Shown here: one piece after another, positions 1-64,000 of the stretch
Numbering within the stretch: position 1 is the stretch's first letter
Layout of the letters: the number at the start of each line of letters is the position of its first letter
Source: Escherichia coli
GTDB lineage: Bacteria; Pseudomonadota; Gammaproteobacteria; Enterobacterales; Enterobacteriaceae
DNA length: 64,000 nt
Direction: 5' to 3' (one strand)
NCBI RefSeq assembly: GCF_044647545.1
Contig: NZ_CP172818.1
Made by a program: the position numbers and the translations under genes
The notes under the pieces: model-generated
The model's input: only the letters and a program-made list of their open reading frames with translations
Databases searched by the model: none
What the model was told of the DNA's origin: nothing

Positions 1-130
1 TAATAGACGTATTAGTTCACGAAGGGCAAAGTTCTTATAGGCGTTTACTATATTGAACAACGATTCGGACAAGGATGTAAATAATGAAAAGGATGACATG
101 TTCGAAACGATAACGGCTAAGGAGCAAGTT

Positions 131-658
131 ATGATTTTTCTCATGACGAAAGATTCTTTTCTTTTACAGGGCTTTTGGCAGTTGAAAGATAATCACGAAA
201 TGATAAAAATCAATTCCCTGTCAGAGATCAAAAAAGTAGGCAATAACCCCTTCAAGGTTATCATTGATACCTATCACAATCATATCCTTGATGAAGAAGC
301 GATTAAATTTCTGGAGAAATTAGATGCCGAGAGAATTATTGTTTTGGCACCTTATCACATCAGTAAACTAAAAGCTAAAGCGCCTATTTATTTTGTCAGC
401 CGCAAAGAAAGTATCAAAAATCTTCTTGAGATTACTTATGGTAAACACTTGCCCCATAAGAATTCACAATTATGTTTTTCACATAATCAGTTCAAAATTA
501 TGCAACTGATTCTGAAAAATAAAAATGAAAGCAATATCACGTCGACGCTCAATATTTCGCAACAAACATTAAAGATTCAGAAATTCAACATTATGTACAA
601 ACTGAAACTAAGACGTATGAGCGACATCGTCACCCTGGGTATCACATCTTATTTTTAG
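131..658 (+). CDS. gadE: GadE, LuxR-family acid-resistance transcriptional activator (175 aa)
   Basis: ORF 53..658 contains the known GadE N-terminus MIFLMTKDSF starting at the ATG at 131, with GGAG 7 bp upstream; the longer ORF start is an upstream in-frame extension. Confidence 0.9.
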   Translation: MIFLMTKDSFLLQGFWQLKDNHEMIKINSLSEIKKVGNNPFKVIIDTYHNHILDEEAIKFLEKLDAERIIVLAPYHISKLKAKAPIYFVSRKESIKNLLEITYGKHLPHKNSQLCFSHNQFKIMQLILKNKNESNITSTLNISQQTLKIQKFNIMYKLKLRRMSDIVTLGITSYF

Positions 659-996
659 TCAGGACATAAGCAACTGAAATTGATGGCTGGCATGACGAGG
701 GATGCAGATGCTGATTTCATTACCCCCGGTGATTACTAAAGGAGAGGCGAAAACGACTTTATTCCCCTGGTATATGTATCCACCAGTAGAACCCTTCGTT
801 GCCCGAATGCTGGCAGGAACTGTTGGCAGAACGGCAACATTTTTTTTGTCGTTGACCTCACCATGTCGATCACTGTGCCTGTATCCCACCTTACTGGCTG
901 ACAACCCCACTATGCCGCTGGTCTGTAAATCCCTCATATCTCTCCTCGCGCGCAATTTAAAGAACCGTTATTTCTCAAGAATTTTCAGGGACTAAA

Positions 997-2154
997 ATGA
1001 ACAGAAGAAGAAAGCTGTTAATACCGTTGTTATTCTGCGGCGCGATGCTCACCGCCTGCGATGACAAATCGGCGGAAAACGCCGCAGCCATGACGCCTGA
1101 GGTCGGTGTCGTCACACTCTCCCCCGGTTCGGTCAATGTGTTGAGCGAATTGCCCGGTAGAACCGTTCCTTATGAAGTTGCCGAGATACGTCCCCAGGTG
1201 GGCGGTATTATCATTAAACGCAACTTTATCGAAGGCGATAAAGTGAACCAGGGCGATTCGCTGTATCAGATTGATCCTGCACCTTTACAGGCCGAGCTGA
1301 ACTCCGCCAAAGGCACGCTGGCGAAAGCGCTCTCTACCGCCAGCAATGCCCGCATCACCTTTAACCGCCAGGCATCGTTGCTGAAGACCAACTACGTTAG
1401 CCGTCAGGATTACGACACCGCGCGCACCCAGTTGAATGAAGCAGAAGCCAATGTCACCGTCGCCAAAGCGGCTGTTGAACAGGCGACGATCAACCTGCAA
1501 TACGCGAATGTCACCTCGCCGATTACGGGCGTCAGCGGGAAATCGTCGGTGACCGTCGGCGCACTCGTTACCGCTAATCAGGCAGATTCGCTGGTTACCG
1601 TACAACGTCTGGACCCGATTTATGTCGATCTCACACAGTCGGTGCAGGATTTCTTGCGCATGAAAGAAGAGGTCGCCAGTGGGCAAATCAAACAGGTTCA
1701 GGGCAGTACGCCAGTACAGCTCAATCTGGAAAATGGTAAACGTTACAGCCAGACCGGCACGCTGAAATTCTCCGACCCGACGGTGGATGAAACCACGGGC
1801 TCCGTGACGTTACGGGCGATTTTCCCCAACCCAAATGGTGACTTGCTGCCTGGCATGTATGTCACGGCATTAGTGGATGAAGGTAGCCGCCAGAATGTAT
1901 TACTGGTGCCGCAGGAAGGCGTCACCCACAACGCCCAGGGTAAAGCAACGGCGCTCATTCTGGATAAAGACGATGTCGTGCAGCTACGCGAAATCGAAGC
2001 CAGCAAAGCCATCGGCGACCAGTGGGTTGTCACCTCTGGCTTGCAGGCTGGCGATCGGGTGATCGTTTCCGGTTTGCAACGCATTCGTCCGGGTATCAAA
2101 GCACGAGCAATTTCCTCCAGCCAGGAAAACGCCAGCACCGAATCGAAACAATAA
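997..2154 (+). CDS. mdtE: MdtE, RND efflux membrane fusion (periplasmic adaptor) lipoprotein, 385 aa
   Basis: Lipoprotein signal (LLFCGAMLTAC) and HlyD-like adaptor sequence; sits between gadE and mdtF as in the gadE-mdtEF operon. Confidence 0.93.
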   Translation: MNRRRKLLIPLLFCGAMLTACDDKSAENAAAMTPEVGVVTLSPGSVNVLSELPGRTVPYEVAEIRPQVGGIIIKRNFIEGDKVNQGDSLYQIDPAPLQAELNSAKGTLAKALSTASNARITFNRQASLLKTNYVSRQDYDTARTQLNEAEANVTVAKAAVEQATINLQYANVTSPITGVSGKSSVTVGALVTANQADSLVTVQRLDPIYVDLTQSVQDFLRMKEEVASGQIKQVQGSTPVQLNLENGKRYSQTGTLKFSDPTVDETTGSVTLRAIFPNPNGDLLPGMYVTALVDEGSRQNVLLVPQEGVTHNAQGKATALILDKDDVVQLREIEASKAIGDQWVVTSGLQAGDRVIVSGLQRIRPGIKARAISSSQENASTESKQ

Positions 2155-2178
2155 CGTTGCAGGCTTAAGGGGACTTTC

Positions 2179-5100
2179 ATGGCTAACTATTTTATTGATC
2201 GCCCGGTTTTTGCCTGGGTACTTGCCATTATTATGATGCTTGCAGGCGGTCTGGCGATCATGAACTTACCGGTTGCGCAGTATCCGCAGATTGCGCCACC
2301 GACCATTACCGTCAGCGCTACCTATCCAGGTGCCGATGCGCAAACGGTAGAAGACTCGGTCACTCAGGTGATTGAGCAAAATATGAATGGGCTTGATGGC
2401 CTGATGTACATGTCTTCAACCAGCGATGCGGCAGGTAATGCCTCCATCACTCTGACCTTCGAGACGGGGACATCGCCTGATATCGCACAGGTTCAGGTGC
2501 AAAATAAACTGCAACTCGCTATGCCTTCATTACCTGAAGCGGTGCAGCAGCAGGGGATTAGCGTCGATAAGTCGAGCAGTAATATCCTGATGGTAGCGGC
2601 ATTTATTTCTGATAACGGCAGCCTCAACCAGTACGATATCGCGGACTATGTAGCGTCTAATATCAAAGACCCGCTAAGCCGTACCGCGGGCGTTGGTAGC
2701 GTACAGCTCTTTGGTTCCGAGTACGCCATGCGTATCTGGCTGGACCCGCAAAAACTCAATAAATATAACCTGGTACCTTCCGATGTTATTTCCCAGATTA
2801 AGGTGCAAAACAACCAGATTTCCGGTGGTCAACTGGGTGGCATGCCACAGGCGGCAGACCAGCAACTGAACGCCTCGATCATTGTGCAGACGCGTCTGCA
2901 AACGCCGGAAGAATTTGGCAAAATCCTGTTGAAAGTTCAGCAAGATGGCTCGCAAGTGCTGCTGCGTGATGTCGCCCGCGTCGAACTTGGGGCGGAAGAT
3001 TATTCCACCGTGGCGCGCTATAACGGCAAACCTGCTGCGGGGATCGCCATCAAACTGGCTGCCGGAGCAAACGCCCTGGATACCTCGCGGGCAGTCAAAG
3101 AGGAACTGAACCGTTTATCGGCTTATTTCCCTGCAAGCCTGAAGACGGTTTATCCTTACGACACCACACCGTTTATCAAAATTTCTATTCAGGAAGTTTT
3201 CAAAACGCTGGTTGAGGCTATCATCCTCGTCTTCCTGGTCATGTATCTGTTTTTGCAGAATTTCCGCGCCACAATCATCCCGACGATTGCCGTACCGGTG
3301 GTTATTCTCGGGACGTTTGCGATCTTGTCGGCGGTCGGTTTCACCATCAACACGTTAACTATGTTCGGGATGGTGCTGGCGATAGGGTTACTGGTGGATG
3401 ACGCCATCGTGGTGGTGGAGAACGTCGAGCGTGTCATTGCGGAAGATAAGCTACCGCCGAAGGAAGCGACGCATAAATCGATGGGGCAGATCCAACGTGC
3501 GCTGGTCGGGATTGCCGTTGTTCTTTCCGCAGTGTTTATGCCGATGGCCTTTATGAGCGGTGCAACCGGGGAGATCTACCGCCAGTTCTCCATCACGCTG
3601 ATCTCCTCCATGCTGCTTTCAGTATTTGTGGCAATGAGCCTGACCCCTGCCCTGTGCGCCACCATTCTGAAAGCCGCGCCGGAAGGCGGTCACAAACCTA
3701 ACGCCCTGTTCGCACGCTTCAACACGCTGTTTGAAAAATCAACTCAGCACTATACCGATAGCACCCGCTCGCTGTTGCGTTGTACCGGTCGCTACATGGT
3801 GGTCTACCTGCTGATTTGCGCCGGGATGGCGGTGCTGTTCCTGCGTACGCCGACCTCTTTCTTACCAGAAGAGGATCAGGGGGTATTTATGACCACCGCG
3901 CAGTTACCTTCCGGTGCCACCATGGTTAACACCACGAAAGTGCTGCAACAGGTGACGGATTATTATCTGACTAAAGAGAAAGATAATGTTCAGTCGGTGT
4001 TTACCGTTGGCGGCTTTGGCTTCAGCGGCCAGGGGCAAAACAACGGCCTGGCGTTTATCAGTCTCAAGCCGTGGTCTGAACGTGTCGGTGAGGAAAACTC
4101 GGTTACCGCGATCATTCAGCGGGCAATGATTGCGTTAAGCAGTATCAATAAAGCCGTCGTCTTCCCGTTCAACTTACCCGCGGTGGCTGAACTGGGTACC
4201 GCGTCAGGTTTTGATATGGAACTGCTGGACAACGGCAATCTGGGGCACGAAAAACTGACCCAGGCGCGAAACGAGCTGTTATCACTGGCAGCGCAATCAC
4301 CGAATCAGGTCATCGGGGTACGCCCGAACGGCCTGGAAGATACGCCGATGTTCAAAGTGAACGTCAACGCTGCGAAAGCCGAGGCTATGGGGGTGGCGCT
4401 GTCTGATATCAACCAGACAATTTCCACCGCCTTCGGCAGCAGCTACGTGAACGACTTCCTCAACCAGGGGCGGGTGAAAAAAGTGTATGTCCAGGCAGGC
4501 ACGCCGTTCCGTATGTTGCCGGATAACATCAACCAATGGTATGTACGCAACGCCTCTGGCACGATGGCACCGCTTTCTGCCTATTCGTCTACCGAATGGA
4601 CCTATGGTTCACCGCGACTGGAACGCTACAACGGCATCCCGTCAATGGAGATTTTAGGTGAAGCGGCGGCCGGGAAAAGTACCGGTGACGCCATGAAATT
4701 TATGGCAGACCTGGTCGCTAAACTTCCGGCAGGCGTCGGCTACTCATGGACCGGACTGTCGTATCAGGAAGCGTTATCCTCAAATCAGGCTCCCGCGCTG
4801 TATGCCATTTCACTGGTCGTGGTGTTCCTCGCCCTCGCCGCACTTTATGAGAGCTGGTCAATTCCGTTCTCGGTGATGTTGGTTGTACCGTTAGGCGTCG
4901 TTGGCGCATTAATGGCCACCGATCTACGCGGCTTAAGTAATGACGTCTACTTCCAGGTTGGTTTGCTGACCACCATCGGGCTTTCCGCCAAAAACGCCAT
5001 CCTGATTGTCGAATTTGCCGTTGAGATGATGCAGAAAGAAGGGAAAACGCCGATAGAGGCAATCATCGAAGCGGCGCGGATGCGTTTACGCCCAATCCTG

Positions 5101-5292
5101 ATGACCTCTCTGGCCTTTATTCTCGGCGTGCTGCCGCTGGTTATCAGTCATGGTGCCGGTTCTGGCGCGCAAAACGCGGTAGGTACCGGCGTGATGGGCG
5201 GGATGTTTGCCGCAACAGTGCTGGCAATTTACTTCGTTCCGGTCTTTTTCGTTGTAGTGGAACATCTCTTTGCCCGCTTTAAAAAAGCGTAA
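2179..5292 (+). CDS. mdtF: MdtF, RND inner-membrane multidrug efflux pump (AcrB family), 1037 aa
   Basis: 1037-aa ORF with the AcrB-like N-terminus [24 protein letters not shown] and 12-TM RND architecture; 24 bp after mdtE. Confidence 0.95.
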
Positions 5293-5303
5293 CGTGTAAA
5301 TGA

Positions 5304-5337
5304 GAGTAAGGTTGAACGTGAGGGTTCAGCCTTACTC
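5304..5337. terminator. Bidirectional stem-loop between convergent mdtF and gadW
   Basis: Inverted repeat gagtaaggttgaac-gtgagg-gttcagccttactc (14-bp stem, one G-U) followed by T-rich sequence, 12 bp after the mdtF stop. Confidence 0.6.
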
Positions 5338-5654
5338 TTTCCTGCTAACCATTCACCACTCAACAACCAGCTAACCGTCAGGAATACCAGGCTTAGTACA
5401 CAGCACTGAAAGTAGAAACCACTCCAGCCATTCGTCATCAATTTAAACAACACAATACTGACCCACATTCCCGTAATCGTATGAATTGTCAGCTTAATAA
5501 TCCCAAACATGCCGAGTCTTTTCCTCCTGAAAATACCTATACCGCCTGGCAAACTGCGAAAGAGAACTAGCCGGTAGCCCGGCAGAAATCATCAGGGAAG
5601 AGTTTCACATGAAGCAGGTGTGAGATCCTGACCAATATTCAAATGCAAAATATG

Positions 5655-6383
5655 TCAGGAAAAGGTACCTGGCGAATGTTGCGCAAACTGATGTGGCGTT
5701 ACACCATAATATTGTCGAAATGTGTTTATAAAGTACGACGTACTGCTATAGCCACATTTTTCCGCAATAGTATGCAGAGGAATTTGACGTAACTCGAGTA
5801 ATCGTCTGGCCATCGACATCCTGGAGGCGAGTAATATTTTACTGAAACAGGTATTTTCATCCTGCAACTTTTTTTTGATGAGACTCTCGCTGGTATACAT
5901 TCTTTCCGCAATATCGCGCAGATACCAACGTTTGGCGATATCAAAGCTAATAAGGCGTTCAACTTTTCCTGAAACAGTACTGATACTATTGAAAAGTAAG
6001 GGGATCAGTTCTTTCTTATGAGAAAACATCGATAAACAGGAAAGATAGAGCATTTTGCTCAATATCGGCGAATTTACCCCGGAGTCATTGAAACTATCAA
6101 AAATCGCCGTCACCAGCGGCATGGGGGGTGACTGGTTAATTAACAGACGGTCTTTGCTATGTAACCCTAAATTGCGTGGTATCTGACGAATATTTTGTAA
6201 GTAATGGCAAACTGTCAGCTCATCGATATCCAGTCGTCGTGTATCCGGTGAACAAAACGCAAAATCGTCTGCCAAATTTTTATCCAGTAACAGGATACTC
6301 TCGTTATGCAACGATATTTTTTGCTGTTCATGATGAATATCGAATGAACGACGAACGAGGATCACCGAGCAGACATGAGTCAT
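5655..6383 (-). CDS. gadW: GadW, AraC-family regulator of the gad system (242 aa)
   Basis: 242-aa ORF with C-terminal AraC-type HTH; located downstream of gadX on the minus strand. Confidence 0.92.
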   Translation of the reverse strand: MTHVCSVILVRRSFDIHHEQQKISLHNESILLLDKNLADDFAFCSPDTRRLDIDELTVCHYLQNIRQIPRNLGLHSKDRLLINQSPPMPLVTAIFDSFNDSGVNSPILSKMLYLSCLSMFSHKKELIPLLFNSISTVSGKVERLISFDIAKRWYLRDIAERMYTSESLIKKKLQDENTCFSKILLASRMSMARRLLELRQIPLHTIAEKCGYSSTSYFINTFRQYYGVTPHQFAQHSPGTFS

Positions 6384-6629
6384 GACTATCCCTTATATTT
6401 CATTGCTGCGATTATTTCAATTTCAGTATACTAATGAAATGATGCCTGACTGTTTCTTAGCGCAAAAACTGCCAGATTTGGTAGGACCAAAATTTATCCA
6501 CAAAGTAGTTTTGCATAACAGTTAATTGATAATAAGTAAATGCAACACGAATATATTTTCGCACAGCGTATAGCTTATGTTTATAAAAAAATGGCTGATC
6601 TTATTTCCAGTAAAAGTTATATTTAACTT

Positions 6630-6735
6630 ACTGAGAGCACAAAGTTTCCCGTGCCAACAGGGAGTGTTATAACGGTTTATTAGTCTGGAGACGGCAGACT
6701 ATCCTCTTCCCGGTCCCCTATGCCGGGTTTTTTTT
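6630..6735 (+). ncRNA. gadY: GadY small RNA, antisense to the gadX 3' UTR
   Basis: Plus-strand sequence actgagagcacaaagtttcccgtgccaacagggagtg... ending in hairpin cccggtcccctatgccggg plus T9, in the gadX-gadW intergenic region opposite to gadX. Matches my recollection of GadY; the 5' end is approximate. Confidence 0.7.
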
Positions 6736-6751
6736 ATGTCTGAGTAAAACT

Positions 6752-7576
6752 CTATAATCTTATTCCTTCCGCAGAACGGTCAGTGCCGTAAAAATTCCCT
6801 TGCGCAGCCATACTTGCCGCCGGGCCACAGTTCGGTAATTCCTGCGCCGATCGCTCCTGATACTCTGTGGGCGTCATCCCATAATAATTTCGAAAAACGT
6901 AAATGAAATACGACACGCTGTGATATCCACAGGATACTGCAACTCGCTTAATTGAAACCCCATATATAACAATAAGTTGTAAAGCACGCTGCATCCTACA
7001 CTCAGTAAGCAACTGTGAATATGACGTACCTTCTTCGCGCAATTTTTTCTTTAACAGGCTTGGACTCATCAACAATTCGCTAGCGATTCGGGCTAATGTC
7101 CACTCATGGGCGATATTATTATTGATGACCGTACAAACTCGTGTTCGCATATTCGGTTGCAACACGTTCAGAAGTAACGGTATAAACTGCGTATCCTCAA
7201 GAAAAACAGATAACAACGCAAAGATTAATGCCCTTTTACGTAGCATTTCTGCATAGCGAAGATTCTTATTCTGCGACAGTTGCGCAACTTCCTGAAAAAC
7301 AGGAATATCTCTGGTACAGTGATGAACGAGTAATGAAGGAACTTTTTTATGTGCATGAAGTTTTAATGCCTCCTCCTTGAGCATCGGGAGAAATAATGAA
7401 AGCGTGTCTCTTGAAACTAATACGAAATTCTCAACACACTTATCCACTTGAATTTGGCTTGCATCCGCAAAAACCAGATCACCGCCATTAAAATAGCGAT
7501 ATTCACCATTAACCATGGTGAGAATATATTTATGTCTTGCGTACGCAATTAGACAATTACCATGTAGTGGTTGCAT
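6752..7576 (-). CDS. gadX: GadX, AraC-family activator of gadA/gadBC (274 aa)
   Basis: 274-aa ORF with AraC-type HTH C-terminus; immediately downstream of gadA on the minus strand. Confidence 0.93.
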   Translation of the reverse strand: MQPLHGNCLIAYARHKYILTMVNGEYRYFNGGDLVFADASQIQVDKCVENFVLVSRDTLSLFLPMLKEEALKLHAHKKVPSLLVHHCTRDIPVFQEVAQLSQNKNLRYAEMLRKRALIFALLSVFLEDTQFIPLLLNVLQPNMRTRVCTVINNNIAHEWTLARIASELLMSPSLLKKKLREEGTSYSQLLTECRMQRALQLIVIYGVSIKRVAVSCGYHSVSYFIYVFRNYYGMTPTEYQERSAQELPNCGPAASMAAQGNFYGTDRSAEGIRL

Positions 7577-7944
7577 AGTTGACTTAATATTACATAAACA
7601 TATTACTGTTTATTAATGTAGCACGCCGCCCTCTTAAGTCAAATTGATTGATAAATAAATTTAAACGAAGCGGGAGAACAGGATGATAATGTGTGATGTT
7701 CTACGGGCAGGATGACTGGATTTATAATACAAAAACGTGTTTAAGAACGCAGGGAAATTAATAGTAAGCAAATAATCCCTTTTCGTTACATTAAATATAA
7801 TCGCTACATTTAATAAACATTCATATAACATATATCTTATCAACACGATGAATAGACAGCCAATATATTATTGCGATTAATAAGCAACCGAATGCCCAGC
7901 TGTTTTTTAAAGGTTGGGCATTCGGTTTTTACAACGTTATGTTA

Positions 7945-9345
7945 TCAGGTATGTTTAAAGCTGTTCTGCTGGGCAATACCCTGCAGTTTCGGGTGGTCGC
8001 TGAGATATTTCAGGGAGGCTTTGTAGTCTTCCAGCAACAGTTCAGCAAAGTCCATTTCGAAGCCGCGACGACACATAATGCGCATCACCACGATGTCAGT
8101 GGCTTCACCGCCGAGAGTGAAGGCCGGAACCTGCCAGCCGCGCAGACGCAGACGTTCAGAGAGGTCGTAGAGGGTGTATCCTGGATCTTCACCATCTTTC
8201 AGTTTGAAGCAAACCGCCGGGATGCCTTCGTCCGGGCGACCGGTACAGATGAACTCATACGGCCCCAGTTTGGCGATTTCATCCGCCAGATAAGCGGCAA
8301 CCTGGTAGGAAGCGTTCTGTACTTTGGTATAGCCTTCACGACCGAGGCGCAGGAATTCATAGTACTGTGCAATCACCTGACCCGCCGGGCGGGAGAAGTT
8401 GATGGCGAAAGTACCAATCTGACCGCCGAGGTAGTCAACGTTGAACACCAGTTCCTGCGGCAGCGCTTCTTCATCACGCCAGATAACCCAGCCGCAGCCC
8501 AGCGGAGCCAGACCGAATTTATGGCCTGAAGCACTGATCGATTTCACACGCGGCAGGCGGAAGTCCCAGACGATATCCGGGGCGACGAACGGTGCCAGGA
8601 AGCCACCGCTGGCGGCGTCGATGTGCATGTCGATGTCGATACCGGTGTCGGCCTGGAATTTATCCAGCGCATCGTGCAGCGGCTGCGGGAACTCATAGTT
8701 ACCGGTGTAGGTCACGCCGAAAGTCGGCACCACGCCGATGGTATTTTCGTCGCAGGCTTCAATCATGCGTTTCGGGTCCATAAACAACTGACCGGGGCGC
8801 ATAGGGATCTCACGCAACTCCACATCCCAGTAGCGGGCGAATTTATGCCAGCAGATTTGTACCGGACCGCACACCAGGTTTGGTTTATCCGTTGGTTTGC
8901 CTGCGGCTTCCATACGCTTGCGCCAACGCCATTTCATCGCCATCCCGCCGAGCATACAGGCCTCGGAAGAACCAATGGTGTTGGTGCCAACGGCCTGACC
9001 ATTTTTCGGTGCAGGCGCATGCCACAGATCGGCAACCATGTTTACGCAACGCAGGTCGATTGCAGCGGATTGCGGATATTCTTCTTTGTCGATCCAGTTT
9101 TTATTGATCGACAAATCCATCAATTTATGGACGTTTTCGTCGTCCCAGGTCTGGCAGAAAGTGGCCAGGTTCTGACGAGCGTTGCCATCAAGATATAATT
9201 CATCATTGATAATCTGAAATGCAACATCATCGCGCATTTCGTGCAGCGGAAATCGTTTTGACTCCGCGATAGTAGAAATGGCCTTTGCACCAAAACGTGA
9301 ATCGAGTAGTTCTGAGCGGAAATCCGTTAACAGCTTCTGGTCCAT
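7945..9345 (-). CDS. gadA: Glutamate decarboxylase alpha, PLP-dependent (466 aa)
   Basis: ORF 7945..9408 contains the canonical Gad N-terminus [21 protein letters not shown] from the ATG at 9343-9345 and a C-terminus ending ...SFKHT. Called gadA rather than gadB because of the adjacent gadX. Confidence 0.93.
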
Positions 9346-9424
9346 TTCGAACTCCTTAAATTTATTTGAAGGCAATAAAAAAGTAGGATTTATCCGCAAT
9401 GGAAGCAAGGCATTACAGGCTTAA

Positions 9425-9444
9425 TTTAAATAACAAAATCCTAA
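9425..9444 (-). promoter_or_regulatory. GAD box (GadE/RcsB binding site) upstream of gadA
   Basis: Minus-strand sequence TTAGGATTTTGTTATTTAAA, about 80-100 bp upstream of the gadA ATG; matches the 20-bp GAD box consensus as I recall it. Confidence 0.7.
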
Positions 9445-9555
9445 GCAGAAAAACGACCTTTTATAATATAAACATTTAATATGATAATATTAAAAACAGA
9501 CTTTATTATCGTAATAAAAATCGCCCAAACACTCCTGTTCGGGCGATCAAATTAA

Positions 9556-10953
9556 TTATTGTTTATCCTGCATATACGGCGTGTAAACCCCGTTCAGACT
9601 GTGCAGGAAAGCTACGATATCATCCACATCCTCCTGCGGCAGCTCTTTGCCTACCTGATAGCGCAGCATCAGTTTCACCGCCCCGTCCAGCGTCGGCACG
9701 TCACCGCGATGGAAGTACGGTGCCGTTAAAGCAACGTTACGTAAACCGGGTACTTTCTGACGCAATTTATCACGCTCTTCTTTAGTAACATTCATACGAC
9801 CAATATCCGCCGCCGTAATTTCACCAAAGTTAAAGTCTTTTTTCAGCCCCAACGGTTCAAAGGAACGTCCGCCGAGAATAATACCACCATGACAAGTTGC
9901 ACATTTATTATCTTTAAATAATTGATAGCCTTTTTTCTGTTGCGCCGTCAGAGCATTCTCATCTCCACGCAACCATTTATCAAATGGGGAATCCGGCGTA
10001 ATTAATGTTTTCTCAAATTCAGCAATGGCATCAGTAATATTTTCGCCACTGAAACCTTGCGGATAGACTTCGAGGAACTGCGCTTTAAGCTGCGGATCTT
10101 TTTCCAGCTTAGCAATAATTTCGTCCCAGGATTTCGACGCCATTTCAATCGGGTTCAACGGCGGTCCACCAGCCTGATCCTGCAATGTTGCCGCACGACC
10201 ATCCCAGAACTGCTCAACGTTAAATACTGAGTTAAATACCGTCGGCGCGTTAATCGGCCCCACTGCGCCACCAACACCAATCGATGTTTTTCTGCCATCG
10301 ACGCCCCCCGCATTCAACGCATGGCAATGAGCGCATGAAATGGTGCTATCAGCCGATAAACGGGGATCGTGATACAGCGCAAAACCCAACGCCACTTTTT
10401 GCGCATCGGTAGGCAGTTTTTGCGGGATGGGCTGCACCGGTTCATTGCGATGCTCCGGAGCAGTATCATTGCTGGCGTAATATTCCGCGCGCTGTTTTGC
10501 AATCCAGGCCAGTATTTCCGCCCGCTCTTCATCACTCACCTTACCCGCCCAGTGTAGCGCGGTATAACGCGTTGGCGGCATAGTTTCATACTGCATCACC
10601 CATTCAATCTTATTCAGATCGCTTTGCGAAACGGGTTTATTAGCCAGCAGAGCCGCACGCACGGCCTCGAGGTTAAAAGATTTATATCCAAGCTTTATGT
10701 CGTAATCCATCAACTGTTTCGCGCCGGGAATATAATAATAGGCGGGTAATTCTGCCGAAGGTGTATGGCAATAGTCGCATCCTTTTTCACGGAGAAAGCC
10801 TAAAACCTTATTATTTTCACTGACAGCAGATGCCTGAACATCGGCCTGTTTACTGCGTTTATTATCGTGGTACCACACATAACCAGATAACCCTAAATAG
10901 CAAATCGCGACGCCAGCCAGGCCGATCGCGGTAATACGTGAGACCATTTTCAT
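9556..10953 (-). CDS. yhjA: Di-haem cytochrome c peroxidase YhjA/Ccp (465 aa)
   Basis: N-terminal membrane anchor and CxxCH haem-binding motifs (CDYCH, CAHCH, CATCH) are visible in the translation. Confidence 0.9.
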   Translation of the reverse strand: MKMVSRITAIGLAGVAICYLGLSGYVWYHDNKRSKQADVQASAVSENNKVLGFLREKGCDYCHTPSAELPAYYYIPGAKQLMDYDIKLGYKSFNLEAVRAALLANKPVSQSDLNKIEWVMQYETMPPTRYTALHWAGKVSDEERAEILAWIAKQRAEYYASNDTAPEHRNEPVQPIPQKLPTDAQKVALGFALYHDPRLSADSTISCAHCHALNAGGVDGRKTSIGVGGAVGPINAPTVFNSVFNVEQFWDGRAATLQDQAGGPPLNPIEMASKSWDEIIAKLEKDPQLKAQFLEVYPQGFSGENITDAIAEFEKTLITPDSPFDKWLRGDENALTAQQKKGYQLFKDNKCATCHGGIILGGRSFEPLGLKKDFNFGEITAADIGRMNVTKEERDKLRQKVPGLRNVALTAPYFHRGDVPTLDGAVKLMLRYQVGKELPQEDVDDIVAFLHSLNGVYTPYMQDKQ

Positions 10954-11327
10954 TATTCTTCCCTCACGGTGGTGAGTTATTGTGACCCAGAAAATTTTCC
11001 AGAATGCTGCAAACGTCTCTGCGAGACAAAGCCATCATAAAAAACAGGGAGATATGCTTTTTGATAGGAATCAATCAATTACATGAATATAAACTATCAA
11101 TAAGATAGCCAGTGCCTATTACCCAGATCAGGAATGGCATATCATGATTGCGGCGAGAGCAGGATTGAATGTTCTGAAAATGAAAAACAACACGAAATCC
11201 GTATTTTTATAAATTCCATTGATATTAGTGCGTTATATTTTTTGGCAGGTTAATAAACGTGATCCACCGCACGCTTTGTCGCCCACCAGGCGGAGCGAAT
11301 GACTACCCTTAAAGAAAAGCCCGATAA

Positions 11328-13007
<1,680 letters not shown>

Positions 13008-13057
13008 TATTTTTACAGCCAGCCGCTAACTTCCTGCTGGCTGTAAAATTATCCTCT

Positions 13058-13660
13058 TCAGGAGGAGATATTTAACATCATTGCCGCCTGGGTGCGATTT
13101 TTCACTTCCAGACGGCGATACAGGGATTCCAGATGCGCTTTTACCGTTCCGGTACTGATATTCAGCGCCCTGCCGATCTCCTTATTTGATTCGCCCGCCG
13201 CTAACATGGTTAAAATCTCCCGCTGGCGGGCGCTTAACGATTTGAGATCTTTAATGTCCTTTTCCGGCGTCGTCCGCCAGTCTCCAGGCAGAAACATCAT
13301 CCCCATCGCCGCACTATTTACCGCCAACGCAAATGTCTCGACGGTTGAATCACGAGGCACAATGGCCAGCACATTAAAATGGATAACTTCCTGTAACCAC
13401 CGTTTATTGCAATCCGTCGCCGTAATTAACACCTTAATCTCAGGAAATTGCACCACGGTTTTTTGCAGCAACCAGTAGCAAAACTCACCATCCTGATCGC
13501 CATCGAGCATCACTAAGGCTTCAGGGTAACTTTCCAGCTTTTGCCATAACTCGTCTGCCTGACTGGCCCCCTGAATACTCACTCCTGGAATACGCTGCTG
13601 TAAACTGATTTTCATTCCATGAATAAATATTGACTGCCTGTCAAACATGACTATTTGCAT
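13058..13660 (-). CDS. yhjB: LuxR/FixJ-family response-regulator-like transcription factor YhjB (200 aa)
   Basis: C-terminal LuxR-type HTH (LSARQREILTMLAAGESNKEIGRALNISTGTVKAH) and N-terminal receiver-like domain. Confidence 0.88.
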   Translation of the reverse strand: MQIVMFDRQSIFIHGMKISLQQRIPGVSIQGASQADELWQKLESYPEALVMLDGDQDGEFCYWLLQKTVVQFPEIKVLITATDCNKRWLQEVIHFNVLAIVPRDSTVETFALAVNSAAMGMMFLPGDWRTTPEKDIKDLKSLSARQREILTMLAAGESNKEIGRALNISTGTVKAHLESLYRRLEVKNRTQAAMMLNISS

Positions 13661-14179
13661 AACTGAATCTCCACCTGAATATGTTAAAAAGACTTAAGTA
13701 GTGGAAGGGTATTACCCGCGAGAAAAAATAAGAATTCGTCATTTGGCGGTGGCCATTCTACAGAGATGACGCGTAGAAAATAGTTGCCGATATAAATAGT
13801 TACAGCTAAACGCCTGAAATTACATGTCGAGGGCACTATTTAAAACAATTTTGCGGATTTCCTTATATTGATGGTTAGTACGCATGCAATTAAAAATGAA
13901 ACTCCGCGACCACAAGCAAAAATAACAAATGGCAATGAGACAAAAATAAGCACAAATGGCCAACACGTCCTCTGTTCACTTTAAAGGGAATCGCTGAAAA
14001 AAACGCTCTATTTAGGGAAATTCACCTTTCTCATAAAGCTATTCCGCCCTTTTCCTGCTGGGAAATCGCCACATTCGTCATGACAACATTGTGAAACCCG
14101 GCATTAGATGTTAGAAAAAACAATAAACATTGCGATATTCGCGTTACTGTTTCGCTGTGAACAACAATCGGTCAAAGAA

Positions 14180-15079
14180 ATGGATAAAATTCACGCAATG
14201 CAGTTGTTCATCAAAGTCGCGGAGCTGGAAAGTTTTTCCCGCGCGGCGGATTTCTTTGCTTTGCCAAAGGGAAGTGTTTCGCGCCAGATACAGGCACTGG
14301 AACATCAACTTGGCACCCAGCTTCTCCAGCGCACTACGCGACGGGTCAAACTCACGCCAGAAGGCATGACCTATTATCAACGGGCAAAAGATGTGTTGAG
14401 TAATCTCAACGAACTGGACGGTCTGTTTCAACAGGATGCCACCAGTATCAGCGGTAAATTACGCATCGACATCCCGCCAGGAATCGCGAAAAGCCTGTTA
14501 CTGCCGCGTCTGTCGGAATTTCTCTATCTGCATCCGGGAATTGAGCTGGAGCTGAGTAGCCATGACCGTCCGGTAGATATTCTTCATGATGGTTTTGATT
14601 GCGTGATACGCACTGGCGCGTTACCGGAAGATGGCGTTATCGCCCGTCCCCTCGGCAAACTGACCATGGTCAACTGTGCCAGTCCGCACTATCTGACGCG
14701 CTTTGGTTATCCGCAAAGCCCCGACGATCTGACTTCGCACGCAATAGTGCGTTACACACCGCACCTGGGTGTACATCCGTTAGGTTTTGAGGTTGCCAGC
14801 GTTAATGGCGTCCAGTGGTTTAAGTCTGGCGGCATGTTGACGGTAAACAGTAGCGAAAACTATCTCGCCGCCGGTCTTGCCGGTCTGGGGATTATTCAGA
14901 TCCCGCGCATTGCCGTGCGCGAAGCCCTGCGTGCCGGGCGGCTTATTGAAGTATTACCTGGCTACCGTGCCGAGCCGCTCTCCCTTTCGCTGATTTATCC
15001 GCAGCGTCGGGAGCTTTCCCGGCGTGTAAACCTGTTTATGCAGTGGCTGGCTGGCGTAATGAAAGAGCACCTGGACTGA
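14180..15079 (+). CDS. yhjC: LysR-family transcriptional regulator YhjC (299 aa)
   Basis: ORF 14108..15079 trimmed to the ATG at 14180 (MDKIHAMQLFIKVAELESFSRAA), a typical LysR N-terminal HTH. Confidence 0.85.
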   Translation: MDKIHAMQLFIKVAELESFSRAADFFALPKGSVSRQIQALEHQLGTQLLQRTTRRVKLTPEGMTYYQRAKDVLSNLNELDGLFQQDATSISGKLRIDIPPGIAKSLLLPRLSEFLYLHPGIELELSSHDRPVDILHDGFDCVIRTGALPEDGVIARPLGKLTMVNCASPHYLTRFGYPQSPDDLTSHAIVRYTPHLGVHPLGFEVASVNGVQWFKSGGMLTVNSSENYLAAGLAGLGIIQIPRIAVREALRAGRLIEVLPGYRAEPLSLSLIYPQRRELSRRVNLFMQWLAGVMKEHLD

Positions 15080-15127
15080 CCGACTATACTTTTTAAGAAT
15101 GACCACGACAGAAGGACAAAAGAGCGG

Positions 15128-16141
15128 ATGACGCAGGAAAACGAGATCAAACGTCCCACCCAGGATCTGGAGCACGAGCCGATTAAGCAGTTGGATAATA
15201 GCGAGAAAGGCGGCAAAGTTAGCCAGGCGCTGGAAACCGTCACCACTACTGCCGAGAAAGTCCAACGCCAACCGGTTATTGCGCACCTGATTCGCGCAAC
15301 AGAGCGCTTTAACGATCGGCTGGGTAACCAGTTTGGTGCGGCTATCACCTATTTCTCATTTTTGTCGATGATCCCGATTTTGATGGTGTCGTTTGCCGCA
15401 GGGGGCTTTGTGCTGGCCTCCCATCCGATGTTGCTACAGGATATCTTCGACAAAATTCTGCAAAACATCAGCGATCCGACGCTAGCCGCCACGTTGAAAA
15501 ACACCATCAACACCGCCGTTCAGCAGCGTACTACCGTAGGGCTTGTCGGCCTGGCGGTGGCGCTTTATTCCGGCATCAACTGGATGGGTAACCTGCGTGA
15601 AGCGATTCGCGCCCAGTCACGCGATGTCTGGGAACGCTCGCCGCAAGATCAGGAGAAGTTCTGGGTAAAATATCTGCGTGATTTTATTTCGCTGATTGGT
15701 TTGTTGATTGCGCTGATTGTGACGCTTTCGATCACCTCGGTTGCCGGTTCGGCGCAGCAAATGATTATTAGCGCCCTGCACCTGAACAGCATTGAGTGGC
15801 TGAAACCGACGTGGCGGTTGATTGGCCTGGCGATTTCCATCTTCGCCAACTATCTGCTTTTCTTCTGGATCTTCTGGCGCTTGCCGCGCCACCGTCCGCG
15901 CAAAAAAGCCCTGATTCGCGGAACATTTCTGGCTGCGATTGGTTTTGAAGTGATTAAAATCGTGATGACCTACACCCTGCCATCGCTGATGAAATCCCCC
16001 TCTGGCGCAGCATTTGGTTCCGTGCTGGGGCTGATGGCGTTTTTCTACTTCTTCGCCCGTTTGACGCTGTTTTGCGCGGCGTGGATTGCCACCGCCGAAT
16101 ATAAAGACGACCCGCGAATGCCGGGGAAAACGCAGCGGTAA
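15128..16141 (+). CDS. yhjD: Inner-membrane protein YhjD (YihY/virulence-factor BrkB family), 337 aa
   Basis: 337-aa polytopic membrane protein directly after yhjC. Confidence 0.88.
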   Translation: MTQENEIKRPTQDLEHEPIKQLDNSEKGGKVSQALETVTTTAEKVQRQPVIAHLIRATERFNDRLGNQFGAAITYFSFLSMIPILMVSFAAGGFVLASHPMLLQDIFDKILQNISDPTLAATLKNTINTAVQQRTTVGLVGLAVALYSGINWMGNLREAIRAQSRDVWERSPQDQEKFWVKYLRDFISLIGLLIALIVTLSITSVAGSAQQMIISALHLNSIEWLKPTWRLIGLAISIFANYLLFFWIFWRLPRHRPRKKALIRGTFLAAIGFEVIKIVMTYTLPSLMKSPSGAAFGSVLGLMAFFYFFARLTLFCAAWIATAEYKDDPRMPGKTQR

Positions 16142-16530
16142 TTCAATGATAATCCTGATTTAAACGCCTATACGGTACGATCATCCCCTCGCCCCTTCGT
16201 GGAGAGGATTAGTGATACAAGCCAGCCAGAGACCAGGCAACGACATGCACATAACCACCTGAAACTACATCTCTTCAGGAGCAAACAATTTCATACCAAC
16301 TCATAACCCCAGCATATAAATCCAGTTGGTAACTTTTATTTAACCTGAAACCAGTTTTATCCACTATTTATAAAATTATGTGAAGCATTTCATAGAAGAA
16401 AAATCACTGGCCTAAACATTATCCCCTTTTTGCCTGGTTTTTGACCATTTCCGCGATTTGTTACACATTGAAATATCACTTTTGCTGTGCGTAATATGGC
16501 TATTCGTTAGCCAAAAAATAAGAAAAGATT

Positions 16531-17853
16531 ATGCAAGCAACAGCCACAACACTCGACCACGAGCAAGAATACACGCCGATCAACTCGCGTAATAAAGTCC
16601 TTGTCGCCTCTCTCATTGGCACGGCCATTGAGTTCTTCGACTTTTACATTTACGCCACTGCGGCCGTTATTGTGTTTCCGCATATCTTCTTCCCGCAGGG
16701 CGATCCAACGGCAGCAACGCTACAGTCGCTCGCCACCTTCGCCATCGCCTTCGTCGCGCGCCCCATTGGCTCTGCCGTTTTTGGTCATTTTGGCGATCGC
16801 GTTGGGCGTAAAGCGACGCTGGTCGCCTCGTTGCTAACGATGGGGATTTCGACCGTGGTGATTGGTCTGCTGCCGGGCTATGCCACGATTGGTATTTTCG
16901 CCCCGCTGCTGCTGGCACTGGCTCGATTTGGTCAGGGTCTGGGCTTAGGCGGCGAATGGGGCGGAGCGGCGCTGCTGGCGACTGAAAACGCCCCACCGCG
17001 CAAACGTGCACTGTATGGCTCCTTCCCGCAACTGGGCGCACCGATTGGCTTCTTCTTTGCCAATGGCACTTTCTTGCTGCTTTCCTGGCTACTGACCGAC
17101 GAGCAGTTTATGAGCTGGGGCTGGCGTGTGCCATTTATCTTCTCGGCGGTGCTGGTCATTATCGGTCTGTATGTTCGCGTGTCGCTGCATGAGTCGCCGG
17201 TGTTTGAGAAAGTCGCTAAAGCGAAAAAACAGGTGAAGATCCCGCTGGGTACGCTGCTGACCAAACATGTTCGCGTAACCGTACTGGGTACGTTCATTAT
17301 GCTGGCAACCTATACGCTGTTTTACATCATGACGGTCTACTCTATGACCTTTAGTACCGCCGCCGCGCCAGTTGGGCTTGGCCTGCCGCGTAACGAAGTG
17401 TTGTGGATGCTGATGATGGCAGTGATTGGTTTTGGCGTGATGGTGCCAGTCGCCGGATTACTGGCTGATGCCTTTGGTCGCCGTAAAAGCATGGTAATCA
17501 TCACCACGCTGATCATCCTGTTCGCGCTGTTCGCCTTTAACCCGTTGCTCGGTTCTGGCAACCCGATTCTGGTTTTTGCCTTCCTGCTGCTGGGGTTAAG
17601 TCTGATGGGGCTGACCTTCGGTCCGATGGGCGCGCTGTTACCAGAGCTGTTCCCGACAGAAGTGCGTTACACCGGAGCATCGTTCTCTTACAACGTAGCG
17701 TCGATTCTCGGGGCTTCCGTTGCGCCGTATATCGCAGCCTGGTTGCAGACTAACTACGGGTTAGGTGCGGTGGGGTTATATCTGGCGGCGATGGCTGGCT
17801 TGACGTTAATCGCCCTGCTGCTGACCCATGAGACGCGACATCAGTCGTTGTAA
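16531..17853 (+). CDS. yhjE: MFS transporter YhjE (metabolite:H+ symporter family), 440 aa
   Basis: 12-TM MFS protein with the GRKATLVASLL motif region; 440 aa. Confidence 0.9.
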   Translation: MQATATTLDHEQEYTPINSRNKVLVASLIGTAIEFFDFYIYATAAVIVFPHIFFPQGDPTAATLQSLATFAIAFVARPIGSAVFGHFGDRVGRKATLVASLLTMGISTVVIGLLPGYATIGIFAPLLLALARFGQGLGLGGEWGGAALLATENAPPRKRALYGSFPQLGAPIGFFFANGTFLLLSWLLTDEQFMSWGWRVPFIFSAVLVIIGLYVRVSLHESPVFEKVAKAKKQVKIPLGTLLTKHVRVTVLGTFIMLATYTLFYIMTVYSMTFSTAAAPVGLGLPRNEVLWMLMMAVIGFGVMVPVAGLLADAFGRRKSMVIITTLIILFALFAFNPLLGSGNPILVFAFLLLGLSLMGLTFGPMGALLPELFPTEVRYTGASFSYNVASILGASVAPYIAAWLQTNYGLGAVGLYLAAMAGLTLIALLLTHETRHQSL

Positions 17854-17865
17854 TAAGAGTGAAAA

Positions 17866-17959
17866 GCCTGATGCGCTACGCTTATCAGGCCAGAATTTCC
17901 ATACAATATATTGAATTAGCAAGGATTTGTAAGCCGGAGGCGTTCACGCCGCATCCGGC
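17866..17959. repeat. REP elements (BIME-like pair) downstream of yhjE
   Basis: gcctgatgcgctacgcttatcaggcc (17866-17891) and gccggaggcgttcacgccgcatccggc (17933-17959) match the REP palindromic unit consensus. Confidence 0.75.
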
Positions 17960-18000
17960 ATGAACAAAGCACACTTTGCCAACAATCTAAATCTGTTTAA

Positions 18001-18025
18001 TTGCCGGATGTCAGACATCCGGCAA
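18001..18025. terminator. Perfect 12-bp-stem hairpin after the convergent yhjE and yhjG
   Basis: ttgccggatgtc-a-gacatccggcaa lies 7 bp beyond the yhjG stop; a likely terminator or REP-derived hairpin. Confidence 0.55.
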
Positions 18026-18031
18026 TTATCA

Positions 18032-20092
18032 TCACTTCTTCATCTGCGACAAAATTGTCCTGCACTGATTAGCCTCCCCTTCGGAAGGTGAGATCAGCGC
18101 CAGTAACGCCGCCGCCGGTGTTACCAGCGTTGCCAGTGCCGCCGCAACGGCTCCGCGAGCAATCAACGGCCCGGCTTTCACCCCAGCCTGCGGATTTTTA
18201 AACGTCCCACGTACATACAGCGGCGAACGCAATGTGATAATCCGAATCCCTTTACTCTCCGGATCAATAGTCAAATCCAGCTGTTCCGAAGCAAAACTTG
18301 CCGTACCGGTAACGTTAATCAACGCGTTCTCAGTATCGAAAGCAAAAATCTGCGGGCGCGCCACGCCGTTGGCAATATCCAGATTCGCCGCCGCACAGTT
18401 CACCCGCACCTCATCATCACCAAATATCGCACCGACAATGTAGTTACCGACATTCAGCCCGACAATCTCCATCAGGTTGCGGCTCACCAGCCCGTCATTC
18501 ATCAGCAGTTTCAGGTTGCCGTTACTGTTGCCTAAAAGCGCCGCCACCGAGTTACCGCTACCGCGTAGTTCCGCGTCACCGTTCATTTCCCCCAGCGTCT
18601 TCTGCATCAGTTCCACATCGGGCATCAGTTCTTTCAGTTTCAGTCGACGAGCCTGAATATCTGCCCGCCCTTGCATCGGTTTTTTATCACCTTCCAGATG
18701 AATATTCGCCGCAATGCTGCCGCCCGCCATGCCAAATTTCAGCGGTTGCAGGCGCAGGTCAGCATTTTTGAGGATGATATGAGTAGAAAGATCGCTAATC
18801 GGCAGGCTACTGCCATGCTCAATGCGCCGCCCTTTGAAGCGAACATCGGCATCCATAACGTCCCATTTATCGGTTTCGAAGCGGTCATAAGGCAGCACTT
18901 TGCCCGCAGGCTGAACGCTTTTTTCACCCTTCTTCTGTTCAGACCGTGTCGACTTTTCAGCTCCTTTCCCGGAATCAACGCCAATCAACGGTCCCAGGTC
19001 CGCCAGCCGCAATTGCCGCGACTCGACATCACCTTCCAGTTTTGGTCGTGGCTTGCCGGTGGTGTAGACCAGAGAACCGTGGATATCGCTATCGCCAATG
19101 CGCCCATTAAAGCCGCGATAATCAAAGACCGACGATTTTTCAGTGTCGATTTTCGCTACCAGCCGACCATCCGTTTCAAACGGCGGGGTATCGGGCAGCA
19201 GAACGCCCGTCAGTTCATAGAGAGCACCCAGCGAATCGCCAGAAAATTTAAGCCGTAAATCGACACCCCCCATCTTCATTGGGTCATTCACAACGCCATC
19301 AAAAGCAACACGGGTGTTACCAGAGCGGAAATCAGCCTGTACCGGAAACGGCGTCCCTTCGCCACGCAGCGCCAGCATACCGCCTATTTTTCCCGTACCC
19401 GTGAGCGGTTCACCGTTATAACGTCCCTGCGCCTTCAGGCCAAAAACGTAATCGCCCACCTTTTCTTTATCCGCTTTACCTTTCGATCCAGTAACTTCGC
19501 TGAACGGCAGCGGCTTGCCTAACGGATCAACAAAAATCTCCAGATCCGCTTTGCTTACTTTGTCATCAATCGCGATCCGCCCTTGATCGAACAGAATATT
19601 ATCCAGCCGAAACGACCACGCCGACGGCTTTGCATTCGCGTCTTTGTTGTCATCGCTGGCAAGATTAAACGTCCAGTTATTGTTCTTTTCGGAGAGGCGA
19701 ATCAGGCGCGCGTCGGGCTTTTCGAGCTTGATCCACGGCAACCAGACCGTTTTGGTCAGCAGCGCCAGCGGGGCCAGCGTCGCTTCTACTCGCGGCAAAT
19801 GCACCATTGTGACTTCGGGAATATCCGGTGGATTGCCAAGAATGATGTCTTCCGCGTGTACATGGGGCCACGGCACCCAGCTGCGCCAGCCAGTTTCTTG
19901 CTTTTGCCGCTCCCACACCACGCCCAGATCGCCACGGATAGCGAACGGACGATTCAACTCCGCAGAGACTTTCTGGTTGATGGTCGGTTTGAGTCGATTC
20001 CAGTCAAAAGTTGCAATCAAAATGATCGCCACGACAATCAACAACAAGAAAGCCCCTGAAATCGCAGCGGTTATTTTGCCTGCCTTGCTCAT
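18032..20092 (-). CDS. yhjG: AsmA-family outer-membrane biogenesis protein YhjG (686 aa)
   Basis: ORF 18032..20107 trimmed to the ATG at 20090-20092 (MSKAGKITAAISGAFLLLIVVA), with N-terminal TM anchor and large periplasmic domain. Confidence 0.88.
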   Translation of the reverse strand: MSKAGKITAAISGAFLLLIVVAIILIATFDWNRLKPTINQKVSAELNRPFAIRGDLGVVWERQKQETGWRSWVPWPHVHAEDIILGNPPDIPEVTMVHLPRVEATLAPLALLTKTVWLPWIKLEKPDARLIRLSEKNNNWTFNLASDDNKDANAKPSAWSFRLDNILFDQGRIAIDDKVSKADLEIFVDPLGKPLPFSEVTGSKGKADKEKVGDYVFGLKAQGRYNGEPLTGTGKIGGMLALRGEGTPFPVQADFRSGNTRVAFDGVVNDPMKMGGVDLRLKFSGDSLGALYELTGVLLPDTPPFETDGRLVAKIDTEKSSVFDYRGFNGRIGDSDIHGSLVYTTGKPRPKLEGDVESRQLRLADLGPLIGVDSGKGAEKSTRSEQKKGEKSVQPAGKVLPYDRFETDKWDVMDADVRFKGRRIEHGSSLPISDLSTHIILKNADLRLQPLKFGMAGGSIAANIHLEGDKKPMQGRADIQARRLKLKELMPDVELMQKTLGEMNGDAELRGSGNSVAALLGNSNGNLKLLMNDGLVSRNLMEIVGLNVGNYIVGAIFGDDEVRVNCAAANLDIANGVARPQIFAFDTENALINVTGTASFASEQLDLTIDPESKGIRIITLRSPLYVRGTFKNPQAGVKAGPLIARGAVAAALATLVTPAAALLALISPSEGEANQCRTILSQMKK

Positions 20093-20161
20093 CGTTCGCT
20101 TCCTCATATTCTTCCTGTGCCAGTCCTAAAGATAGTCCAGCCAGGCGGAAAATGAGGCAGC

Positions 20162-20929
20162 TTATAGCGCCAGAACCGCCGTATTCAGCGTTTCTATCGG
20201 TGCCGGGCGTGAAAGAAACCAGCCTTGTGCGGCGAATGCGGGCGAGTTCTGTACATCGCGCCACTCTTCCGGCGTTTCTACGCCCTCGACGATCACCCCA
20301 CGACAATAGCGATTCATGAGATGTAAAAGCTGAGAAAAGAGTGTGCGTCCTTCCGGCGACTGACGCAGCATCACAAACAGTTCTCGCGCGATTTTGATGT
20401 AGTCATAACGCACTTCACTTAGTGCAGAGAAATTTGCCATCCCGGTACCAAAATCATCCAGCCACAGCGGGCCAAATTCACACATCGAGGCAAAGGTTGA
20501 ATCTTTCGGCAGACGGATATGCTCCACCAGTTCGAAACGCAGCCAGGGAAGACGCTCAATCTGGCGCAGGATTTTTGGTTGCTGACGCAGGGCGATGAGC
20601 GTAGGGCCATCAATATTGACCGATGCCAGCAGGCCGTGCTCTATAAAGAAGTCGGCTTTTTGCGCCAGCAAATCAATCTGCTCTTTCACAACCTCCATCC
20701 GATGGCTAACGGTGATTTCAGTAAAATAGCGATCCGGCGGCAGGCGTTGCGAAGGGTTCAAGGGATGCGTGACCACCGTTAATAGCTCCACGGCCATTAA
20801 CCGTCCGCAGGTTTGATAGATCGGCTGCCAGGTGTAAGCACGCTCACACTGCAACCAAAAACGCCGTTCCTGCAAGCTCTCGATGCTTGCTTCAGGGTTG
20901 CTTATTCGCTGGATAACCTGCCTTATCAT
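20162..20929 (-). CDS. pdeH: EAL-domain c-di-GMP phosphodiesterase PdeH/YhjH (255 aa)
   Basis: ORF 20162..20974 trimmed to MIRQVIQRISNPEAS at 20927-20929; stand-alone EAL domain. Confidence 0.9.
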   Translation of the reverse strand: MIRQVIQRISNPEASIESLQERRFWLQCERAYTWQPIYQTCGRLMAVELLTVVTHPLNPSQRLPPDRYFTEITVSHRMEVVKEQIDLLAQKADFFIEHGLLASVNIDGPTLIALRQQPKILRQIERLPWLRFELVEHIRLPKDSTFASMCEFGPLWLDDFGTGMANFSALSEVRYDYIKIARELFVMLRQSPEGRTLFSQLLHLMNRYCRGVIVEGVETPEEWRDVQNSPAFAAQGWFLSRPAPIETLNTAVLAL

Positions 20930-21160
20930 CAAAGATGTCCTGTGTTTAAAAGTGATGCTGCCCGGACTCGACAAAGATTATCGGCGCGCAAGGGCAGAAC
21001 TTTACCGCCTGGCCGGGGTAAATTTCCCTACTCCACAACGGAATCTTTCAGGAATACGTTCTGGCTCAAAAAAATAATGGAACACTGTTTTAATATGGTT
21101 GACCAGCAAACCACCACAGCGCAAACTAACGCTAATTTTTTACAGATCAGGTTCACGACT

Positions 21161-22090
21161 ATGTCCAAAAAGATTGCCGTGATTGGCGAATGCATGATTG
21201 AGCTTTCCGAGAAAGGCGCGGACGTTAAGCGCGGTTTCGGCGGCGATACCCTGAACACTTCCGTCTATATCGCCCGTCAGGTCGATCCTGCGGCATTAAC
21301 CGTTCATTACGTAACGGCGCTGGGAACGGACAGTTTTAGCCAGCAGATGCTGGACGCCTGGCACGGCGAGAACGTTGATACTTCCCTGACCCAACGGATG
21401 GAAAACCGTCTGCCGGGCCTTTACTACATTGAAACCGACAGCACCGGCGAACGTACGTTCTACTACTGGCGTAACGAAGCCGCCGCCAAATTCTGGCTGG
21501 AGAGTGAGCAATCCGCGGCGATTTGCGAAGAGCTGGCGAATTTCGATTATCTCTACCTGAGCGGGATTAGCCTGGCGATCTTAAGCCCGACCAGCCGCGA
21601 AAAGCTGCTTTCCCTGCTGCGCGAATGCCGCGCCAACGGCGGAAAAGTGATTTTCGACAATAACTATCGTCCGCGCCTGTGGGCCAGCAAAGAAGAGACA
21701 CAGCAGGTGTACCAACAAATGCTGGAATGCACGGATATCGCCTTCCTGACGCTGGACGATGAAGACGCGCTGTGGGGTCAACAGCCGGTGGAAGACGTCA
21801 TTGCGCGCACCCATAACGCGGGCGTGAAAGAAGTGGTGGTGAAACGCGGGGCGGATTCTTGCCTGGTGTCCATTGCTGGCGAAGGGTTAGTGGATGTTCC
21901 GGCGGTAAAACTGCCGAAAGAAAAAGTGATCGATACCACCGCAGCTGGCGACTCTTTCAGTGCCGGTTATCTGGCGGTACGTTTGACGGGCGGCAGTGCG
22001 GAAGACGCAGCGAAACGCGGGCACCTGACCGCAAGTACCGTTATTCAGTATCGCGGCGCGATTATCCCGCGTGAAGCGATGCCAGCGTAA
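21161..22090 (+). CDS. kdgK: 2-dehydro-3-deoxygluconokinase (309 aa)
   Basis: ORF 20813..22090 trimmed to the ATG at 21161 (MSKKIAVIGECMIELSEKG); PfkB-family sugar kinase. Confidence 0.92.
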   Translation: MSKKIAVIGECMIELSEKGADVKRGFGGDTLNTSVYIARQVDPAALTVHYVTALGTDSFSQQMLDAWHGENVDTSLTQRMENRLPGLYYIETDSTGERTFYYWRNEAAAKFWLESEQSAAICEELANFDYLYLSGISLAILSPTSREKLLSLLRECRANGGKVIFDNNYRPRLWASKEETQQVYQQMLECTDIAFLTLDDEDALWGQQPVEDVIARTHNAGVKEVVVKRGADSCLVSIAGEGLVDVPAVKLPKEKVIDTTAAGDSFSAGYLAVRLTGGSAEDAAKRGHLTASTVIQYRGAIIPREAMPA

Positions 22091-22185
22091 AAGCAGCATA
22101 TGCAAAAGGCTGGATAGAGTGTTACCCCCCTATCCAGCTCATCCATAAATACCTGATGGTTGTGCTAACTCATCACCATCAGGCA

Positions 22186-23682
22186 TTACTGTACAGGTGG
22201 AATATCCGTCACTTCAGGATGTACGTCATCCGTGGCGACAGATGTGGCGGCAGCCGCAGTCGATGGGGCCATGATTTGATCCCAGGCCGCCTGCAACGCT
22301 TTCATGTTAAATTCCGGCTCGCCTTTCGGCTGCAGCAGTATTAACGCCATATCATTCGACAACTGCTGACGCAGATCCTGATTTAACATCTCCACCGTCA
22401 GGCTGTTAAGGAAATCCTGACGCAGTTTCTGATATTGCTCCGGCGCGATATCGACGACCTGATTTTGCAACGAACGCATCCGCTGCCCCATCAGAATATC
22501 GGTATCAGCTCGCGCATAGGCGGCAAACAGTTTCTGCAGCTCCAGTTTCTTTTGCGCCACTAACGCATTGAACTCTTCTTCCGGCAGACCTTTATCGCGA
22601 ACCTTCGCCAGTTCACGCGCCACCAGATTAAGGTTGCTGTTCAGCTTGTCGTTTGGTGATTCGATGTTGATGGCACACTGCGCACGCAGATACAGCACAC
22701 GACAGTCAAATCCAAGACCGATGTCTTTACTGTTACTGGCGCTTAACGCTTGCTGAACATGCCAGAACAGCGCCTCACGGGCCAGGTCCGCACGCCAGTA
22801 GCGCAGCAGTGCGGCTGATTCACGAATCGGCTGCCACGGCGTATCCCACATGATAGATAGCCGGTCCTGACGCACCGCGTCGGTCATAATACTCACCGCT
22901 TCCGCACGCAGCGGAGAAAGCGTCGGCACCGGAGCCGGTGTTTCACGTTTGCCTTTCAGTTCGCCAAACGTTTTATTGATTTGGTCGACGACCGAGCGCG
23001 CATCCACGTTTCCCACCACCAGCAGCGTCATTGCATCCGGGGTGTACCATTTCTGATAGAAATCTTTAATCTTTTCCGCTTCAACGGGTTGTTTCAGCGG
23101 ATCGGCAGGATCGTGACCTAACAAGGTTGATCCTTTCAGACGATAACGCCACCAACCCTCTTTAGTATCGGCAGGCCAGGTTGCCACCATGTCCTGACTT
23201 TGCAACGCATGGTTGATGGTTTCTGGCGTGATTGTCAGTTTGCCAGTGGCATTTGCCAGATAAGAGAGCGCTTCTTTCAGCAAGTCGTTACGGTTATTGG
23301 GCAAACTCAGATTAAACAGCGTGGTGTCATAAGAGACAATTACCGGCGGCATCGGGCGTTTAGGGTCGATCCCCTGTTGCCACAATGAACGCGCCTGTGC
23401 TGCTTCAAGGCCACCGCTTTGCGTTAACGCAATACGAGGGATGGCGTGGCTGTAACCGCTCTGTTGTGTACTTTCGGCGAGCGAACCGGTATTAACCAGC
23501 AGGCGAATTTCAACACGATCGCTGGGACGCTGGGGCGTGGTCAGCACTTGCCACTGTAAACCGTTGGAAAGCGTCCCCTGTTGCCATGCTGGATCAGGCT
23601 GGAGCGCATCTGCCTGCACATAGCCAGCAGTGGCCATCATCAGCAAACCGCCCGCTAAAAGTCGAATTTTTGTGCCCTGCAT
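22186..23682 (-). CDS. yhjJ: Periplasmic M16-family (pitrilysin-like) peptidase homologue YhjJ (498 aa)
   Basis: 498 aa with signal peptide MQGTKIRLLAGGLLMMATAGYVQA. Confidence 0.88.
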   Translation of the reverse strand: MQGTKIRLLAGGLLMMATAGYVQADALQPDPAWQQGTLSNGLQWQVLTTPQRPSDRVEIRLLVNTGSLAESTQQSGYSHAIPRIALTQSGGLEAAQARSLWQQGIDPKRPMPPVIVSYDTTLFNLSLPNNRNDLLKEALSYLANATGKLTITPETINHALQSQDMVATWPADTKEGWWRYRLKGSTLLGHDPADPLKQPVEAEKIKDFYQKWYTPDAMTLLVVGNVDARSVVDQINKTFGELKGKRETPAPVPTLSPLRAEAVSIMTDAVRQDRLSIMWDTPWQPIRESAALLRYWRADLAREALFWHVQQALSASNSKDIGLGFDCRVLYLRAQCAINIESPNDKLNSNLNLVARELAKVRDKGLPEEEFNALVAQKKLELQKLFAAYARADTDILMGQRMRSLQNQVVDIAPEQYQKLRQDFLNSLTVEMLNQDLRQQLSNDMALILLQPKGEPEFNMKALQAAWDQIMAPSTAAAATSVATDDVHPEVTDIPPVQ

Positions 23683-23901
23683 GTGAACCCCTGATCAACT
23701 ATCCTGGTAATAAAAAACTGCCCGTTGTCGGTCAGTCTAAATGACGTTAAAAACACTTCGTGTTAGACCGCAAGAACATGAAAATGTCACGGAAGAAGTG
23801 AAATAAACCTGAACTCACCCAGGTGGTAAGTTCAGGCACAGGGGTCAATTATGCGCAAACACCCGCACTCGGGGAAGGGAGTGCGGGCATAAGTGGTGAG
23901 A

Positions 23902-25224
<1,323 letters not shown>

Positions 25225-25370
25225 TTATGGGGTACCTGCGGCCTTAAAATAACACCCAGACAACATCACAGAAATGTACCTGGATCATAATTGAAACAAA
25301 AAGGTTAAAAAGTTTGAGCTGGCTCGCACAAACCAGCACTTTTTAAAGTTTTGTAATCAGTTTGGGGTAG

Positions 25371-27359
25371 CTACTTTTCTTCCAGGTAACTCTCTTCGAA
25401 GATTTCAATAGGGAGTGGGCGAGCAAAAAGGAAGCCCTGGGCAATACCAACGCCCGCTTTTGCCAGCCAGTCGCGTTGTGCTTCAGTCTCCACGCCTTCG
25501 GCAATCATTTGTAAGTTCAGGCTTTGCGCCAACATGATAATTGCAGCAATCATGCTGCTATCTTCCGGCAAGCCTTCAACAAACATTTTGTCGATTTTTA
25601 ACACGTCGATTGGCAACGATTTCATATGCTGCAGCTGACGCAGCCCTGCGTAGCCCATGCCGAAATCATCCAGCGCCACCCGAACGCCGGCATTACGCAA
25701 CGGGCGGAGGATTGCCACCGCTGCATGAGGGTCGTCAATACGTCGGCTTTCTGTCACTTCCAGAATCAGTGTTCCCGGCTGAATGCGATAGCGGGTTAAC
25801 AGTTCCAGCATATCCGCTACCATATTCGGGTGCATCAGTTGCAGCGCTGAGAGGTTTACCGACAAGGGCAACATAATGCCGCGCTCTTGCCAGGCAGCCA
25901 GCAGTCGACAGGACTCTTCCAGCACCCAGTGACCGACGGTAACCATCAGCCCACAGCACTCAATGCGATCGATTAAGCCATCCGGCAGATCCCAACTGCC
26001 ATCCGGTTGCTGGATACGCAGTAACACTTCCGCACTGACCAGTTTACCGCTGGTCATCTCGACCTGTGGCTGTAACCAAATCGCAAACTGATGATTTTCC
26101 AGTGCATTAAGGATATCGCTCTCTTCCGTCAACCGCTGCTGGGCGGCTTCCATCTGCTGCGGATCAAAGAACTGAATCTGATTCTTACCTTTATGGCGAG
26201 CGGTAAATGCCGCAGAAATAGCGCGACTGTAAAGCTGTTCGGCGGTGAGATCGCCGTAGAACATCGCCACGCCAATGCTACAGTGCGGACGGAGTTGAAT
26301 ACGTTCAATCGGCAGGCGCTCGCTCATGATAGTGAGCACTTGCTGACCTAAAGTGATTGCGTGCCACGGTTCCTGTACACCATTGGCAATGACAGCAAAG
26401 TCATAACCACTAATCTGCGCGAGGATCATACGTGGCGACAGTACCGATTTGAGTTTTTCCACCAGCGTCAGCAGCAGAATTTCTCGTTGCGCCTCTTTCA
26501 GCACGCCCGCAGTATCACGCAGGGTTTCACAGGTGATGATCATCAGCGCGGTGGTTTGTTTACGCGCGACAACCTGCTCCAGCATCTCCATCAGCAAGGC
26601 TTTGTTCGGCAAATCCGACACCGGGAAGCGCATCGCGTTTTCGTTCTGTTCTTCATAATGGCGCTGCAGCAATTGCTGGTTGAGGTTGTAACTGCGCACC
26701 AGCATACCGATTTCATCGTCCTGATGCAGACGTGGTAATGCCAGTTGGTAACCAACAAGCTCCTGGGCTGGGATGGCGTTAAGTTCACGAGCAATATTGC
26801 GTAACGGATGCAAAATCAGGCGGTTAATGCACCAGCTAATCGCCACCGTCAATATTAACGACAAAAGTAAGTAAATGGTCACTAACGTTGAGAGGGTGCT
26901 CATCACGAACTTATACATGCGGAAGGAATCCGCCTGTAGCACCAGATAGGCAATTGGCTGCGGGTTTGCCGGACGTTCGAGCGAGTAGACACCCAGCGAG
27001 ATTTGAACCGGTAGCTCAAACAGGCGAGTAACCATTACCGGTAGCGGACGCTCTGGAATAAAACTTTTACGCAGCGCCTGGAACTGGTTAGGCAGCACTA
27101 CATCGGCACGGCTGACCACGCCTGCCGGTTTAATGCTGGCAAGAATAGCTTCCGCTTCGGGAATATCGCCTTTCAAAATGGCAGAAGATAAGGGTTCGCG
27201 GACAGAGCGAGCAATGCTTTCCAGTTGCGTAGCCGTGTTATAGCGATTCTGCTGGACCAGATGGAACAGCAAAACGGTGCAAAAAATAAAAACGAACACC
27301 AGGACAACGGCTGCCACCATTGCCATCTGCTTGATTGTTAACGAGCGACTTACGCGCAA
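25371..27359 (-). CDS. pdeK: Membrane-bound c-di-GMP phosphodiesterase PdeK/YhjK (HAMP-GGDEF-like-EAL), 662 aa
   Basis: N-terminal TM/periplasmic region followed by a degenerate GGDEF domain and an EAL domain, directly upstream of the bcs locus. Confidence 0.88.
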
Positions 27360-27440
27360 ATTGTCTCCCCCCGGAAATCCCAGATTGCCGCCCGAGTATA
27401 CCCGATCGCAGCGGCATTAAGAGAGGCGCTATCTGAAAAC

Positions 27441-30400
27441 TTACCAGTCGGCGTAAGGTATCAGCGGCTGCGGCGGTAAATCCATGTCACCCTGCCATCC
27501 GGCGGCGGAATAACGTACGTAGAGCAGGAAATGGCTGGGTGCGTAATCTTTCGCCTGCTGGATATCAATTGCCGTGCCGACAAACCAGTTGGAAGTAACA
27601 CGTCGTTCAAGTAATGCCCGCGCCGTATAGCCGAAGCCCTGACTGCTGCCGCCATCGTTGGATTGCCGCGCAGCTTCTTCCTGCCAGTCGGTCGGGATCA
27701 GATTCATCAGCGGATAACGCGGCATGGTTTTGGTGCGTGAATGCGACCACGAGCCAGACGCCCCCAGCTCCCACGACCAGTTTTCCGTCCGCTCCCGCCA
27801 CATCACCGGTATGGCAAACGACAGGTATTCCTGCGGGCTGTAGTAACCGCCCTGACCAAGTGAGTAGCCACTCAGGTCTTTGTCGTAATGCCAGATCATA
27901 TTGTTAAGACCAATGGTCACACGGCGATTATTCTGGTTGATGATCTTATAGTAATAGCCCGTCATCCAGCGCACGCGCCAGTTATCTTCGACATTTTTAC
28001 CGGTTAACTGGTCACCGCTAAGCGATGCCCAGACGCCGTTTGCTTCACCTTTATCGTAGCTCAGGCTTAGCCCCACGCCGTCGGCACGCACGCCGCCCCA
28101 TTTTTTCCCGGTATTGCTCGGAGAGTCTTTTTGCCCACCAAAGGCCAGCAAAGAACTGGAGATGGGCCGACGGTGGGCGTTAACGGTGTAACCCAGCGGC
28201 CCGATATCATCGCTGTAACTGATGCCGCCAACCACATCCACCACGTTGAAGCCCATCGGCGTGGTACCGATATCCCAGCTCCAGACGTCATTTCGCCAGC
28301 CGACCGCCACGCTGGCACCGGAATCCGACTGGCTGCGGTTGCCGCTACAATCCTGTAATGTACAGGTGCCCCAGTTGTCATCCCATTTACCATCGGCATT
28401 AGTGGAGAAACTGCCGACGTTCATATTGACGAAATCACTGCGAAAGAACATCCGCCCGTCAGAATACGGCGCGTCCACCTGCAACATAGTGGTGTGCGCT
28501 TTCAGATCGGAATAACCACCGGTGCCGCTCGAACCCCAGTAATCATGCTCAAGGGTGACGTTAAGATCCTGCTGGCGATAGAGGTCCGCCGCATCGCTGC
28601 GCACGCCGCGTTTCAGCCAGTCATCTTTCTCGTCGTTACGGGTCAGTCGGGTAAAGGTGTCGTTATCCTGCGGACGCGTCGTGGTCACACCGGATGCGAC
28701 CATCGCGTCTTTGTAGGTTTCCAGCGCCTGCTTTGGATCGCCCGCCTGCGCTTCAAACTTCGCACCGTCGCGCAGCACCATCGCGCTTTCCATCGACGGT
28801 GGCTGAGATTTTGCCTGCGGGATCAACTTATTAAACGTCTGCTGCGCCGCTGCGGTATCGACAAGCTGTGCCTGCACCAGCGCCACGCGCCGCTGAGTGT
28901 TCAGCGAGGCGTTATCGGTGGCGGGAAGTTTCGCCAGTTGACTGCGCGCCGCGGCTTTGTCGCCTGCGGCAATATCCACTTCCGTCAGGCCAAGAATGGC
29001 ATCGGCGTTATTCGACTCCCGCGCCAGCACATTCTGATACGCCGTGCGGGCGGCGGTGTAATCGCGTCGCTGTTGTGCCCAGTCAGCCAGCGTAAGATCA
29101 ATGCGCGTGGAAGGCGGTTGCTGGCGTAGCATCGCCTCCGCATCCTGTTCTTTGCCACTGTCACGCAGGCGATTAGCCGTTTCCAGAATCTGATCGCTTT
29201 GCAGTCGATTAACCAGCTCCTGAATATTGCTGTTCCATTGCGCGCGCGGCAGGCTGTTGATATGCGCCAGCGCCGCTCTGTCCTGGTCATGACCAGAGAG
29301 ATACAGCCCGTAAGCGTAAACCTGCTCCGGGTCGTTCGGCTTCTGCTGTGCCAGATTGCGCATTAATGTATCAGCCTGGCTGCGTTGTCCGGCCTGCCAG
29401 AGATCCTGCGAAAGTCGGTAAGTAATCCATACGCTGCCGGGATCCAGCGCCAGTCGTTGCCGCTGAAGTGCTGCCGCCTGCGCCCATTTGCCCTGGTTTT
29501 CCAGTGCCTCTGCCTGCTGTGCCAGACGGTCGTTTTGTAGGCTGCGTTCGATATCATCAATGCTACGCCGCTGACTGGCAGAGAGCGAGGCGATAAACGC
29601 TTCAGCTTTTTCTGGCGATTGCTGGCGGTAAATATTCGCCAGCCCGCGCACGGCGTTAGTGTTGCCGCTGTCCATACGCAGGGTCTGCTGATAATAGCGT
29701 TCAGCGGCGGGGTAATCTTTGCGCGCCATCGCCACATCGCCCAGCCCCAGCACTGCATAGCTGTCGGTGTTATCGACATTACGCGCCTGCTGGAACAGGC
29801 GTTCTGCCCGGTCAGGATTATTGGCTTTCAGCGCAGCATCGCCCTGCTGGATCGCCAGCCAGTAGCGGTTTACTTTCAGCAGACTGTTCCATTTGTCGTT
29901 GTTGCTGCTGTGCGGATCCAGTGCGAGGGCTTTTTCCAGATTCGCCACCGCATTGGCGCGATCGCCTTTCTGAGAATACGCCTGGCCCAGCGCCCCCAGA
30001 GCCTCACTGTCTTTCGGGTTCGCCCGCACCGCCTGTTGTAGTTCGGGAATGGCTTTACCCGCCATGCCAGAGTCCACCGCCGCTAAACCTTGCGCACGAG
30101 CGCGGAAAGCAGGGTCGGCCAGCTGTTTTTGCTGTTCTGCCAGTTGCGATTGCGCAGCCGCTACGCTATCGCCATCGCTAAAGATCGAGAGATATTTTTT
30201 CAGTGCCTGAACGCTGGCATCGCTGACGGGCATGTCTTTAATCTGCCCGTACCAGATTTTAGAGGCCCCCTCGCGTCCGGCGTTCGATTTCGCCATTTGT
30301 TCCAGAACGGCAAAACCTTCGTCACGGCGATCGCTACTAAACAGTAATAGCGCCAGATTGTTTTGCAGGCCCGTGTTGCCCGGCGTATCCGCATTAATGC

Positions 30401-30914
30401 GTTTTAGCTGATTAATCGCTTCGCCACGGCGGGCCGGAATTTTCGCCACCGTACTCCAGTACTCGACAGCAATGTCACCTTCCGGCGGCGCACCGTTGAA
30501 CAGTTTGTTGTAACTCGCCACAGCTTCTTCCGCATGACCGGTAGTTGCCTGCAATCTTGCCTGTTGCAGTGCCTGACGACCATCCGGCGTGGAAAGCAGC
30601 ATCGTAGTCCGCGACGATTTATACGCATTTGAACTCGGCGCTAACTGCGACAGCCGATCGAGCTGTTTTTGTGCGCCATCAATATCGCCCTGACGTAACA
30701 GAGAACGAAAACGGGCGGCAACGACGTCCGGGTTATTCGGATCAATAAGTTCCAGACGATACAACGACTGTTGCACCAGGTCTTCACGATGGGTCGCTTC
30801 GCCTAACCGAACTTGCTCCAGCAACTGTTGCTGAGCGGTTGGTGCTGCCTCGACCATCGGCATGACGGCCAGACCGAGGGAAAGCGTGAATATGTTTAGT
30901 GTGAATTTGCGCAT
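27441..30914 (-). CDS. bcsC: Cellulose synthase subunit C (TPR-rich periplasmic domain plus outer-membrane beta-barrel), 1157 aa
   Basis: 1157-aa ORF with signal peptide, multiple TPR repeats and a C-terminal barrel; last gene of bcsRQABZC. Confidence 0.93.
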
Positions 30915-32002
30915 TCCTGGCCCCAGTCAGGTAATAACTCACCTTTTGTCGAGAAGCGGAAACGGTGTTGATCCCAGCCTTGTCCAAACAGGGTCAGCAC
31001 ATAGTTGTAATAGGCATCGCTGCCGGGAAAGTTATCGGCCACGCGCTGGCGCTGAACGGCCTGTGCATCGCGGTTTTGTAAAAAGGGCAGCATGGCGGCA
31101 GAAAAACCGACCGGTCCTTTACCCTGCGCTTTCCCCGTAGCCACATCCACTTTTTCTGGCGGATAGCCGTTTTTCTCGGTGAATGTCGCCATCGGTTTAA
31201 ACCGGTTGAGCATCCGCGCTTTTTGCGGATCGCTGTCAGGCATCATGCCTACCCACATGTAAACGCGGATCGCGTCGTAGCTGCTGATCAATGTTTTTTC
31301 GGCTTTTAGCTGCCAGCCTTTGTCTTTCTCATAGCGCACCCAGTCTGGCGAAAAGCCTTTCGGGGCGGTTTCCAGCAATAAACGTTGATTGGTTTCGCGC
31401 AGCGTAGTCCACGGCGCGCCAAAGCGGGTGAAATACTGCGCCAGCGTCGGCGGCAGGTAGCTGGGGTTAAAACGCCAGCTGTTATCCTCTGCAAATCCCA
31501 CTTTGCCCGGCAACAACATGGAACCCAGCCCAGGCACCGTCACCACTTCCTCCCGCGCAATACGTTTTAACAACGCGCTGCCAATGTCGGTATAACGCTG
31601 CTCTTTCCACAAACGCCCCGCCTCCAGCAACGACCAGGCCATCCAGACATCACCATCGGAGGCCGAATTGCTGTCCAGCACTTCCCACTTACTGTTCTCT
31701 TTCTTGCCCCACAGCCATGCGGGCAAACGTTCTTTTAAAGAACCCTGAGCGAGATTGTTCTGCGTCCAGTCGAGAATATTATCGAAAGCTGCACGGTCGT
31801 TAGCCGCCAGGGCAAAGAACATGCCGTAACTTTGCCCTTCGGAAGTGGTGATTTTACGCGCGTCACTTGGGTCAATGACGCGCCCTTCCTGACTGATGTA
31901 ATCCTTTTTGAACTGCTCCCAGGCAGGCCAGTTGCAGGCTGCCTGAACACTAAAGGCAGCCAGCAGCAGCATCGTCACGAGTCCACTACGCAACACATTC
32001 AT
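30896..32002 (-). CDS. bcsZ: Endo-1,4-beta-glucanase BcsZ (GH8), 368 aa
   Basis: ORF 30896..32008 begins at TTG; trimmed to the ATG at 32000-32002 ([22 protein letters not shown]). The 3' end overlaps the bcsC start by 19 bp. Confidence 0.92.
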
Positions 32003-32008
32003 CTTCAA

Positions 32009-34348
32009 TTACTCGTTATCCGGGTTAAGACGACGACGGCTGATAATACGCAGCAAACGCCACAGTACCCATGCCAGCAGCACGACGCTGATTGCCGCCA
32101 GCACCGCCAGCAGAATCGGATGGTTTGCCAGGGCATACCATAAGCGTTCGAACCACGGCAGATGGCCAACGTAATAGACGTCGCCAACGCGTAGGCTATT
32201 GATACCGGACTCGCGGATCACCGCGACCGAACCGAACATGGTGGCGCGTTTGCCGCTATCGTTCACCGCATCGTTAAGCATTTCATAACCGCGTGGGCTA
32301 TCTGCCAGCAGCGCAATCACGCTACGCTGGTCGTTATACGGCGACTGGAAGCCAATCACCGCTGCCATCGCACCGGAAGAGGTCAGCGTTGACTGAGTTT
32401 CTGCCGCGCGATCGCTCTCGTCCGGTACAATGCCGGGGAACGGGGTCTGGCGCATCGGCGTTTTCACCCAGCTTTCGGTCGCCTGCACCAACAGATCGAT
32501 CTGCTTATCGTCTTTCAGTTTGTCCGGGATACCACCGACGATCATGATGTCGGCATCTTTGCCCTGAATGGTGCTGCCATCATCGGTCACCGTCAGGTTA
32601 ATCGCCGGGAAGCCCGTCTGCGCACCGATAAAGCCAACGGTATTCAGCAAGGTTTCCATCTGTGCTTCGTTAGGCGCTTTCGGCATCACGGTGATGGTTT
32701 GTGACAGATCCGCCATCCGGCTGAACGGGAAGCCCGCGTTAGCAAAGGCGCGTAGATCCGGCATCGGAATGAAGTGGTAATACTTCGAGAAGTCGATGGT
32801 GGAATCATCACCAATCACCACATGATTCTGCACCGGCTGGAAGGTAATGCAGTTATCCACCGAACCGCCCGGCATCGGGTTCATATACTCAAAGTCAAAG
32901 CGCAGCTGGTTGGTCGCGCCCAGTTTCAGCGCCGGAATAGAGACATCCGTTTTGCCATCCAGCAAACCTTGTAATACCGGAATCCGCAGCAGCAGGCGGT
33001 TCGCCTCCTGTTTACTGCTCAGGTTGAAGGATTGCAGGAACTGGTTATTCAGGCTGATATCCATCCGCGAACTGTCTTTCACCGGCGGCATGGTGTAGCG
33101 ATAGTTGATATCCATATCAATGCCGGTACTGCGCATCAGGTAGAGATCCGGCGGCAGATTTAGCGAAACGTTAATCGCTGCTGGCTCAAGACCGCTGGAT
33201 TGTAACTGTTCTTCATAGGTTTTCAGTTCACCAAAGGTGACCGGACGATCGGTACGCACCCAGTTCGGCGCATCGTACGGCTTACGCGGTAGCAGCGGTT
33301 TCACTTCATTCACTACCACGCTTTCACCACGGAACAGAATGTTACCCTGAGCGATACCTTTCGCTGCCTGCAACAGGTCTTTGTCGTCACGACCAAACAC
33401 CACCAGCAGTTTGACGTAAGGATTCTGCGGATGGTTGATCATCTCAATCACCGGGGCTTTTACCGCCGGATGATCGTGCAGGAAGTCCGGGCGTTTGTCA
33501 TTAGTGGCAAAAACAATGGCATTGCGATTCGGCAGTTGGTTATAGAGCACCGGGAAATTCTGCCCACGCCAGCCAGAACGCGAACCAAACCACGAGGCGA
33601 CAATAGCTGATGCTTGTTGCAATCCAGTATCTGGCGTACCCGCAAAGACCATCGGCAAGGTGTTGGTGCGGTTATCACGCGGGTCAAAGAATGGTACCGG
33701 GAAGTGTGACAGGTCATTCTTCACATTCAGGGTCTGATAGGTCAAATCCAGTCCACTGCTCCGCCCAACATCCAGCCAAAGCGTGGTGCTGGCCGGGTTT
33801 TCGCACACGTCCTGATAATGGCCGACAAACTCCAGCCGCACACGGTTGAAGTCGGTAATAAACAGTGGGTTAATGGGCATTTGCGCCAGCGTTTTTTTAC
33901 CCAACTGTTCTTTGGTCACTGGCAGCACGCCCATCAGCTCATCATTGAGATAAACCTTTAACTGCGACTGGACAGGCAGTAACGATGGCGATGGCGTGTA
34001 TTCGAGGTTGAGCATCGCCTTCGTCACCACTTCATCGCTGCGCATACCAAACTCAATGCTGCCGTTCGGGTTAATGCCACGTAGCACCATGCTGCCCGGC
34101 GGCGGCGCGATTTGCGCAAAGGTCAGCTTCACATCACGCGAAGGACCGTTCTGCGCCACGATGGGGGCATCAGCGCCCTGCACGCCTGGCATCACTTGCC
34201 CCACCTGCGGATTTTGTTCCGTCTGGGCGGCTACAGCTGGCTCAGCATTGATCAGTGGTTGCGTTGCTGGCGTCGCCTGCGTCATGAAAGAGGGGAACGC
34301 ACTCATCCCCATAGCCACTGCACAAATCCAGAATAGTTTTCTTTTCAT
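32009..34348 (-). CDS. bcsB: Cellulose synthase periplasmic subunit BcsB (779 aa)
   Basis: ORF 32009..34435 trimmed to MKRKLFWICAVAMGMSAF at 34346-34348. Confidence 0.93.
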   Translation of the reverse strand: MKRKLFWICAVAMGMSAFPSFMTQATPATQPLINAEPAVAAQTEQNPQVGQVMPGVQGADAPIVAQNGPSRDVKLTFAQIAPPPGSMVLRGINPNGSIEFGMRSDEVVTKAMLNLEYTPSPSLLPVQSQLKVYLNDELMGVLPVTKEQLGKKTLAQMPINPLFITDFNRVRLEFVGHYQDVCENPASTTLWLDVGRSSGLDLTYQTLNVKNDLSHFPVPFFDPRDNRTNTLPMVFAGTPDTGLQQASAIVASWFGSRSGWRGQNFPVLYNQLPNRNAIVFATNDKRPDFLHDHPAVKAPVIEMINHPQNPYVKLLVVFGRDDKDLLQAAKGIAQGNILFRGESVVVNEVKPLLPRKPYDAPNWVRTDRPVTFGELKTYEEQLQSSGLEPAAINVSLNLPPDLYLMRSTGIDMDINYRYTMPPVKDSSRMDISLNNQFLQSFNLSSKQEANRLLLRIPVLQGLLDGKTDVSIPALKLGATNQLRFDFEYMNPMPGGSVDNCITFQPVQNHVVIGDDSTIDFSKYYHFIPMPDLRAFANAGFPFSRMADLSQTITVMPKAPNEAQMETLLNTVGFIGAQTGFPAINLTVTDDGSTIQGKDADIMIVGGIPDKLKDDKQIDLLVQATESWVKTPMRQTPFPGIVPDESDRAAETQSTLTSSGAMAAVIGFQSPYNDQRSVIALLADSPRGYEMLNDAVNDSGKRATMFGSVAVIRESGINSLRVGDVYYVGHLPWFERLWYALANHPILLAVLAAISVVLLAWVLWRLLRIISRRRLNPDNE

Positions 34349-34358
34349 CGCGTTATCA

Positions 34359-36977
34359 TCATTGTTGAGCCAAAGCCTGATCCGATGGTTGTGCCGTTTC
34401 GCTCCGCTCCGGGCGGCGCGGAATAAACGATACAACCCAGGAAACCAGAGAAGTCAGCACACGGAATATGCCCTTCACCGAAGAAGGCGCAAACTCCGCC
34501 AGATGGCGGTAGCCACGGAAGCCGAGCTTCAGAATATCCAGCAGACTTTCCAGCGGCTTATCTTCCGGATAGCTGTCCTGCCAGAGCGCCCATGTATCCG
34601 CACGGGCAAACGTACACTGCACAAAATCGATATGTTGCTGGGTGGTGAGCGGCATTAATTTCAGCCCAACTTCATTACCCATCACGCGCGCCACCTGGGT
34701 CGGGAAGACGTATTCCTGCTGACCGCGTTTAAGCAACAGATTCACTTTCTGCCCTTCCAGAATCTGCGCCTGACCGTTGATCTTGATCCCCAAACCACCG
34801 TCGGAGAAATCCTGAACGGTACACGAGAAGAGGTGACCATCTTCGCGGGCAATTGCCGCGGGCATCGTCATCTCCACGCGGTGCGATCGGCGTACCTGTT
34901 TGCTTTCTACCGATACCGCAACTGCGCCGCCAAGAACAATCAGGTTGTAGAATACCCACACCATACTGACGACCACGGTGAGCATCTCGGTTGGCGGGCC
35001 ATAGAAGTAGCGCCAGATGCCTACCGCAACGCCCACCAGGTTGAGCAGAACAAGGAAGATGTAGGGCCGCGAGATCACCCAGTCGACGTACTCTTCTTCC
35101 ACCAGTCCACCTTTGGCGGTGACGTTAAATTTGCCTTTGTGCGGGTTAATCAGCGCCACCAGCGTCGGTGGTGCGATATACCACGCCAGCACCGTTTCGT
35201 AGATTTCACTCCAGAAAGAGTGGCGATATTTGCCCTGGATCTTCGAGTTGGTCAGGCTGGCATGAATCATATGCGGCAGCACGAACAGGGCGATCATCAA
35301 CGCTGGCGCATAGATGATGTAGGCATGCAGCAGCAGGAACGCCAGCGGCGCAGTCAGGAAGATCAGTCGTGGAATGCCCGACAAGAAGTGGAACATGGCG
35401 TTGACATAGCACAGCCGCTGAGCAAACTTCAGCCCTTTACCGGTGAGCGGGTTATCGAGACGGAAGATTTGCACCATCCCGCGCGCCCAGCGAATACGCT
35501 GACCGATATGCGCCGACAGACTTTCGGTCGCCAGCCCCGCCGCCTGCGGAATACGCATATATGCAGAGGTGTAGCCACGACGGTGCAAACGCAGAGAAGT
35601 ATGCGCATCTTCGGTTACCGTTTCGACAGCAATGCCGCCAATCTCATCCAGCGGCTTACGGCGAATCACCGCACATGAACCGCAGAAGAAGGTGGCGTCC
35701 CACATATCGTTGCCATCCTGCACCAGACCATAGAACAGCGTACCTTCGTTCGGTGTTTTACGGAAACGTCCCAGGTTGCGTTCAAACGGGTCCGGTGAGA
35801 AGAAGTGGTGCGGCGTCTGCATCATCGCCAGTTGTTTTTCTTTCAGGAACCAGCCCATGGTCATTTGCAGGAACGATCGCGTTGGTACGTGGTCGCAGTC
35901 GAAAATCGACACGAACTCGCCTTTGGCATATTTCAGCGCATTGTTGATGTTGCCCGCTTTCGCATGTTCATGAGTGGTACGGGCGATATATTTCACCCCC
36001 ACGTTTTGCGCAAACTGGCGAAACTCTTCCCTGCCGCCGTCATCAAGGATCCAAATGTTCAGCTTGTCTTTCGGCCAGTCGATACCCAGCGAGGCGTAAA
36101 TCGTATTTTTCACCACGTTGAGATCTTCGTTGTAAGTCGGGACAAAGATATCCACCGACGGCCACAGCGACATATCTTTCGGCAATGGCACCGGCTGACG
36201 ATTCAGCGGCCATACCACCTGGAAGTAACCGAGCACCAGCACAATCCACGCGTACGTTTCGGCGAACAGCAGAATAAGCCCGCACACCAGGCTGACCGGA
36301 TCGTCCCAGTTCAGCGTAGAGGTGTAGCGCCACCAGATATAACGGCAAGAAACGGTCAGCGACAGCACAATCAACATTAGCGCCGAGAAGCGCCCCGGCA
36401 TCCGCCGTACGATCAGCGCTACACCCCACAGCAGCATCAGGAAGATAAACTGCGCCAGCGGGTTAAACGGCTGGGTAACGCAGATTAACGCCAGAATCAG
36501 CGAGAAGGTGACGATGATACCGAGGATCAACCGCCGCGCCCCGGCGCTCAAATGGCCGAGTTCTTTTTTCTCATCGAGATGCTGTGTTTTATGGCTAACG
36601 CGCTCAGGCAGCTCGTTCATCCATTGATGGTAACGTCCACGAATATTCTGCAGACCTGAAAATGTCCGCCTGCGCGGTTTCGGCGTTTCTTTGCGCGATG
36701 TACCGATCAGTAACCAGCATGTTTGAATGAGATAACGGACCGGGTCCAGCGGACGCGGACGCGAGGCGTTGATATGCGGATACAGGTTTTTATGTTCTGC
36801 GCGAATACGCTGCCAGCGCGGGTGCTCCAGCGGAATAAAAATCCAGGCCAGGATCAACCAAAAACAGCCGAGCGTCGCGCTGAAAGCCGACGCACCGTGA
36901 CGACGATAATCGCGATAACGCCCGATAAGCCGCGCGTTGACCGGCGGGATAAGCAACCACCGGGTCAGGATACTCAT
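34359..36977 (-). CDS. bcsA: Cellulose synthase catalytic subunit BcsA (GT2 plus PilZ), 872 aa
   Basis: ORF 34359..37025 trimmed to MSILTRWLLIPPVNARL at 36975-36977. GT2 motifs (DDG, DCDH, QRIRWARG) and a C-terminal PilZ region are visible. Confidence 0.95.
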   Translation of the reverse strand: MSILTRWLLIPPVNARLIGRYRDYRRHGASAFSATLGCFWLILAWIFIPLEHPRWQRIRAEHKNLYPHINASRPRPLDPVRYLIQTCWLLIGTSRKETPKPRRRTFSGLQNIRGRYHQWMNELPERVSHKTQHLDEKKELGHLSAGARRLILGIIVTFSLILALICVTQPFNPLAQFIFLMLLWGVALIVRRMPGRFSALMLIVLSLTVSCRYIWWRYTSTLNWDDPVSLVCGLILLFAETYAWIVLVLGYFQVVWPLNRQPVPLPKDMSLWPSVDIFVPTYNEDLNVVKNTIYASLGIDWPKDKLNIWILDDGGREEFRQFAQNVGVKYIARTTHEHAKAGNINNALKYAKGEFVSIFDCDHVPTRSFLQMTMGWFLKEKQLAMMQTPHHFFSPDPFERNLGRFRKTPNEGTLFYGLVQDGNDMWDATFFCGSCAVIRRKPLDEIGGIAVETVTEDAHTSLRLHRRGYTSAYMRIPQAAGLATESLSAHIGQRIRWARGMVQIFRLDNPLTGKGLKFAQRLCYVNAMFHFLSGIPRLIFLTAPLAFLLLHAYIIYAPALMIALFVLPHMIHASLTNSKIQGKYRHSFWSEIYETVLAWYIAPPTLVALINPHKGKFNVTAKGGLVEEEYVDWVISRPYIFLVLLNLVGVAVGIWRYFYGPPTEMLTVVVSMVWVFYNLIVLGGAVAVSVESKQVRRSHRVEMTMPAAIAREDGHLFSCTVQDFSDGGLGIKINGQAQILEGQKVNLLLKRGQQEYVFPTQVARVMGNEVGLKLMPLTTQQHIDFVQCTFARADTWALWQDSYPEDKPLESLLDILKLGFRGYRHLAEFAPSSVKGIFRVLTSLVSWVVSFIPRRPERSETAQPSDQALAQQ

Positions 36978-37726
36978 GATGCACTCCCGACTGGCGTTTT
37001 CAGCCCGGAATAGTTCAACAGGCACCAGTTAGCCAGCGTCAGTATCTCTTCAGCCGCCAGCGCATCACTGCGGTATTCACCGACTGGTTGCTTAGCCGCC
37101 AGGCATTGAGCCATCGCTTCATCACGATGAATGAGTATTGGCAGTAATCGGCGCTGGCTTTGCAACCAAAGCTGGTAAATATCGTCCTGAACCTGACTGC
37201 CGATACGGAAGTCATTAATCAAAATATGCGCGCCATCCGGCAGCGCTTGCTGATGCAGTCGGATATGGCAGTTGGCATCCACATTGACGATTGCCAGCGA
37301 GTGATCGCACAAACTCAGCAGCTGGTGGGTTATCTGTGAGGCATCACGCGGTAAGTCAATTAAAATCCACTGGTAACGCCCGCTGGCTTTTAGTTGCTGT
37401 AAGCCGGAGCAAATATCGCTCAGCCGGGTTTGCCAGTGCTGTGGATTTTCTTGTTCTTCAATGGATAACTGACCAAAAGGCAGCAAATCGAGCTGCGAGG
37501 TATAGCGCAACCCGGCGTCACGCCAGTCCTGGCCATCCAGCATAGCTCTGGCCCAGCCCTGACGGTGGGTAAAATCAACGTTAAATGACAGGCGCAACAA
37601 GTTGTCCGGGCAGGCATCGACCACCAGGACATTTTCTCCCAACATTTGTAATGACCAGGCTAATGCGGCGGTGATGGTTGTTGTCCCCACGCCTCCCCGC
37701 ACCCCCTGCAATCCCAGTACGGCCAT
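36974..37726 (-). CDS. bcsQ: BcsQ (YhjQ), MinD/ParA-family ATPase of the cellulose secretion system; intact 250-aa frame
   Basis: Uninterrupted 250-codon ORF MAVLGLQGVRGGVGTT... (Walker-A-like). The stop overlaps the bcsA ATG by 4 bp (ATGA). Codon 6 is TTG (Leu). Confidence 0.9.
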   Translation of the reverse strand: MAVLGLQGVRGGVGTTTITAALAWSLQMLGENVLVVDACPDNLLRLSFNVDFTHRQGWARAMLDGQDWRDAGLRYTSQLDLLPFGQLSIEEQENPQHWQTRLSDICSGLQQLKASGRYQWILIDLPRDASQITHQLLSLCDHSLAIVNVDANCHIRLHQQALPDGAHILINDFRIGSQVQDDIYQLWLQSQRRLLPILIHRDEAMAQCLAAKQPVGEYRSDALAAEEILTLANWCLLNYSGLKTPVGSAS

Positions 37727-37737
37727 TCACCAATCCC

Positions 37738-37926
37738 CTACTTTTGTTGCGCAAACTCTGCCAGCAACGGCCAGCGTTTTAATGCCGCGGCCAACTGTTC
37801 GCGTTGGGAAATATCGGCATAATCAATATCAGGCAGTGAAAATGCCTGCTTTAACGCCAAAATATCATTCTGGAAGATATAGCCTATCGCGGGATCAGGC
37901 AGAGTATCTGGTTCATTGTTATTCAT
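37738..37926 (-). CDS. bcsR: BcsR (YhjR), small cellulose-biosynthesis regulator (62 aa)
   Basis: ORF 37738..37968 trimmed to MNNNEPDTLPDPAIGYIF at 37924-37926; 11 bp upstream of bcsQ. Confidence 0.85.
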   Translation of the reverse strand: MNNNEPDTLPDPAIGYIFQNDILALKQAFSLPDIDYADISQREQLAAALKRWPLLAEFAQQK

Positions 37927-38197
37927 TTGCTTGATCCCTATGAAATAACCGTACCGTTCATGAGACAATTCTAACTGTGAGCATTTCGCCGGTTTATTGT
38001 TTACGGCGAGACGGGAATGTGCTCACTTTTTGACTTTCCGTTACGCAACAGAAAAAGTTAAAAACGAAAAGACTAAAATCACATGTCTTGTGACCTGCTA
38101 AATTGATTCACATGCTAAATCTGATAAGTTTTAATTTCAATGGTAGGTTTATTTCTTAGCTTTCGCTAGTAAACTGATAATCAGACAAAATGTTGAC

Positions 38198-39769
38198 ATG
38201 AGGGACATTGTGGACCCTGTATTCTCTATCGGTATCTCATCATTATGGGATGAGCTGCGACATATGCCAGCAGGCGGCGTCTGGTGGTTTAACGTCGATC
38301 GCCATGAAGATGCTATCAGTCTGGCGAATCAAACAATTGCATCCCAGGCTGAAACCGCACACGTCGCGGTCATTAGCATGGACAGCGATCCAGCGAAAAT
38401 CTTTCAATTAGATGATTCTCAAGGGCCGGGAAAAATAACATTATTTTCAATGCTAAATCATGAAAAAGGTCTATACTATTTGGCCCGTGATTTGCAGTGT
38501 TCTATTGATCCCCATAATTACCTTTTTATTCTTGTTTGCGCAAATAACGCATGGCAAAACATTCCTGCCGAGCGGCTTCGCTCATGGTTGGATAAAATGA
38601 ATAAATGGAGCCGGCTAAACCATTGTTCGCTTTTGGTAATTAATTCCGGAAATAATAACGATAAACAATTTTCATTGTTACTTGAGGAATACCGTTCACT
38701 TTTTGGTCTTGCCAGTTTGCGTTTTCAGGGCGACCAACATTTGCTGGATATTGCTTTCTGGTGCAACGAAAAAGGGGTCAGCGCCCGTCAGCAGCTTAGC
38801 GTTCAGCAACAAAATGGTTGCTGGACATTAGTTCAACACCAAGAGGCGGAAATCCAACCACGCAGCGACGAAAAACGCATTCTGAGTAATGTTTCTGTAC
38901 TTGAAGGTGCGCCGCCGCTATCGGAACACTGGCAACTGTTCAACAATAACGAAGTCCTGTTTAATGAAGCCCGTACCGCTCAGGCGGCGACGGTGGTCTT
39001 TTCTTTACAACAAAATGCGCAAATCGAGCCACTGGCCCGCAGCATTCATACTCTGCGTCGCCAGCGCGGTAGTGCGATGAAAATCCTCGTACGGGAAAAT
39101 ACCGCTAGCCTGCGCGCCACCGATGAACGTTTGTTATTGGCCTGCGGTGCAAATATGGTTATCCCATGGAATGCCCCACTCTCCCGCTGTCTGACGATGA
39201 TCGAAAGCGTGCAAGGGCAGAAGTTTAGTCGCTATGTGCCGGAAGATATCACTACCTTGCTGTCAATGACCCAGCCGCTCAAACTGCGTGGTTTCCAGAA
39301 GTGGGATGTGTTCTGTAATGCCGTCAACAACATGATGAATAACCCTCTATTACCTGCCCACGGTAAAGGCGTTCTGGTTGCCCTACGTCCGGTACCGGGT
39401 ATCCGCGTTGAGCAAGCCCTGACGCTATGTCGCCCTAATCGCACCGGCGATATCATGACCATTGGCGGTAATCGGCTGGTGCTGTTTCTCTCATTCTGTC
39501 GGATTAACGATCTGGATACCGCGTTGAATCATATTTTCCCATTGCCTACTGGCGACATTTTCTCAAACCGTATGGTCTGGTTTGAAGATGATCAAATCAG
39601 TGCCGAGCTGGTGCAGATGCGCCTGCTTGCCCCAGAACAATGGGGCATGCCGCTGCCTTTAACGCAAAGTTCTAAACCGGTCATCAATGCCGAGCACGAT
39701 GGTCGCCACTGGCGACGAATACCAGAACCAATGCGACTGTTAGATGATGCTGTGGAGCGCTCATCATGA
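38198..39769 (+). CDS. bcsE: BcsE (YhjS), c-di-GMP-binding GIL-domain protein (523 aa)
   Basis: 523-aa ORF divergent from bcsR; first gene of bcsEFG. Confidence 0.92.
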
Positions 39770-39957
39770 TGACCATCAGCGATATCATTGAAATTATTGT
39801 CGTTTGCGCACTGATATTTTTCCCGCTGGGCTATCTGGCGCGGCACTCTTTGCGACGCATTCGCGACACCTTACGTTTGTTCTTTGCTAAACCTCGTTAT
39901 GTTAAACCGGCCGGGACGTTACGCCGCACGGAAAAAGCCAGGGCAACCAAAAAATGA
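39766..39957 (+). CDS. bcsF: BcsF (YhjT), small single-TM membrane protein (63 aa)
   Basis: 63-aa ORF with hydrophobic N-terminus; overlaps the bcsE stop (ATGA) and the bcsG start. Confidence 0.85.
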
Positions 39958-41633
39958 CTCAATTTACGCAAAATACCGCCATGCCTTCTTCCCTCTGGCA
40001 ATACTGGCGCGGCCTTTCCGGCTGGAACTTCTATTTTCTGGTTAAGTTCGGCCTGTTGTGGGCGGGATATCTTAACTTCCATCCGCTCCTCAATCTGGTG
40101 TTTGCCGCGTTTCTGCTGATGCCCATTCCGCGCTACAGCCTGCATCGCTTACGCCACTGGATTGCCCTGCCGATCGGCTTTGCTTTGTTCTGGCATGACA
40201 CCTGGTTGCCTGGCCCGGAAAGCATAATGAGCCAGGGTTCGCAGGTGGCGGGGTTCAGTACCGATTATTTAATCGACCTTGTCACACGCTTTATTAACTG
40301 GCAGATGATTGGGGCCATTTTTGTTTTATTAGTGGCCTGGTTATTCCTGTCACAATGGATTCGCATTACCGTTTTTGTGGTTGCCATTCTGCTATGGCTG
40401 AACGTACTTACCCTGGCGGGACCAAGTTTCTCCTTGTGGCCAGCCGGTCAACCAACGACCACTGTAACAACGACGGGTGGTAACGCAGCGGCAACCGTTG
40501 CGGCGACGGGTGGCGCACCGGTAGTGGGTGATATGCCCGCACAAACTGCACCGCCAACAACGGCGAACCTTAACGCCTGGCTGAATAATTTCTATAACGC
40601 GGAGGCGAAACGTAAATCAATCTTCCCGTCTTCGCTGCCCGCTGATGCTCAGCCATTTGAACTACTGGTGATTAATATCTGTTCGCTTTCCTGGTCGGAT
40701 ATTGAAGCCGCCGGGTTGATGTCGCATCCGCTGTGGTCGCATTTCGATATTGAGTTCAAGAACTTTAACTCCGCCACCTCCTACAGTGGCCCGGCGGCGA
40801 TCCGTTTACTGCGCGCCAGCTGCGGGCAGACTTCGCACACTAATCTGTATCAACCGGCAAATAACGACTGCTATCTGTTTGATAACCTGTCGAAACTGGG
40901 CTTTACCCAGCACCTGATGATGGGACATAACGGCCAGTTCGGCGGTTTTTTGAAAGAAGTTCGCGAAAATGGCGGCATGCAGACCGAATTGATGGATCAA
41001 ACAAATCTGCCGGTTGTTTTGCTGGGCTTTGATGGTTCGCCGGTTTATGACGATACCGCCGTGCTTAACCGCTGGCTGGACGTTACCGAAAAAGATAAAA
41101 ACAGCCGTAGTGCCACGTTCTACAACACGCTTCCACTGCATGACGGCAACCATTATCCGGGCGTCAGCAAAACAGCGGATTACAAAGCGAGGGCGCAGAA
41201 ATTCTTTGATGAACTGGACGCCTTCTTTACTGAACTGGAGAAATCGGGTCGTAAAGTGATGGTGGTCGTGGTGCCAGAACACGGCGGCGCGCTGAAGGGC
41301 GACAGAATGCAGGTATCTGGCCTACGTGATATCCCTAGCCCGTCTATCACAGACGTCCCCGTTGGGGTGAAATTCTTCGGCATGAAGGCACCACATCAGG
41401 GGGCACCGATTGTCATCGACCAACCGAGCAGCTTCCTGGCTATCTCCGATCTGGTGGTTCGCGTTCTTGATGGCAAGATTTTCTCCGAAGACAATGTTGA
41501 CTGGAAAAAACTCACCAGTGGGTTGCCACAAACAGCACCGGTCTCCGAGAACTCAAATGCAGTAGTTATTCAATACCAGGATAAACCGTACGTTCGCCTG
41601 AACGGCGGCGACTGGGTGCCTTACCCGCAATAA
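39954..41633 (+). CDS. bcsG: BcsG (YhjU), membrane phosphoethanolamine transferase modifying cellulose (559 aa)
   Basis: 559 aa with N-terminal TM segments and a C-terminal alkaline-phosphatase-superfamily domain. Confidence 0.92.
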
Positions 41634-41643
41634 GAACGAAAAA

Positions 41644-41669
41644 GGCCGCAGAGTTTCCCCCTGCGGCCT
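41644..41669. terminator. Bidirectional hairpin between convergent bcsG and ldrD
   Basis: ggccgcag-agtttccccc-tgcggcc, flanked by an A-run upstream and a T-containing tail downstream. Confidence 0.55.
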
Positions 41670-41718
41670 GATCCGGGCGCAAATTGCCATTACGGCAGCC
41701 TGACGCCCACATGACACG

Positions 41719-41826
41719 TTACTTCCGCTTATTCAGCCAGTTCACGATCAGACTGGCAAGAATGCCAGCAATGACCGGAGCCGCTAAATCATGCCAGAAG
41801 GCCATGCCCAGCTCTGCGAGCGTCAT
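41719..41826 (-). CDS. ldrD: LdrD, type I toxin peptide (35 aa)
   Basis: C-terminal 35 codons of ORF 41719..41994 read MTLAELGMAFWHDLAAPVIAGILASLIVNWLNKRK, the Ldr peptide family; ATG at 41824-41826. Confidence 0.85.
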   Translation of the reverse strand: MTLAELGMAFWHDLAAPVIAGILASLIVNWLNKRK

Positions 41827-41875
41827 ATAGCCGCCTGAGTTGTAATGACAACGTTTCGCGGCTATTCTTGAGTGG

Positions 41876-41941
41876 TCTAGAGTCAAGATTAGCCCCCGTG
41901 ATGTTGTCAGGTGCATACCTGCAACGTGCGGGGGTTTTCTC
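41876..41941 (+). ncRNA. rdlD: RdlD antisense RNA (type I antitoxin of ldrD); approximate coordinates
   Basis: Plus-strand segment opposite the ldrD leader ending in hairpin cccccg...cgggggttttct; position inferred from the known ldr/rdl arrangement, ends not verified. Confidence 0.5.
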
Positions 41942-42301
41942 TCTCCAGCAACCAATGCCACCAGGGATAAAGCCCCCGCAACATTGCGCCTCACCGGAAC
42001 CTTTCCGGCTTGCCACTGATTCTACGATTGCTTTTTACCGTCAGCACCCGGCAATCTTCCTCATTGCGTGATGCATTCCAGCTTAATTTCTTTATTTGCA
42101 ATAGTTGCAGTTCATATCCGGGCTGACTCCAGACTGGTAGTGAAATGCGCATTTTTGTAGAATTGCGCCTCCTCGCGACCTCCCCAGTGAATCTGTTGCC
42201 TCATTTTTTACATACTGCGTATTCGACTTCTCCACCTGTTGCGCAAGAGAAACTGGGTTTATTCATTTTTGCGAGGCCGACTTCTTTCTGGACAGGACTT
42301 T

Positions 42302-43573
42302 ATGCAGCACAACACACTACCGAAACACGATCAGAAAATGCCGTTTACACGCTACGACTTCGGCTGGGTTTTATTATGCATAGGCATGGCGATTGGTGCC
42401 GGAACCGTGCTGATGCCAGTACAAATTGGCTTGAAGGGAATTTGGGTATTTATTACCGCAGCGATCATTGCTTATCCTGCCACCTGGGTAGTGCAGGACA
42501 TTTATTTAAAAACCCTTTCTGAAAGCGATTCCTGTAATGACTACACCGATATTATCAGTCATTACCTGGGGAAGAACTGGGGAATTTTCCTCGGGGTTAT
42601 CTACTTTTTGATGATTATCCACGGGATTTTTATCTACTCTCTCTCCGTGGTTTTCGACAGCGCCTCGTACCTGAAAACCTTCGGTTTAACCGATGCCGAT
42701 CTTTCACAATCTCTACTTTATAAAGTCGCCATTTTCGCCGTACTGGTGGCAATTGCGTCTGGTGGTGAACGATTACTGTTTAAGATTTCCGGGCCAATGG
42801 TGGTGGTCAAAGTAGGGATTATCGTCGTGTTCGGTTTTGCGATGATCCCGCACTGGAATTTCGCCAATATAACCGCCTTCCCGCAAGCCTCCGTCTTTTT
42901 CCGCGATGTCCTGCTTACCATTCCCTTTTGCTTCTTTTCTGCGGTATTTATTCAGGTACTTAACCCAATGAATATTGCCTATCGTAAACGGGAAGCGGAT
43001 AAAGTACTGGCAACCCGGCTCGCGCTGCGTACCCACCGAATTAGTTATGTCACGCTCATCGCGGTGATCCTGTTTTTTGCCTTTTCGTTTACCTTCTCAA
43101 TTAGCCACGAAGAAGCCGTTTCTGCCTTTGAACAAAATATCTCGGCACTGGCACTGGCCGCGCAGGTGATCCCTGGGCATATCATTCATATCACCTCTAC
43201 GGTGCTGAATATCTTTGCCGTACTGACCGCATTCTTTGGCATTTATCTCGGTTTCCACGAGGCCATTAAAGGCATTATTCTCAATCTGTTAAGCCGAATT
43301 ATTGATACCAGGAAAATTAATTCACGCGTGCTGACTCTGGCGATCTGCGCTTTTATCGTCATTACGTTGACGATTTGGGTTTCGTTTCGTGTATCGGTGC
43401 TGGTGTTCTTTCAGTTGGGAAGCCCGTTATATGGCATTGTGTCGTGCCTCATTCCGTTTTTCCTGATCTATAAAGTCGCACAACTGGAAAAACTTCGCGG
43501 ATTTAAAGCCTGGCTGATTCTGCTTTACGGCATTTTGCTATGCTTGTCGCCACTGTTGAAGCTGATTGAGTAA
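42302..43573 (+). CDS. yhjV: Putative amino-acid transporter YhjV (HAAAP/STP family), 423 aa
   Basis: ORF 42239..43573 trimmed to the ATG at 42302 ([22 protein letters not shown]); polytopic membrane protein. Confidence 0.88.
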
Positions 43574-43602
43574 ACCGGAGCGCACGGCCCCGGTTTTGTG
43601 AG

Positions 43603-44607
43603 TTAACGCTGCGGATTTTCATCCTGATCAACAGCAAAACAAGCTACCAGTTGACCGCCGTAGTCTTTTAGCTGCGGCTGCAACTGGGTGCAGGGGCCGA
43701 AGCGCCGACGACAGCGGGCGTTAAACGCGCAGCCCGGCGGTGGATTGAGCGGGCTTGGCAGTTCACCGGTGAGCTTGATGCGCTCGCGGCGATCGTCCGG
43801 GTTCAGGCGCGGCGTCGCGGAGAGTAGCGCCTGAGTGTACGGATGACGCGGGTTATTGAAGATTTGGTCCTTCGTTCCCTTCTCCACGCAGCGGCCCAGG
43901 TACATCACCATCACTTCATCGGCAATGTGCTCAACCACTGACAGGTCGTGGGAGATAAAGACATAAGACAGCCCCAACTCCTGCTGCAAATCCATCATCA
44001 GGTTGAGCACCTGCGCACGCACTGAGACGTCCAGCGCGGAAACCGGCTCATCGGCAATCACCACATCCGGGTCGAGCATCAGACCACGGGCAATGGCGAT
44101 ACGCTGACGCTGACCGCCGGAGAACATATGCGGATAGCGGTCGTAATGCTCGGTTTTCAGGCCGACTTTCGCCATCATCGACAGGGCTTTTTCCCGACGC
44201 TGATCTTTGCTTAAGCTGGTATTAATAAGCAGCGGCTCTTCAAGAATTTGCCCAACTTTTTTACGCGGATTTAGCGAACCATAGGGATTCTGAAAGACGA
44301 TCTGGATTTTCTGCCGACGCAACTTCTGCGCCTGCGGATCGTGCTTGAGCAGATCCTGCCCCTGGTAATACAGCTCACCACCGGTGGGCGTTTCGATCAT
44401 CGTCAGTAACCGACCGAGGGTCGATTTACCGCAGCCAGATTCACCTACTACTGCCAGCGTTTTGCCACGTTCAAGGTTAAACGAAACGCCGTCCAGCGCC
44501 TTCACCAGACGTTCCGGCGCGAACATACCTTTCTTCACCGGATAATGTTTTTTCAGGTCGATAGCCTGCAACAGCGGTTGTTGCGAGGTGGCCTCTTGCG
44601 TACTCAT
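43603..44607 (-). CDS. dppF: Dipeptide ABC transporter ATP-binding protein DppF (334 aa)
   Basis: Walker [10 protein letters not shown] and the ABC signature are visible; last gene of dppABCDF. Confidence 0.95.
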
Positions 44608-45587
44608 AGTGTCGGCCTCCCGGCATCATCAAGTGGGTAGTGGCATTTGGACTGACGCCCGTCAGCGAGCATATTCAGCGCCGGTTCTTCAGCGCGGCAT
44701 TTGTCAGTGGCGTAGGGGCAGCGCGGGTTAAGCAGGCAGCCGTTCGGACGGTCATACTTGCCGGGAACAACACCTGGCAACGACGCCAGACGTTCTTTAT
44801 CCTGAGCAAATTCCGGCAGCGCACGCAGCAATGCCTGAGTATACGGGTGACGCGGCGCATGGAAGATGGCGTGCGCATCGCCCGTTTCTACTACCTGGCC
44901 TGCATACATCACGATAATTTTATGTGCCGCTTCCGCCACCAGCGCCAGGTCATGGGTAATTAACACCAGCGCCATGTTCTCTTTCTGCTGTAGCTCCAGC
45001 AGCAGTTCGATGATTTGCGCCTGAATGGTCACGTCCAGCGCGGTGGTCGGTTCATCGGCAATCAGCAGTTTTGGCCGACAGGCAATCGCTATGGCGATCA
45101 TCACGCGCTGGCTCATGCCGCCGGAAAGCTGATGCGGGTAAACATCCAGACGCGATGCCGGATCGGGAATACCGACCTGATTCAGCAGGTCAATCGCCCG
45201 CTGACGGCGGGTACTTTTGTTGCCGCCCTGATGCACCTTAATCGCTTCCATAATCTGGAAACCCACGGTGTAGCACGGGTTAAGGCTGGTCATCGGGTCC
45301 TGGAAGATCATCGCCACTTCGGCACCCACCAGGTTGCGGCGCTCTTTTTCTGAGATACGCTGTAAATCCTGACCGTTAAACTCCAGCTTTTCCGCCATTA
45401 CGCGGCCCGGATAATCAATCAGCCCCATAATCGCCAGCGAACTGACCGATTTACCAGAGCCGGACTCACCCACAATCCCGACCACTTCGCCCTGTTTTAC
45501 GCTGTAGCTGATGCGGTCTACGGCGCGGAACGGTGCGCTTTCGTCGCCGAAATGCACCGATAATTTATCTACATTTAATAACGCCAT
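44604..45587 (-). CDS. dppD: Dipeptide ABC transporter ATP-binding protein DppD (327 aa)
   Basis: Walker A GESGSGKS; stop overlaps the dppF start by 4 bp. Confidence 0.95.
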
Positions 45588-45597
45588 CTCGAACCTC

Positions 45598-46500
45598 TTA
45601 CTGCTTCAGTTTGGGATCGAGCGCGTCACGCAGACCGTCACCCATCAGGTTAAATGCCAGCACCGTCAGCAGTATCGCCAGACCCGGGAAGGTCACGACC
45701 CACCAGGCGCTTTGCGCAAACTGCAACACGTCGGAGAGCATAGTGCCCCACTCCGGTGTTGGCGGCTGAGCCCCCATGCCGAGGAAACCAAGAGCAGCCA
45801 TATCGAGAATGGCGTTAGAGAAACCGAGCGACGCCTGAACAATCAGCGGCGCAAGGCAGTTCGGGAAGATGTTAATAAACATCTGGCGCATTGCCCCGGC
45901 ACCCGCCACGCGAGACGCGGTGACGTAATCGCGGTTAACTTCCACCAGCACGGCGGCGCGGGTTAAGCGCACATAATGCGGCAGCGCAACGAAGGTTAGC
46001 GCCAGCGCGGCGTTACCAATCGACGGGCCGAAAATCGCCACCAGCACCAGTGCCAGCAGTAGACTTGGCAGCGCCAGCATGATATCGACCACGCGCATGA
46101 TGATGTTATCGACCAGACCGCCAAAGTAACCAGCGATCAGGCCGAGAATAACGCCCATAATCAGCGATAACACCACTACCAGACAGCCAACCAGCAGCGA
46201 CAAGCGCGCGCCGTACATCAGCCGCGACAGCACATCACGCCCCACGTCATCAGTGCCCAGCAAGTGCGCCATGCTGCCGCCTTCCTGCCAGGCTGGCGGG
46301 GCGAGCAGTGCATCGCGGAACTGTTCCGCCGGGTTATAGGGTGCAATCCAGTTGGCAAAGATCGCGATAAACAGCACGATGACGACGTAAACCAGCCCGA
46401 CAACCGCGCCTTTGTTGCGTTTAAAATAGTGCCAGAACTCCTGTAACGGGGTCATCGGCACCGGTGCGCTAATCACTTTATTTTCAGTAACCTGTGACAT
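45598..46500 (-). CDS. dppC: Dipeptide ABC transporter permease DppC (300 aa)
   Basis: ABC permease of 300 aa within the dpp operon. Confidence 0.95.
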
Positions 46501-46509
46501 GATGTCCCC

Positions 46510-47529
46510 TTACTTCTTATGACGAATACGCGGGTTCACCACGCCGTACAGCAAATCGACCAGCAGGTTGACGAGGATAATCATCGTCGCCACCAGCAAT
46601 ACGCCGCCCTGCACTACCGGATAATCGCGGCGTTGCAGTGCGTCAATCAACCAGCGCCCCAGACCGGGCCACGAGAAGATGGTTTCAGTCAGAATCGCCC
46701 CCGCCAGCAATGTTCCCACCTGCAGGCCGATAACGGTCACCACCGGCAGCATCGCGTTACGCAGCGCATGGACGATAATCACCCGCATCCGGGTAAGACC
46801 TTTGGCACGCGCGGTGCGGATATAATCTTCGCCCAGCACTTCCAGCATCGAGGAGCGCGTCATACGCACAATGACCGCCAGCGGGATGGTACCCAGCACA
46901 ATGGCGGGTAGGATCATATGGGCGACGGCATCGATAAAGTTACCGTCTTCACCCCAGATGGCGGTGTCGATCAGCATAAAACCGGTTAACGGATTGGAAT
47001 CATCGAGGAACACCATGTCGCTCACACGACCGGAGACAGGCGTCAGGTTCCAGTGCACCGAAACCAGCATGATCAGCATCATGCCCCACCAGAAAATTGG
47101 CATCGAGTAGCCGGTCAGCGCCAGGCCAACCGCTGTGTGATCGAAAATGGAACCACGTTTAACCGCAGCCAGCACACCAACCGGAATACCGACTGCCGTC
47201 GCAAAAATCATCGCGCAGACGCCAAGTTCCAGCGTAGCCTGAAAGCGCGGCACGAACTCTTCCCATACCGGAATTCGGCTTTTCATGGAAATGCCTAAAT
47301 CACCGTGCATTACGCCCCAAATGTAATGGAGATACTGCTGCCACATCGGTTTATCTAAGCCGAGTTCAGCCAGCAATTGCGCGTGACGCTCTGGGGAGAT
47401 CCCACGCTCGCCCGCCATGATCATCACCGGATCGCCCGGGATCATGTGGACAAAGGCAAATGTGAGAAGGGTAATACCGATAAACGTGGGGATGACGAGT
47501 CCCAAACGTCGGAGAATAAACTGCAACAT
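46510..47529 (-). CDS. dppB: Dipeptide ABC transporter permease DppB (339 aa)
   Basis: ABC permease of 339 aa within the dpp operon. Confidence 0.95.
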   Translation of the reverse strand: MLQFILRRLGLVIPTFIGITLLTFAFVHMIPGDPVMIMAGERGISPERHAQLLAELGLDKPMWQQYLHYIWGVMHGDLGISMKSRIPVWEEFVPRFQATLELGVCAMIFATAVGIPVGVLAAVKRGSIFDHTAVGLALTGYSMPIFWWGMMLIMLVSVHWNLTPVSGRVSDMVFLDDSNPLTGFMLIDTAIWGEDGNFIDAVAHMILPAIVLGTIPLAVIVRMTRSSMLEVLGEDYIRTARAKGLTRMRVIIVHALRNAMLPVVTVIGLQVGTLLAGAILTETIFSWPGLGRWLIDALQRRDYPVVQGGVLLVATMIILVNLLVDLLYGVVNPRIRHKK

Positions 47530-47679
47530 AACCCGGATTCTCTATAATGACCCGCAGCCTGGAACTGCGTGTCTGTATTGCTCACAAATCAATTCCCGCC
47601 TTTGTGGGACAGGGAATGAAGTATTGCTGCCGGATGGCGCTGCACGCAGAGGCACAGCGCCACCGGGTATGGCTTTTAA

Positions 47680-49287
47680 TTATTCGATAGAGACATTTTC
47701 GAAGTGATGTTTGCCTAATGGATCAACCACATAGCCTTTAACTTCTTTGCGTACCGGTTCAAACACGGTGGAGTGAGCGATGATCAGTGCCGGAGCCTGA
47801 TCGTGCATCACGACCTGTGCTTGTTTGTACAGTTCAACACGTTTATTGTGGTCGTCGGTAGCACGCGCCGGTTGAATCAGATCTTCAAACGGTTTGTAGC
47901 ACCATTTTGAGTAGTTGGAGCCTTGTTCAGAGGCGGCGCAGCTGAACAGGGTGGCGAAGAAGTTATCCGGATCCCCGTTATCGCCAGTCCAGCCCATCAT
48001 TACCGTCTGATGCTCGCCATCTTTCGCACGCTTGAGGTACTCACCCCATTCGTAGGTGACGATTTTGGCCTGCACGCCCACTTTCGCCCAGTCTGCCTGA
48101 ATCATCTCCGCCATGCGGCGAGCATTCGGGTTATACGGACGTTGTACTGGCATTGCCCACAGGTCGATGGAGAAACCTTTTTCCAGACCCGCTTCTTTCA
48201 GCAAGGCTTTCGCTTTTTCAGGATCGTAAGTGTAGTCCTGAACGTCGTCGTTATAGCCCCACATGGTTGGCGGGATCAGGTTTTTCGCTGATACGCCCGC
48301 GCCCTGATAAACTGCTTTGATGATGGCGTCTTTGTTCACCGCGTAGGTCAGAGCCTGGCGAACTTTCACGTCATCCAGTGGTTTTTTCTGCACGTTATAC
48401 GAGAGATAACCGACATTCAGCCCCGGCATTTCCATCAGGTTGATGGATTTATCCTGCTTCATGCGGGCGATATCTGCCGGGTTCGGGTACGGCATCACCT
48501 GGCATTCGTTCTTCTGCAATTTCGCGTAACGCACGGAAGCGTCAGGAGTAATAGAGAAGACCAGCGTATCGATCTTCGGTTTGGTGCCCCAGTAGCCATC
48601 AAACGCTTTATAGCGAATACGGGAATCTTTCTGGTACTGCTGTAACTGGAACGGGCCGGTACCGATTGGGTTGAGATCCAGTTTTTCCGGTGTACCGGCT
48701 TTCATCATCGCGTCAGCATATTCTTTTGACAGAATAGAGGCGAAGTCCATTGCCAGGTCAGCGAGGAACGGCGCTTCCGGGCGAGTCAGCACAAACTGAA
48801 CGGTGTTATCGTCCACCTTTTTCACTTCGCTGATCAGCTCCGGCAAGCCCATGCCTTCAAAGTATTCGTAGCTGCCGCCAGAAACTTTATGGTACGGGTT
48901 TTGCGCGTTTTTCTGACGATCGAACGAGAACACCACGTCATCGGCGTTCAGTTCGCGCGTCGGTTTGAATTCTTTATTGTCGTGCCACTTCACACCTTTA
49001 CGCAGATGGAAGGTATAGGTTTTACCGTCTTCGCTGACTTCCCACTTTTCAGCGAGGCCCGGGATCACTTCGGTGGTGCCGATTTTAAATTCAACCAGAC
49101 GGTTATAAAGCGGTACGGAAGAGGCGTCATAGGTGGTGCCGGAGGTAAACAGCTGCGGGTTAAACCCTTCCGGAGATCCTTCTGAGCAATAAACCAGAGT
49201 TTTAGCCTGAACACTTGCTGCGACGGTCATAGCCACCAGGCTGAGACCAAGCTTCAGCATCCCTGACTTTTTCAAGGAAATACGCAT
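47680..49287 (-). CDS. dppA: Periplasmic dipeptide-binding protein DppA (535 aa)
   Basis: Signal peptide MRISLKKSGMLKLGLSLVAMTVAASVQA followed by a family-5 solute-binding domain. Confidence 0.95.
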   Translation of the reverse strand: MRISLKKSGMLKLGLSLVAMTVAASVQAKTLVYCSEGSPEGFNPQLFTSGTTYDASSVPLYNRLVEFKIGTTEVIPGLAEKWEVSEDGKTYTFHLRKGVKWHDNKEFKPTRELNADDVVFSFDRQKNAQNPYHKVSGGSYEYFEGMGLPELISEVKKVDDNTVQFVLTRPEAPFLADLAMDFASILSKEYADAMMKAGTPEKLDLNPIGTGPFQLQQYQKDSRIRYKAFDGYWGTKPKIDTLVFSITPDASVRYAKLQKNECQVMPYPNPADIARMKQDKSINLMEMPGLNVGYLSYNVQKKPLDDVKVRQALTYAVNKDAIIKAVYQGAGVSAKNLIPPTMWGYNDDVQDYTYDPEKAKALLKEAGLEKGFSIDLWAMPVQRPYNPNARRMAEMIQADWAKVGVQAKIVTYEWGEYLKRAKDGEHQTVMMGWTGDNGDPDNFFATLFSCAASEQGSNYSKWCYKPFEDLIQPARATDDHNKRVELYKQAQVVMHDQAPALIIAHSTVFEPVRKEVKGYVVDPLGKHHFENVSIE

Positions 49288-49860
49288 TATTCTGCTCCAA
49301 TTGTGATGTTTGTTGTTTTAACCCTTTGCAGTGGGTTGTCGCCGCCTGACCTTTTTTGTTTTTTGCCCGGTCGGGTCAACGTTATGAGGTGGGGATGCCG
49401 TACTAATTAACATCAGTGTAACAGTGCGGATCCTCCAGAAAATGCCCCTCGTGACCTACAATCTGTCAACAGAATGTGAAAACGTCAATACAGCCAACCG
49501 GGATTTACACCAACGGTGAGAATCAACAAACAAAGATTAAAAAAACTTCAAACAGCTATTTGCAGCAGAGAAATTTGTGCTACGCCAACACAACCAGAAC
49601 AATCAGCTTAATATTTAGCAACATTTGGTGATTAAGTTTTATGCATTTAATGAAAAAAATCTGAGGTAAAGGTGGATATCTGAGCGATTAATACCATGAA
49701 CGCTAAAACGCACAGGGGAAAATGCCAGCGCCAGCCATAAGTAACGCAAAAAAAGATTTAAGCAAATATAAAAAAAGACAATGGTTTCTGTCACAAATCC
49801 GTTAATGGATAGTGAGATATGGGGCGCAAATTTGGCAGGGAAATGTGTGGTGTGTAGATC

Positions 49861-49937
49861 GGATAAGGCGGTCGCGCCGCATCCGACAATGGGCCGGTAC
49901 ATTTGCCTGATGCGACGCTGACGCGCCTTATCAGGCC
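49861..49937. repeat. REP/BIME cluster upstream of dppA
   Basis: ggataaggcggtcgcgccgcatccgac and gcctgatgcgacgctgacgcgccttatcaggcc are REP-type palindromic units. Confidence 0.7.
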
Positions 49938-50149
49938 TGCATCGAGTCGAACCTCCTTGTCCCCCGATAAGACCGGTATTTCAATCACCACATGAGACTT
50001 CAGACGCATACAAGCTCTGCATCAATTAGCATGCTAATTTCGCCTTTGCAGTGACAGCTGATATACACGTGCTTCTGGCCAGCCCTGCGGCCTTTAACAG
50101 GTCAGACTGGCAGTGTCCGCACCTCAGGTTCTGGATGACTTTCGCTTTT

Positions 50150-50690
50150 TCTCCAGCTCCAGGCCCTTTTTTTCCAGGAGATGCTCCTGCATGGCTTTCA
50201 GATATTCATTTTTGGGCGGAAAATACGCGGGTCTTTTTTTCTCTCTTTCCGGGTTCTGTTTTCCTCGTTTTTATGGGTGTCATCAAAAAGGGGTTTGCTT
50301 TTCTCCTTCCTGCGCCTTAAAAAGGCCTCATCACCAGATTTTTTGGTTCCTTTTTTCCCATTTTTTAACCGGTTTTGGGTGGGGAAGTTTAAACCGGGGG
50401 GCGCCCGGGGGAGAGACACAATAACCGAGAGGATAAAAAAACACGCAAAGTTTTTTTTTTGGAGAAAAGAGCGCTGGTGTGTGTGTACAATGGTGTGAGA
50501 GGGGGGAGGAGAAAAAAAAAAAATATAGTGTGGGAGGGGGGGGTGTGAAAGAGGTAATATTGTTGTGGTAGAGAAGATATGACGACATGAGGGGAGGTGA
50601 TGTTTTATGGGGGGGTGTTTTTTTTAATATATGTGTGTTATATACTGTGCTTTTAGATGTGAGATAATGTTTGATATATGGGCAGTTCAT
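50150..50690. other. Anomalous low-complexity block (homopolymers T9-T10, A12-13, G8; (TG)n; near C-free stretch) between dppA and proK
   Basis: Directly visible composition anomaly: tttttttttt, aaaaaaaaaaaaa, gggggggg and gtgtgtgtgt runs, open in nearly all six frames with no protein-like ORF. Nature unknown; artefact suspected. Confidence 0.6.
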
Positions 50691-50697
50691 GGCGCGT

Positions 50698-50727
50698 CTT
50701 ATCAGGCCTACGTCGAATCGAACCTCC
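50698..50727. repeat. 30-bp REP-like direct repeat, 27/30 identical to 49927-49956, bracketing the anomalous block
   Basis: cttatcaggcctacgtcgaatcgaacctcc versus cttatcaggcctgcatcgagtcgaacctcc at 49927-49956. Confidence 0.6.
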
Positions 50728-50765
50728 CCGCCCCCGGGGGTTCTCTTCCTCATGAGCTACAGATG

Positions 50766-50797
50766 CAAAAAAGCCTGCTCGTTGAGCAGGCTTTTCG
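50766..50797 (-). terminator. proK rho-independent terminator
   Basis: Hairpin gcctgctc-gttg-agcaggc immediately 3' of the tRNA on the minus strand, followed by a short T-run on that strand. Confidence 0.65.
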
Positions 50798-50801
50798 AAT
50801 T

Positions 50802-50878
<77 letters not shown>

Positions 50879-50969
50879 AATGCGGGGCGCATCTTACTGC
50901 GCAGATACGCCCTCGTCAATCCCTTAATAGCAAAATGCCTTTTGATCGGCGAGAAAGTCAGCAGGCTTC

Positions 50970-52661
50970 TTAGTTAGCCGCTGCCTCTTTTGCCTGCGGG
51001 ATGTGGCACCAGTTGTTGTTTTCGTTAATTCCACCATCCGGTGAAGTATAGCCAAGACACCCCATGATGGTGTCGTACAGCTCTACATGACGGCGTGGCA
51101 CTTTCATGTCGGCTTCTTTTTTCAGCTGCGCAAATGCCTGCGCATTGACCGGATTTTCCAGATATTTATCCGACATCCAGACCATCATCGGCACACGGAA
51201 CTGTTCCGGCGGTGCCAGTTCACGCGGCGTGCCGTGCAGGTGCTCGCGTTCATTAATTGACTCACCGTGGTCAGCTGCATAGAACACAATCGCTTTCTTA
51301 TCGCGAACCTGATCAATCACGCTGGAAATAAAGTGATCCACATAGGTCACCGAGTTGTCGTATGAGTTGATCATCTGCGCTTTGGTACAGCCGCTATCAA
51401 CACCAATACATTCCGGCTTCCACTGCGCAAAGCTGCGCGGGTAACGCTGGGTGTAGTTAAAGTGTGAGCCTTTGGTATGCAGAATGATCAGATGCTTACC
51501 ATCCGGGTTGCGCCCCAGCGACTGCTGCATTTCGTCTACCAGCAACATATCATCTACCGGTTTGCCACGGTTACGTGGCTCCGCACCAATCTGCTCACGA
51601 TAAGCAATGTTGTCCGCCATCGTATTGCTGTAGAACCACATTTCGCTTTGCATAGCGTAGAGATCAGAAGTGAATCCTAACTGCTTCAGCACCGCGAAAA
51701 TATTCTGTTCTTTTAATGTGCGCTGCGGATTATCTTCTGCTCCACCCTGACGTACAAACATGCAACGCAGTGAGAGTTTGGTTGCAGTATCACAGGAGTA
51801 ACCACGGAACGCCGCCAGATTTTTCTCCTGAGCCAGTTTCGGTGTGGTATTGCGTTCATAGCCGAAAATGCCCATATGATCCCAGCGCGTGGTTTCACCA
51901 ATAATGAAAACGACATATGTATCATCAACGTTTTGTGGAGCCTGGTACGTAAACTTCTTCGCAGGGTTAAGGAGAGAATTGTTATCGGAAGATTCATCGA
52001 CCCGCGCCCAGGCATAAAGACCTAATGCCGAAAGCCAGTTTGATGGCAGATAAGAGTTCGCGACGACGCCGCCATAACTCGGCAAATCAACACCTGTCGC
52101 CCTCTCCACTTTCTTCTGCTGGATATCCAGCAAACGAATCGGTGCCCAAACCATAATACCTGCCAGTACGACGACCGCCAGGCTGCGAATACGCTGCCCT
52201 GGGGTTCGCAGTTGTCGGAGCAAGGTGTAACGACAGCGGTTATTCCAGATAAGGATAAGAGGCAACGCGCTTACGGCGATTAACCAGAGAATAAAGTTCA
52301 GACCAACAACTTCTTTTGACAGGTCGATATCGGTGGTCATGACGGATGCGATGATGCCATAACCAATGACTACATTAAGGAAGGTCATGTAATAGCTGGC
52401 ACCTGCGGAAAAGAGCACCACCAGCGATGCCAGAATACGCCAGCTGCGGCGGCCAAACAGCGAAAGAAGACGTAGTAAAAAGAAGGTCACCAGTACGGTG
52501 GCAGCCAGTTCAACAACAGCAGAAATGCCTTTCCAGACGGTAAAATCGTGCGCATAGCTGCCGAAACGGCGGTAAAAAACCGCGCCATTCATAAAAAGGC
52601 CAATATAGATTGCAAGCAAAAAGCTCAGCTTCTGCTGTGTAATCGATTTGATGTATCTCAT
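50970..52661 (-). CDS. eptB: Kdo2-lipid A phosphoethanolamine transferase EptB (563 aa)
   Basis: ORF 50970..52694 trimmed to [23 protein letters not shown] at 52659-52661; N-terminal TM segments plus sulfatase-like domain. Confidence 0.92.
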
Positions 52662-52984
52662 GCAAACAAACCCTGGACAAACAGGTGATAACACCCTGCT
52701 TAGCGGCTTTTCAGGCCCGGCAGGGGAAAAGTGCGGAGGTAGTCAGATAAGTAAAATCTACACGCGCGAATAAGTAGACCACAGCAAAGGGAAAAAGTGT
52801 GGGGAAAGAGTGTGCATGAAGCACAAATTTACAAAAATGCAAGTTTGAAAAGAGACTTTAGCGTTACAAAAAGCAGTAAAAAGGGCCAGTTAACTGGCCC
52901 AAATTTTACGCGTCATTGTTTATACATTGCGTTGAAGCGTTTGATTCACACTAAGGCTAAAGCCCAGTAGCTCGCGGCAGATGA

Positions 52985-54193
52985 TTAAAGGGAGCCATGC
53001 GCCTCACGCAACATTTTCTGCTCTGGCTGACGAATCGTCGTAGAGAGCGCCAGTGACAGAATCAGCAGGGCAAAAATGACGTAGAAAGTCACATAGAAGC
53101 CGCCAAACAGTGAGGCGATAATCGACCCACAAATGCTGCCGATACCGAAACCGAGATAAATCACACCGTAGTTTTTCGCCAGGTTATTGAGGCCGAAGAA
53201 CTCACTGACCAGTGACGGGAACACCGTGATAGTGCCGCCAAAGTTAAACGCCACGCAGGCAATCGCTGCAAAGAACGTCACTGCATTCAATGGTGCAAAC
53301 AGCAGGGCCGCCATACCCACCAGCGATATCACCTGACCAATGGTGATAACACGGATACGGGCGATTTTGTCAGACAGAATACCCAGCACCAGACGACCAG
53401 AAAGGTTGGCGATGGAAATAACCGTCACAGCATTGGCTGCGGAAATTGCATCAAGATGCGCCAGACTTTGAGCGATATCTTTCGCTACACCAATCACATA
53501 CAGACCACTCATGCACGCAGTCAGGAACATAACCGCTAACATCCAGTACTGCGGTTTACGCATCGACTCTGCCAGGGTGTAGTCCTTCTCCACCACACCA
53601 TTGCTGGTTTTCACTTCCTGCTTCGGCGCATCTTTCATTAACGTTGCGCCAAAGACAATCATCACCAGTACAATCGCGCCCCAAATAACAAAGGTTTTTT
53701 CCAGACCCACCGTTTCGAGCAGGTGCGTGTCGATAAATTTAAAACCCAGGCTGCCCAGACCATAAGAACCGATAGCAAAAGCAGAGATAAGTCCCTTACG
53801 CTCCGGAAACCACTTCACGCAGTTAGAGAGCGTCAGCAGGTAACCCGCGCCATCCGCCAGACCGACCAGCACACCGGCGCTTAACCACAGCATCATCAGG
53901 TTGTTGGAATGCGCGGTCAGGAAGAAGCCTAATCCCAGCAAAATGCCGGAAGCCATGGTGACGCGTTTAACGCCAAAACGTTCCTGCAATTTGCCCGCAA
54001 CAGAAGATGAAATTGCCAGCCCCAGACTTAACAAGCCGAAAGAGAAAGCAACCTGGCTTACAGGAGCCCCCAGCTTGGCAGAAAGCGCACCGTTAAACAG
54101 ACTCCAGGTATAAACCGACCCCAGAGCAAACTGGGTAATGATAGTACCGATGAGTGTCAGCCAGCGAGTACGCTGATAATTTGAAGGTGTCAT
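52985..54193 (-). CDS. yhjX: MFS transporter YhjX (oxalate/formate antiporter family), 402 aa
   Basis: ORF 52985..54238 trimmed to MTPSNYQRTRWLTLIGTIITQFALGSVYTW at 54191-54193. Confidence 0.9.
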   Translation of the reverse strand: MTPSNYQRTRWLTLIGTIITQFALGSVYTWSLFNGALSAKLGAPVSQVAFSFGLLSLGLAISSSVAGKLQERFGVKRVTMASGILLGLGFFLTAHSNNLMMLWLSAGVLVGLADGAGYLLTLSNCVKWFPERKGLISAFAIGSYGLGSLGFKFIDTHLLETVGLEKTFVIWGAIVLVMIVFGATLMKDAPKQEVKTSNGVVEKDYTLAESMRKPQYWMLAVMFLTACMSGLYVIGVAKDIAQSLAHLDAISAANAVTVISIANLSGRLVLGILSDKIARIRVITIGQVISLVGMAALLFAPLNAVTFFAAIACVAFNFGGTITVFPSLVSEFFGLNNLAKNYGVIYLGFGIGSICGSIIASLFGGFYVTFYVIFALLILSLALSTTIRQPEQKMLREAHGSL

Positions 54194-54421
54194 GGCAGTA
54201 TTCCTGCAGTAATAAAAAGGAAAAATCTCTGCTGACAACCATAACGAAGTGCGCTTTATGCCTGGGGAAAAACGGCATGAAATGCCATCAGAACGGAATG
54301 AAATGCATTAGTTCAGGAATGAATGACTCGACAATTATTCGCCAAATTTATTATTTAGTAAGTTAGTCCCCACTATCGCCACATTAGTTGTTATTTATGG
54401 GTTTCAATTGTATCTATAACG

Positions 54422-55120
54422 TTAAAATCTGGCACTAACCCCCATCGTATACAGATAGTCGCTATTGTTAGTGGTATTTTCTGCCTGAGATAGCGCCGCA
54501 TAGGCAGCAATATTTTGATTGAGCAACATATCAGCGCCTACGGTGACATCCAGCCAGTTGCCGTTCTGGTTTGTCGCCGTCATCCGGCTCAGGCCTGATT
54601 GCGCCTTCCAGATATTCTCGCCAAATTGCTGGTTATAGCTGATTTGCGCCCAGGGTCGGAGATCGCCAAGCCGGGAGTCAACACGCCAGCCTAAAGTACT
54701 CACGCTGGCATGCCATAACGGATCAGTCAGCGTGGTAGTACTGTCGCCAAACTCGTTATACATCGAGGTGGTTGTGCCATCGTAATGTAATGCCGCGACC
54801 GGACCGGTTGTAACCTGTTGATATAAAGGAAAATTCCACCCCATACTCATACTACTGGTGACATCCACAGGGGTTTCTTCCGCCAGATTGACTTCCAGTC
54901 CCAGCGCCCTTTGGCTACTTTGAATACGTTGCGACAAAATATCGTTGTAATCAGGTTGATGATCGCTATCCCAGGTGTAACGCTCTGTGGAATGTCCGGG
55001 TTGCGTATCAACGATATATTCTTGTTGCCAGGCGTAAGCTGTGTTGAGAAAAAAGGCACTGATTACCACGCTCACCAGCAGGCTTAGCTGCCAGCGACCA
55101 CCGCTTTTTTTTATGATCAT
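54422..55120 (-). CDS. yhjY: Autotransporter-beta-domain-like outer-membrane protein YhjY (232 aa)
   Basis: ORF 54422..55126 begins at GTG; trimmed to the ATG at 55118-55120 (MIIKKSGGRWQLSLL). C-terminal ...YTMGVSARF is beta-barrel-like. Confidence 0.8.
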   Translation of the reverse strand: MIIKKSGGRWQLSLLVSVVISAFFLNTAYAWQQEYIVDTQPGHSTERYTWDSDHQPDYNDILSQRIQSSQRALGLEVNLAEETPVDVTSSMSMGWNFPLYQQVTTGPVAALHYDGTTTSMYNEFGDSTTTLTDPLWHASVSTLGWRVDSRLGDLRPWAQISYNQQFGENIWKAQSGLSRMTATNQNGNWLDVTVGADMLLNQNIAAYAALSQAENTTNNSDYLYTMGVSARF

Positions 55121-55277
55121 TAACACGACTCCAGGGAAGAGCCGAATTCGGCAATATTATTGTCATTGTATGAAGGATATCGGGCATAGTAGCCCTGTAT
55201 TAAATATTGACTTTTTCACCGATGCGTCAAGAAAAGCGGCTGAAATTTTTACGATCGGGTACATAGCGAGGGAAAGT

Positions 55278-55841
55278 ATGGAACGTTGCGGCTGGGTGAG
55301 TCAGGACCCGCTTTATATTGCCTACCATGATAATGAATGGGGCGTGCCTGAAACTGACAGTAAAAAACTGTTCGAAATGATCTGCCTTGAAGGGCAGCAG
55401 GCTGGATTATCGTGGATCACCGTCCTCAAAAAACGCGAAAACTATCGCGCCAGCTTTCATCAGTTCGATCCGGTGAAGGTGGCAGCAATGCAGGAAGAGG
55501 ATGTCGAAAGACTGGTACAGGACGCCGGGATTATCCGCCATCGCGGGAAAATTCAGGCAATTATTGGTAATGCGCGGGCGTACCTGCAAATGGAACAGAA
55601 CGGCGAACCGTTTGCCGACTTTGTCTGGTCGTTTGTCAATCATCAACCACAGGTGACACAAGCCACAACGTTGAGCGAAATCCCTACATCTACGCCCGCC
55701 TCCGACGCTCTATCTAAAGCCCTGAAAAAGCGTGGTTTTAAGTTTGTTGGTACCACAATCTGTTACTCCTTTATGCAGGCATGTGGGCTGGTGAATGATC
55801 ATGTGGTTGGCTGCTGTTGCTATCCGGGAAATAAACCATGA
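55278..55841 (+). CDS. tag: 3-methyladenine DNA glycosylase I (187 aa)
   Basis: ORF 55041..55841 trimmed to the ATG at 55278 (MERCGWVSQDPLYIAYHDNEWGVP); Cys-rich C-terminus. Confidence 0.92.
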   Translation: MERCGWVSQDPLYIAYHDNEWGVPETDSKKLFEMICLEGQQAGLSWITVLKKRENYRASFHQFDPVKVAAMQEEDVERLVQDAGIIRHRGKIQAIIGNARAYLQMEQNGEPFADFVWSFVNHQPQVTQATTLSEIPTSTPASDALSKALKKRGFKFVGTTICYSFMQACGLVNDHVVGCCCYPGNKP

Positions 55842-56278
55842 TTCGGGAAGCGCAACGTTCAGAACTCCCCGCGATCCTCGAACTGTGGCTGGAAAGTACA
55901 ACCTGGGGGCATCCCTTTATAAAAGCGAATTACTGGCGTGATTGCATTCCGCTGGTGCGGGATGCCTATCTTGCCAACGCGCAAAACTGGGTCTGGGAAG
56001 AAGACGGTAAGCTTCTCGGTTTTGTCAGCATTATGGAAGGCCGATTTCTGGCTGCAATGTTTGTCGCACCGAAGGCCGTCAGACGCGGTATTGGTAAGGC
56101 GCTAATGCAGTATGTGCAGCAGCGCCATCCCCATCTGATGCTGGAGGTTTATCAAAAAAATCAACCGGCGATAGATTTTTACCAGGCGCAGGGTTTTCAC
56201 ATTGTCGATTGCGCATGGCAGGATGAAACCCAACTACCCACCTGGATTATGAGCTGGCCGGTGGTTCAAACGCTGTAA
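55838..56278 (+). CDS. yiaC: GNAT-family N-acetyltransferase YiaC (146 aa)
   Basis: 146-aa GNAT-like ORF whose ATG overlaps the tag stop (ATGA). Confidence 0.88.
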
Positions 56279-58580
56279 GTGTCAGTTCCGGACCGTTGTA
56301 TTTTTCCAGCCATGCCAGCGCCGTATTACCCGCACAGCCATTCCCCAGCCGCGAGCTGGGGAGATCTTTGGTCAGAACGTTCACCGCGCCGTTTTTACAA
56401 ATACCGTCAGCGGTTAAATCCAGATCCGGCCATGCCCCTTCATGAATGCAAATCACGCCAGGTTTAATTCCCTCGCTAATGACCGCTCCGGCAAGAATTT
56501 GCCCGCGTGCGTTCCACAGCCGAACAGTATCGCCATCTTGTATGCCGCGCGCCTGAGCATCGTCAGGATGAATGGTGACAGGCTCACGGTTTGCCACCGC
56601 GTACAATTCGCGCAGAGAACTGTAATTCAGCTGGCTGTGCAGACGATGTGCCGGATGAGCAGAAAGTACCTGCAACTGTTCCGGTTCGGCATTGCCCTGC
56701 CATTCGTCCGGCTCCAGCCACATTGGATGCCCCGGGCAATCCGGATAAGCGTAATCAGCAATACGCTGCGAGAAGATTTCAATCTTGCCGCTGGCGGTTT
56801 TTAATGGATGCGCCTGCGGATCGCGGCGAAAATCGGCGAAGCGAATAAACCGCTCGCTGTCCGGGTTTTCCGGCATCTCAATTAACTGGTTGGCTTCCCA
56901 TAACTCAGCAAATGGCGGCAATTCAACCTGCTGGCTTGCCCCGCGCTGCCGGGCAACGTTATAAAACGTTTCCAGCCATTGCAGCTCACTTTTTCCTTCC
57001 GTAAACCGCGCATAGCCGCCCTTCTCCCAACGTTCACTCAACTCGGCAAAGACATCAAAATCATTACGCGCTTCATAACGTGGAGGCACCACTTGCTTCA
57101 TCGGCACCAGATGCTGATTACTGTAATCGCCGGTCATGGTGAGATCATTACGCTCAAACGAAGTGGTCGCAGGCAGAACGATATCCGCGTGTTTCGCCGC
57201 AGCCGTCCAGAAGCATTCAGAGATCACCACCAGCTCCGGTTTTTGCCAGGCACGGATCAGGCGATTGGTATCCTGATGATGAGTAAAGTTGGCACCGCCC
57301 GCCCACCAGATAAAACGAATATCCGGGAAATGTCGGTCCATACCGTTATGTTGATATGCGCCACCAGGGTTTTCCAGTGCTTCAACAATGCGGGCGACAG
57401 GGATTTTATCTACCGCATCGGTGCCACCCGGCAAGCTGCCCTGCATGGAAGAGAGCACCGCAGCGCGGCGCGTGGGGTTACCACCATTGGCAAAATGGTA
57501 AGAAAGACCAAAACCGCCGCCGGGTGTGCCGATTTGCCCCAACATTGCCGCCAGCGTGACGAGCATCCAGTGTTTTTGCTCACCAAACTGTTGGCGCTGC
57601 ATTCCCCAGCCTGCCATCAGCATGGTGGTATTTTGGTGGAAAATAGCCGCCAGCTCGCGGATTTTCGCTGCGCCAACACCACAAATCTCTGCCGCCCATT
57701 CGGCGTTTTTCGCTATACCGTCACTCTCGCCCAGCAAATAAGAGGCGAAGACGGCATAACCTGTGGTGCAACGCGCCAGAAACGCTTCGTCGTGCCAACC
57801 ATTTTCCACCAGCGTATGGGCGATCCCCAGCATCAACGCAACATCGGTGCCCATGTGCGGAGCCACCCATTCCATTTTATCGCCAAAGAAATCGACGGTT
57901 TCCGATCGCATTGGATCAATGCAGATCAGCTTTTTCCCGCTGTCACGCAGTGCGGAAAAGTAAGAAAGCCCCTGCTCATCGGATGCATTCCACGCAATTT
58001 TCAGCGTATTGAGTGGGTTAGCACTCCATAGCACCACGACATCGCTATGTTCCAATACCAACGGCCAACTGGTTTGCTGTTGATAAACTTCGCTGCCCCC
58101 CACGACATACGGCATGATCGCCTGTGCTGCACCGGTCGAATAATCCCCCAGATGCCCGGTATAACCGCCTGCAAGCGCCATATAGCGTTGTAATAATGTC
58201 GAGGCCTTATGCAGCACGCCGTTTGAACGCCAGCCGTAGGAACCAGCAAAAATCGATGCCGGACCATAAGCCTCACGAATACGTTTATGTTGATGGTGAA
58301 TAAGCTCCAGCGCCTCATCCCAACTCACGCGAACAAATTCATCCTGCCCACGAATGCCTTGCGGATTTTCCGGTGACGCAAGAAAGCCTTTGCGCACCAT
58401 TGGAAATCGCACCCGCGTATTGCTGTGAACCTGGTCGCGAACCGCGCTCTGCAAGGAGTTTTCCATTCCTGTGGCTAACGCGCCACGCGAGCTAAACACG
58501 GTTTCGCCGTCGGTTTCAACCAGCATAGGCCCCCAGTGGGCGGCAGTCAGAACGGAATATCGTGAGGATGAGTTGGCCAA
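56247..58580 (-). CDS. bisC: Biotin sulfoxide reductase, molybdopterin oxidoreductase (777 aa)
   Basis: 777-aa DMSO-reductase-family ORF with N-terminus [19 protein letters not shown]; its 3' end overlaps the 3' end of yiaC. Confidence 0.93.
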
Positions 58581-58732
58581 ACCGAAGACTCCTGAAAGGT
58601 TAGATGTATTGAGCAGTTAAATATTACTTACAAATTTCCGAGTATTCCCAGGAATAATCTTCATGCTCACGCGGCATAATCTCCCGCCACGGAACCCGTG
58701 GCAAAGAATAAAAAGGTTATTAAGGATTAACA

Positions 58733-59392
58733 ATGAAGAAACGTGTTTATCTTATTGCCGCCGTAGTGAGTGGCGCTCTGGCGGTATCTGGCTGTACAAC
58801 TAACCCTTACACCGGCGAACGCGAAGCAGGTAAATCTGCTATCGGCGCAGGTCTGGGCTCTCTCGTTGGCGCGGGTATTGGTGCGCTCTCTTCTTCGAAG
58901 AAAGATCGCGGTAAAGGCGCGCTCATTGGCGCAGCAGCAGGCGCAGCTCTGGGCGGCGGCGTTGGTTATTACATGGATGTGCAGGAAGCGAAGCTGCGTG
59001 ACAAAATGCGCGGCACTGGTGTTAGCGTAACCCGCAGCGGGGATAACATTATCCTCAATATGCCGAACAATGTGACCTTCGACAGCAGCAGCGCAACCCT
59101 GAAACCGGCGGGCGCTAACACCCTGACCGGCGTGGCAATGGTACTGAAAGAGTATCCGAAAACGGCGGTTAACGTGATTGGTTATACCGACAGCACGGGG
59201 GGTCACGACCTGAACATGCGTCTCTCCCAGCAGCGTGCGGATTCCGTTGCCAGCGCGTTGATCACCCAGGGCGTGGACGCCAGCCGCATCCGTACTCAGG
59301 GCCTTGGCCCGGCTAACCCAATCGCCAGCAACAGCACCGCAGAAGGTAAGGCGCAAAACCGCCGTGTAGAAATTACCTTAAGCCCACTGTAA
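58733..59392 (+). CDS. yiaD: OmpA-domain outer-membrane lipoprotein YiaD (219 aa)
   Basis: Lipobox LAVSGC, Gly-rich segment and a C-terminal OmpA-like peptidoglycan-binding domain (NRRVEI). Confidence 0.92.
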   Translation: MKKRVYLIAAVVSGALAVSGCTTNPYTGEREAGKSAIGAGLGSLVGAGIGALSSSKKDRGKGALIGAAAGAALGGGVGYYMDVQEAKLRDKMRGTGVSVTRSGDNIILNMPNNVTFDSSSATLKPAGANTLTGVAMVLKEYPKTAVNVIGYTDSTGGHDLNMRLSQQRADSVASALITQGVDASRIRTQGLGPANPIASNSTAEGKAQNRRVEITLSPL

Positions 59393-59495
59393 TCCCTTTC
59401 ATGTCAGGTGATGCAGAAATCACCTGGCATTCTTCAGTTTTCCTTCATCATATTTCAGGCTAAGGTGATCGCCTTATCAGTGAATGGAGAGAAGC

Positions 59496-60470
59496 ATGAA
59501 GCCGTCCGTTATCCTCTACAAAGCCTTACCTGATGATTTACTGCAACGCCTGCAAGAACATTTCACCGTTCACCAGGTAGCAAACCTCAGCCCACAAACC
59601 GTCGAACAAAATGCAGCAATTTTTGCCGAAGCTGAAGGCTTGCTGGGTTCAAATGAGAATGTTGATGCCGCATTGCTGGAAAAAATGCCGAAACTGCGTG
59701 CCACATCAACGATCTCCGTCGGCTATGACAATTTTGATGTCGATGCGCTTACCGCCCGAAAAATTCTGCTGATGCACACACCAACCGTATTAACAGAAAC
59801 CGTCGCCGATACGCTGATGGCGCTGGTGTTGTCTACCGCTCGTCGGGTTGTGGAGGTAGCAGAACGGGTAAAAGCAGGCGAATGGACCGCGAGCATAGGC
59901 CCGGACTGGTACGGCACTGACGTTCACCATAAAACACTGGGCATTGTCGGGATGGGACGGATCGGCATGGCGCTGGCACAACGTGCGCACTTTGGCTTCA
60001 ACATGCCCATCCTCTATAACGCGCGTCGCCACCATAAAGAAGCAGAAGAACGCTTCAACGCCCGCTACTGCGATTTGGATACTCTGTTACAAGAGTCAGA
60101 TTTCGTTTGTCTGATCCTGCCGTTAACGGATGAGACGCATCATCTGTTTGGCGCAGAACAATTCGCCAAAATGAAACCCTCCGCCATTTTCATTAATGCC
60201 GGACGTGGCCCGGTGGTTGATGAAAATGCACTGATTGCTGCATTGCAGAAAGGCGAAATTCACGCCGCCGGGCTGGATGTCTTCGAACAAGAGCCACTGT
60301 CCGTAGATTCGCCGTTGCTCTCAATGGCCAACGTCGTCGCAGTACCGCATATTGGATCTGCCACCCATGAGACGCGTTATGGCATGGCCGCCTGTGCCGT
60401 GGATAATTTGATTGATGCGTTACAAGGAAAGGTTGAGAAGAACTGTGTGAATCCGCACGTCGCGGACTAA
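59496..60470 (+). CDS. ghrB: Glyoxylate/hydroxypyruvate reductase B (2-ketoaldonate reductase), 324 aa
   Basis: ORF 59484..60470 trimmed to the ATG at 59496 ([16 protein letters not shown]); D-isomer 2-hydroxyacid dehydrogenase with NAD motif GIVGMGRIG. Confidence 0.92.
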
Positions 60471-60519
60471 GCCGCGACTGCGTGGAGTAAAGCCCGATAA
60501 TCGCTCGGGCTTTTACTCT

Positions 60520-61230
60520 TTATTGGGTTGCAGTAACTGCTGTAGTCCAGGCCTGATTAAACGCCTGATGCTGTGCCGGTAATGGCGCAATCAGTTTGTT
60601 ATATTCACTTGCCTGCTGTGACGTCGGGAACTGGATGCCATTTGCGACAAAGCTCACCTGAGTACCTTGCTGAGCAATGTAGTCTCCAACCATCACCAGT
60701 TGTTGCGTGAAAGTTTGTGCAGCCGGAATCAACGGTTGCAATGCATCAGCTGGCGTCGTTACCACTTTGGTGAATGCCTGATCAAAGACCGGTTTCAGGT
60801 CATCACTCTGTTTTAACGCAGAGTGTGCAGCATCGGCCTGCAACTTCGCATTTTGCAGCTGTTGCGCCAGCACACCCAGCGAACCGTTCATTTCACGCAG
60901 TGGGCCGCTTTGCGTAACGTAATCCTGCGGTACGCGAATTGCGTTAACGCTGTCTACAACCGGGCGCAGACCGGAATCCATCGCCTGATTCACCTGCTGT
61001 GAATAACCATACAGAATCGCGTAATCAGAGACAAAAGGACCAAACTGTTTTTTCTGATCGGCAGTCAGGGTTGGTAGACGTTCACCGCTACGCATCACTG
61101 TATTCTGCAGGAAGTCGATAAACGCTTTACGCTGATCGCCTTCTTTATCAAAACACCCACTCAGGCTAACTACCATTAATAACGCCGCAAGAGGCGCAAA
61201 CCAGCGAGAGCAGGACTTTCCTGTCGCCAT
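60520..61230 (-). CDS. yiaF: Putative lipoprotein YiaF (236 aa)
   Basis: ORF 60520..61350 trimmed to MATGKSCSRWFAPLAALLMVVSLSGC (lipobox) at 61228-61230. Confidence 0.85.
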   Translation of the reverse strand: MATGKSCSRWFAPLAALLMVVSLSGCFDKEGDQRKAFIDFLQNTVMRSGERLPTLTADQKKQFGPFVSDYAILYGYSQQVNQAMDSGLRPVVDSVNAIRVPQDYVTQSGPLREMNGSLGVLAQQLQNAKLQADAAHSALKQSDDLKPVFDQAFTKVVTTPADALQPLIPAAQTFTQQLVMVGDYIAQQGTQVSFVANGIQFPTSQQASEYNKLIAPLPAQHQAFNQAWTTAVTATQ

Positions 61231-61663
61231 TTTCTTACTCCTTTCACCCAAAAAAAGCGCACAACGACACACGCGTGTCTGACGTGACAAGGATAGTCCA
61301 GGACAGGCTTGCAGGATACCCTTTCTACGTAATCTTCCTGGTAAAATCATGGAGAAAATGAAACAAGGTTAATTTGTTGTTTCATTGTTAAAAAATGATA
61401 GTGCCGTTGCTTTTTTTGTAGCCAGAGATTTACGCCTTCTCAGAACGTTAGATTTTCGAAATCTTTACAAACCGGGAGTGGTAAGAGATATATCGGCATT
61501 TATCAGATCGTTAGGTGGCTATAAGTCACGCTAAATGACTGGCTGAATCGAATCATAGCCAGAGCATGCCCTGACTACACCCCGCTGTGTCTGTTTTTCC
61601 CGACTATTCTTAATGAGCTTCGATGCAATTCACGATCCCGCAGTGTGATTTGAGGAGTTTTCA

Positions 61664-61954
61664 ATGGAATATAAAGATCCAATGCATGAGCTGTTGAGCA
61701 GCCTGGAACAGATTGTTTTTAAAGATGAAACGCAGAAAATTACCCTGACGCACAGAACAACGTCCTGTACCGAAATTGAGCAGTTACGAAAAGGGACAGG
61801 GTTAAAAATCGATGATTTCGCCCGGGTTTTGGGCGTATCAGTCGCCATGGTAAAGGAATGGGAATCCAGACGCGTGAAGCCTTCAAGTGCCGAACTAAAA
61901 TTGATGCGTTTGATTCAAGCCAACCCGGCATTAAGTAAGCAGTTGATGGAATAG
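61664..61954 (+). CDS. yiaG: HTH (XRE/Cro-type) transcriptional regulator YiaG (96 aa)
   Basis: 96-aa ORF with an HTH motif around GLKIDDFARVLGVSVAMVKEWESRR. Confidence 0.88.
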   Translation: MEYKDPMHELLSSLEQIVFKDETQKITLTHRTTSCTEIEQLRKGTGLKIDDFARVLGVSVAMVKEWESRRVKPSSAELKLMRLIQANPALSKQLME

Positions 61955-61980
61955 ACTTTTATCCACTTTATTGCTGTTTA

Positions 61981-62006
61981 CGGTCCTGATGACAGGACCG
62001 TTTTCC
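61981..62006 (+). terminator. yiaG rho-independent terminator
   Basis: cggtcctgatgacaggaccg followed by ttttcc. Confidence 0.65.
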
Positions 62007-62038
62007 AACCGATTAATCATAAATATGAAAAATAATTG

Positions 62039-62067
62039 TTGCATCACCCGCCAATGCGTGGCTTAAT
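62039..62067 (+). promoter_or_regulatory. cspA promoter (-35 TTGCAT, 17-bp spacer, -10 CTTAAT) with AT-rich upstream element
   Basis: ttgcat at 62039-62044 and cttaat at 62062-62067, with the AT-rich tract aatcataaatatgaaaaataattg upstream. Confidence 0.7.
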
Positions 62068-62075
62068 GCACATCA

Positions 62076-62234
62076 ACGGTTTGACGTACAGACCATTAAA
62101 GCAGTGTAGTAAGGCAAGTCCCTTCAAGAGTTATCGTTGATACCCCTCGTAGTGCACATTCCTTTAACGCTTCAAAATCTGTAAAGCACGCCATATCGCC
62201 GAAAGGCACACTTAATTATTAAAGGTAATACACT
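62076..62234 (+). promoter_or_regulatory. cspA 159-nt 5' UTR (cold-box and thermosensor leader)
   Basis: Leader beginning acggtttgacgtacagacc..., which matches the cspA mRNA 5' UTR as I recall it; ends at the cspA ATG. Confidence 0.7.
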
Positions 62235-62447
62235 ATGTCTGGTAAAATGACTGGTATCGTAAAATGGTTCAACGCTGACAAAGGCTTCGGCTTCATCACT
62301 CCTGACGATGGCTCTAAAGACGTGTTCGTACACTTCTCTGCTATCCAGAACGATGGTTACAAATCTCTGGACGAAGGTCAGAAAGTGTCCTTCACCATCG
62401 AAAGCGGCGCTAAAGGCCCGGCAGCTGGTAACGTAACCAGCCTGTAA
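62235..62447 (+). CDS. cspA: Major cold-shock protein CspA (70 aa)
   Basis: Exact CspA sequence [70 protein letters not shown]. Confidence 0.97.
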
Positions 62448-62474
62448 TCTCTGCTTAAAAGCACAGAATCTAAG

Positions 62475-62502
62475 ATCCCTGCCAAATGGCGGGGATTTTT
62501 TT
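62475..62502 (+). terminator. cspA rho-independent terminator
   Basis: atccctgcc-aaat-ggcggggat followed by tttttttatttg. Confidence 0.7.
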
Positions 62503-62635
62503 ATTTGTTTATTCAGGAAATAAATAATCGTTCGCGTAATAAAATCTATTATTATTTTTGTGAAGAATAAATTTGGGTGCAATGAGAATGCGCAACGCCG
62601 TAAGAAAGGCGGGAATAACTTCCCGCCGAAGACGC

Positions 62636-62788
62636 TTACTCTTTCAATTTGCAGGCTAAAAACGCCGCCAGCTCATAATTCTCCTGTTTAATATGCAATT
62701 CACACAGTGAATCTCTTATCATCCAGGTGAAAAATAAAAGCGTGAAACAAATCACTATTAAAGAAAGTAATCTATATTTCTGCGGCAT
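62636..62788 (-). CDS. hokA: HokA, Hok/Gef-family type I toxin peptide (50 aa)
   Basis: MPQKYRLLSLIVICFTLLFFTWMIRDSLCELHIKQENYELAAFLACKLKE from the ATG at 62786-62788. The IS150 end lies 32 bp upstream of this start codon. Confidence 0.85.
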   Translation of the reverse strand: MPQKYRLLSLIVICFTLLFFTWMIRDSLCELHIKQENYELAAFLACKLKE

Positions 62789-62867
62789 TCCCAGCCTCCT
62801 GTGTTGATTTCCACCGAGTATGTACTGCACCCATTTTGTTGGACGATGAAATGGAATAGCCCCTGAT

Positions 62868-63389
62868 ATGTCAAAGCCAAAATACCCTTTTGAAAAGCGC
62901 CTTGAAGTCGTGAATCACTACTTCACTACTGATGATGGTTACAGGATCATCTCGGCACGTTTTGGTGTCCCCCGAACCCAGGTCAGGACATGGGTTGCCC
63001 TCTATGAAAAACATGGAGAAAAAGGTTTAATTCCCAAACCTAAAGGTGTTAGTGCTGATCCAGAGTTGCGTATTAAGGTCGTGAAAGCTGTGATCGAGCA
63101 GCACATGTCCCTTAATCAGGCTGCTGCTCACTTTATGCTTGCTGGTAGTGGTTCTGTAGCCAGGTGGCTGAAGGTTTATGAAGAGCGCGGAGAAGCTGGT
63201 TTACGCGCGCTCAAGATTGGCACCAAAAGAAACATTGCAATATCAGTTGATCCAGAAAAAGCGGCATCAGCATTGGAGCTGTCAAAAGACCGACGTATTG
63301 AGGATCTTGAAAGGCAAGTTCGATTTCTTGAAACGCGGCTTATGTATCTAAAAAAGCTGAAAGCCTTAGCTCATCCCACGAAAAAGTGA
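62868..63389 (+). CDS. insJ: IS150 OrfA / InsJ, HTH DNA-binding transposase subunit (173 aa)
   Basis: 173-aa ORF MSKPKYPFEKRLEVVNHYF... with IS3-family OrfA HTH and leucine-zipper region. Confidence 0.92.
   Translation: MSKPKYPFEKRLEVVNHYFTTDDGYRIISARFGVPRTQVRTWVALYEKHGEKGLIPKPKGVSADPELRIKVVKAVIEQHMSLNQAAAHFMLAGSGSVARWLKVYEERGEAGLRALKIGTKRNIAISVDPEKAASALELSKDRRIEDLERQVRFLETRLMYLKKLKALAHPTKK
63350..63356 (+). other. Programmed -1 ribosomal frameshift slippery heptamer A_AAA_AAG of IS150
   Basis: ctaAAAAAAGctg near the end of orfA; the -1 frame is open from upstream of this site and continues into the DDE transposase. Confidence 0.75.
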
Positions 63390-64000
63390 AAGTACTCAAC
63401 GAGCTAAGGCAGTTTTATCCTCTTGATGAGCTTCTCAGGGCTGCGGAGATACCGCGCAGTACGTTTTATTACCATCTAAAGGCTCTCAGCAAGCCTGACA
63501 AGTATGCGGACGTTAAAAAGCGTATTGGTGAGATTTATCACGAGAATAGAGGCCGATACGGATACCGTAGGGTAACGCTGTCTCTTCATCGAGAAGGGAA
63601 ACAGATTAACCATAAAGCTGTTCAGCGCCTGATGGGAACCCTCTCACTTAAAGCAGCGATTAAGGTCAAGCGATACCGCTCTTACAGAGGAGAGGTAGGG
63701 CAAACCGCCCCTAATGTTCTCCAAAGAGATTTCAAGGCTACGCGGCCAAACGAGAAGTGGGTTACCGATGTTACTGAATTTGCAGTCAATGGGCGCAAGC
63801 TGTATTTGTCTCCAGTAATAGATCTCTTCAACAACGAAGTTATTTCTTACAGCCTTTCGGAAAGACCAGTGATGAACATGGTTGAGAATATGCTCGATCA
63901 GGCATTCAAAAAGCTTAATCCTCACGAGCATCCTGTTCTGCACTCTGACCAGGGATGGCAGTATCGTATGAGAAAATATCAAAATATTCTTAAAGAACAT
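63386..64000 (+). CDS. insK: IS150 OrfB / InsK, DDE transposase catalytic domain (partial, continues beyond window)
   Basis: Manual translation in the -1 frame gives [33 protein letters not shown]...KWVTDVTEF...HSDQGWQY with no stop before the window end; absent from the ORF track because the stop lies outside. Confidence 0.85.

Follow-up and report, generated by a model that had tools for sequence, protein, structure and literature searches.

A low-complexity block between dppA and proK in an Escherichia coli assembly is very probably a gap-filling artefact over IS1397

We analysed a window of 64,000 nucleotides from Escherichia coli (contig NZ_CP172818.1), in which an initial annotation had singled out a block of extreme low-complexity sequence at 50150-50690. 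The block lies between dppA and proK, where it had been placed. Both genes are on the minus strand (Table 1). The start codon of dppA is at about 49287 by correspondence with annotated relatives. The proK gene and its terminator are intact, identical to relatives and outside the garbled stretch described below. The terminator was missed by a consensus terminator scan and was revealed by direct folding of the RNA (-18.3 kcal/mol, z = -3.65).

Upstream of dppA is a pair of REP sequences that reaches 63.3 bits on the Rfam family naRNA4, whose gathering score is 59.5. This match to a REP-derived nucleoid-associated RNA family extends into a garbled copy of the right half of the REP. The loop of the second REP is the target of an insertion sequence (IS), which enters directly after position 49920 (...GATGCGACGCTG). 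The dppA start codon is about 630 bp downstream of this point and at least about 860 bp from the block itself. In NZ_CP098904 the site is empty and reads GCCTGATGCGACGC-TGGC-GCGTCTTATCAGGC (GACGC-TGGC-GCGTC), with a single TGGC that continues to the right as GCGTCTTATCAGGCC. Directly to the right of the target REP in the window, at 50708-50735, the sequence CGAATCGAACCTCCCCGCCCC resembles the 3' end of a tRNA (T-arm and acceptor) and is oriented like proK (GGATTCGAACCTCCGACCCC). This fragment may be an old duplicate of a tRNA end or an att remnant. It is conserved in all relatives inspected, and a G+C hairpin follows it at 50725-50740.

Table 1. Features of the dppA-proK region, in positions of the window; IS positions are approximate and refer to the full-length element.
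Feature	Positions	Strand	Basis or remark
REP pair (BIME), upstream of dppA	49857-49937	+	Rfam naRNA4/REP-derived family
Garbled second copy of 46 bp from the right of the IS	49921-49966	+	Clean copy at 50688-50735
Noisy IS1397 interior, ~IS 572-637, orfB region	49956-50027	+	Alignment to FDAARGOS_497
IS1397 resuming, ~IS 757-810	50028-50074	+	85% identity, 5 deleted bases
Clean IS1397, ~IS 811-931	50075-50195	+	1 difference in 121 columns
Progressively degraded IS1397, ~IS 932-1424	50196-50678	+	Errors rising from 19% to 35%; low-complexity block of the initial annotation
T7 runs	50167 and 50234
A7 run	50435
T10 run	50451-50460
A12 run	50512-50523
G8 run	50536-50543
G7 run	50609-50615
T8 run	50618-50625
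Last 8 bp of IS1397 (GCAGTTCA), correct	50679-50686	+	Alignment to FDAARGOS_497
TGGC, right copy of the 4-bp target-site duplication	50687-50690		FDAARGOS_497 flanks, TGGC-IS-TGGC
Right half of target REP, then tRNA-3'-end-like fragment and G+C hairpin	50691-50740	+	Identical in relatives
proK intrinsic terminator	50759-50796	-	13-pair stem then U6, identical to relatives
proK, tRNA-Pro(CGG)	50802-50878	-	ARAGORN; Rfam tRNA 60.7 bits

The composition of the block is abnormal. Homopolymers of at least five bases occur at 33 per kb in 50150-50690 against 4.3 per kb in the rest of the 64 kb, and 8 of the 24 runs of at least seven bases in the whole window fall in this 0.85% of its sequence. The long T, G and A runs reported initially are present (T10, G8 and G7), with the longest A run being A12 where 12-13 had been given. 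A stretch of about 200 bp had been described as nearly devoid of C, and the lowest C content of all 200-nt windows in the 64 kb (2.5%) is indeed at 50481-50680; GC skew reaches +0.91. The (TG)n runs are likewise visible, at 50477-50487 and 50634-50640. Two other statements needed correction. The region 50150-50690 is abnormal as claimed, but the full abnormal stretch is larger, from 49921 to 50686, with a clean part inside it at 50075-50195. The open reading frames of the block (73-140 aa) are artefacts. They had been said to encode nothing protein-like, which fails in one respect: the longest of them, on the minus strand, keeps a residual likeness to the OrfA protein of IS1397, in wrecked form (BLASTP E=1e-11).

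Comparison with other genomes accounts for this likeness. The block matches a region between dppA and proK annotated as 'IS3 family transposase' at 75% over its full length (82% including the flank), and it aligns end to end and colinearly with the right 676 bp of IS1397, an element of the IS3 family. In the genome FDAARGOS_497 (NZ_CP033850.1), the copy between dppA and proK is 1432 bp long, in agreement with the length of IS1397 itself. This element has the ends TGAACTG...CAGTTCA, with TGAACTG(A/C)ACCCCAAA... at both ends, and the filled site, at positions 1210655-1212092 of that genome, reads TGGC-IS-TGGC. The element carries orfA and orfB with an annotated programmed frameshift (-1), and on the NCBIfam model NF033516 transpos_IS3 the OrfB protein reaches 299 bits. 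The terminal 50 bp at each end are 96-98% identical to RefSeq features named 'IS3-like element IS1397 family transposase' in many genomes. IS1397 has been described as an E. coli element that inserts specifically into REP, or palindromic units (PMC1525189, citing Clement et al. 1999; Wilde et al. 2001, 2003), and in CFT073 its insertion is at the centre of a REP (PMC1525189, supplement 13). Sequence comparison thus identifies the element beneath the block as IS1397, a known element in a known kind of site, the name resting on RefSeq annotation and on PMC1525189 with its supplement.

The dppA-proK REP is occupied by IS1397 in 218 of 5426 complete E. coli genomes. A search of the same 5426 genomes found the block sequence in none of them. 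An exact 46-mer from the block had no match in metagenome contigs or GTDB representative genomes. Exact look-up of the products of the 140-aa and 105-aa ORFs also returned nothing, a weak negative in both cases, as the choice of start codon may explain it. The possibility raised earlier, a genuine strain-specific insertion, is partly right: beneath the noise there is a real insertion of IS1397, but it is not specific to the strain.

One of the genomes with the IS at dppA-proK is FDAARGOS_497, from which the window differs at one base over about 61 kb. This count leaves out four discordant spots, namely the patch at 16151-16216, the ldr repeat, the low-complexity block and the end of an IS150. 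Apart from that one base, the two sequences match over 717-16150, 16217-41650, 42037-49920 and 50687-62813. This near-identity places the strain in a lineage that carries IS1397 at dppA-proK. The sequence of the block is private to one assembly, while a nearly identical genome carries the clean version.

In the yhjD-yhjE intergenic region, a hairpin-rich repeat (CCCCTCGCCCCTTCG...) contains an indel-rich patch of 65 bp (16151-16216) that is private to the assembly, with about 23 inserted or deleted bases and 1 substitution relative to FDAARGOS_497 and NZ_CP098904. Its best match among the 5426 genomes is 88.1%, and it is probably another local defect of sequence quality. The ldr/rdl toxin-antitoxin repeat region (41636-42036) has a single ldr copy in the window (41719-41826), compared with four tandem units in FDAARGOS_497 and two in NZ_CP098904; the difference may be either a tandem repeat collapsed in the assembly or genuine variation in copy number. 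Beside hokA, at 62820-64000, is an IS150 with the same junction as in FDAARGOS_497 and the opposite orientation, which is the orientation found in NZ_CP098904. This copy differs from that of FDAARGOS_497 at 14 of 1184 positions; the neighbouring 12 kb are identical.

Alignment to FDAARGOS_497 resolves the garbled stretch into pieces (Table 1). Identity to relatives holds up to 49920, which is precisely where the IS has its left edge. Beyond that edge, the left end of IS1397 and approximately its first 571 bp are replaced by the garbled 46-bp copy of the right flank. This patch has 8 substitutions and 1 indel relative to the empty-site continuation. It is nearer to the K-12/O157-type allele (46/52) than to that of the lineage to which the window belongs; a K-12-type allele of the empty site reads, for example, GCTGACGCGTC...GTCGAGTCG. 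Compared with the lineage flank, its substitutions are transitions only, three of them common to the K-12/O157-type allele. Searches of the 5426 genomes with 49915-50062 and with 49916-49985, aimed at a closer source of the patch (a paralogous REP, for example), gave nothing that surpassed the K-12/O157-type dppA-proK empty site. The patch is joined to the noisy IS interior that follows through the microhomology CCCCCG. At the next junction, near 50027, about 119 bp of the IS are missing between CATCA(G/A) repeats. The deletion junctions of this left part occur in none of the 5426 complete E. coli genomes, in which the best match to the left region covers 46% of the query, at only 79%.

To the right of these junctions the element is recognisable throughout. 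The clean part corresponds to the 3' part of orfA and the frameshift region (minus strand), and the degraded part that follows it to the 5' part of orfA and the terminal inverted repeat. Identity to the IS is about 80% at 50196-50465 and about 65% at 50466-50686, and identity to relatives returns to 100% from 50679 onward. In all, about 690 bp of the IS are missing. Most of orfB is gone, and orfA survives in ruined form, at 38% identity over 68 aa. The right terminus (GCAGTTCA) is the only IS end to survive; the left end of IS1397 was not found anywhere in the 64-kb window. The edges of the garbled stretch coincide with those of the repeat, the left one falling at the left boundary of the IS (49920/49921) and the right one 8 bp inside its right boundary.

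The errors themselves are strongly patterned. Relative to FDAARGOS_497, 141 of 640 alignment columns are in error. The rate in successive segments is 0.8%, 19%, 21%, 35% and 34%, and then 0 (Spearman p = 1e-11), rising along the plus strand. There are 54 transversions and 37 transitions. Of the C that are lost, 38 are substituted and 12 deleted, and no more than 3 substitutions lead to a C; insertions are mainly of T and G. Over the codon positions of orfA the substitutions are even (29/23/28). Most wrong bases (78 of 91, or 86%) equal the reference base 1-2 nt upstream on the plus strand. The base at -2 is matched by 62 of the 91, compared with 36% under shuffling, and only 57 of the 91 match a downstream base. 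The lag of the wrong bases and the gradient of the errors have the same direction. Runs of at least five bases number 18 in the window and 4 in the uncorrupted homologous segment, and the noise sets in about 25-30 nt past a T7 run.

Could this pattern have arisen by ordinary mutation of a real, strain-specific and internally deleted remnant of IS1397? Homology to IS1397 extends over the whole length, remnants of insertion sequences are common, and the left patch, with transitions only, is what natural divergence gives. Decay to 65-80% identity would have needed a very long time, yet the flanks of about 61 kb differ at one base, a rate at which natural divergence predicts approximately 0 differences in 650 bp, and a single difference is present in the neighbouring 120 bp of that IS. 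The divergence rises monotonically and breaks off sharply at the end of the IS, transversions exceed transitions, C is lost selectively and the wrong bases copy their upstream neighbours. This form is moreover absent from the 218 genomes with an IS at dppA-proK and from all the others searched. The gradient, the spectrum and flanks that are nearly identical led us to reject natural decay, and we regard a decayed remnant as very improbable.

A second biological reading is that localized hypermutation or slippage acted on a real IS and built homopolymeric, phase-variable tracts upstream of dppA. The extreme density of homopolymers and the strand-asymmetric composition would suit such a process, and the block has one promoter-like match, on the minus strand, in a region where the number of such matches is not above shuffled expectation. 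The uncorrupted copy, with its 4 runs of at least five bases, gives no support to the earlier idea of a slippage-prone tract. A contingency locus would have its tract in an ORF or promoter, conserved with variation in length; the tracts here are absent in all relatives, which leaves no sign of a maintained locus, and they involve no intact ORF or known promoter, the start codon of dppA being some 630 bp from the insertion site. We know of no bacterial process with such a graded spectrum, one that turns C into G, T or A, adds indels and copies upstream bases over 500 bp, and ends at the terminus of an IS. Deaminase-type and DGR-type mutation give spectra of a single class, which the block does not resemble. 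We consider hypermutation or slippage to be hardly credible as the origin of the block. The same holds for the form in which IS1397 was struck by an undescribed, strand-directional and graded hypermutation that erased C and built long homopolymers: since the 61-kb flanks show one difference from the relative, all of this would have had to happen within an evolutionary instant, and we give that form next to no credence.

The error pattern is not that of mutation, deamination or slippage, and the spectrum is non-biological. A graded, strand-directional lag combined with erasure of C and inflation of homopolymers points instead to a deteriorating single-pass read or to an out-of-phase mixed trace, in either case running from left to right. 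The latter would also be an artefact, produced by the superimposed traces of a mixed template rather than by simple decay at the end of a read. The template could have been PCR products of unequal length from gap closure or a population polymorphic for the IS, with the left patch coming from an IS-free template, for instance a K-12 cloning host or a contaminant. That 62 of 91 wrong bases are the true base exactly 2 nt upstream is what one would expect of a copy that lags by 2 nt; the onset of noise after the T7 run, the resemblance of the left patch to the K-12/O157-type empty-site allele and the position of the deletion junctions at microhomologies, as PCR template switching gives, are consistent with it as well. 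The rising error rate and the inflated homopolymers fit a loss of resolution equally, however, and by sequence alone a mixed template is inseparable from read-tail decay. We regard it as possible though doubtful, and as another version of the best explanation more than a genuine competitor to it, the sequence being wrong in either case.

That best explanation is that the block represents a gap, induced by a repeat and filled with a poor single-pass read, and hence that it is an artefact written over a known IS, which we hold to be very probable. A sequencing or assembly artefact had also been the leading explanation in the initial annotation, and it is supported by the privacy of the sequence, by the directional gradient of errors and by edges that are those of a multicopy repeat. 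Two further spots peculiar to the assembly, the patch at 16151-16216 and the reduced ldr array, also suit a problem of assembly. The real locus would be an ordinary 1432-bp IS1397 in the dppA-proK REP, as in near-identical relatives. Assemblies break at the ends of multicopy repeats, and with IS1397 present in several copies the assembly would have come apart on either side of the element. What lay between would then have been bridged by essentially one single-pass read, running from left to right on the plus strand. This read would have been clean for about 120 nt, after which the calls decayed, with earlier bases bleeding into later ones, C disappearing and homopolymers growing longer; finally, 8 bp inside the end of the IS, the read would have overlapped the good contig on the right. 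On the left side, it may have been joined through short microhomologies to further low-quality sequence, a manner of joining that would account for the loss of about 690 bp and for the spurious 46-bp copy of the flank. With a full-length IS, the real locus would most likely be about 668 bp longer than the assembly shows.

As to technology, we infer the tail of a Sanger-type read. The noise profiles of 454, Ion Torrent, PacBio, nanopore and Illumina poly-G are a poorer fit than such a tail to noise that is graded, rich in substitutions, homopolymer-inflating and spread over about 650 nt; we set them aside on their general error profiles, as a matter of judgement rather than proof. A normal Sanger read would be expected to stay clean for longer than about 120 nt. 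The window is otherwise of very high quality, which runs counter to an artefact in so far as the assembly is not generally poor. The left patch, with its transitions and its likeness to the K-12/O157-type allele, is not predicted by read-tail noise and needs a second source. The likeliest source would be a poor read from IS-free E. coli DNA, whether of a cloning host or of a contaminant, or a chimeric gap-closure PCR product.

The value of these observations is practical rather than biological. The record misrepresents the dppA-proK locus, and its spurious ORFs and homopolymers should not be used for annotation or typing, nor read as regulatory or phase-variable features. The underlying biology, IS1397 in a REP loop in 218 of 5426 genomes, is already known, and the block adds no new biological feature to it. 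The case does provide a recipe for recognizing filler sequence without reads: the suspect stretch is aligned to a clean copy in a near-identical genome, the errors are tested for a gradient and for one-directional copying of neighbouring bases, and the overlap of the stretch with repeat edges is checked. It also flags further local defects in the same assembly, namely the patch at 16151-16216 and the possibly collapsed ldr array.

The locus has some resemblance to tRNA-associated genomic islands, being located 3' of a tRNA gene, with a tRNA-3'-end-like fragment nearby (50708-50735). Unlike the insertions of such islands, this one is in the loop of a REP, 111 bp past the 3' end of proK and past its terminator, so that the initial suggestion of an island integrating at the tRNA is unsupported. 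It has a 4-bp duplication and not a direct repeat of the tRNA end, and the element encodes only a DDE transposase, with no integrase. We rejected a genomic island at proK on the insertion point and the gene content.

Compared with IS1397, the window shares the insertion at the centre of a REP and the TGGC duplication, a geometry like that of the CFT073 site, and its underlying sequence is colinear with the 1432-bp element with TG...CA ends and an orfA/orfB frameshift. It differs in having only about 740 of the 1432 bp, with both reading frames destroyed, in lacking the left inverted repeat and in having 19-35% wrong bases over the last 490 bp. As written, the block could be neither a functional nor a naturally decayed IS1397.

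The window can also be compared with repeat-induced assembly gaps closed by low-quality single-pass reads. Its clean zone is unusually short, and a further cause has to be sought for the left junctions, where a flank of foreign allele type is duplicated and two internal deletions occur. As in such closures, the sequence is bounded by repeat edges, the errors rise along one strand and also lag that way, and homopolymers are called too long. The sequence belongs to one assembly, and that assembly also has a second garbled, hairpin-rich patch and what may be a collapsed tandem array.

Follow-up and report, generated by a model that had tools for sequence, protein, structure and literature searches.

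The locus considered here lies close to the end of the window, that is, the whole 64-kb stretch of Escherichia coli DNA that was analysed, and comprises the cold-shock gene cspA and the region controlling it, the cspA features described below all lying on the plus strand. The coding sequence (70 amino acids and a stop codon) occupies 62235-62447 and was recognised from the list of open reading frames and by protein matching. Its product is 100% identical to the CspA of K-12 and the best NCBIfam model for it is that of CspA (NF007679), which it passes with 172 bits, the cutoff being 130. Within this coding sequence the core of the downstream box, ATGACTGGTATCGT, is unchanged relative to K-12, and its coordinates we take to be 62247-62260, after Mitta et al. 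1997. In most RefSeq genomes the orthologue of this gene carries the label "cspE". The protein also scores above the NCBIfam cutoff of the CspE equivalog model (124 vs. 120 bits), and this model probably overrides that of the CspA subfamily, with its 172 bits, when the gene is named.

The order of genes, yiaG-cspA-ysaE/hokA-IS150, is the same as that of K-12. Directly 3' of the cspA terminator, the small open reading frame ysaE (62588-62659, plus strand) overlaps the toxin gene hokA (62636-62788, minus strand), as it does in K-12, and IS150 begins at 62822 and continues to the end of the window at 64000, its site and orientation also being those of K-12. The closest genome over 57955-62820 is that of FDAARGOS_497 (99.98% identical), in which IS150 lies approximately 43 bp beyond this site, is oriented oppositely and reaches an identity of only 98.8%. 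Because site, orientation and identity all differ, the hokA/sokA locus seems to have been hit independently by IS150. Elsewhere in the window, further Rfam matches above the gathering score occur at 776-847, 6627-6740, 41875-41940, 49857-49937 and 50805-50878, representing ES205 sRNA, GadY, the rdlD antitoxin RNA, naRNA4 and a minus-strand tRNA.

Upstream of cspA, and following the stop codon of the preceding gene, a hairpin could be read directly at 61981-62002 (ACGGTCCTG-ATGA-CAGGACCGT, then TTTTCC). Its stem positions are largely invariant in an alignment of 15 sequences (described below), and it is likely to be the terminator of yiaG and to delimit the cspA control region on its upstream side. 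It was not reported by a generic terminator scan because it has only four T. Next comes an A+T-rich element of the UP type, CGATTAATCATAAATATGAAAAATAATTG, at 62010-62038 (83% A+T), the conserved core of which is the proximal AAAATAA adjoining the -35 hexamer. The latter, TTGCAT (62039-62044), and an extended -10 consisting of TGn (62059-62061) followed by CTTAAT (62062-62067) were identified by direct reading and by pattern search, and the spacer between the hexamers measures 17 bp and ends in TGG. All parts of a sigma-70 promoter of the cspA type were thus found, namely the hexamers, the 17-bp spacing, the TGn and the A+T-rich block directly 5' of the -35.

The initial annotation had considered both hexamers and an AT-rich upstream element to be present within 62039-62234. 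The latter does exist, but it lies outside of that span, which begins with the first base of the -35. As for the hexamers, identity with K-12 and conservation uphold them, but they match the sigma-70 consensus at only three of six (-35) and four of six (-10) positions, and a generic sigma-70 promoter scan did not detect the cspA promoter. We do not regard the negative scan as counter-evidence, since it is the UP element and TGn, and not the hexamers, on which this promoter is known to rely. The role of the A+T-rich block as an UP element goes back to Mitta et al. 1997, as related in PMC6386945, while an account of the TGn motif carried by cspA, cspB, cspG and cspI is given in bioRxiv 10.1101/2021.03.08.434349 with citation of Phadtare and Severinov 2005. 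On the evidence of the sequence, then, this promoter is recognised by its homology and identity with that of K-12 and by its conservation across species, and not by its consensus strength.

The leader begins with ACGGTTTGACGTACAGACC, eight bases past CTTAAT, and as the ATG is found at 62235 the 5' untranslated leader of the cspA mRNA (62076-62234) is exactly 159 nt long, an assignment supported by identity with K-12 and by the Rfam family RF01766. In Rfam and in the Giuliodori papers the leader is numbered from 62075, which makes it 160 nt. Going by what has been published for K-12, which is identical here, and by the first position of the Rfam model at 62075, transcription would start at approximately 62076. 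Close to the 5' end of the leader there is a 6-bp stem-loop, GGUUUG-ACGUA-CAGACC (62078-62094), which is helix 1 of the Rfam structure and holds the 11-base cold box TGACGTACAGA (62082-62092), matched exactly and only once in the window. An 11-base box inside a short stem-loop near the 5' end is the arrangement that marks the cold-box-containing csp leaders. Helix 1 is paired in all 15 aligned sequences, but it is also invariant in them.

With one mismatch allowed, 10 of the 11 bases of the cold box were also matched within the yiaG coding sequence at 61746-61756 (TGACGCACAGA), and another such site occurs at 51748-51758. Three matches with at most one mismatch were reached in two of 100 shuffles, and these extra near-matches are probably due to chance.

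Further along the leader, the small GCC-GAAA-GGC hairpin at 62198-62210, GCCGAAAGGCACA, was found by direct reading and in the Rfam structure. We take it to be the upstream box, in name and in role, after Yamanaka et al. 1999. Within it, GCCGAAAGGCA shows no variation across the 15 sequences and hardly any when cspB, cspG and cspI are compared. The Shine-Dalgarno sequence AAGG (62222-62225), likewise read directly, stands 9 nt 5' of the ATG and is invariant in the alignment. Two further candidates in this region were rejected, namely an upstream open reading frame, the leader being without any ATG, and an antisense gene, for which there are mechanical open reading frames only and no annotation at this place in K-12.

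The whole transcript is covered by RF01766, the cspA thermoregulator, which matches 62075-62502 over model positions 1-428 of 428 with 500 bits (E 1.2e-142) against a gathering score of 78 bits, a match that was found again in a scan of the whole window. The gene for a cold-shock-domain protein that belongs to the family is the 70-aa CspA reading frame. All 124 pairs of the consensus structure are canonical in the sequence of the window, and across the 15 related sequences 96.7% of the cells at these pairs are paired. The last helix of the model is an intrinsic terminator at 62472-62499, also given by the terminator scan and comprised of 12 pairs followed by a run of T, at which the monocistronic cspA mRNA of 428 nt ends. 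As the match extends from the transcription start to this terminator, the unit is the whole monocistronic mRNA and not the leader alone.

When compared to MG1655, the alignment of 62010-62234 has no differences. The initial annotation had proposed that a promoter and 159-nt leader of cspA lie at 62039-62234, with alignment to a reference 5' UTR as the check, and this is borne out by the location of each element to the base, by the identity with K-12 and by the Rfam score. The substitutions that it named as speaking against an intact element were looked for in the cold box and in the downstream-box core, and both are unchanged. Its expectation of wild-type cold-shock regulation likewise agrees with the identity to MG1655, from which it would follow. 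The 196-bp span was found in 5,422 of 5,426 complete E. coli genomes, and of 60 ranks sampled at even spacing among the 5,422, 47 had it with 100% identity, making it the majority allele.

The mRNA differs from that of K-12 at four bases, all of which lie outside of this span. Position 62240 is T for the C of MG1655, giving TCT for TCC as codon 2, a synonymous change that is considered further below. At 62321 there is C in the window and T in MG1655, again synonymous, and here it is MG1655 that has the unusual base. The other two, at 62485-62486 in the terminator loop, are AA in the window vs. TT in MG1655. This loop (62483-62488) is polymorphic on a fixed stem, reading AAAT in the window, AATT in other Escherichia and ATTT in MG1655, and the loops of the window and of K-12 are reverse complements of one another, as from a small loop inversion or template switch.

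To examine conservation, one genome per species was scanned with a 26-nt leader pattern, which yielded 13 loci, and these together with the window and MG1655 make up the 15-sequence alignment. The pattern reached Escherichia, Citrobacter and Intestinirhabdus, and a looser one would be needed for Salmonella, Klebsiella or Yersinia. As the loci were chosen by this pattern, conservation within 62089-62114 is by construction. TTGCAT, AAAATAA and, in the extended -10, TG as well as TTAAT are invariant in all 15 sequences; the first base of the -10 hexamer alone varies, being C or G. The spacer is 58% and the distal upstream region 51% identical. When Escherichia is compared with the Citrobacter group, identity in the leader, with the search pattern left out, is 90.5%, as against 92% for third codon positions and approximately 43% for spacer and distal upstream positions. 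Taken together, this is good evidence that the promoter core and the leader are under constraint at the level of sequence. As to covariation in the RF01766 structure, a single pair changed on both sides and the observed measures equalled those of the shuffled controls (276 of 500), the 15 sequences being too similar to lend it support.

Given the identity with K-12, the working of the region can be proposed from what has been published. Sigma-70 RNA polymerase would recognise the weak hexamers TTGCAT and CTTAAT, offset by the A+T-rich upstream element and the TGn extended -10, and transcription from about 62076 would give the 428-nt monocistronic mRNA that is terminated at 62472-62499. The 159-nt leader and the early coding region would then adopt two alternative folds. 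At 37°C, the cold box would lie in the 6-bp 5' hairpin and the leader would pair with the coding region; access to the ribosome-binding site and AUG would be partly blocked, and the mRNA would be degraded in seconds. After a downshift, nascent RNA would retain a fold in which the cold box is paired to distal leader sequence and the initiation region is open, and this mRNA would be stable and preferentially translated. Binding of CspA protein to the cspA mRNA would come later after the downshift. What is said here of the start site, of the roles played by UP element and TGn, of mRNA half-lives, of two conformers and of CspA binding is all carried over from experiments that were published for the identical sequence of K-12.

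Those experiments indicate that cspA RNAs shorter than 190 nt have the same fold at all temperatures, that at 37°C the 5' UTR of longer RNA is base-paired to the coding region and access to the initiation region is reduced, and that the first nine codons, as the downstream-box region, are needed for translation in the cold (PMC6386945). The cold structure forms only below 20°C, recruits 30S efficiently and is weakly structured at the start of the coding sequence, while in the 37°C form the Shine-Dalgarno sequence and AUG are partly occluded; the mRNA has several sites for CspA, nt 12-36 and nt 170-186 (site 7) among them (PMC9947658). The cold box is placed in the 6-bp 5' hairpin at 37°C and in a distal pairing at 10°C, the latter being thought to protect the mRNA, in the summary of Zhang et al. 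2018 provided by PMC9411577. The description of the leader as thermosensing in the initial annotation therefore needs to be widened; the leader was correctly identified, but the published sensor consists of the leader together with the proximal coding region.

Structure predictions were compared with this scheme. In a fragment of 187 nt, the predicted minimum free energy structure at 37 and 25°C contains the cold-box hairpin and keeps the initiation region closed; at 15 and 10°C the cold box is paired distally and the initiation region is open. The agreement of this in silico flip with the rearrangement given in PMC9411577 is only qualitative. For the full-length mRNA the predicted minimum free energy structure showed no switch with temperature, which agrees with the published view of a switch that is kinetic and co-transcriptional. 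The folding energy of the leader was no better than that of shuffled sequence (z = 0.15), so fold stability is unusable as evidence for the element.

Of the readings in which this would not be the ordinary cspA control region, the one that survives best concerns the T at 62240, and holds that the region is functionally altered, the T weakening the hairpin that follows the AUG and so shifting the set-point or strength of cold-induced translation. This T is rare (63 complete E. coli genomes vs. 5,353 with C, of 5,420 in total; a minority of 1.2%), with one strain named ST648 among its carriers, and C is present in all 14 other aligned sequences, those of Citrobacter and Intestinirhabdus included. 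The position is nt 166 of the mRNA, numbered from 62075, and lies 7 nt 5' of the downstream-box core, inside the segment of nine codons needed for translation in the cold (PMC6386945) and next to CspA site 7 (PMC9947658). With T, a C:G pair becomes U:G beside an existing G:U in the hairpin 165-169/176-180 just past the AUG, at a predicted local cost of 2.5-2.9 kcal/mol, and when two structures of the 187-nt fragment are compared, their crossover shifts from approximately 28°C (C) to approximately 20°C (T).

Against this, the pair is kept as a wobble, TCT and TCC are both serine codons, and for the full-length mRNA the ensemble energies of the two alleles differ by at most 0.5 kcal/mol, with the same predicted accessibility of the Shine-Dalgarno sequence and AUG. 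The hairpin belongs to the curated consensus structure, such that weakening it need not alter the balance of the two forms, and the cold form is only weakly structured at the coding start in any case (PMC9947658). The shift in crossover is not a figure that we rely on: the model behind it is an equilibrium nearest-neighbour one, and the fragment concerned shows no switch in experiments. The variant, on which alone any non-standard reading could be founded, is judged to be probably neutral, and a functionally altered control region is considered very unlikely. That a looser hairpin past the AUG shifts the temperature or efficiency of cspA translation in this lineage, in which case the T would be a naturally occurring variant in the set-point of a textbook RNA thermosensor, is given only a slight chance of being true.

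A second possibility is that the named hexamers are chance look-alikes and that the true promoter or start is located elsewhere in the spacer between yiaG and cspA. The low consensus matches and the negative generic scan noted above would fit with this. However, the composite pattern TTGCAT-N14-TGN-CTTAAT has a single occurrence in the window where 0.03 would be expected by chance, and from genus to genus the -35, TG and TTAAT stay unchanged as the intervening bases vary. The same architecture is found upstream of the K-12 genes cspB, cspG and cspI, which have the TTGC of the -35 and the upstream AAAATAA in common with cspA and, as their extended -10, TG plus GTTAAT. Furthermore, the Rfam model, which was built on a mapped mRNA, starts at 62075, and the promoter of the identical K-12 sequence has itself been mapped experimentally, as reported by Tanabe et al. 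1992 and Phadtare and Severinov 2005. A chance resemblance is therefore regarded as extremely improbable.

The paralogues also bear on whether the segment could be derived from cspB, cspG or cspI, or from a recombinant copy. In the cold-box region of cspB and cspG, CGGTTTGA..ACAGAC occurs as in cspA with the box itself differing at two to three bases, whereas the cold box of cspI is largely missing from the alignment; all three have in common with cspA the upstream box GCCGAAAGGC and, in the first codons, AAAATGACTGGT. Their control regions share only 69% mean column identity with that of cspA, and the genes sit elsewhere, in the Qin prophage and at the cspH-cspG locus. While their similar promoters, cold boxes and upstream boxes and the "cspE" label in many RefSeq records could suggest a paralogue, this has practically no chance of being correct and was rejected, since the control region has no differences from that of K-12 cspA, the protein is 100% CspA with CspA as its best NCBIfam model, the flanking yiaG and hokA are genes of the cspA locus, the leaders of the paralogues reach just the low identity given above, and the label is a naming effect of the CspE equivalog cutoff being passed.

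The region is thus almost certainly the native cspA control region in its commonest sequence form, an element that is already known and described in textbooks. Being the standard cold-shock control region, it gives no reason to expect anything unusual in the cold-shock response from the cspA locus. It is of use mainly as a positive control, in that promoter, start site and leader could be located to the base from the sequence alone. The rare variant at 62240 may provide a naturally occurring test of the thermosensor's sensitivity to structure just past the start codon.

The closest known system is cspA of K-12 (RF01766), which has the same context, protein and mRNA length (428 nt) and is identical in sequence over 62010-62234; its UP-type block, -35, TGn/-10, cold box, upstream box, Shine-Dalgarno sequence, downstream-box core and terminator occupy the same relative positions. 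Among the RNA thermometers, those of the ROSE and fourU types resemble cspA in that a cis-acting structure of the mRNA at the ribosome-binding site makes translation dependent on temperature. They are, however, short hairpins that melt on warming and turn translation on at high temperature, whereas the cspA element is an alternative fold of the whole mRNA, established co-transcriptionally and favourable to translation in the cold (PMC6386945, PMC9947658).

What the first reader, a model, noticed from the sequence alone, without database searches (positions are those of the whole stretch)
62636..62868. hokA toxin gene separated from its upstream control region by the IS150 end
The hokA ATG is at 62786-62788 on the minus strand and the IS150 terminal repeat begins at 62821, leaving only 32 bp of native sequence upstream of the toxin start codon. 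In hok/sok loci the promoter, the overlapping mok frame and the sok antisense gene all lie upstream of hok, so here they are displaced or replaced by IS150. As I recall, chromosomal hok loci in K-12 are described as inactivated by nearby insertion elements rather than by mutations in the toxin frame. The intact toxin ORF could in principle be transcribed from an IS150 outward promoter.
Basis: partly seen in the sequence, partly recalled or inferred. Interest (0 to 1): 0.35.

Follow-up and report, generated by a model that had tools for sequence, protein, structure and literature searches.

The report
IS150-truncated hokA toxin locus

Summary
hokA (50 aa, Hok/Gef family) lies at 62636-62788 (-). 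The IS150 left end starts at 62821. Only 32 nt of native leader lie between them.

IS-free E. coli loci have a 149-nt hokA leader that matches Rfam RF01794. It holds the mRNA 5' end, sokA and the mokA start codon. The window keeps only its last 32 nt: the hokA ribosome-binding site and an orphan sokA -35 box.

MG1655 has the identical junction, annotated hokA / mokA pseudogene / IS150 / sokA pseudogene, and papers citing Pedersen & Gerdes 1999 describe it. The junction occurs in 1652 of 5426 complete E. coli genomes.

The outward-promoter idea is not supported. The documented IS150 outward promoter is at the other end of the element. Only a weak candidate faces hokA, and folding predicts a sequestered start site.

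Additional results:
- Relatives lack a 38-bp hairpin and a target duplication, so this is not a simple insertion.
- In an unbiased metagenome sample, 23 of 34 distinct IS150 right-end flanks carry GRGGC 4-6 nt from the end.
- Half of those flanks are hok-family leaders.

Verdict: real, correctly read, already known, low interest.

The parts
62636..62788 (-). hokA toxin ORF. It is intact at 50 aa and has Cys14, Cys29 and Cys46.
   Evidence: ORF and translation. Pfam HOK_GEF at E 7.5e-22. Annotated hokA in every relative listed.
62789..62820 (-). Last 32 nt of the native hokA leader. This is the tail of the mokA frame and includes the hokA Shine-Dalgarno AGGAGG at 62800-62795.
   Evidence: Aligns to L003 3001-3032, the 3' end of the Rfam RF01794 match. 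MG1655 annotates this stretch as part of the mokA pseudogene b4647.
62804..62809 (+). Orphan -35 box (TTGATT) of the lost sokA promoter. Its -10 partner TAACCT is replaced by the IS150 end.
   Evidence: In IS-free L003, TTGATT-17-TAACCT is the best antisense promoter candidate and sits just upstream of the sokA start inferred from sokC. In the window TTGATT is followed by TCCACCGAGTA and then the IS150 repeat.
62821..64000 (+). First 1180 of 1443 bp of IS150, cut off by the window end. The left inverted repeat starts at 62821.
   Evidence: There are 9 mismatches to the MG1655 copy. The sequence is a mosaic of two circulating IS150 variants plus 3 unique changes.
62868..63389 (+). insJ (IS150 orfA), intact at 173 aa. 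The frameshift heptamer A AAA AAG is at 63350.
   Evidence: (helix-turn-helix domains).
63386..64000 (+). insK (IS150 orfB). It is open to the window end.
   Evidence: Translation compared with MG1655.
62575..62587 (-). fbi-like 3' element of the hokA mRNA (TCTCATTGCACCC). Its natural partner, the mRNA 5' end GGGUGCUUGAGA, is no longer attached.
   Evidence: In the fold of the IS-free mRNA, the 5' GGGUGC pairs with the 3' GCACCC (-130.9 kcal/mol, z -6.1). Coordinates.
62651..62672 (-). Coding-region segment predicted to pair with the hokA Shine-Dalgarno and AUG.
   Evidence: A 16-bp long-range helix appears in both the IS-free mRNA fold and a hypothetical IS-derived transcript.
62608..62627 (-). 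G+C-rich hairpin followed by TTTCTT, just after the hokA stop codon.
   Evidence: Terminator-like site.
62846..62874 (-). Only candidate promoter facing hokA inside IS150: TTGACA-17-TTTCAT. It is weak and unverified.
   Evidence: Weight-matrix score 11.9, against a shuffle-maximum median of 9.7 and 95th percentile of 12.7. It is missed by the consensus scan because the -10 lacks A at position 2.

Best explanation
This is the IS150-disrupted allele of the chromosomal hokA/mokA/sokA type I toxin-antitoxin locus, the same allele MG1655 carries.

Shown:
- The toxin ORF is whole.
- Of the 149-nt leader, only the last 32 nt remain attached to it.
- The mokA start codon and ribosome-binding site, the sokA transcribed 5' end and the sokA -10 box are not next to hokA.
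- In relatives with the same junction, a 38-bp hairpin holding those parts is deleted, and the hokA promoter sits 1.4 kb away beyond IS150.

Inferred:
- hokA is transcriptionally orphaned and translationally closed. hok translation normally depends on mok translation, and the retained ribosome-binding site and AUG are predicted to pair with codons about 39-46. The toxin is therefore silent, and losing the SokA antidote does no harm.
- The IS150 joint next to hokA is a primary transposase-made joint at a preferred IS150 target. The motif GRGGC lies a few bases outside the IS right end, and the bottom strand of the hairpin's 3' arm supplies it as [GTA]AGAGGC.
- The hairpin was lost either in the same event, as an 'IS150-del' insertion without target duplication, or by a later deletion from the right end of the IS.
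For: Identity and anatomy:
- Sequence and ORFs and the Pfam match.
- Rfam RF01794 hits IS-free L003 2884-3035 at 119.6 bits and finds nothing in the window.
- In L003 the mokA ATG is at 2973 and sokA spans about 2927-2982. Both were mapped by homology to the annotated mokC/sokC and to the MG1655 sokA remnant.
- MG1655 annotates hokA, the mokA pseudogene, IS150 and the sokA pseudogene with identical spacing.
- PMC2654758, PMC11551753 and PMC3562002 describe the K-12 inactivation and the intact E. coli C locus.

Not a simple insertion:
- Relatives read AAAGTG|IRR..IRL|TACTCG. They have no target duplication and lack 38 bp.

Silencing:
- No consensus promoter is found on either strand of 62450-63400.
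- The documented IS150 outward promoter is at the 3' end of the element.
- The ribosome-binding site and AUG are sequestered in both folds.

Primary joint at a preferred target:
- Plasmid locus L023 has IS150 at the homologous position of an R1-type hok leader. It has a clean TAC duplication and keeps the hairpin.
- 23 of 34 distinct IS150 right-end flanks from metagenomes have GRGGC starting at flank position 5-7. The shuffle mean is 0.17 and the maximum is 3.
- IS150 insertions that delete DNA and leave no duplication are documented in the long-term evolution experiment (PMC11708052).
Against: - There are no expression data for this strain, so silence is inferred from anatomy and predicted folds.
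- A perfect -35 (TTGACA) with a 17-nt spacer faces hokA inside the IS left end. It could give low-level transcription.
- An in-frame GTG at 62830 inside the repeat extends the HokA frame to 64 aa.
- The toxin ORF is still intact in this allele across about 30% of complete genomes. That could mean retention for a reason rather than recent silencing.
- The far side of IS150 lies outside the window, so which far-side variant this strain carries is unknown. Its closest relatives show two variants.
- One allele (L012) has IS150 in the opposite orientation relative to the motif, so the orientation rule is not absolute.
Confidence: 0.85

Rival explanations
1. hokA is still expressed. Transcription would start at a promoter inside the IS150 left end (TTGACA-17-TTTCAT, start near 62839) or read through the element. 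The cell would then make some unregulated toxin, possibly with a physiological role.
For: The candidate is the best-scoring promoter-like site on that strand of the whole element. The retained ribosome-binding site is a strong AGGAGG. The ORF is intact in all relatives seen. IS150 insertions can switch on neighbouring DNA (PMC11101190).
Against: - The -10 lacks the critical A at position 2, and the score is within the range of shuffled sequence.
- The consensus scan finds nothing.
- The published outward promoter is at the opposite end of IS150 and gives only modest transcription.
- The ribosome-binding site and AUG are predicted to be paired.
- The mokA start needed for coupled translation is gone.
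- Unrepressed HokA is toxic, yet this allele is carried by 1652 of 5426 genomes.
Confidence: 0.1
2. The joint next to hokA is secondary. IS150 first landed at the 5' base of the hairpin, 71-74 nt upstream of the ATG. The 38-bp hairpin was then deleted from the left-end side, bringing the IS to 32 nt from hokA.
For: Allele L012 has IS150 in the same orientation at the 5' base, with a 3-bp AAG duplication and the hairpin intact. The far joint of the window-type allele lies within 2 nt of that site. The 5' base is by far the commoner insertion point in hokA, hokE, hokC and plasmid hok loci.
Against: - The far joints differ: AAAG| in L012 against AAAGTG| in window-type relatives.
- Plasmid L023 shows that the 3' base of the hairpin is itself a genuine target. 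It has a TAC duplication identical to the window's flank.
- The motif rule (GRGGC next to the IS right end) fits a primary insertion at the 3' base and does not fit L012.
- The rarer variant with a further 59-bp loss also changes only the right-end side.
Confidence: 0.2
3. The junction is an assembly or chimeric artefact of a repeated element at the window edge.
For: IS150 is multi-copy, the window ends inside it, and the window is only 99.2% identical to its best complete-genome match over 12 kb.
Against: The identical joint is present in 1652 independently assembled complete genomes, including MG1655, BL21 and SMS-3-5.
Confidence: 0.01

Closest known systems
E. coli K-12 MG1655 hokA (b4455) / mokA pseudogene (b4647) / IS150 / sokA pseudogene (b4614), described by Pedersen & Gerdes 1999
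   Same: The joint is identical: IS150 left end, 32 nt, then the hokA ATG. IS orientation, neighbours (cspA, ysaE, glyS side) and the intact 50-aa toxin are the same.
   Different: - The window is not K-12. The hokA-cspA stretch is 97.3% identical.
- HokA differs by S37N.
- The leader remnant has a private T-to-G change at 62814.
- The IS150 copy is a different, mosaic variant.
- The far joint and sokA remnant are outside the window.
Intact hokA/mokA/sokA loci (E. coli C in the literature; O157:H7 TT12A and strain 317 here)
   Same: The toxin gene, 3' fbi element, genomic position between glyS and cspA, and the last 32 nt of leader are the same.
   Different: These loci have the full 149-nt leader matching Rfam RF01794. 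That includes the promoter, the 5' GGGUGC element, sokA, the mokA ribosome-binding site and ATG, and the 38-bp hairpin. 2801 of 5426 genomes are of this kind.
Plasmid hok locus with IS150 at the 3' base of the mok hairpin (L023, NZ_JBUXMH010000002.1)
   Same: IS150 is in the same orientation, with its left end joined to TAC about 30 nt upstream of the hok ATG. This is the homologous nucleotide position.
   Different: It has a clean 3-bp TAC duplication, and the hairpin and whole upstream leader are retained on the far side. It is an R1-type plasmid paralogue rather than hokA. Only this one example was found.
sokE::IS150 and other IS150 insertions at the 5' base of the hairpin (hokA alleles L002/L011, plasmids L013/L014, laboratory hokC insertions)
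   Same: IS150 splits the hok leader and the sok gene next to a GRGGC motif, so toxin control and antidote are inactivated in one step (PMC11551753, PMC5419217).
   Different: The insertion point is about 40 nt further from the toxin gene. Most are in the opposite orientation. The mok start and hairpin stay attached to hok, and a 3-bp duplication is present.
hokC (gef) and hokE of K-12 with IS186
   Same: These are chromosomal hok loci with an intact toxin frame and a nearby insertion element blamed for inactivation.
   Different: IS186 lies downstream of the toxin gene and disrupts the 3' fbi end. mokC and sokC remain annotated as intact.

Membership tests
[quoted passage not shown] | Hok/Gef-family toxin ORF of about 50 aa | tested here: met
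   PF01848 at E 7.5e-22 and 77 bits, against a cut-off of 22.
[quoted passage not shown] | Structured hok mRNA 5' leader (Rfam RF01794) with its own promoter | tested here: not met
   There is no RF01794 hit in window 61500-64000 at E up to 1. The same model scores 119.6 bits on IS-free L003. Only the last 32 of 149 nt are present.
[quoted passage not shown] | mok reading frame with its own ribosome-binding site and start codon upstream of hok | tested here: not met
   The mokA ATG (L003 2973) lies in the 38 bp that are absent. Only the last 32 nt (about 10 codons) of the mokA-specific extension remain. MG1655 annotates mokA as a pseudogene.
[quoted passage not shown] | cis-encoded antisense sok RNA gene overlapping the mok start | tested here: not met
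   Only the -35 box TTGATT remains at 62804-62809. The -10 box, start site and transcribed region are not in the window. In MG1655 the 35-nt 3' remnant lies beyond IS150.
[quoted passage not shown] | 3' fold-back (fbi) element complementary to the mRNA 5' end | tested here: met
   TCTCATTGCACCC is at 62587-62575. The homologous element pairs with the 5' GGGUGC in the IS-free mRNA fold.
[quoted passage not shown] | Toxin kills cells when expressed and is repressed by Sok | not testable with these tools
   From the literature only: HokA is toxic on overexpression (bioRxiv 10.1101/2025.08.07.668861), and SokA regulates hokA in E. coli C (PMC3562002).
IS150 (IS3 family) | Terminal inverted repeats beginning TGTACTG | tested here: met
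   The left repeat is at 62821. The right repeat lies beyond the window; it is present in all relatives, whose elements are 1443 bp.
IS150 (IS3 family) | Two overlapping ORFs (insJ, insK) joined by a -1 frameshift at A AAA AAG | tested here: met
   insJ is 173 aa and intact. The heptamer is at 63350. insK is open from 63386 to the window end.
IS150 (IS3 family) | 3-bp target-site duplication | not testable with these tools
   The far joint is outside the window. Relatives with the same near joint have no duplication. The homologous plasmid insertion has TAC.
IS150 insertion with concomitant deletion ('IS150-del', PMC11708052) | No target duplication, and more than 10 bp of target DNA missing between the two IS ends | tested here: met
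   This was tested in relatives, not in the window. They read AAAGTG|IS150|TACTCG with 38 bp absent. Whether it arose in one step cannot be told.

The most novel reading that the evidence does not exclude
IS150 is not hitting hok loci at random or only through selection. It has an oriented sequence target, GRGGC starting 4-6 nt outside its right end. Every hok-family leader carries this motif at the mok ribosome-binding-site hairpin, once on each strand at the two bases of the stem. hok/sok loci would therefore be the main natural sink for IS150. Each hit disables toxin control and antidote together, which is why such insertions are tolerated. The window's joint is the bottom-strand version of this target. 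The hot spot is already reported at gene level. I did not find the nucleotide-level motif or the two-sided hairpin geometry in the papers I could search.
Probability: 0.45. Interest if true: 0.45.

Novelty: already known. Interest (0 to 1): 0.2.

Why it matters
For genome annotation, hokA here should not be scored as a working toxin-antitoxin system. mokA and sokA are absent from the hokA side, as MG1655's pseudogene annotations already say.

More broadly, about 48% of complete E. coli genomes do not show an uninterrupted hokA leader, and in every such locus I inspected an IS150 was the cause. 1652 have the window-type joint. About 950 more are inferred by subtraction (5401 - 2801 - 1652) and from sampled loci.

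In a small unbiased sample, half of the distinct IS150 insertion sites were hok-family leaders. If the target motif holds up, it would explain the repeated 'parallel' IS150 hits at hok/sok loci in evolution experiments as mutational bias rather than adaptation. That affects how those parallel mutations are interpreted.

Tried and rejected
- **Rfam on the window.** At a permissive threshold it found only the cspA thermoregulator and chance hits, with no hok/sok RNA.
- **Promoter scans.** The built-in consensus scan found no promoter on either strand. It also missed the native hokA promoter in an IS-free locus, so I wrote a weight-matrix scan. That scan did not clearly pick out the published 3' outward promoter either, so its negatives are weak evidence.
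- **Search for a chromosomal progenitor.** I built a synthetic junction for IS150 at the 3' base with the hairpin intact. It gave many 66%-coverage hits. On inspection these were 5'-base insertions read on the other strand through the hairpin's symmetry, so I rejected them. Only plasmid L023 was a true example.
- **PLSDB search for more 3'-base joints.** It found none. The two high-coverage hits carry about 45 extra bp.
- **Published REL4536 coordinates.** The coordinates for the mokB and hokE IS150 insertions fall inside chaB and cusA in REL606, so they could not be mapped. Only the hokC coordinates were used, assuming the reported position is the first duplicated base.
- **Genome-collection scan.** It was not usable for E. 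coli target preference, so I repeated the scan with 43 nt on metagenomes.
- **Papers not held.** Woods 2006, Schneider 2000 and Schwartz 1988 could not be read. Pedersen & Gerdes 1999 is cited only through other papers.
- **Far-side joint of this strain.** It cannot be determined. The window ends inside IS150, and the nearest relatives carry two different far joints.

Full report
**Observation**

On the minus strand the sequence is ...GGGTGCAGTACA|TACTCGGTGGAAATCAACACAGGAGGCTGGGA|ATG.
- The ATG at 62788-62786 opens a 50-aa ORF ending at 62636. It matches the Hok/Gef family at E 7.5e-22 and differs from K-12 HokA by one residue.
- TGTACTGCACCC at 62821 is the left inverted repeat of IS150. insJ (173 aa, helix-turn-helix domains) follows at 62868-63389, and insK is open to the window end.
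- Thirty-two nucleotides separate the two features.

**What an intact locus looks like**

Almost every complete E. coli genome (5422 of 5426) has this hokA-cspA segment. In IS-free loci such as O157:H7 TT12A (L003) and strain 317 (L004), 322 bp lie between glyS and hokA.
- The Rfam hok/sok leader model RF01794 matches L003 2884-3035 on the hokA strand at 119.6 bits. The match starts at GGGUGCUUGAG and ends at the hokA ATG.
- I mapped sokA by homology to the annotated mokC/sokC of MG1655 and to the annotated MG1655 sokA remnant. It spans about 2927-2982 on the opposite strand.
- mokA begins at an ATG at 2973, in frame with hokA and adding 20 codons.
- The best antisense promoter candidate is TTGATT-17-TAACCT, just upstream of the inferred sokA start.
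- The IS-free mRNA folds far better than shuffles (z -6.1). Its 5' GGGUGC pairs with a 3' GCACCC, and the hokA ribosome-binding site and AUG pair with codons about 39-46. This is the canonical hok mRNA architecture.

**What is left in the window**

Only the equivalent of L003 3001-3032 remains. That is the tail of the mokA frame, the hokA ribosome-binding site (AGGAGG, 62800-62795) and, on the other strand, the sokA -35 box (62804-62809), now followed by the IS150 end instead of its -10. Rfam finds no hok/sok RNA in the window. The 3' fbi-like element (62587-62575) and the segment that pairs with the start region (62672-62651) are retained. MG1655 has identical spacing and is annotated hokA, mokA pseudogene, IS150, sokA pseudogene.

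**Not a simple insertion**

The window ends inside IS150, so I read the far side in relatives. The window itself is not K-12. Its best complete-genome match is 99.2% over 12 kb, and K-12 is 97.3% identical in the hokA-cspA stretch.
- In MG1655-type, GF131 and SMS-3-5 genomes the locus reads, in hokA sense, AAAGTG (AAAGTT in K-12)|right end..IS150..left end|TACTCG. There is no target duplication, and 38 bp are missing (L003 2963-3000, AGGCCCC...GCCTCT).
- Those 38 bp are the conserved hairpin that carries the mokA ribosome-binding site and ATG, the sokA 5' end and the sokA -10.
- A rarer variant (E7-1N7, SWHEFF_68) has lost a further 59 bp on the far side only.

**Counts among 5426 complete genomes**

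| Class | Genomes |
|---|---|
| Uninterrupted leader | 2801 |
| Window-type near joint | 1652 |
| ...of which K-12-type far joint | 1642 |
| Remainder (5401 with the hokA region minus the two classes above) | about 950 |

The remainder was not counted directly. The loci I inspected from that class have IS150 at the 5' base of the hairpin, in either orientation, with the hairpin retained.

**Why the IS is there**

IS150 sits at the homologous nucleotide position in other hok paralogues. In each case it is immediately 5' of the hairpin arm, with the duplicated bases shown in brackets:

| Locus | Target |
|---|---|
| hokE | [CCC]TGGGGC |
| hokE variant | [ACC]AGAGGC |
| R1-type plasmid hok | [CCA]CGAGGC |
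| another plasmid hok | [ACC]CGAGGC |
| REL606 hokC position 16,972 | [ACC]CGAGGC |

The hokC position was hit in three independent evolved lines (PMC5419217). The hokC mapping assumes that the reported coordinate is the first duplicated base.

The window's own joint has a homologue in plasmid L023. There IS150, in the same orientation, is joined to TAC about 30 nt before the hok ATG, with a clean TAC duplication and the hairpin kept. Read on the bottom strand this is [GTA]AGAGGC, the same motif supplied by the other arm of the hairpin.

Some of these examples were found with junction queries, which favours same-site hits. I therefore took an unbiased sample: every metagenome contig containing the last 43 nt of IS150.
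- It gave 58 flanks, of which 34 are distinct.
- 23 of the 34 have GRGGC starting at flank position 5-7. Shuffles give a mean of 0.17 and a maximum of 3, and other offsets give about 0.1 hits each.
- 17 of the 34 are hok-family leaders, and 7 are motif-bearing sites elsewhere.

So the joint next to hokA is most simply a primary transposase-made joint at a preferred target. The hairpin was lost either in the same event or later from the right-end side. IS150 insertions that delete DNA and leave no duplication are documented in the long-term evolution experiment (PMC11708052). The alternative history is insertion at the 5' base followed by deletion from the left-end side. It is less well supported because the far joints differ by 2 nt from allele L012.

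**Function**

I infer that hokA here is silent.
- Its promoter is 1.4 kb away or further.
- The mokA start on which hok translation normally depends is gone.
- The retained start region is predicted to be paired.
- The antidote gene is destroyed, yet the allele is carried by 30% of complete genomes with the ORF intact. That is hard to reconcile with appreciable expression of a toxin known to be lethal on overexpression.

The published IS150 outward promoter is at the 3' end (PMC11101190), which here points away from hokA, toward the sokA remnant. One candidate faces hokA: TTGACA-17-TTTCAT at 62874-62846. Its -10 lacks the key A, it does not exceed shuffled sequence, and the consensus scan rejects it. 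No expression data were available, so this step is inference.

**Comparison with what is known**

- PMC11551753 states that sokA of MG1655 is disrupted by IS150, and that sokE::IS150 occurs in more than 400 natural isolates.
- PMC3562002 describes the intact hokA/sokA of E. coli C.
- PMC5289635 calls trg/mokB an IS150 hot spot.
- bioRxiv 527788 lists hok/sok homologues near mobile-element hot spots.
- PMC10379815 notes that IS150 has an insertion preference.

The finding is therefore already known. The nucleotide-level motif and the two-sided use of the hairpin are the only parts I could not find stated.

**Verdict**

The allele is already known and of low interest. The side observation on IS150 targeting deserves a proper genome-wide count.

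Noticed in passing
Loci L144-L202 (metagenome contigs); also L013, L014, L019, L020, L023: IS150 right-end flanks show a strong oriented target motif. GRGGC starts 4-6 nt outside the element in 23 of 34 distinct sites, against a shuffle mean of 0.17. Half of the distinct sites are hok-family leaders. One is at the hok mRNA 5' stem ([CGC]TTGAGGC).
   Followed up: partly
window 62588-62659 (+): A 23-aa ORF (MRNAVRKAGITSRRRRLLFQFAG) lies antisense to the 3' end of hokA. It overlaps the fbi-like element by its first base (62587-62588). MG1655 annotates it as ysaE (b4793).
   Followed up: no
window 62821-64000: This IS150 copy is a mosaic of the two IS150 sequence variants seen in other genomes. 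It matches the K-12 type at 9 sites and the SMS-3-5 type at 6, interleaved, and has 3 private changes. This suggests recombination or gene conversion between IS150 copies.
   Followed up: partly
window 62826-62833 (IS150 left repeat) and 62575-62580: The IS150 left repeat contains GCACCC. Its complement GGGUGC equals the first six bases of the hok mRNA. In a hypothetical transcript reading out of the IS, this stretch is predicted to pair with the 3' fbi element, mimicking the natural 5'-3' closure. It may be coincidence.
   Followed up: partly
window 62828-62830 (-): An in-frame GTG inside the IS150 repeat extends the HokA frame to 64 aa (MQYILGGNQHRRLG + HokA), a pseudo-mok fusion. No ribosome-binding site is evident upstream.
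   Followed up: no
window 62814: A private T-to-G change in the 32-nt leader remnant (TACTCGGTGG against TACTCGTTGG in the nine related hokA loci compared). More generally, the window is only 99.2% identical over 12 kb to its best match among 5426 complete genomes, so the source lineage is not represented there.
   Followed up: partly
window 62075-62502 (+): A full-length match to the cspA thermoregulator RNA (Rfam RF01766, 500 bits), with the cspA terminator at 62472-62499, convergent with hokA.
   Followed up: no
Loci L024-L143 (genome collection): The last 24 nt of the IS150 right end occur exactly in many Streptococcus, Alistipes, Clostridia and other assemblies. Their outside flanks often show a T-run 8-12 nt from the end, which looks terminator-like. 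The Alistipes copies share the flank ACGGAGGTGGCTAA.
   Followed up: partly
L002, L011 (hokA alleles with IS150 at the 5' base, transposase in the hokA direction): These alleles have an apparent 5-bp duplication (AAGTG) instead of the usual 3 bp. They place the documented IS150 3' outward promoter facing an intact mokA-hokA with a split sokA. That would be a more interesting place than the window to look for unregulated toxin expression.
   Followed up: no
PMC5419217 Table 3 against REL606 (L016, L017): The published coordinates for the trg/mokB and hokE IS150 insertions fall inside chaB and cusA in REL606. Either those table rows are in a different coordinate system or they are swapped.
   Followed up: partly

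Follow-up and report, generated by a model that had tools for sequence, protein, structure and literature searches.

The orfA-orfB frameshift cassette of an IS150 copy at the hokA locus of Escherichia coli

The stretch of DNA analysed here, 64,000 nucleotides of Escherichia coli contig NZ_CP172818.1 (assembly GCF_044647545.1) and referred to below as the window, ends inside a copy of the insertion sequence IS150, a member of the IS150 group of the IS3 family. The span in which orfA gives way to orfB is almost certainly the programmed -1 ribosomal frameshift cassette of this element, and the sequence components of the cassette that lie inside the window are all intact. The frameshift signal of IS150 is already known and the copy is an ordinary one. 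The features are listed in Table 1.

Table 1 Features of the IS150 copy and of its insertion site, in window coordinates.
Feature	Position	Strand	Basis
IS150, positions 1-1180 of 1443, cut by window end	62821-64000	+	Gap-free alignment with K-12 IS150
Left inverted repeat IRL TGTACTGCACCCATTTTGTTGGAC	62821-62844	+	TG start; 18/24 match to reverse complement of the right repeat in complete copies
orfA (insJ / InsA), 173 aa, HTH DNA-binding protein	62868-63389	+	ORF list, translation, Pfam HTH_28
0/-1 frame overlap (frameshift window), 58 nt	63332-63389	+	Between TGA 63329-63331 and the orfA stop 63387-63389
Slippery heptamer A_AAA_AAG	63350-63356	+	Sequence, phase, conservation in relatives
Spacer CTGAAA, 6 nt, heptamer to stem	63357-63362	+	Equal length in 11/11 aligned elements
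Predicted stem, 5' arm GCCTTAGCTC	63363-63372	+	MFE fold, RNAalifold, pairing in alignment
Predicted stem, 3' arm GAGCTAAGGC	63401-63410	+	MFE fold, RNAalifold; overlies conserved ELRQ codons of OrfB
orfB (insK / InsB), residues 1-205 of 283, truncated by the window	63386-64000	+	K-12 insK annotation maps here; Pfam
hokA toxin gene (62636-62788) and mokA remnant	62636-62820	-	ORF; K-12/RefSeq annotations of the identical junction

The IS150 copy and its reading frames

Comparison with the IS150 of K-12 MG1655 (NC_000913.3, 3720633-3722075, insJ/insK) disclosed nine substitutions over 1180 bp and no gaps, and none of the substitutions falls in the cassette at 63297-63471. The original prediction, an IS150 copy with an intact orfA-orfB frameshift window, is thus upheld and, as no substitution separates the two sequences there, the cassette in the window is that of an element with demonstrated frameshifting. 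IS150 copies of 100% identity are annotated in RefSeq as 'IS3-like element IS150 family transposase, programmed frameshift'. The left repeat at 62821 (TGTACTGCACCC...) is likewise identical to that of K-12, with the TG of the 5'-TG...CA-3' termini of the IS150 group, and the right repeat is positioned beyond the window.

A pair of ORFs, a motif of the HTH type, the D(57-60)D(35)E signature and an AnG frameshift window are the hallmarks listed for the IS150 group (PMC5771124). orfA starts with ATG at 62868 and its product is 100% identical to K-12 InsJ; the expected HTH was found in it by Pfam (HTH_28, 81.5 bits, E = 4e-23, together with HTH_29, HTH_32 and HTH_23). The annotated start of orfB is a GTG at 63386 that overlaps the orfA TGA. 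The -1 frame encodes HTH_21 (E = 3e-16) and rve, the integrase core with the DDE residues (E = 2e-22), so that its earlier assignment to a DDE transposase stands, with the refinement that only D128 (63767-63769) and D188 (63947-63949) are within the window. These two are 60 apart in numbering, which fits D(57-60)D, and E224 (~64055) and K231, the K/R that follows the E in the signature, are placed beyond the window end, at ~64055-64078; both are present in the SMS-3-5 copy of identical sequence (L003). The 205 visible residues of OrfB differ from K-12 by S48G and R197K.

Direct inspection of the sequence located AAAAAAG at 63350-63356 on the + strand, near the end of insJ as claimed and 33 nt before the orfA stop. 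It is read in orfA as CTA AAA AAG (63348-63356), that is as A_AAA_AAG in X_XXY_YYZ phase, or CUA_AAA_AAG in the mRNA; tandem slippage of tRNAs requires this phase. The last stop of the -1 frame, TGA at 63329-63331, precedes the heptamer, and the frame is then open for 223 codons, from 63332 to the window end at 64000, again in agreement with the claim. Two features of the IS150 group were accordingly found, namely two ORFs in succession, of which orfB overlaps the end of orfA in the -1 phase, and an in-phase AnG slippery motif inside the 0/-1 overlap. The bare heptamer is not rare, AAAAAAG occurring 25 times on the two strands of the window vs 15.3 +/- 3.8 expected; it is the context that sets the copy at 63350-63356 beyond chance, since it lies in phase where an HTH ORF and an rve ORF overlap, and since 6 nt downstream of it begins a stem, predicted independently by RNAalifold, which is fully paired in 11/11 related elements with compensatory changes.

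A conceptual OrfAB protein, with the slip placed at the heptamer, gave one unbroken match to NCBIfam NF033516 (transpos_IS3), over residues 66-378, with a score of 296 bits against a cut-off of 160, and the shift junction at about residue 162 lies inside this match. As the match is continuous across the junction, a -1 shift at the heptamer restores the reading frame of the family, and the proposal that an OrfAB fusion is possible is supported. In annotation, orfA and orfB should here be treated as a single transposase gene that contains a programmed frameshift, and not as a pseudogene.

The predicted stimulatory stem and the frameshift mechanism

The minimum free energy (MFE) of 63340-63430 was -21.6 kcal/mol (z = -2.75 vs shuffled sequence), and the predicted fold contains a stem of 10 bp, 6 nt after the heptamer, formed by the two arms given in Table 1. 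The identical helix was returned independently by RNAalifold from an alignment of 11 IS150-group sequences, in which the window copy stands beside ISKpn8 (94% OrfB identity), four plasmid elements (~65-69% nucleotide identity) and five elements from viral contigs (68% OrfB identity for L018, 56-58% for the other four). Standard pairs occupy 110/110 stem cells (10 pairs in 11 sequences), with compensatory CG<->UA changes at two pairs and wobble-compatible single changes at two more, while in a control the sliding of the 3' partner by 1-3 columns gave pairing of 22-54%, vs 100% in register. ELRQ is invariant in the OrfB alignment and 6/10 stem pairs show no variation at all; as these invariant pairs go together with a 3' arm that overlies the ELRQ codons, protein constraint probably contributes to the conservation of the stem. 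The compensatory changes fall at synonymous or tolerated positions.

The downstream structure that is a feature of the IS150 group is therefore represented in this copy by a predicted stimulatory stem. The span originally proposed for the signal, 63350-63389, was right as regards the heptamer and the frame overlap and too short at its end, the predicted signal reaching 63410, 21 nt further, with the 3' arm; its annotation should extend accordingly to 63410, not 63389.

The A_AAA_AAG heptamer is kept in ISKpn8 and in the elements at ~65-69% nucleotide identity. In L019-L022 (~1144-1150) the motif is A_AAA_AAT or A_AAA_AAC and the loop is longer, with a hairpin of its own, the spacer and the stem being kept. 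L006 (~1095-1105) has the tetramer A_AAG only (CTT CAA AAG), also with the 6-nt spacer and the stem.

No Rfam frameshift-element family was found at the site, either in E-value mode over 61500-64000 or in gathering mode over the whole window. The Rfam matches above gathering score were the cspA thermoregulator directly upstream of hokA, rdlD antitoxin RNA, GadY, ES205 and naRNA4, a REP-derived RNA (62075-62502, 41875-41940, 6627-6740, 776-847 and 49857-49937, respectively), and tRNA-Pro was also among the matches of the scan. Taken together, the matches above gathering score indicate the region of the E. coli chromosome from gadX/gadW to cspA.

From established knowledge of IS150, slippage in this copy would be highly efficient and would proceed as follows. 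Ribosomes translating orfA would arrive at CUA_AAA_AAG and be paused at the heptamer by the predicted 10-bp stem 6 nt downstream, and a fraction of them would move back by one base at the two lysine codons into the -1 frame. The product of slippage would be the OrfAB fusion, in which the HTH region is joined to the DDE/rve domain to give the active transposase; the non-slipping ribosomes would stop at the orfA TGA and yield OrfA, and OrfB alone could come from the GTG at 63386. Vogele et al. reportedly showed in 1991 that IS150 makes InsA, InsB and a transframe InsAB, the last by a highly efficient -1 shift of the ribosome at A AAA AAG, and a stem-loop further downstream is said in the same work to stimulate the shift. 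In a later paper IS150 is treated as proven to use -1 frameshifting with stimulation by a stem-loop (PMC4066793). Members of the IS3 family yield OrfA, OrfB and OrfAB through frameshifting, for which Vogele 1991 is cited, and OrfAB is required for transposition (PMC11708052); in evolution lines of E. coli B, IS150 showed high activity and accounted for 68/83 IS events (PMC11708052).

It could be argued that the fusion arises from slippage of RNA polymerase on the A6 run (transcriptional realignment), with no slip of the ribosome. The motif in the window is indeed a homopolymeric A run, and transcriptional slippage on A/T runs is a device of some IS3-family and other IS elements (PMC6211511). 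However, the X_XXY_YYZ phase is conserved, and a conserved, covarying stem at a distance of 6 nt is the signature of ribosomal -1 frameshifting; six As are short for efficient polymerase slippage, and the relative L006, with its tetramer and equal spacer and stem, fits re-pairing of tRNAs and not slippage on a homopolymer. Given the short run, the conservation of phase, spacer and stem, and the bare tetramer of one relative, transcriptional slippage is very unlikely, and IS150 is cited as proven to be ribosomal (PMC4066793). The A_AAA_AAG motif of IS150 and the stem-loop after it are a textbook example of -1 frameshift signals in bacteria, and the signal in this further copy has little import beyond correct annotation.

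Completeness of the copy, its insertion site and its background

That completeness could not be decided from the window had been recognized in the original prediction, and this proved correct: the window ends at IS position 1180, and beyond 64000 lie the final 79 codons of orfB, among them the stop and E224, together with the right inverted repeat and any duplication of the target. The window does hold the left part of the element only, as stated, and the missing part, put at about 300 bp, is in fact of 263 bp. By extrapolation, a full copy would end orfB at ~64237 and have its right end at 64263; a length of ~1.4 kb and a target-site duplication of 3 bp are features of the IS150 group. In such a copy orfB would be expected to continue '...NAVVECFFGTLK...TYMPRV*' and 'VVECFFGTLK...PRV*', and the right end to read '...GGGGTCAGTACA' and '...CCAACTTTTTGGGGTCAGTACA'.

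By analogy, the odds favour an intact copy. Eight full-length copies from other loci were examined, and each of them shares the heptamer and the stem, has an open orfB and is intact through the right repeat; the SMS-3-5 copy of identical sequence is 1443 bp long with a GAA duplication. The K-12-type copies at hokA (L001, L002, L015) are each 1443 bp long with a complete transposase annotation. These observations weigh against an improbable alternative, according to which the cassette is intact but the copy is truncated, interrupted or mutated in its last 263 bp, and hence immobile and without functional OrfAB. The alternative draws on the position of E224, of the orfB stop and of the right inverted repeat, all past the window end at IS position 1180, on the splitting of one of the ten places matched by OrfA (L024) by an IS21-like insertion, on the presence of a garbled IS-related stretch at 49921-50700 in the source assembly, and on the deletions that flank the K-12-type hokA copies (43 bp, and a further 58 bp in E7-1N7); these deletions, however, end at the IS termini. 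An intact copy is therefore the favoured reading and, with the end of orfB outside the window, the capability of this copy to make a functional transposase is probable by analogy and not proven. The hok-site copies with OrfB calls of 121 aa were at one point suspected to be broken; this was rejected, as their -1 frames are fully open and the calls are a gene-caller artefact.

At the insertion site, IS150 separates hokA/mokA from the upstream leader and from sokA; the sokA of MG1655 is disrupted by IS150 (PMC11551753). The left junction, GAGTA/TGTACTG at 62821, is at the same nucleotide as in K-12 MG1655, and this K-12-type junction occurs in ~1640-1653 of 5426 complete E. coli genomes (~30%). 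hokA::IS150 is a long-known feature of E. coli K-12.

Comparison of the spans L002 3077-3140, L001 4565-4620 and L004 27487-27529 disclosed that K-12-type hokA::IS150 has no target duplication and that 43 bp of the hokA leader are missing; in the E7-1N7 subtype 58 bp more are missing on the right. The right endpoint of the K-12 deletion lies <=2 nt from the insertion site of ST648-type genomes, and the pattern fits adjacent deletions by IS150 that end at a preferred target. Adjacent deletions of IS150 without duplications have been reported in evolution lines (PMC11708052). The right flank would tell the types apart, 'AACTTTGATT' being expected for the 43-bp deletion of the K-12 type and 'GACAAACAGTC' for the larger deletion of the E7-1N7 type, while 'GTAAGAGGCTAACC...' is the flank expected of a fresh insertion with duplication, possibly followed by an inverted IS150.

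Copies of IS150 were observed at the leaders of three different hok loci, hokA, hokB and hokE. A survey of the flanks of L003, L024-L028 and L031-L033, with 62816-62820 of the window, recorded NGRGGC after the duplication of 3-4 bp, on the side of the right repeat, at 7/8 distinct IS150 sites, the instances being TGAGGC, CGAGGC, TGGGGC, TGGCGC and AGAGGC. This suggests that IS150 may have a sequence-specific target preference. Recurrent insertion of IS150 at fixed positions by hok/sok loci has been documented in experimental evolution (PMC5419217) and, taken with the copies at the three hok leaders and with NGRGGC at 7/8 sites, makes the hok leader a plausible hot spot for IS150 insertion. The second-locus site of SMS-3-5 was considered as the homologous position of another hok locus and rejected, because its hok-leader-like segment is ~150 bp from the insertion point.

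The chromosome to the left of the element is of the ST648 type. Over 51000-62820 the window has one mismatch in 11,821 bp with ST648 and its relatives, at 62814, and a look-up by the BisC allele of the window returned ST648-type arrangements only. In ST648-type genomes (L004, L010-L014) the IS150 of the hokA locus is inverted, lies 43 bp further right and has a short target duplication, and the window element differs from it at 14 positions, whereas it is 100% identical over 1180 bp to the copy at a second locus in SMS-3-5 (L003, 1501-2680). Ten other places were returned by a look-up with OrfA, none of them like the window. The exact junction pattern, with A or C allowed at 62814, is absent from the GTDB representative genomes. 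A search of complete genomes for IS150 in forward orientation, with the GTA duplication and the 43-bp segment still in place, gave matches of the 43-bp-deleted K-12 type only, and a double, inverted IS150 was not found at the hokA locus.

Two further peculiarities of the window were noted. Position 62814, 7 nt before the left end of IS150, is C and not A; this C is found in 0/5426 complete E. coli genomes and must be put down to a mutation private to the source or to an error in sequencing. The stretch 49921-50700, between dppA and tRNA-Pro(CGG), is ORF-less and rich in homopolymers. Aligned with the ST648 region that carries an intact IS3-family transposase, it shows 84% identity, 16 gaps and the absence of ~770 bp of that element, vs flanks at 99.9%, and it has the look of an IS copy that is truncated, of low sequence quality or wrongly assembled. 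A look-up by ORF from this garbled region gave no match.

Three readings of the mismatch between element and background are possible: IS150 may have inserted independently at a hot spot, the arrangement may have been imported by recombination from a donor not yet sampled, or there may be an assembly problem. Under the last, the junction and the IS at the window end would be the consensus of a collapsed repeat or a mis-join in a poor assembly, and the copy a composite. Several observations lend themselves to this: the sequence up to 62820 is one base from genomes in which IS150 lies 43 bp further on in inverted orientation, the sequence of the element is that of a copy which such genomes have at another locus and of no copy at the hokA site, the C at 62814 is 7 nt from the junction, and 49921-50700 resembles low-quality sequence. 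A mis-join, however, would not be expected to rebuild to the base a junction common to ~1650 complete genomes, and recurrent insertion of IS150 at fixed positions of hok/sok leaders is documented (PMC5419217), so that an assembly problem, while deserving some weight, is considered doubtful. Even then the frameshift cassette would be genuine IS150 sequence, and the mismatch leaves the verdict on the frameshift signal unchanged.

It is proposed, only tentatively and with a similar measure of doubt, that the second-locus IS150 variant was recently and independently inserted at the exact nucleotide of the ancient K-12-type insertion, in a lineage with relatives that already have IS150 in inverted orientation at a distance of 43 bp; the GTA duplication, the 43-bp segment and the inverted IS150 would then follow past the window. 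If this were true, the locus would be a large near-palindrome and the hok leader a base-precise target of IS150, and the structure could be the intermediate behind the K-12-type copies, which have no duplication and lack the 43 bp. The background-mismatched variant and orientation of IS150, together with NGRGGC at hok loci, offer a modest lead on target choice and on the IS-driven decay of chromosomal hok/sok.

Comparison with known systems

The IS150 of K-12 (insJ/insK, b3557/b3558, hokA-sokA) resembles the window copy in its left junction, OrfA, heptamer, spacer, stem and orientation relative to cspA-hokA, and differs from it in the two OrfB residues given above, in the flanking C at 62814 and in that the window belongs to an ST648-like chromosome. 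The second-locus copy of SMS-3-5 (NC_010498.1, 1087815-1089257), from phylogroup-F-like strains, is the element whose sequence the window shares over 1180 bp; it is complete at 1443 bp, has a 3-bp GAA target duplication and is annotated with the programmed frameshift, but it occupies another chromosomal site.

ISKpn8 and unnamed IS150-group elements from Klebsiella/Enterobacter plasmids and viral contigs share the same orfA/orfB layout, with A_AAA_AAN or A_AAG, a 6-nt spacer and a homologous stem that starts with GCCTT and is closed by AAGGC or GAGGC. These relatives differ from the window copy in an OrfB identity of 56-94%, and the distant ones in a longer branched loop and in the motifs A_AAA_AAT/A_AAA_AAC.

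Among other members of the IS3 family, IS911 has in addition a Shine-Dalgarno-like stimulator upstream, and in IS3 a pseudoknot is used. The signals of IS911 and IS3 are otherwise like that in the window, with a heptamer of the A_AAA_AAG type, a downstream RNA structure and the products OrfA, OrfB and OrfAB (PMC4066793, and general knowledge).
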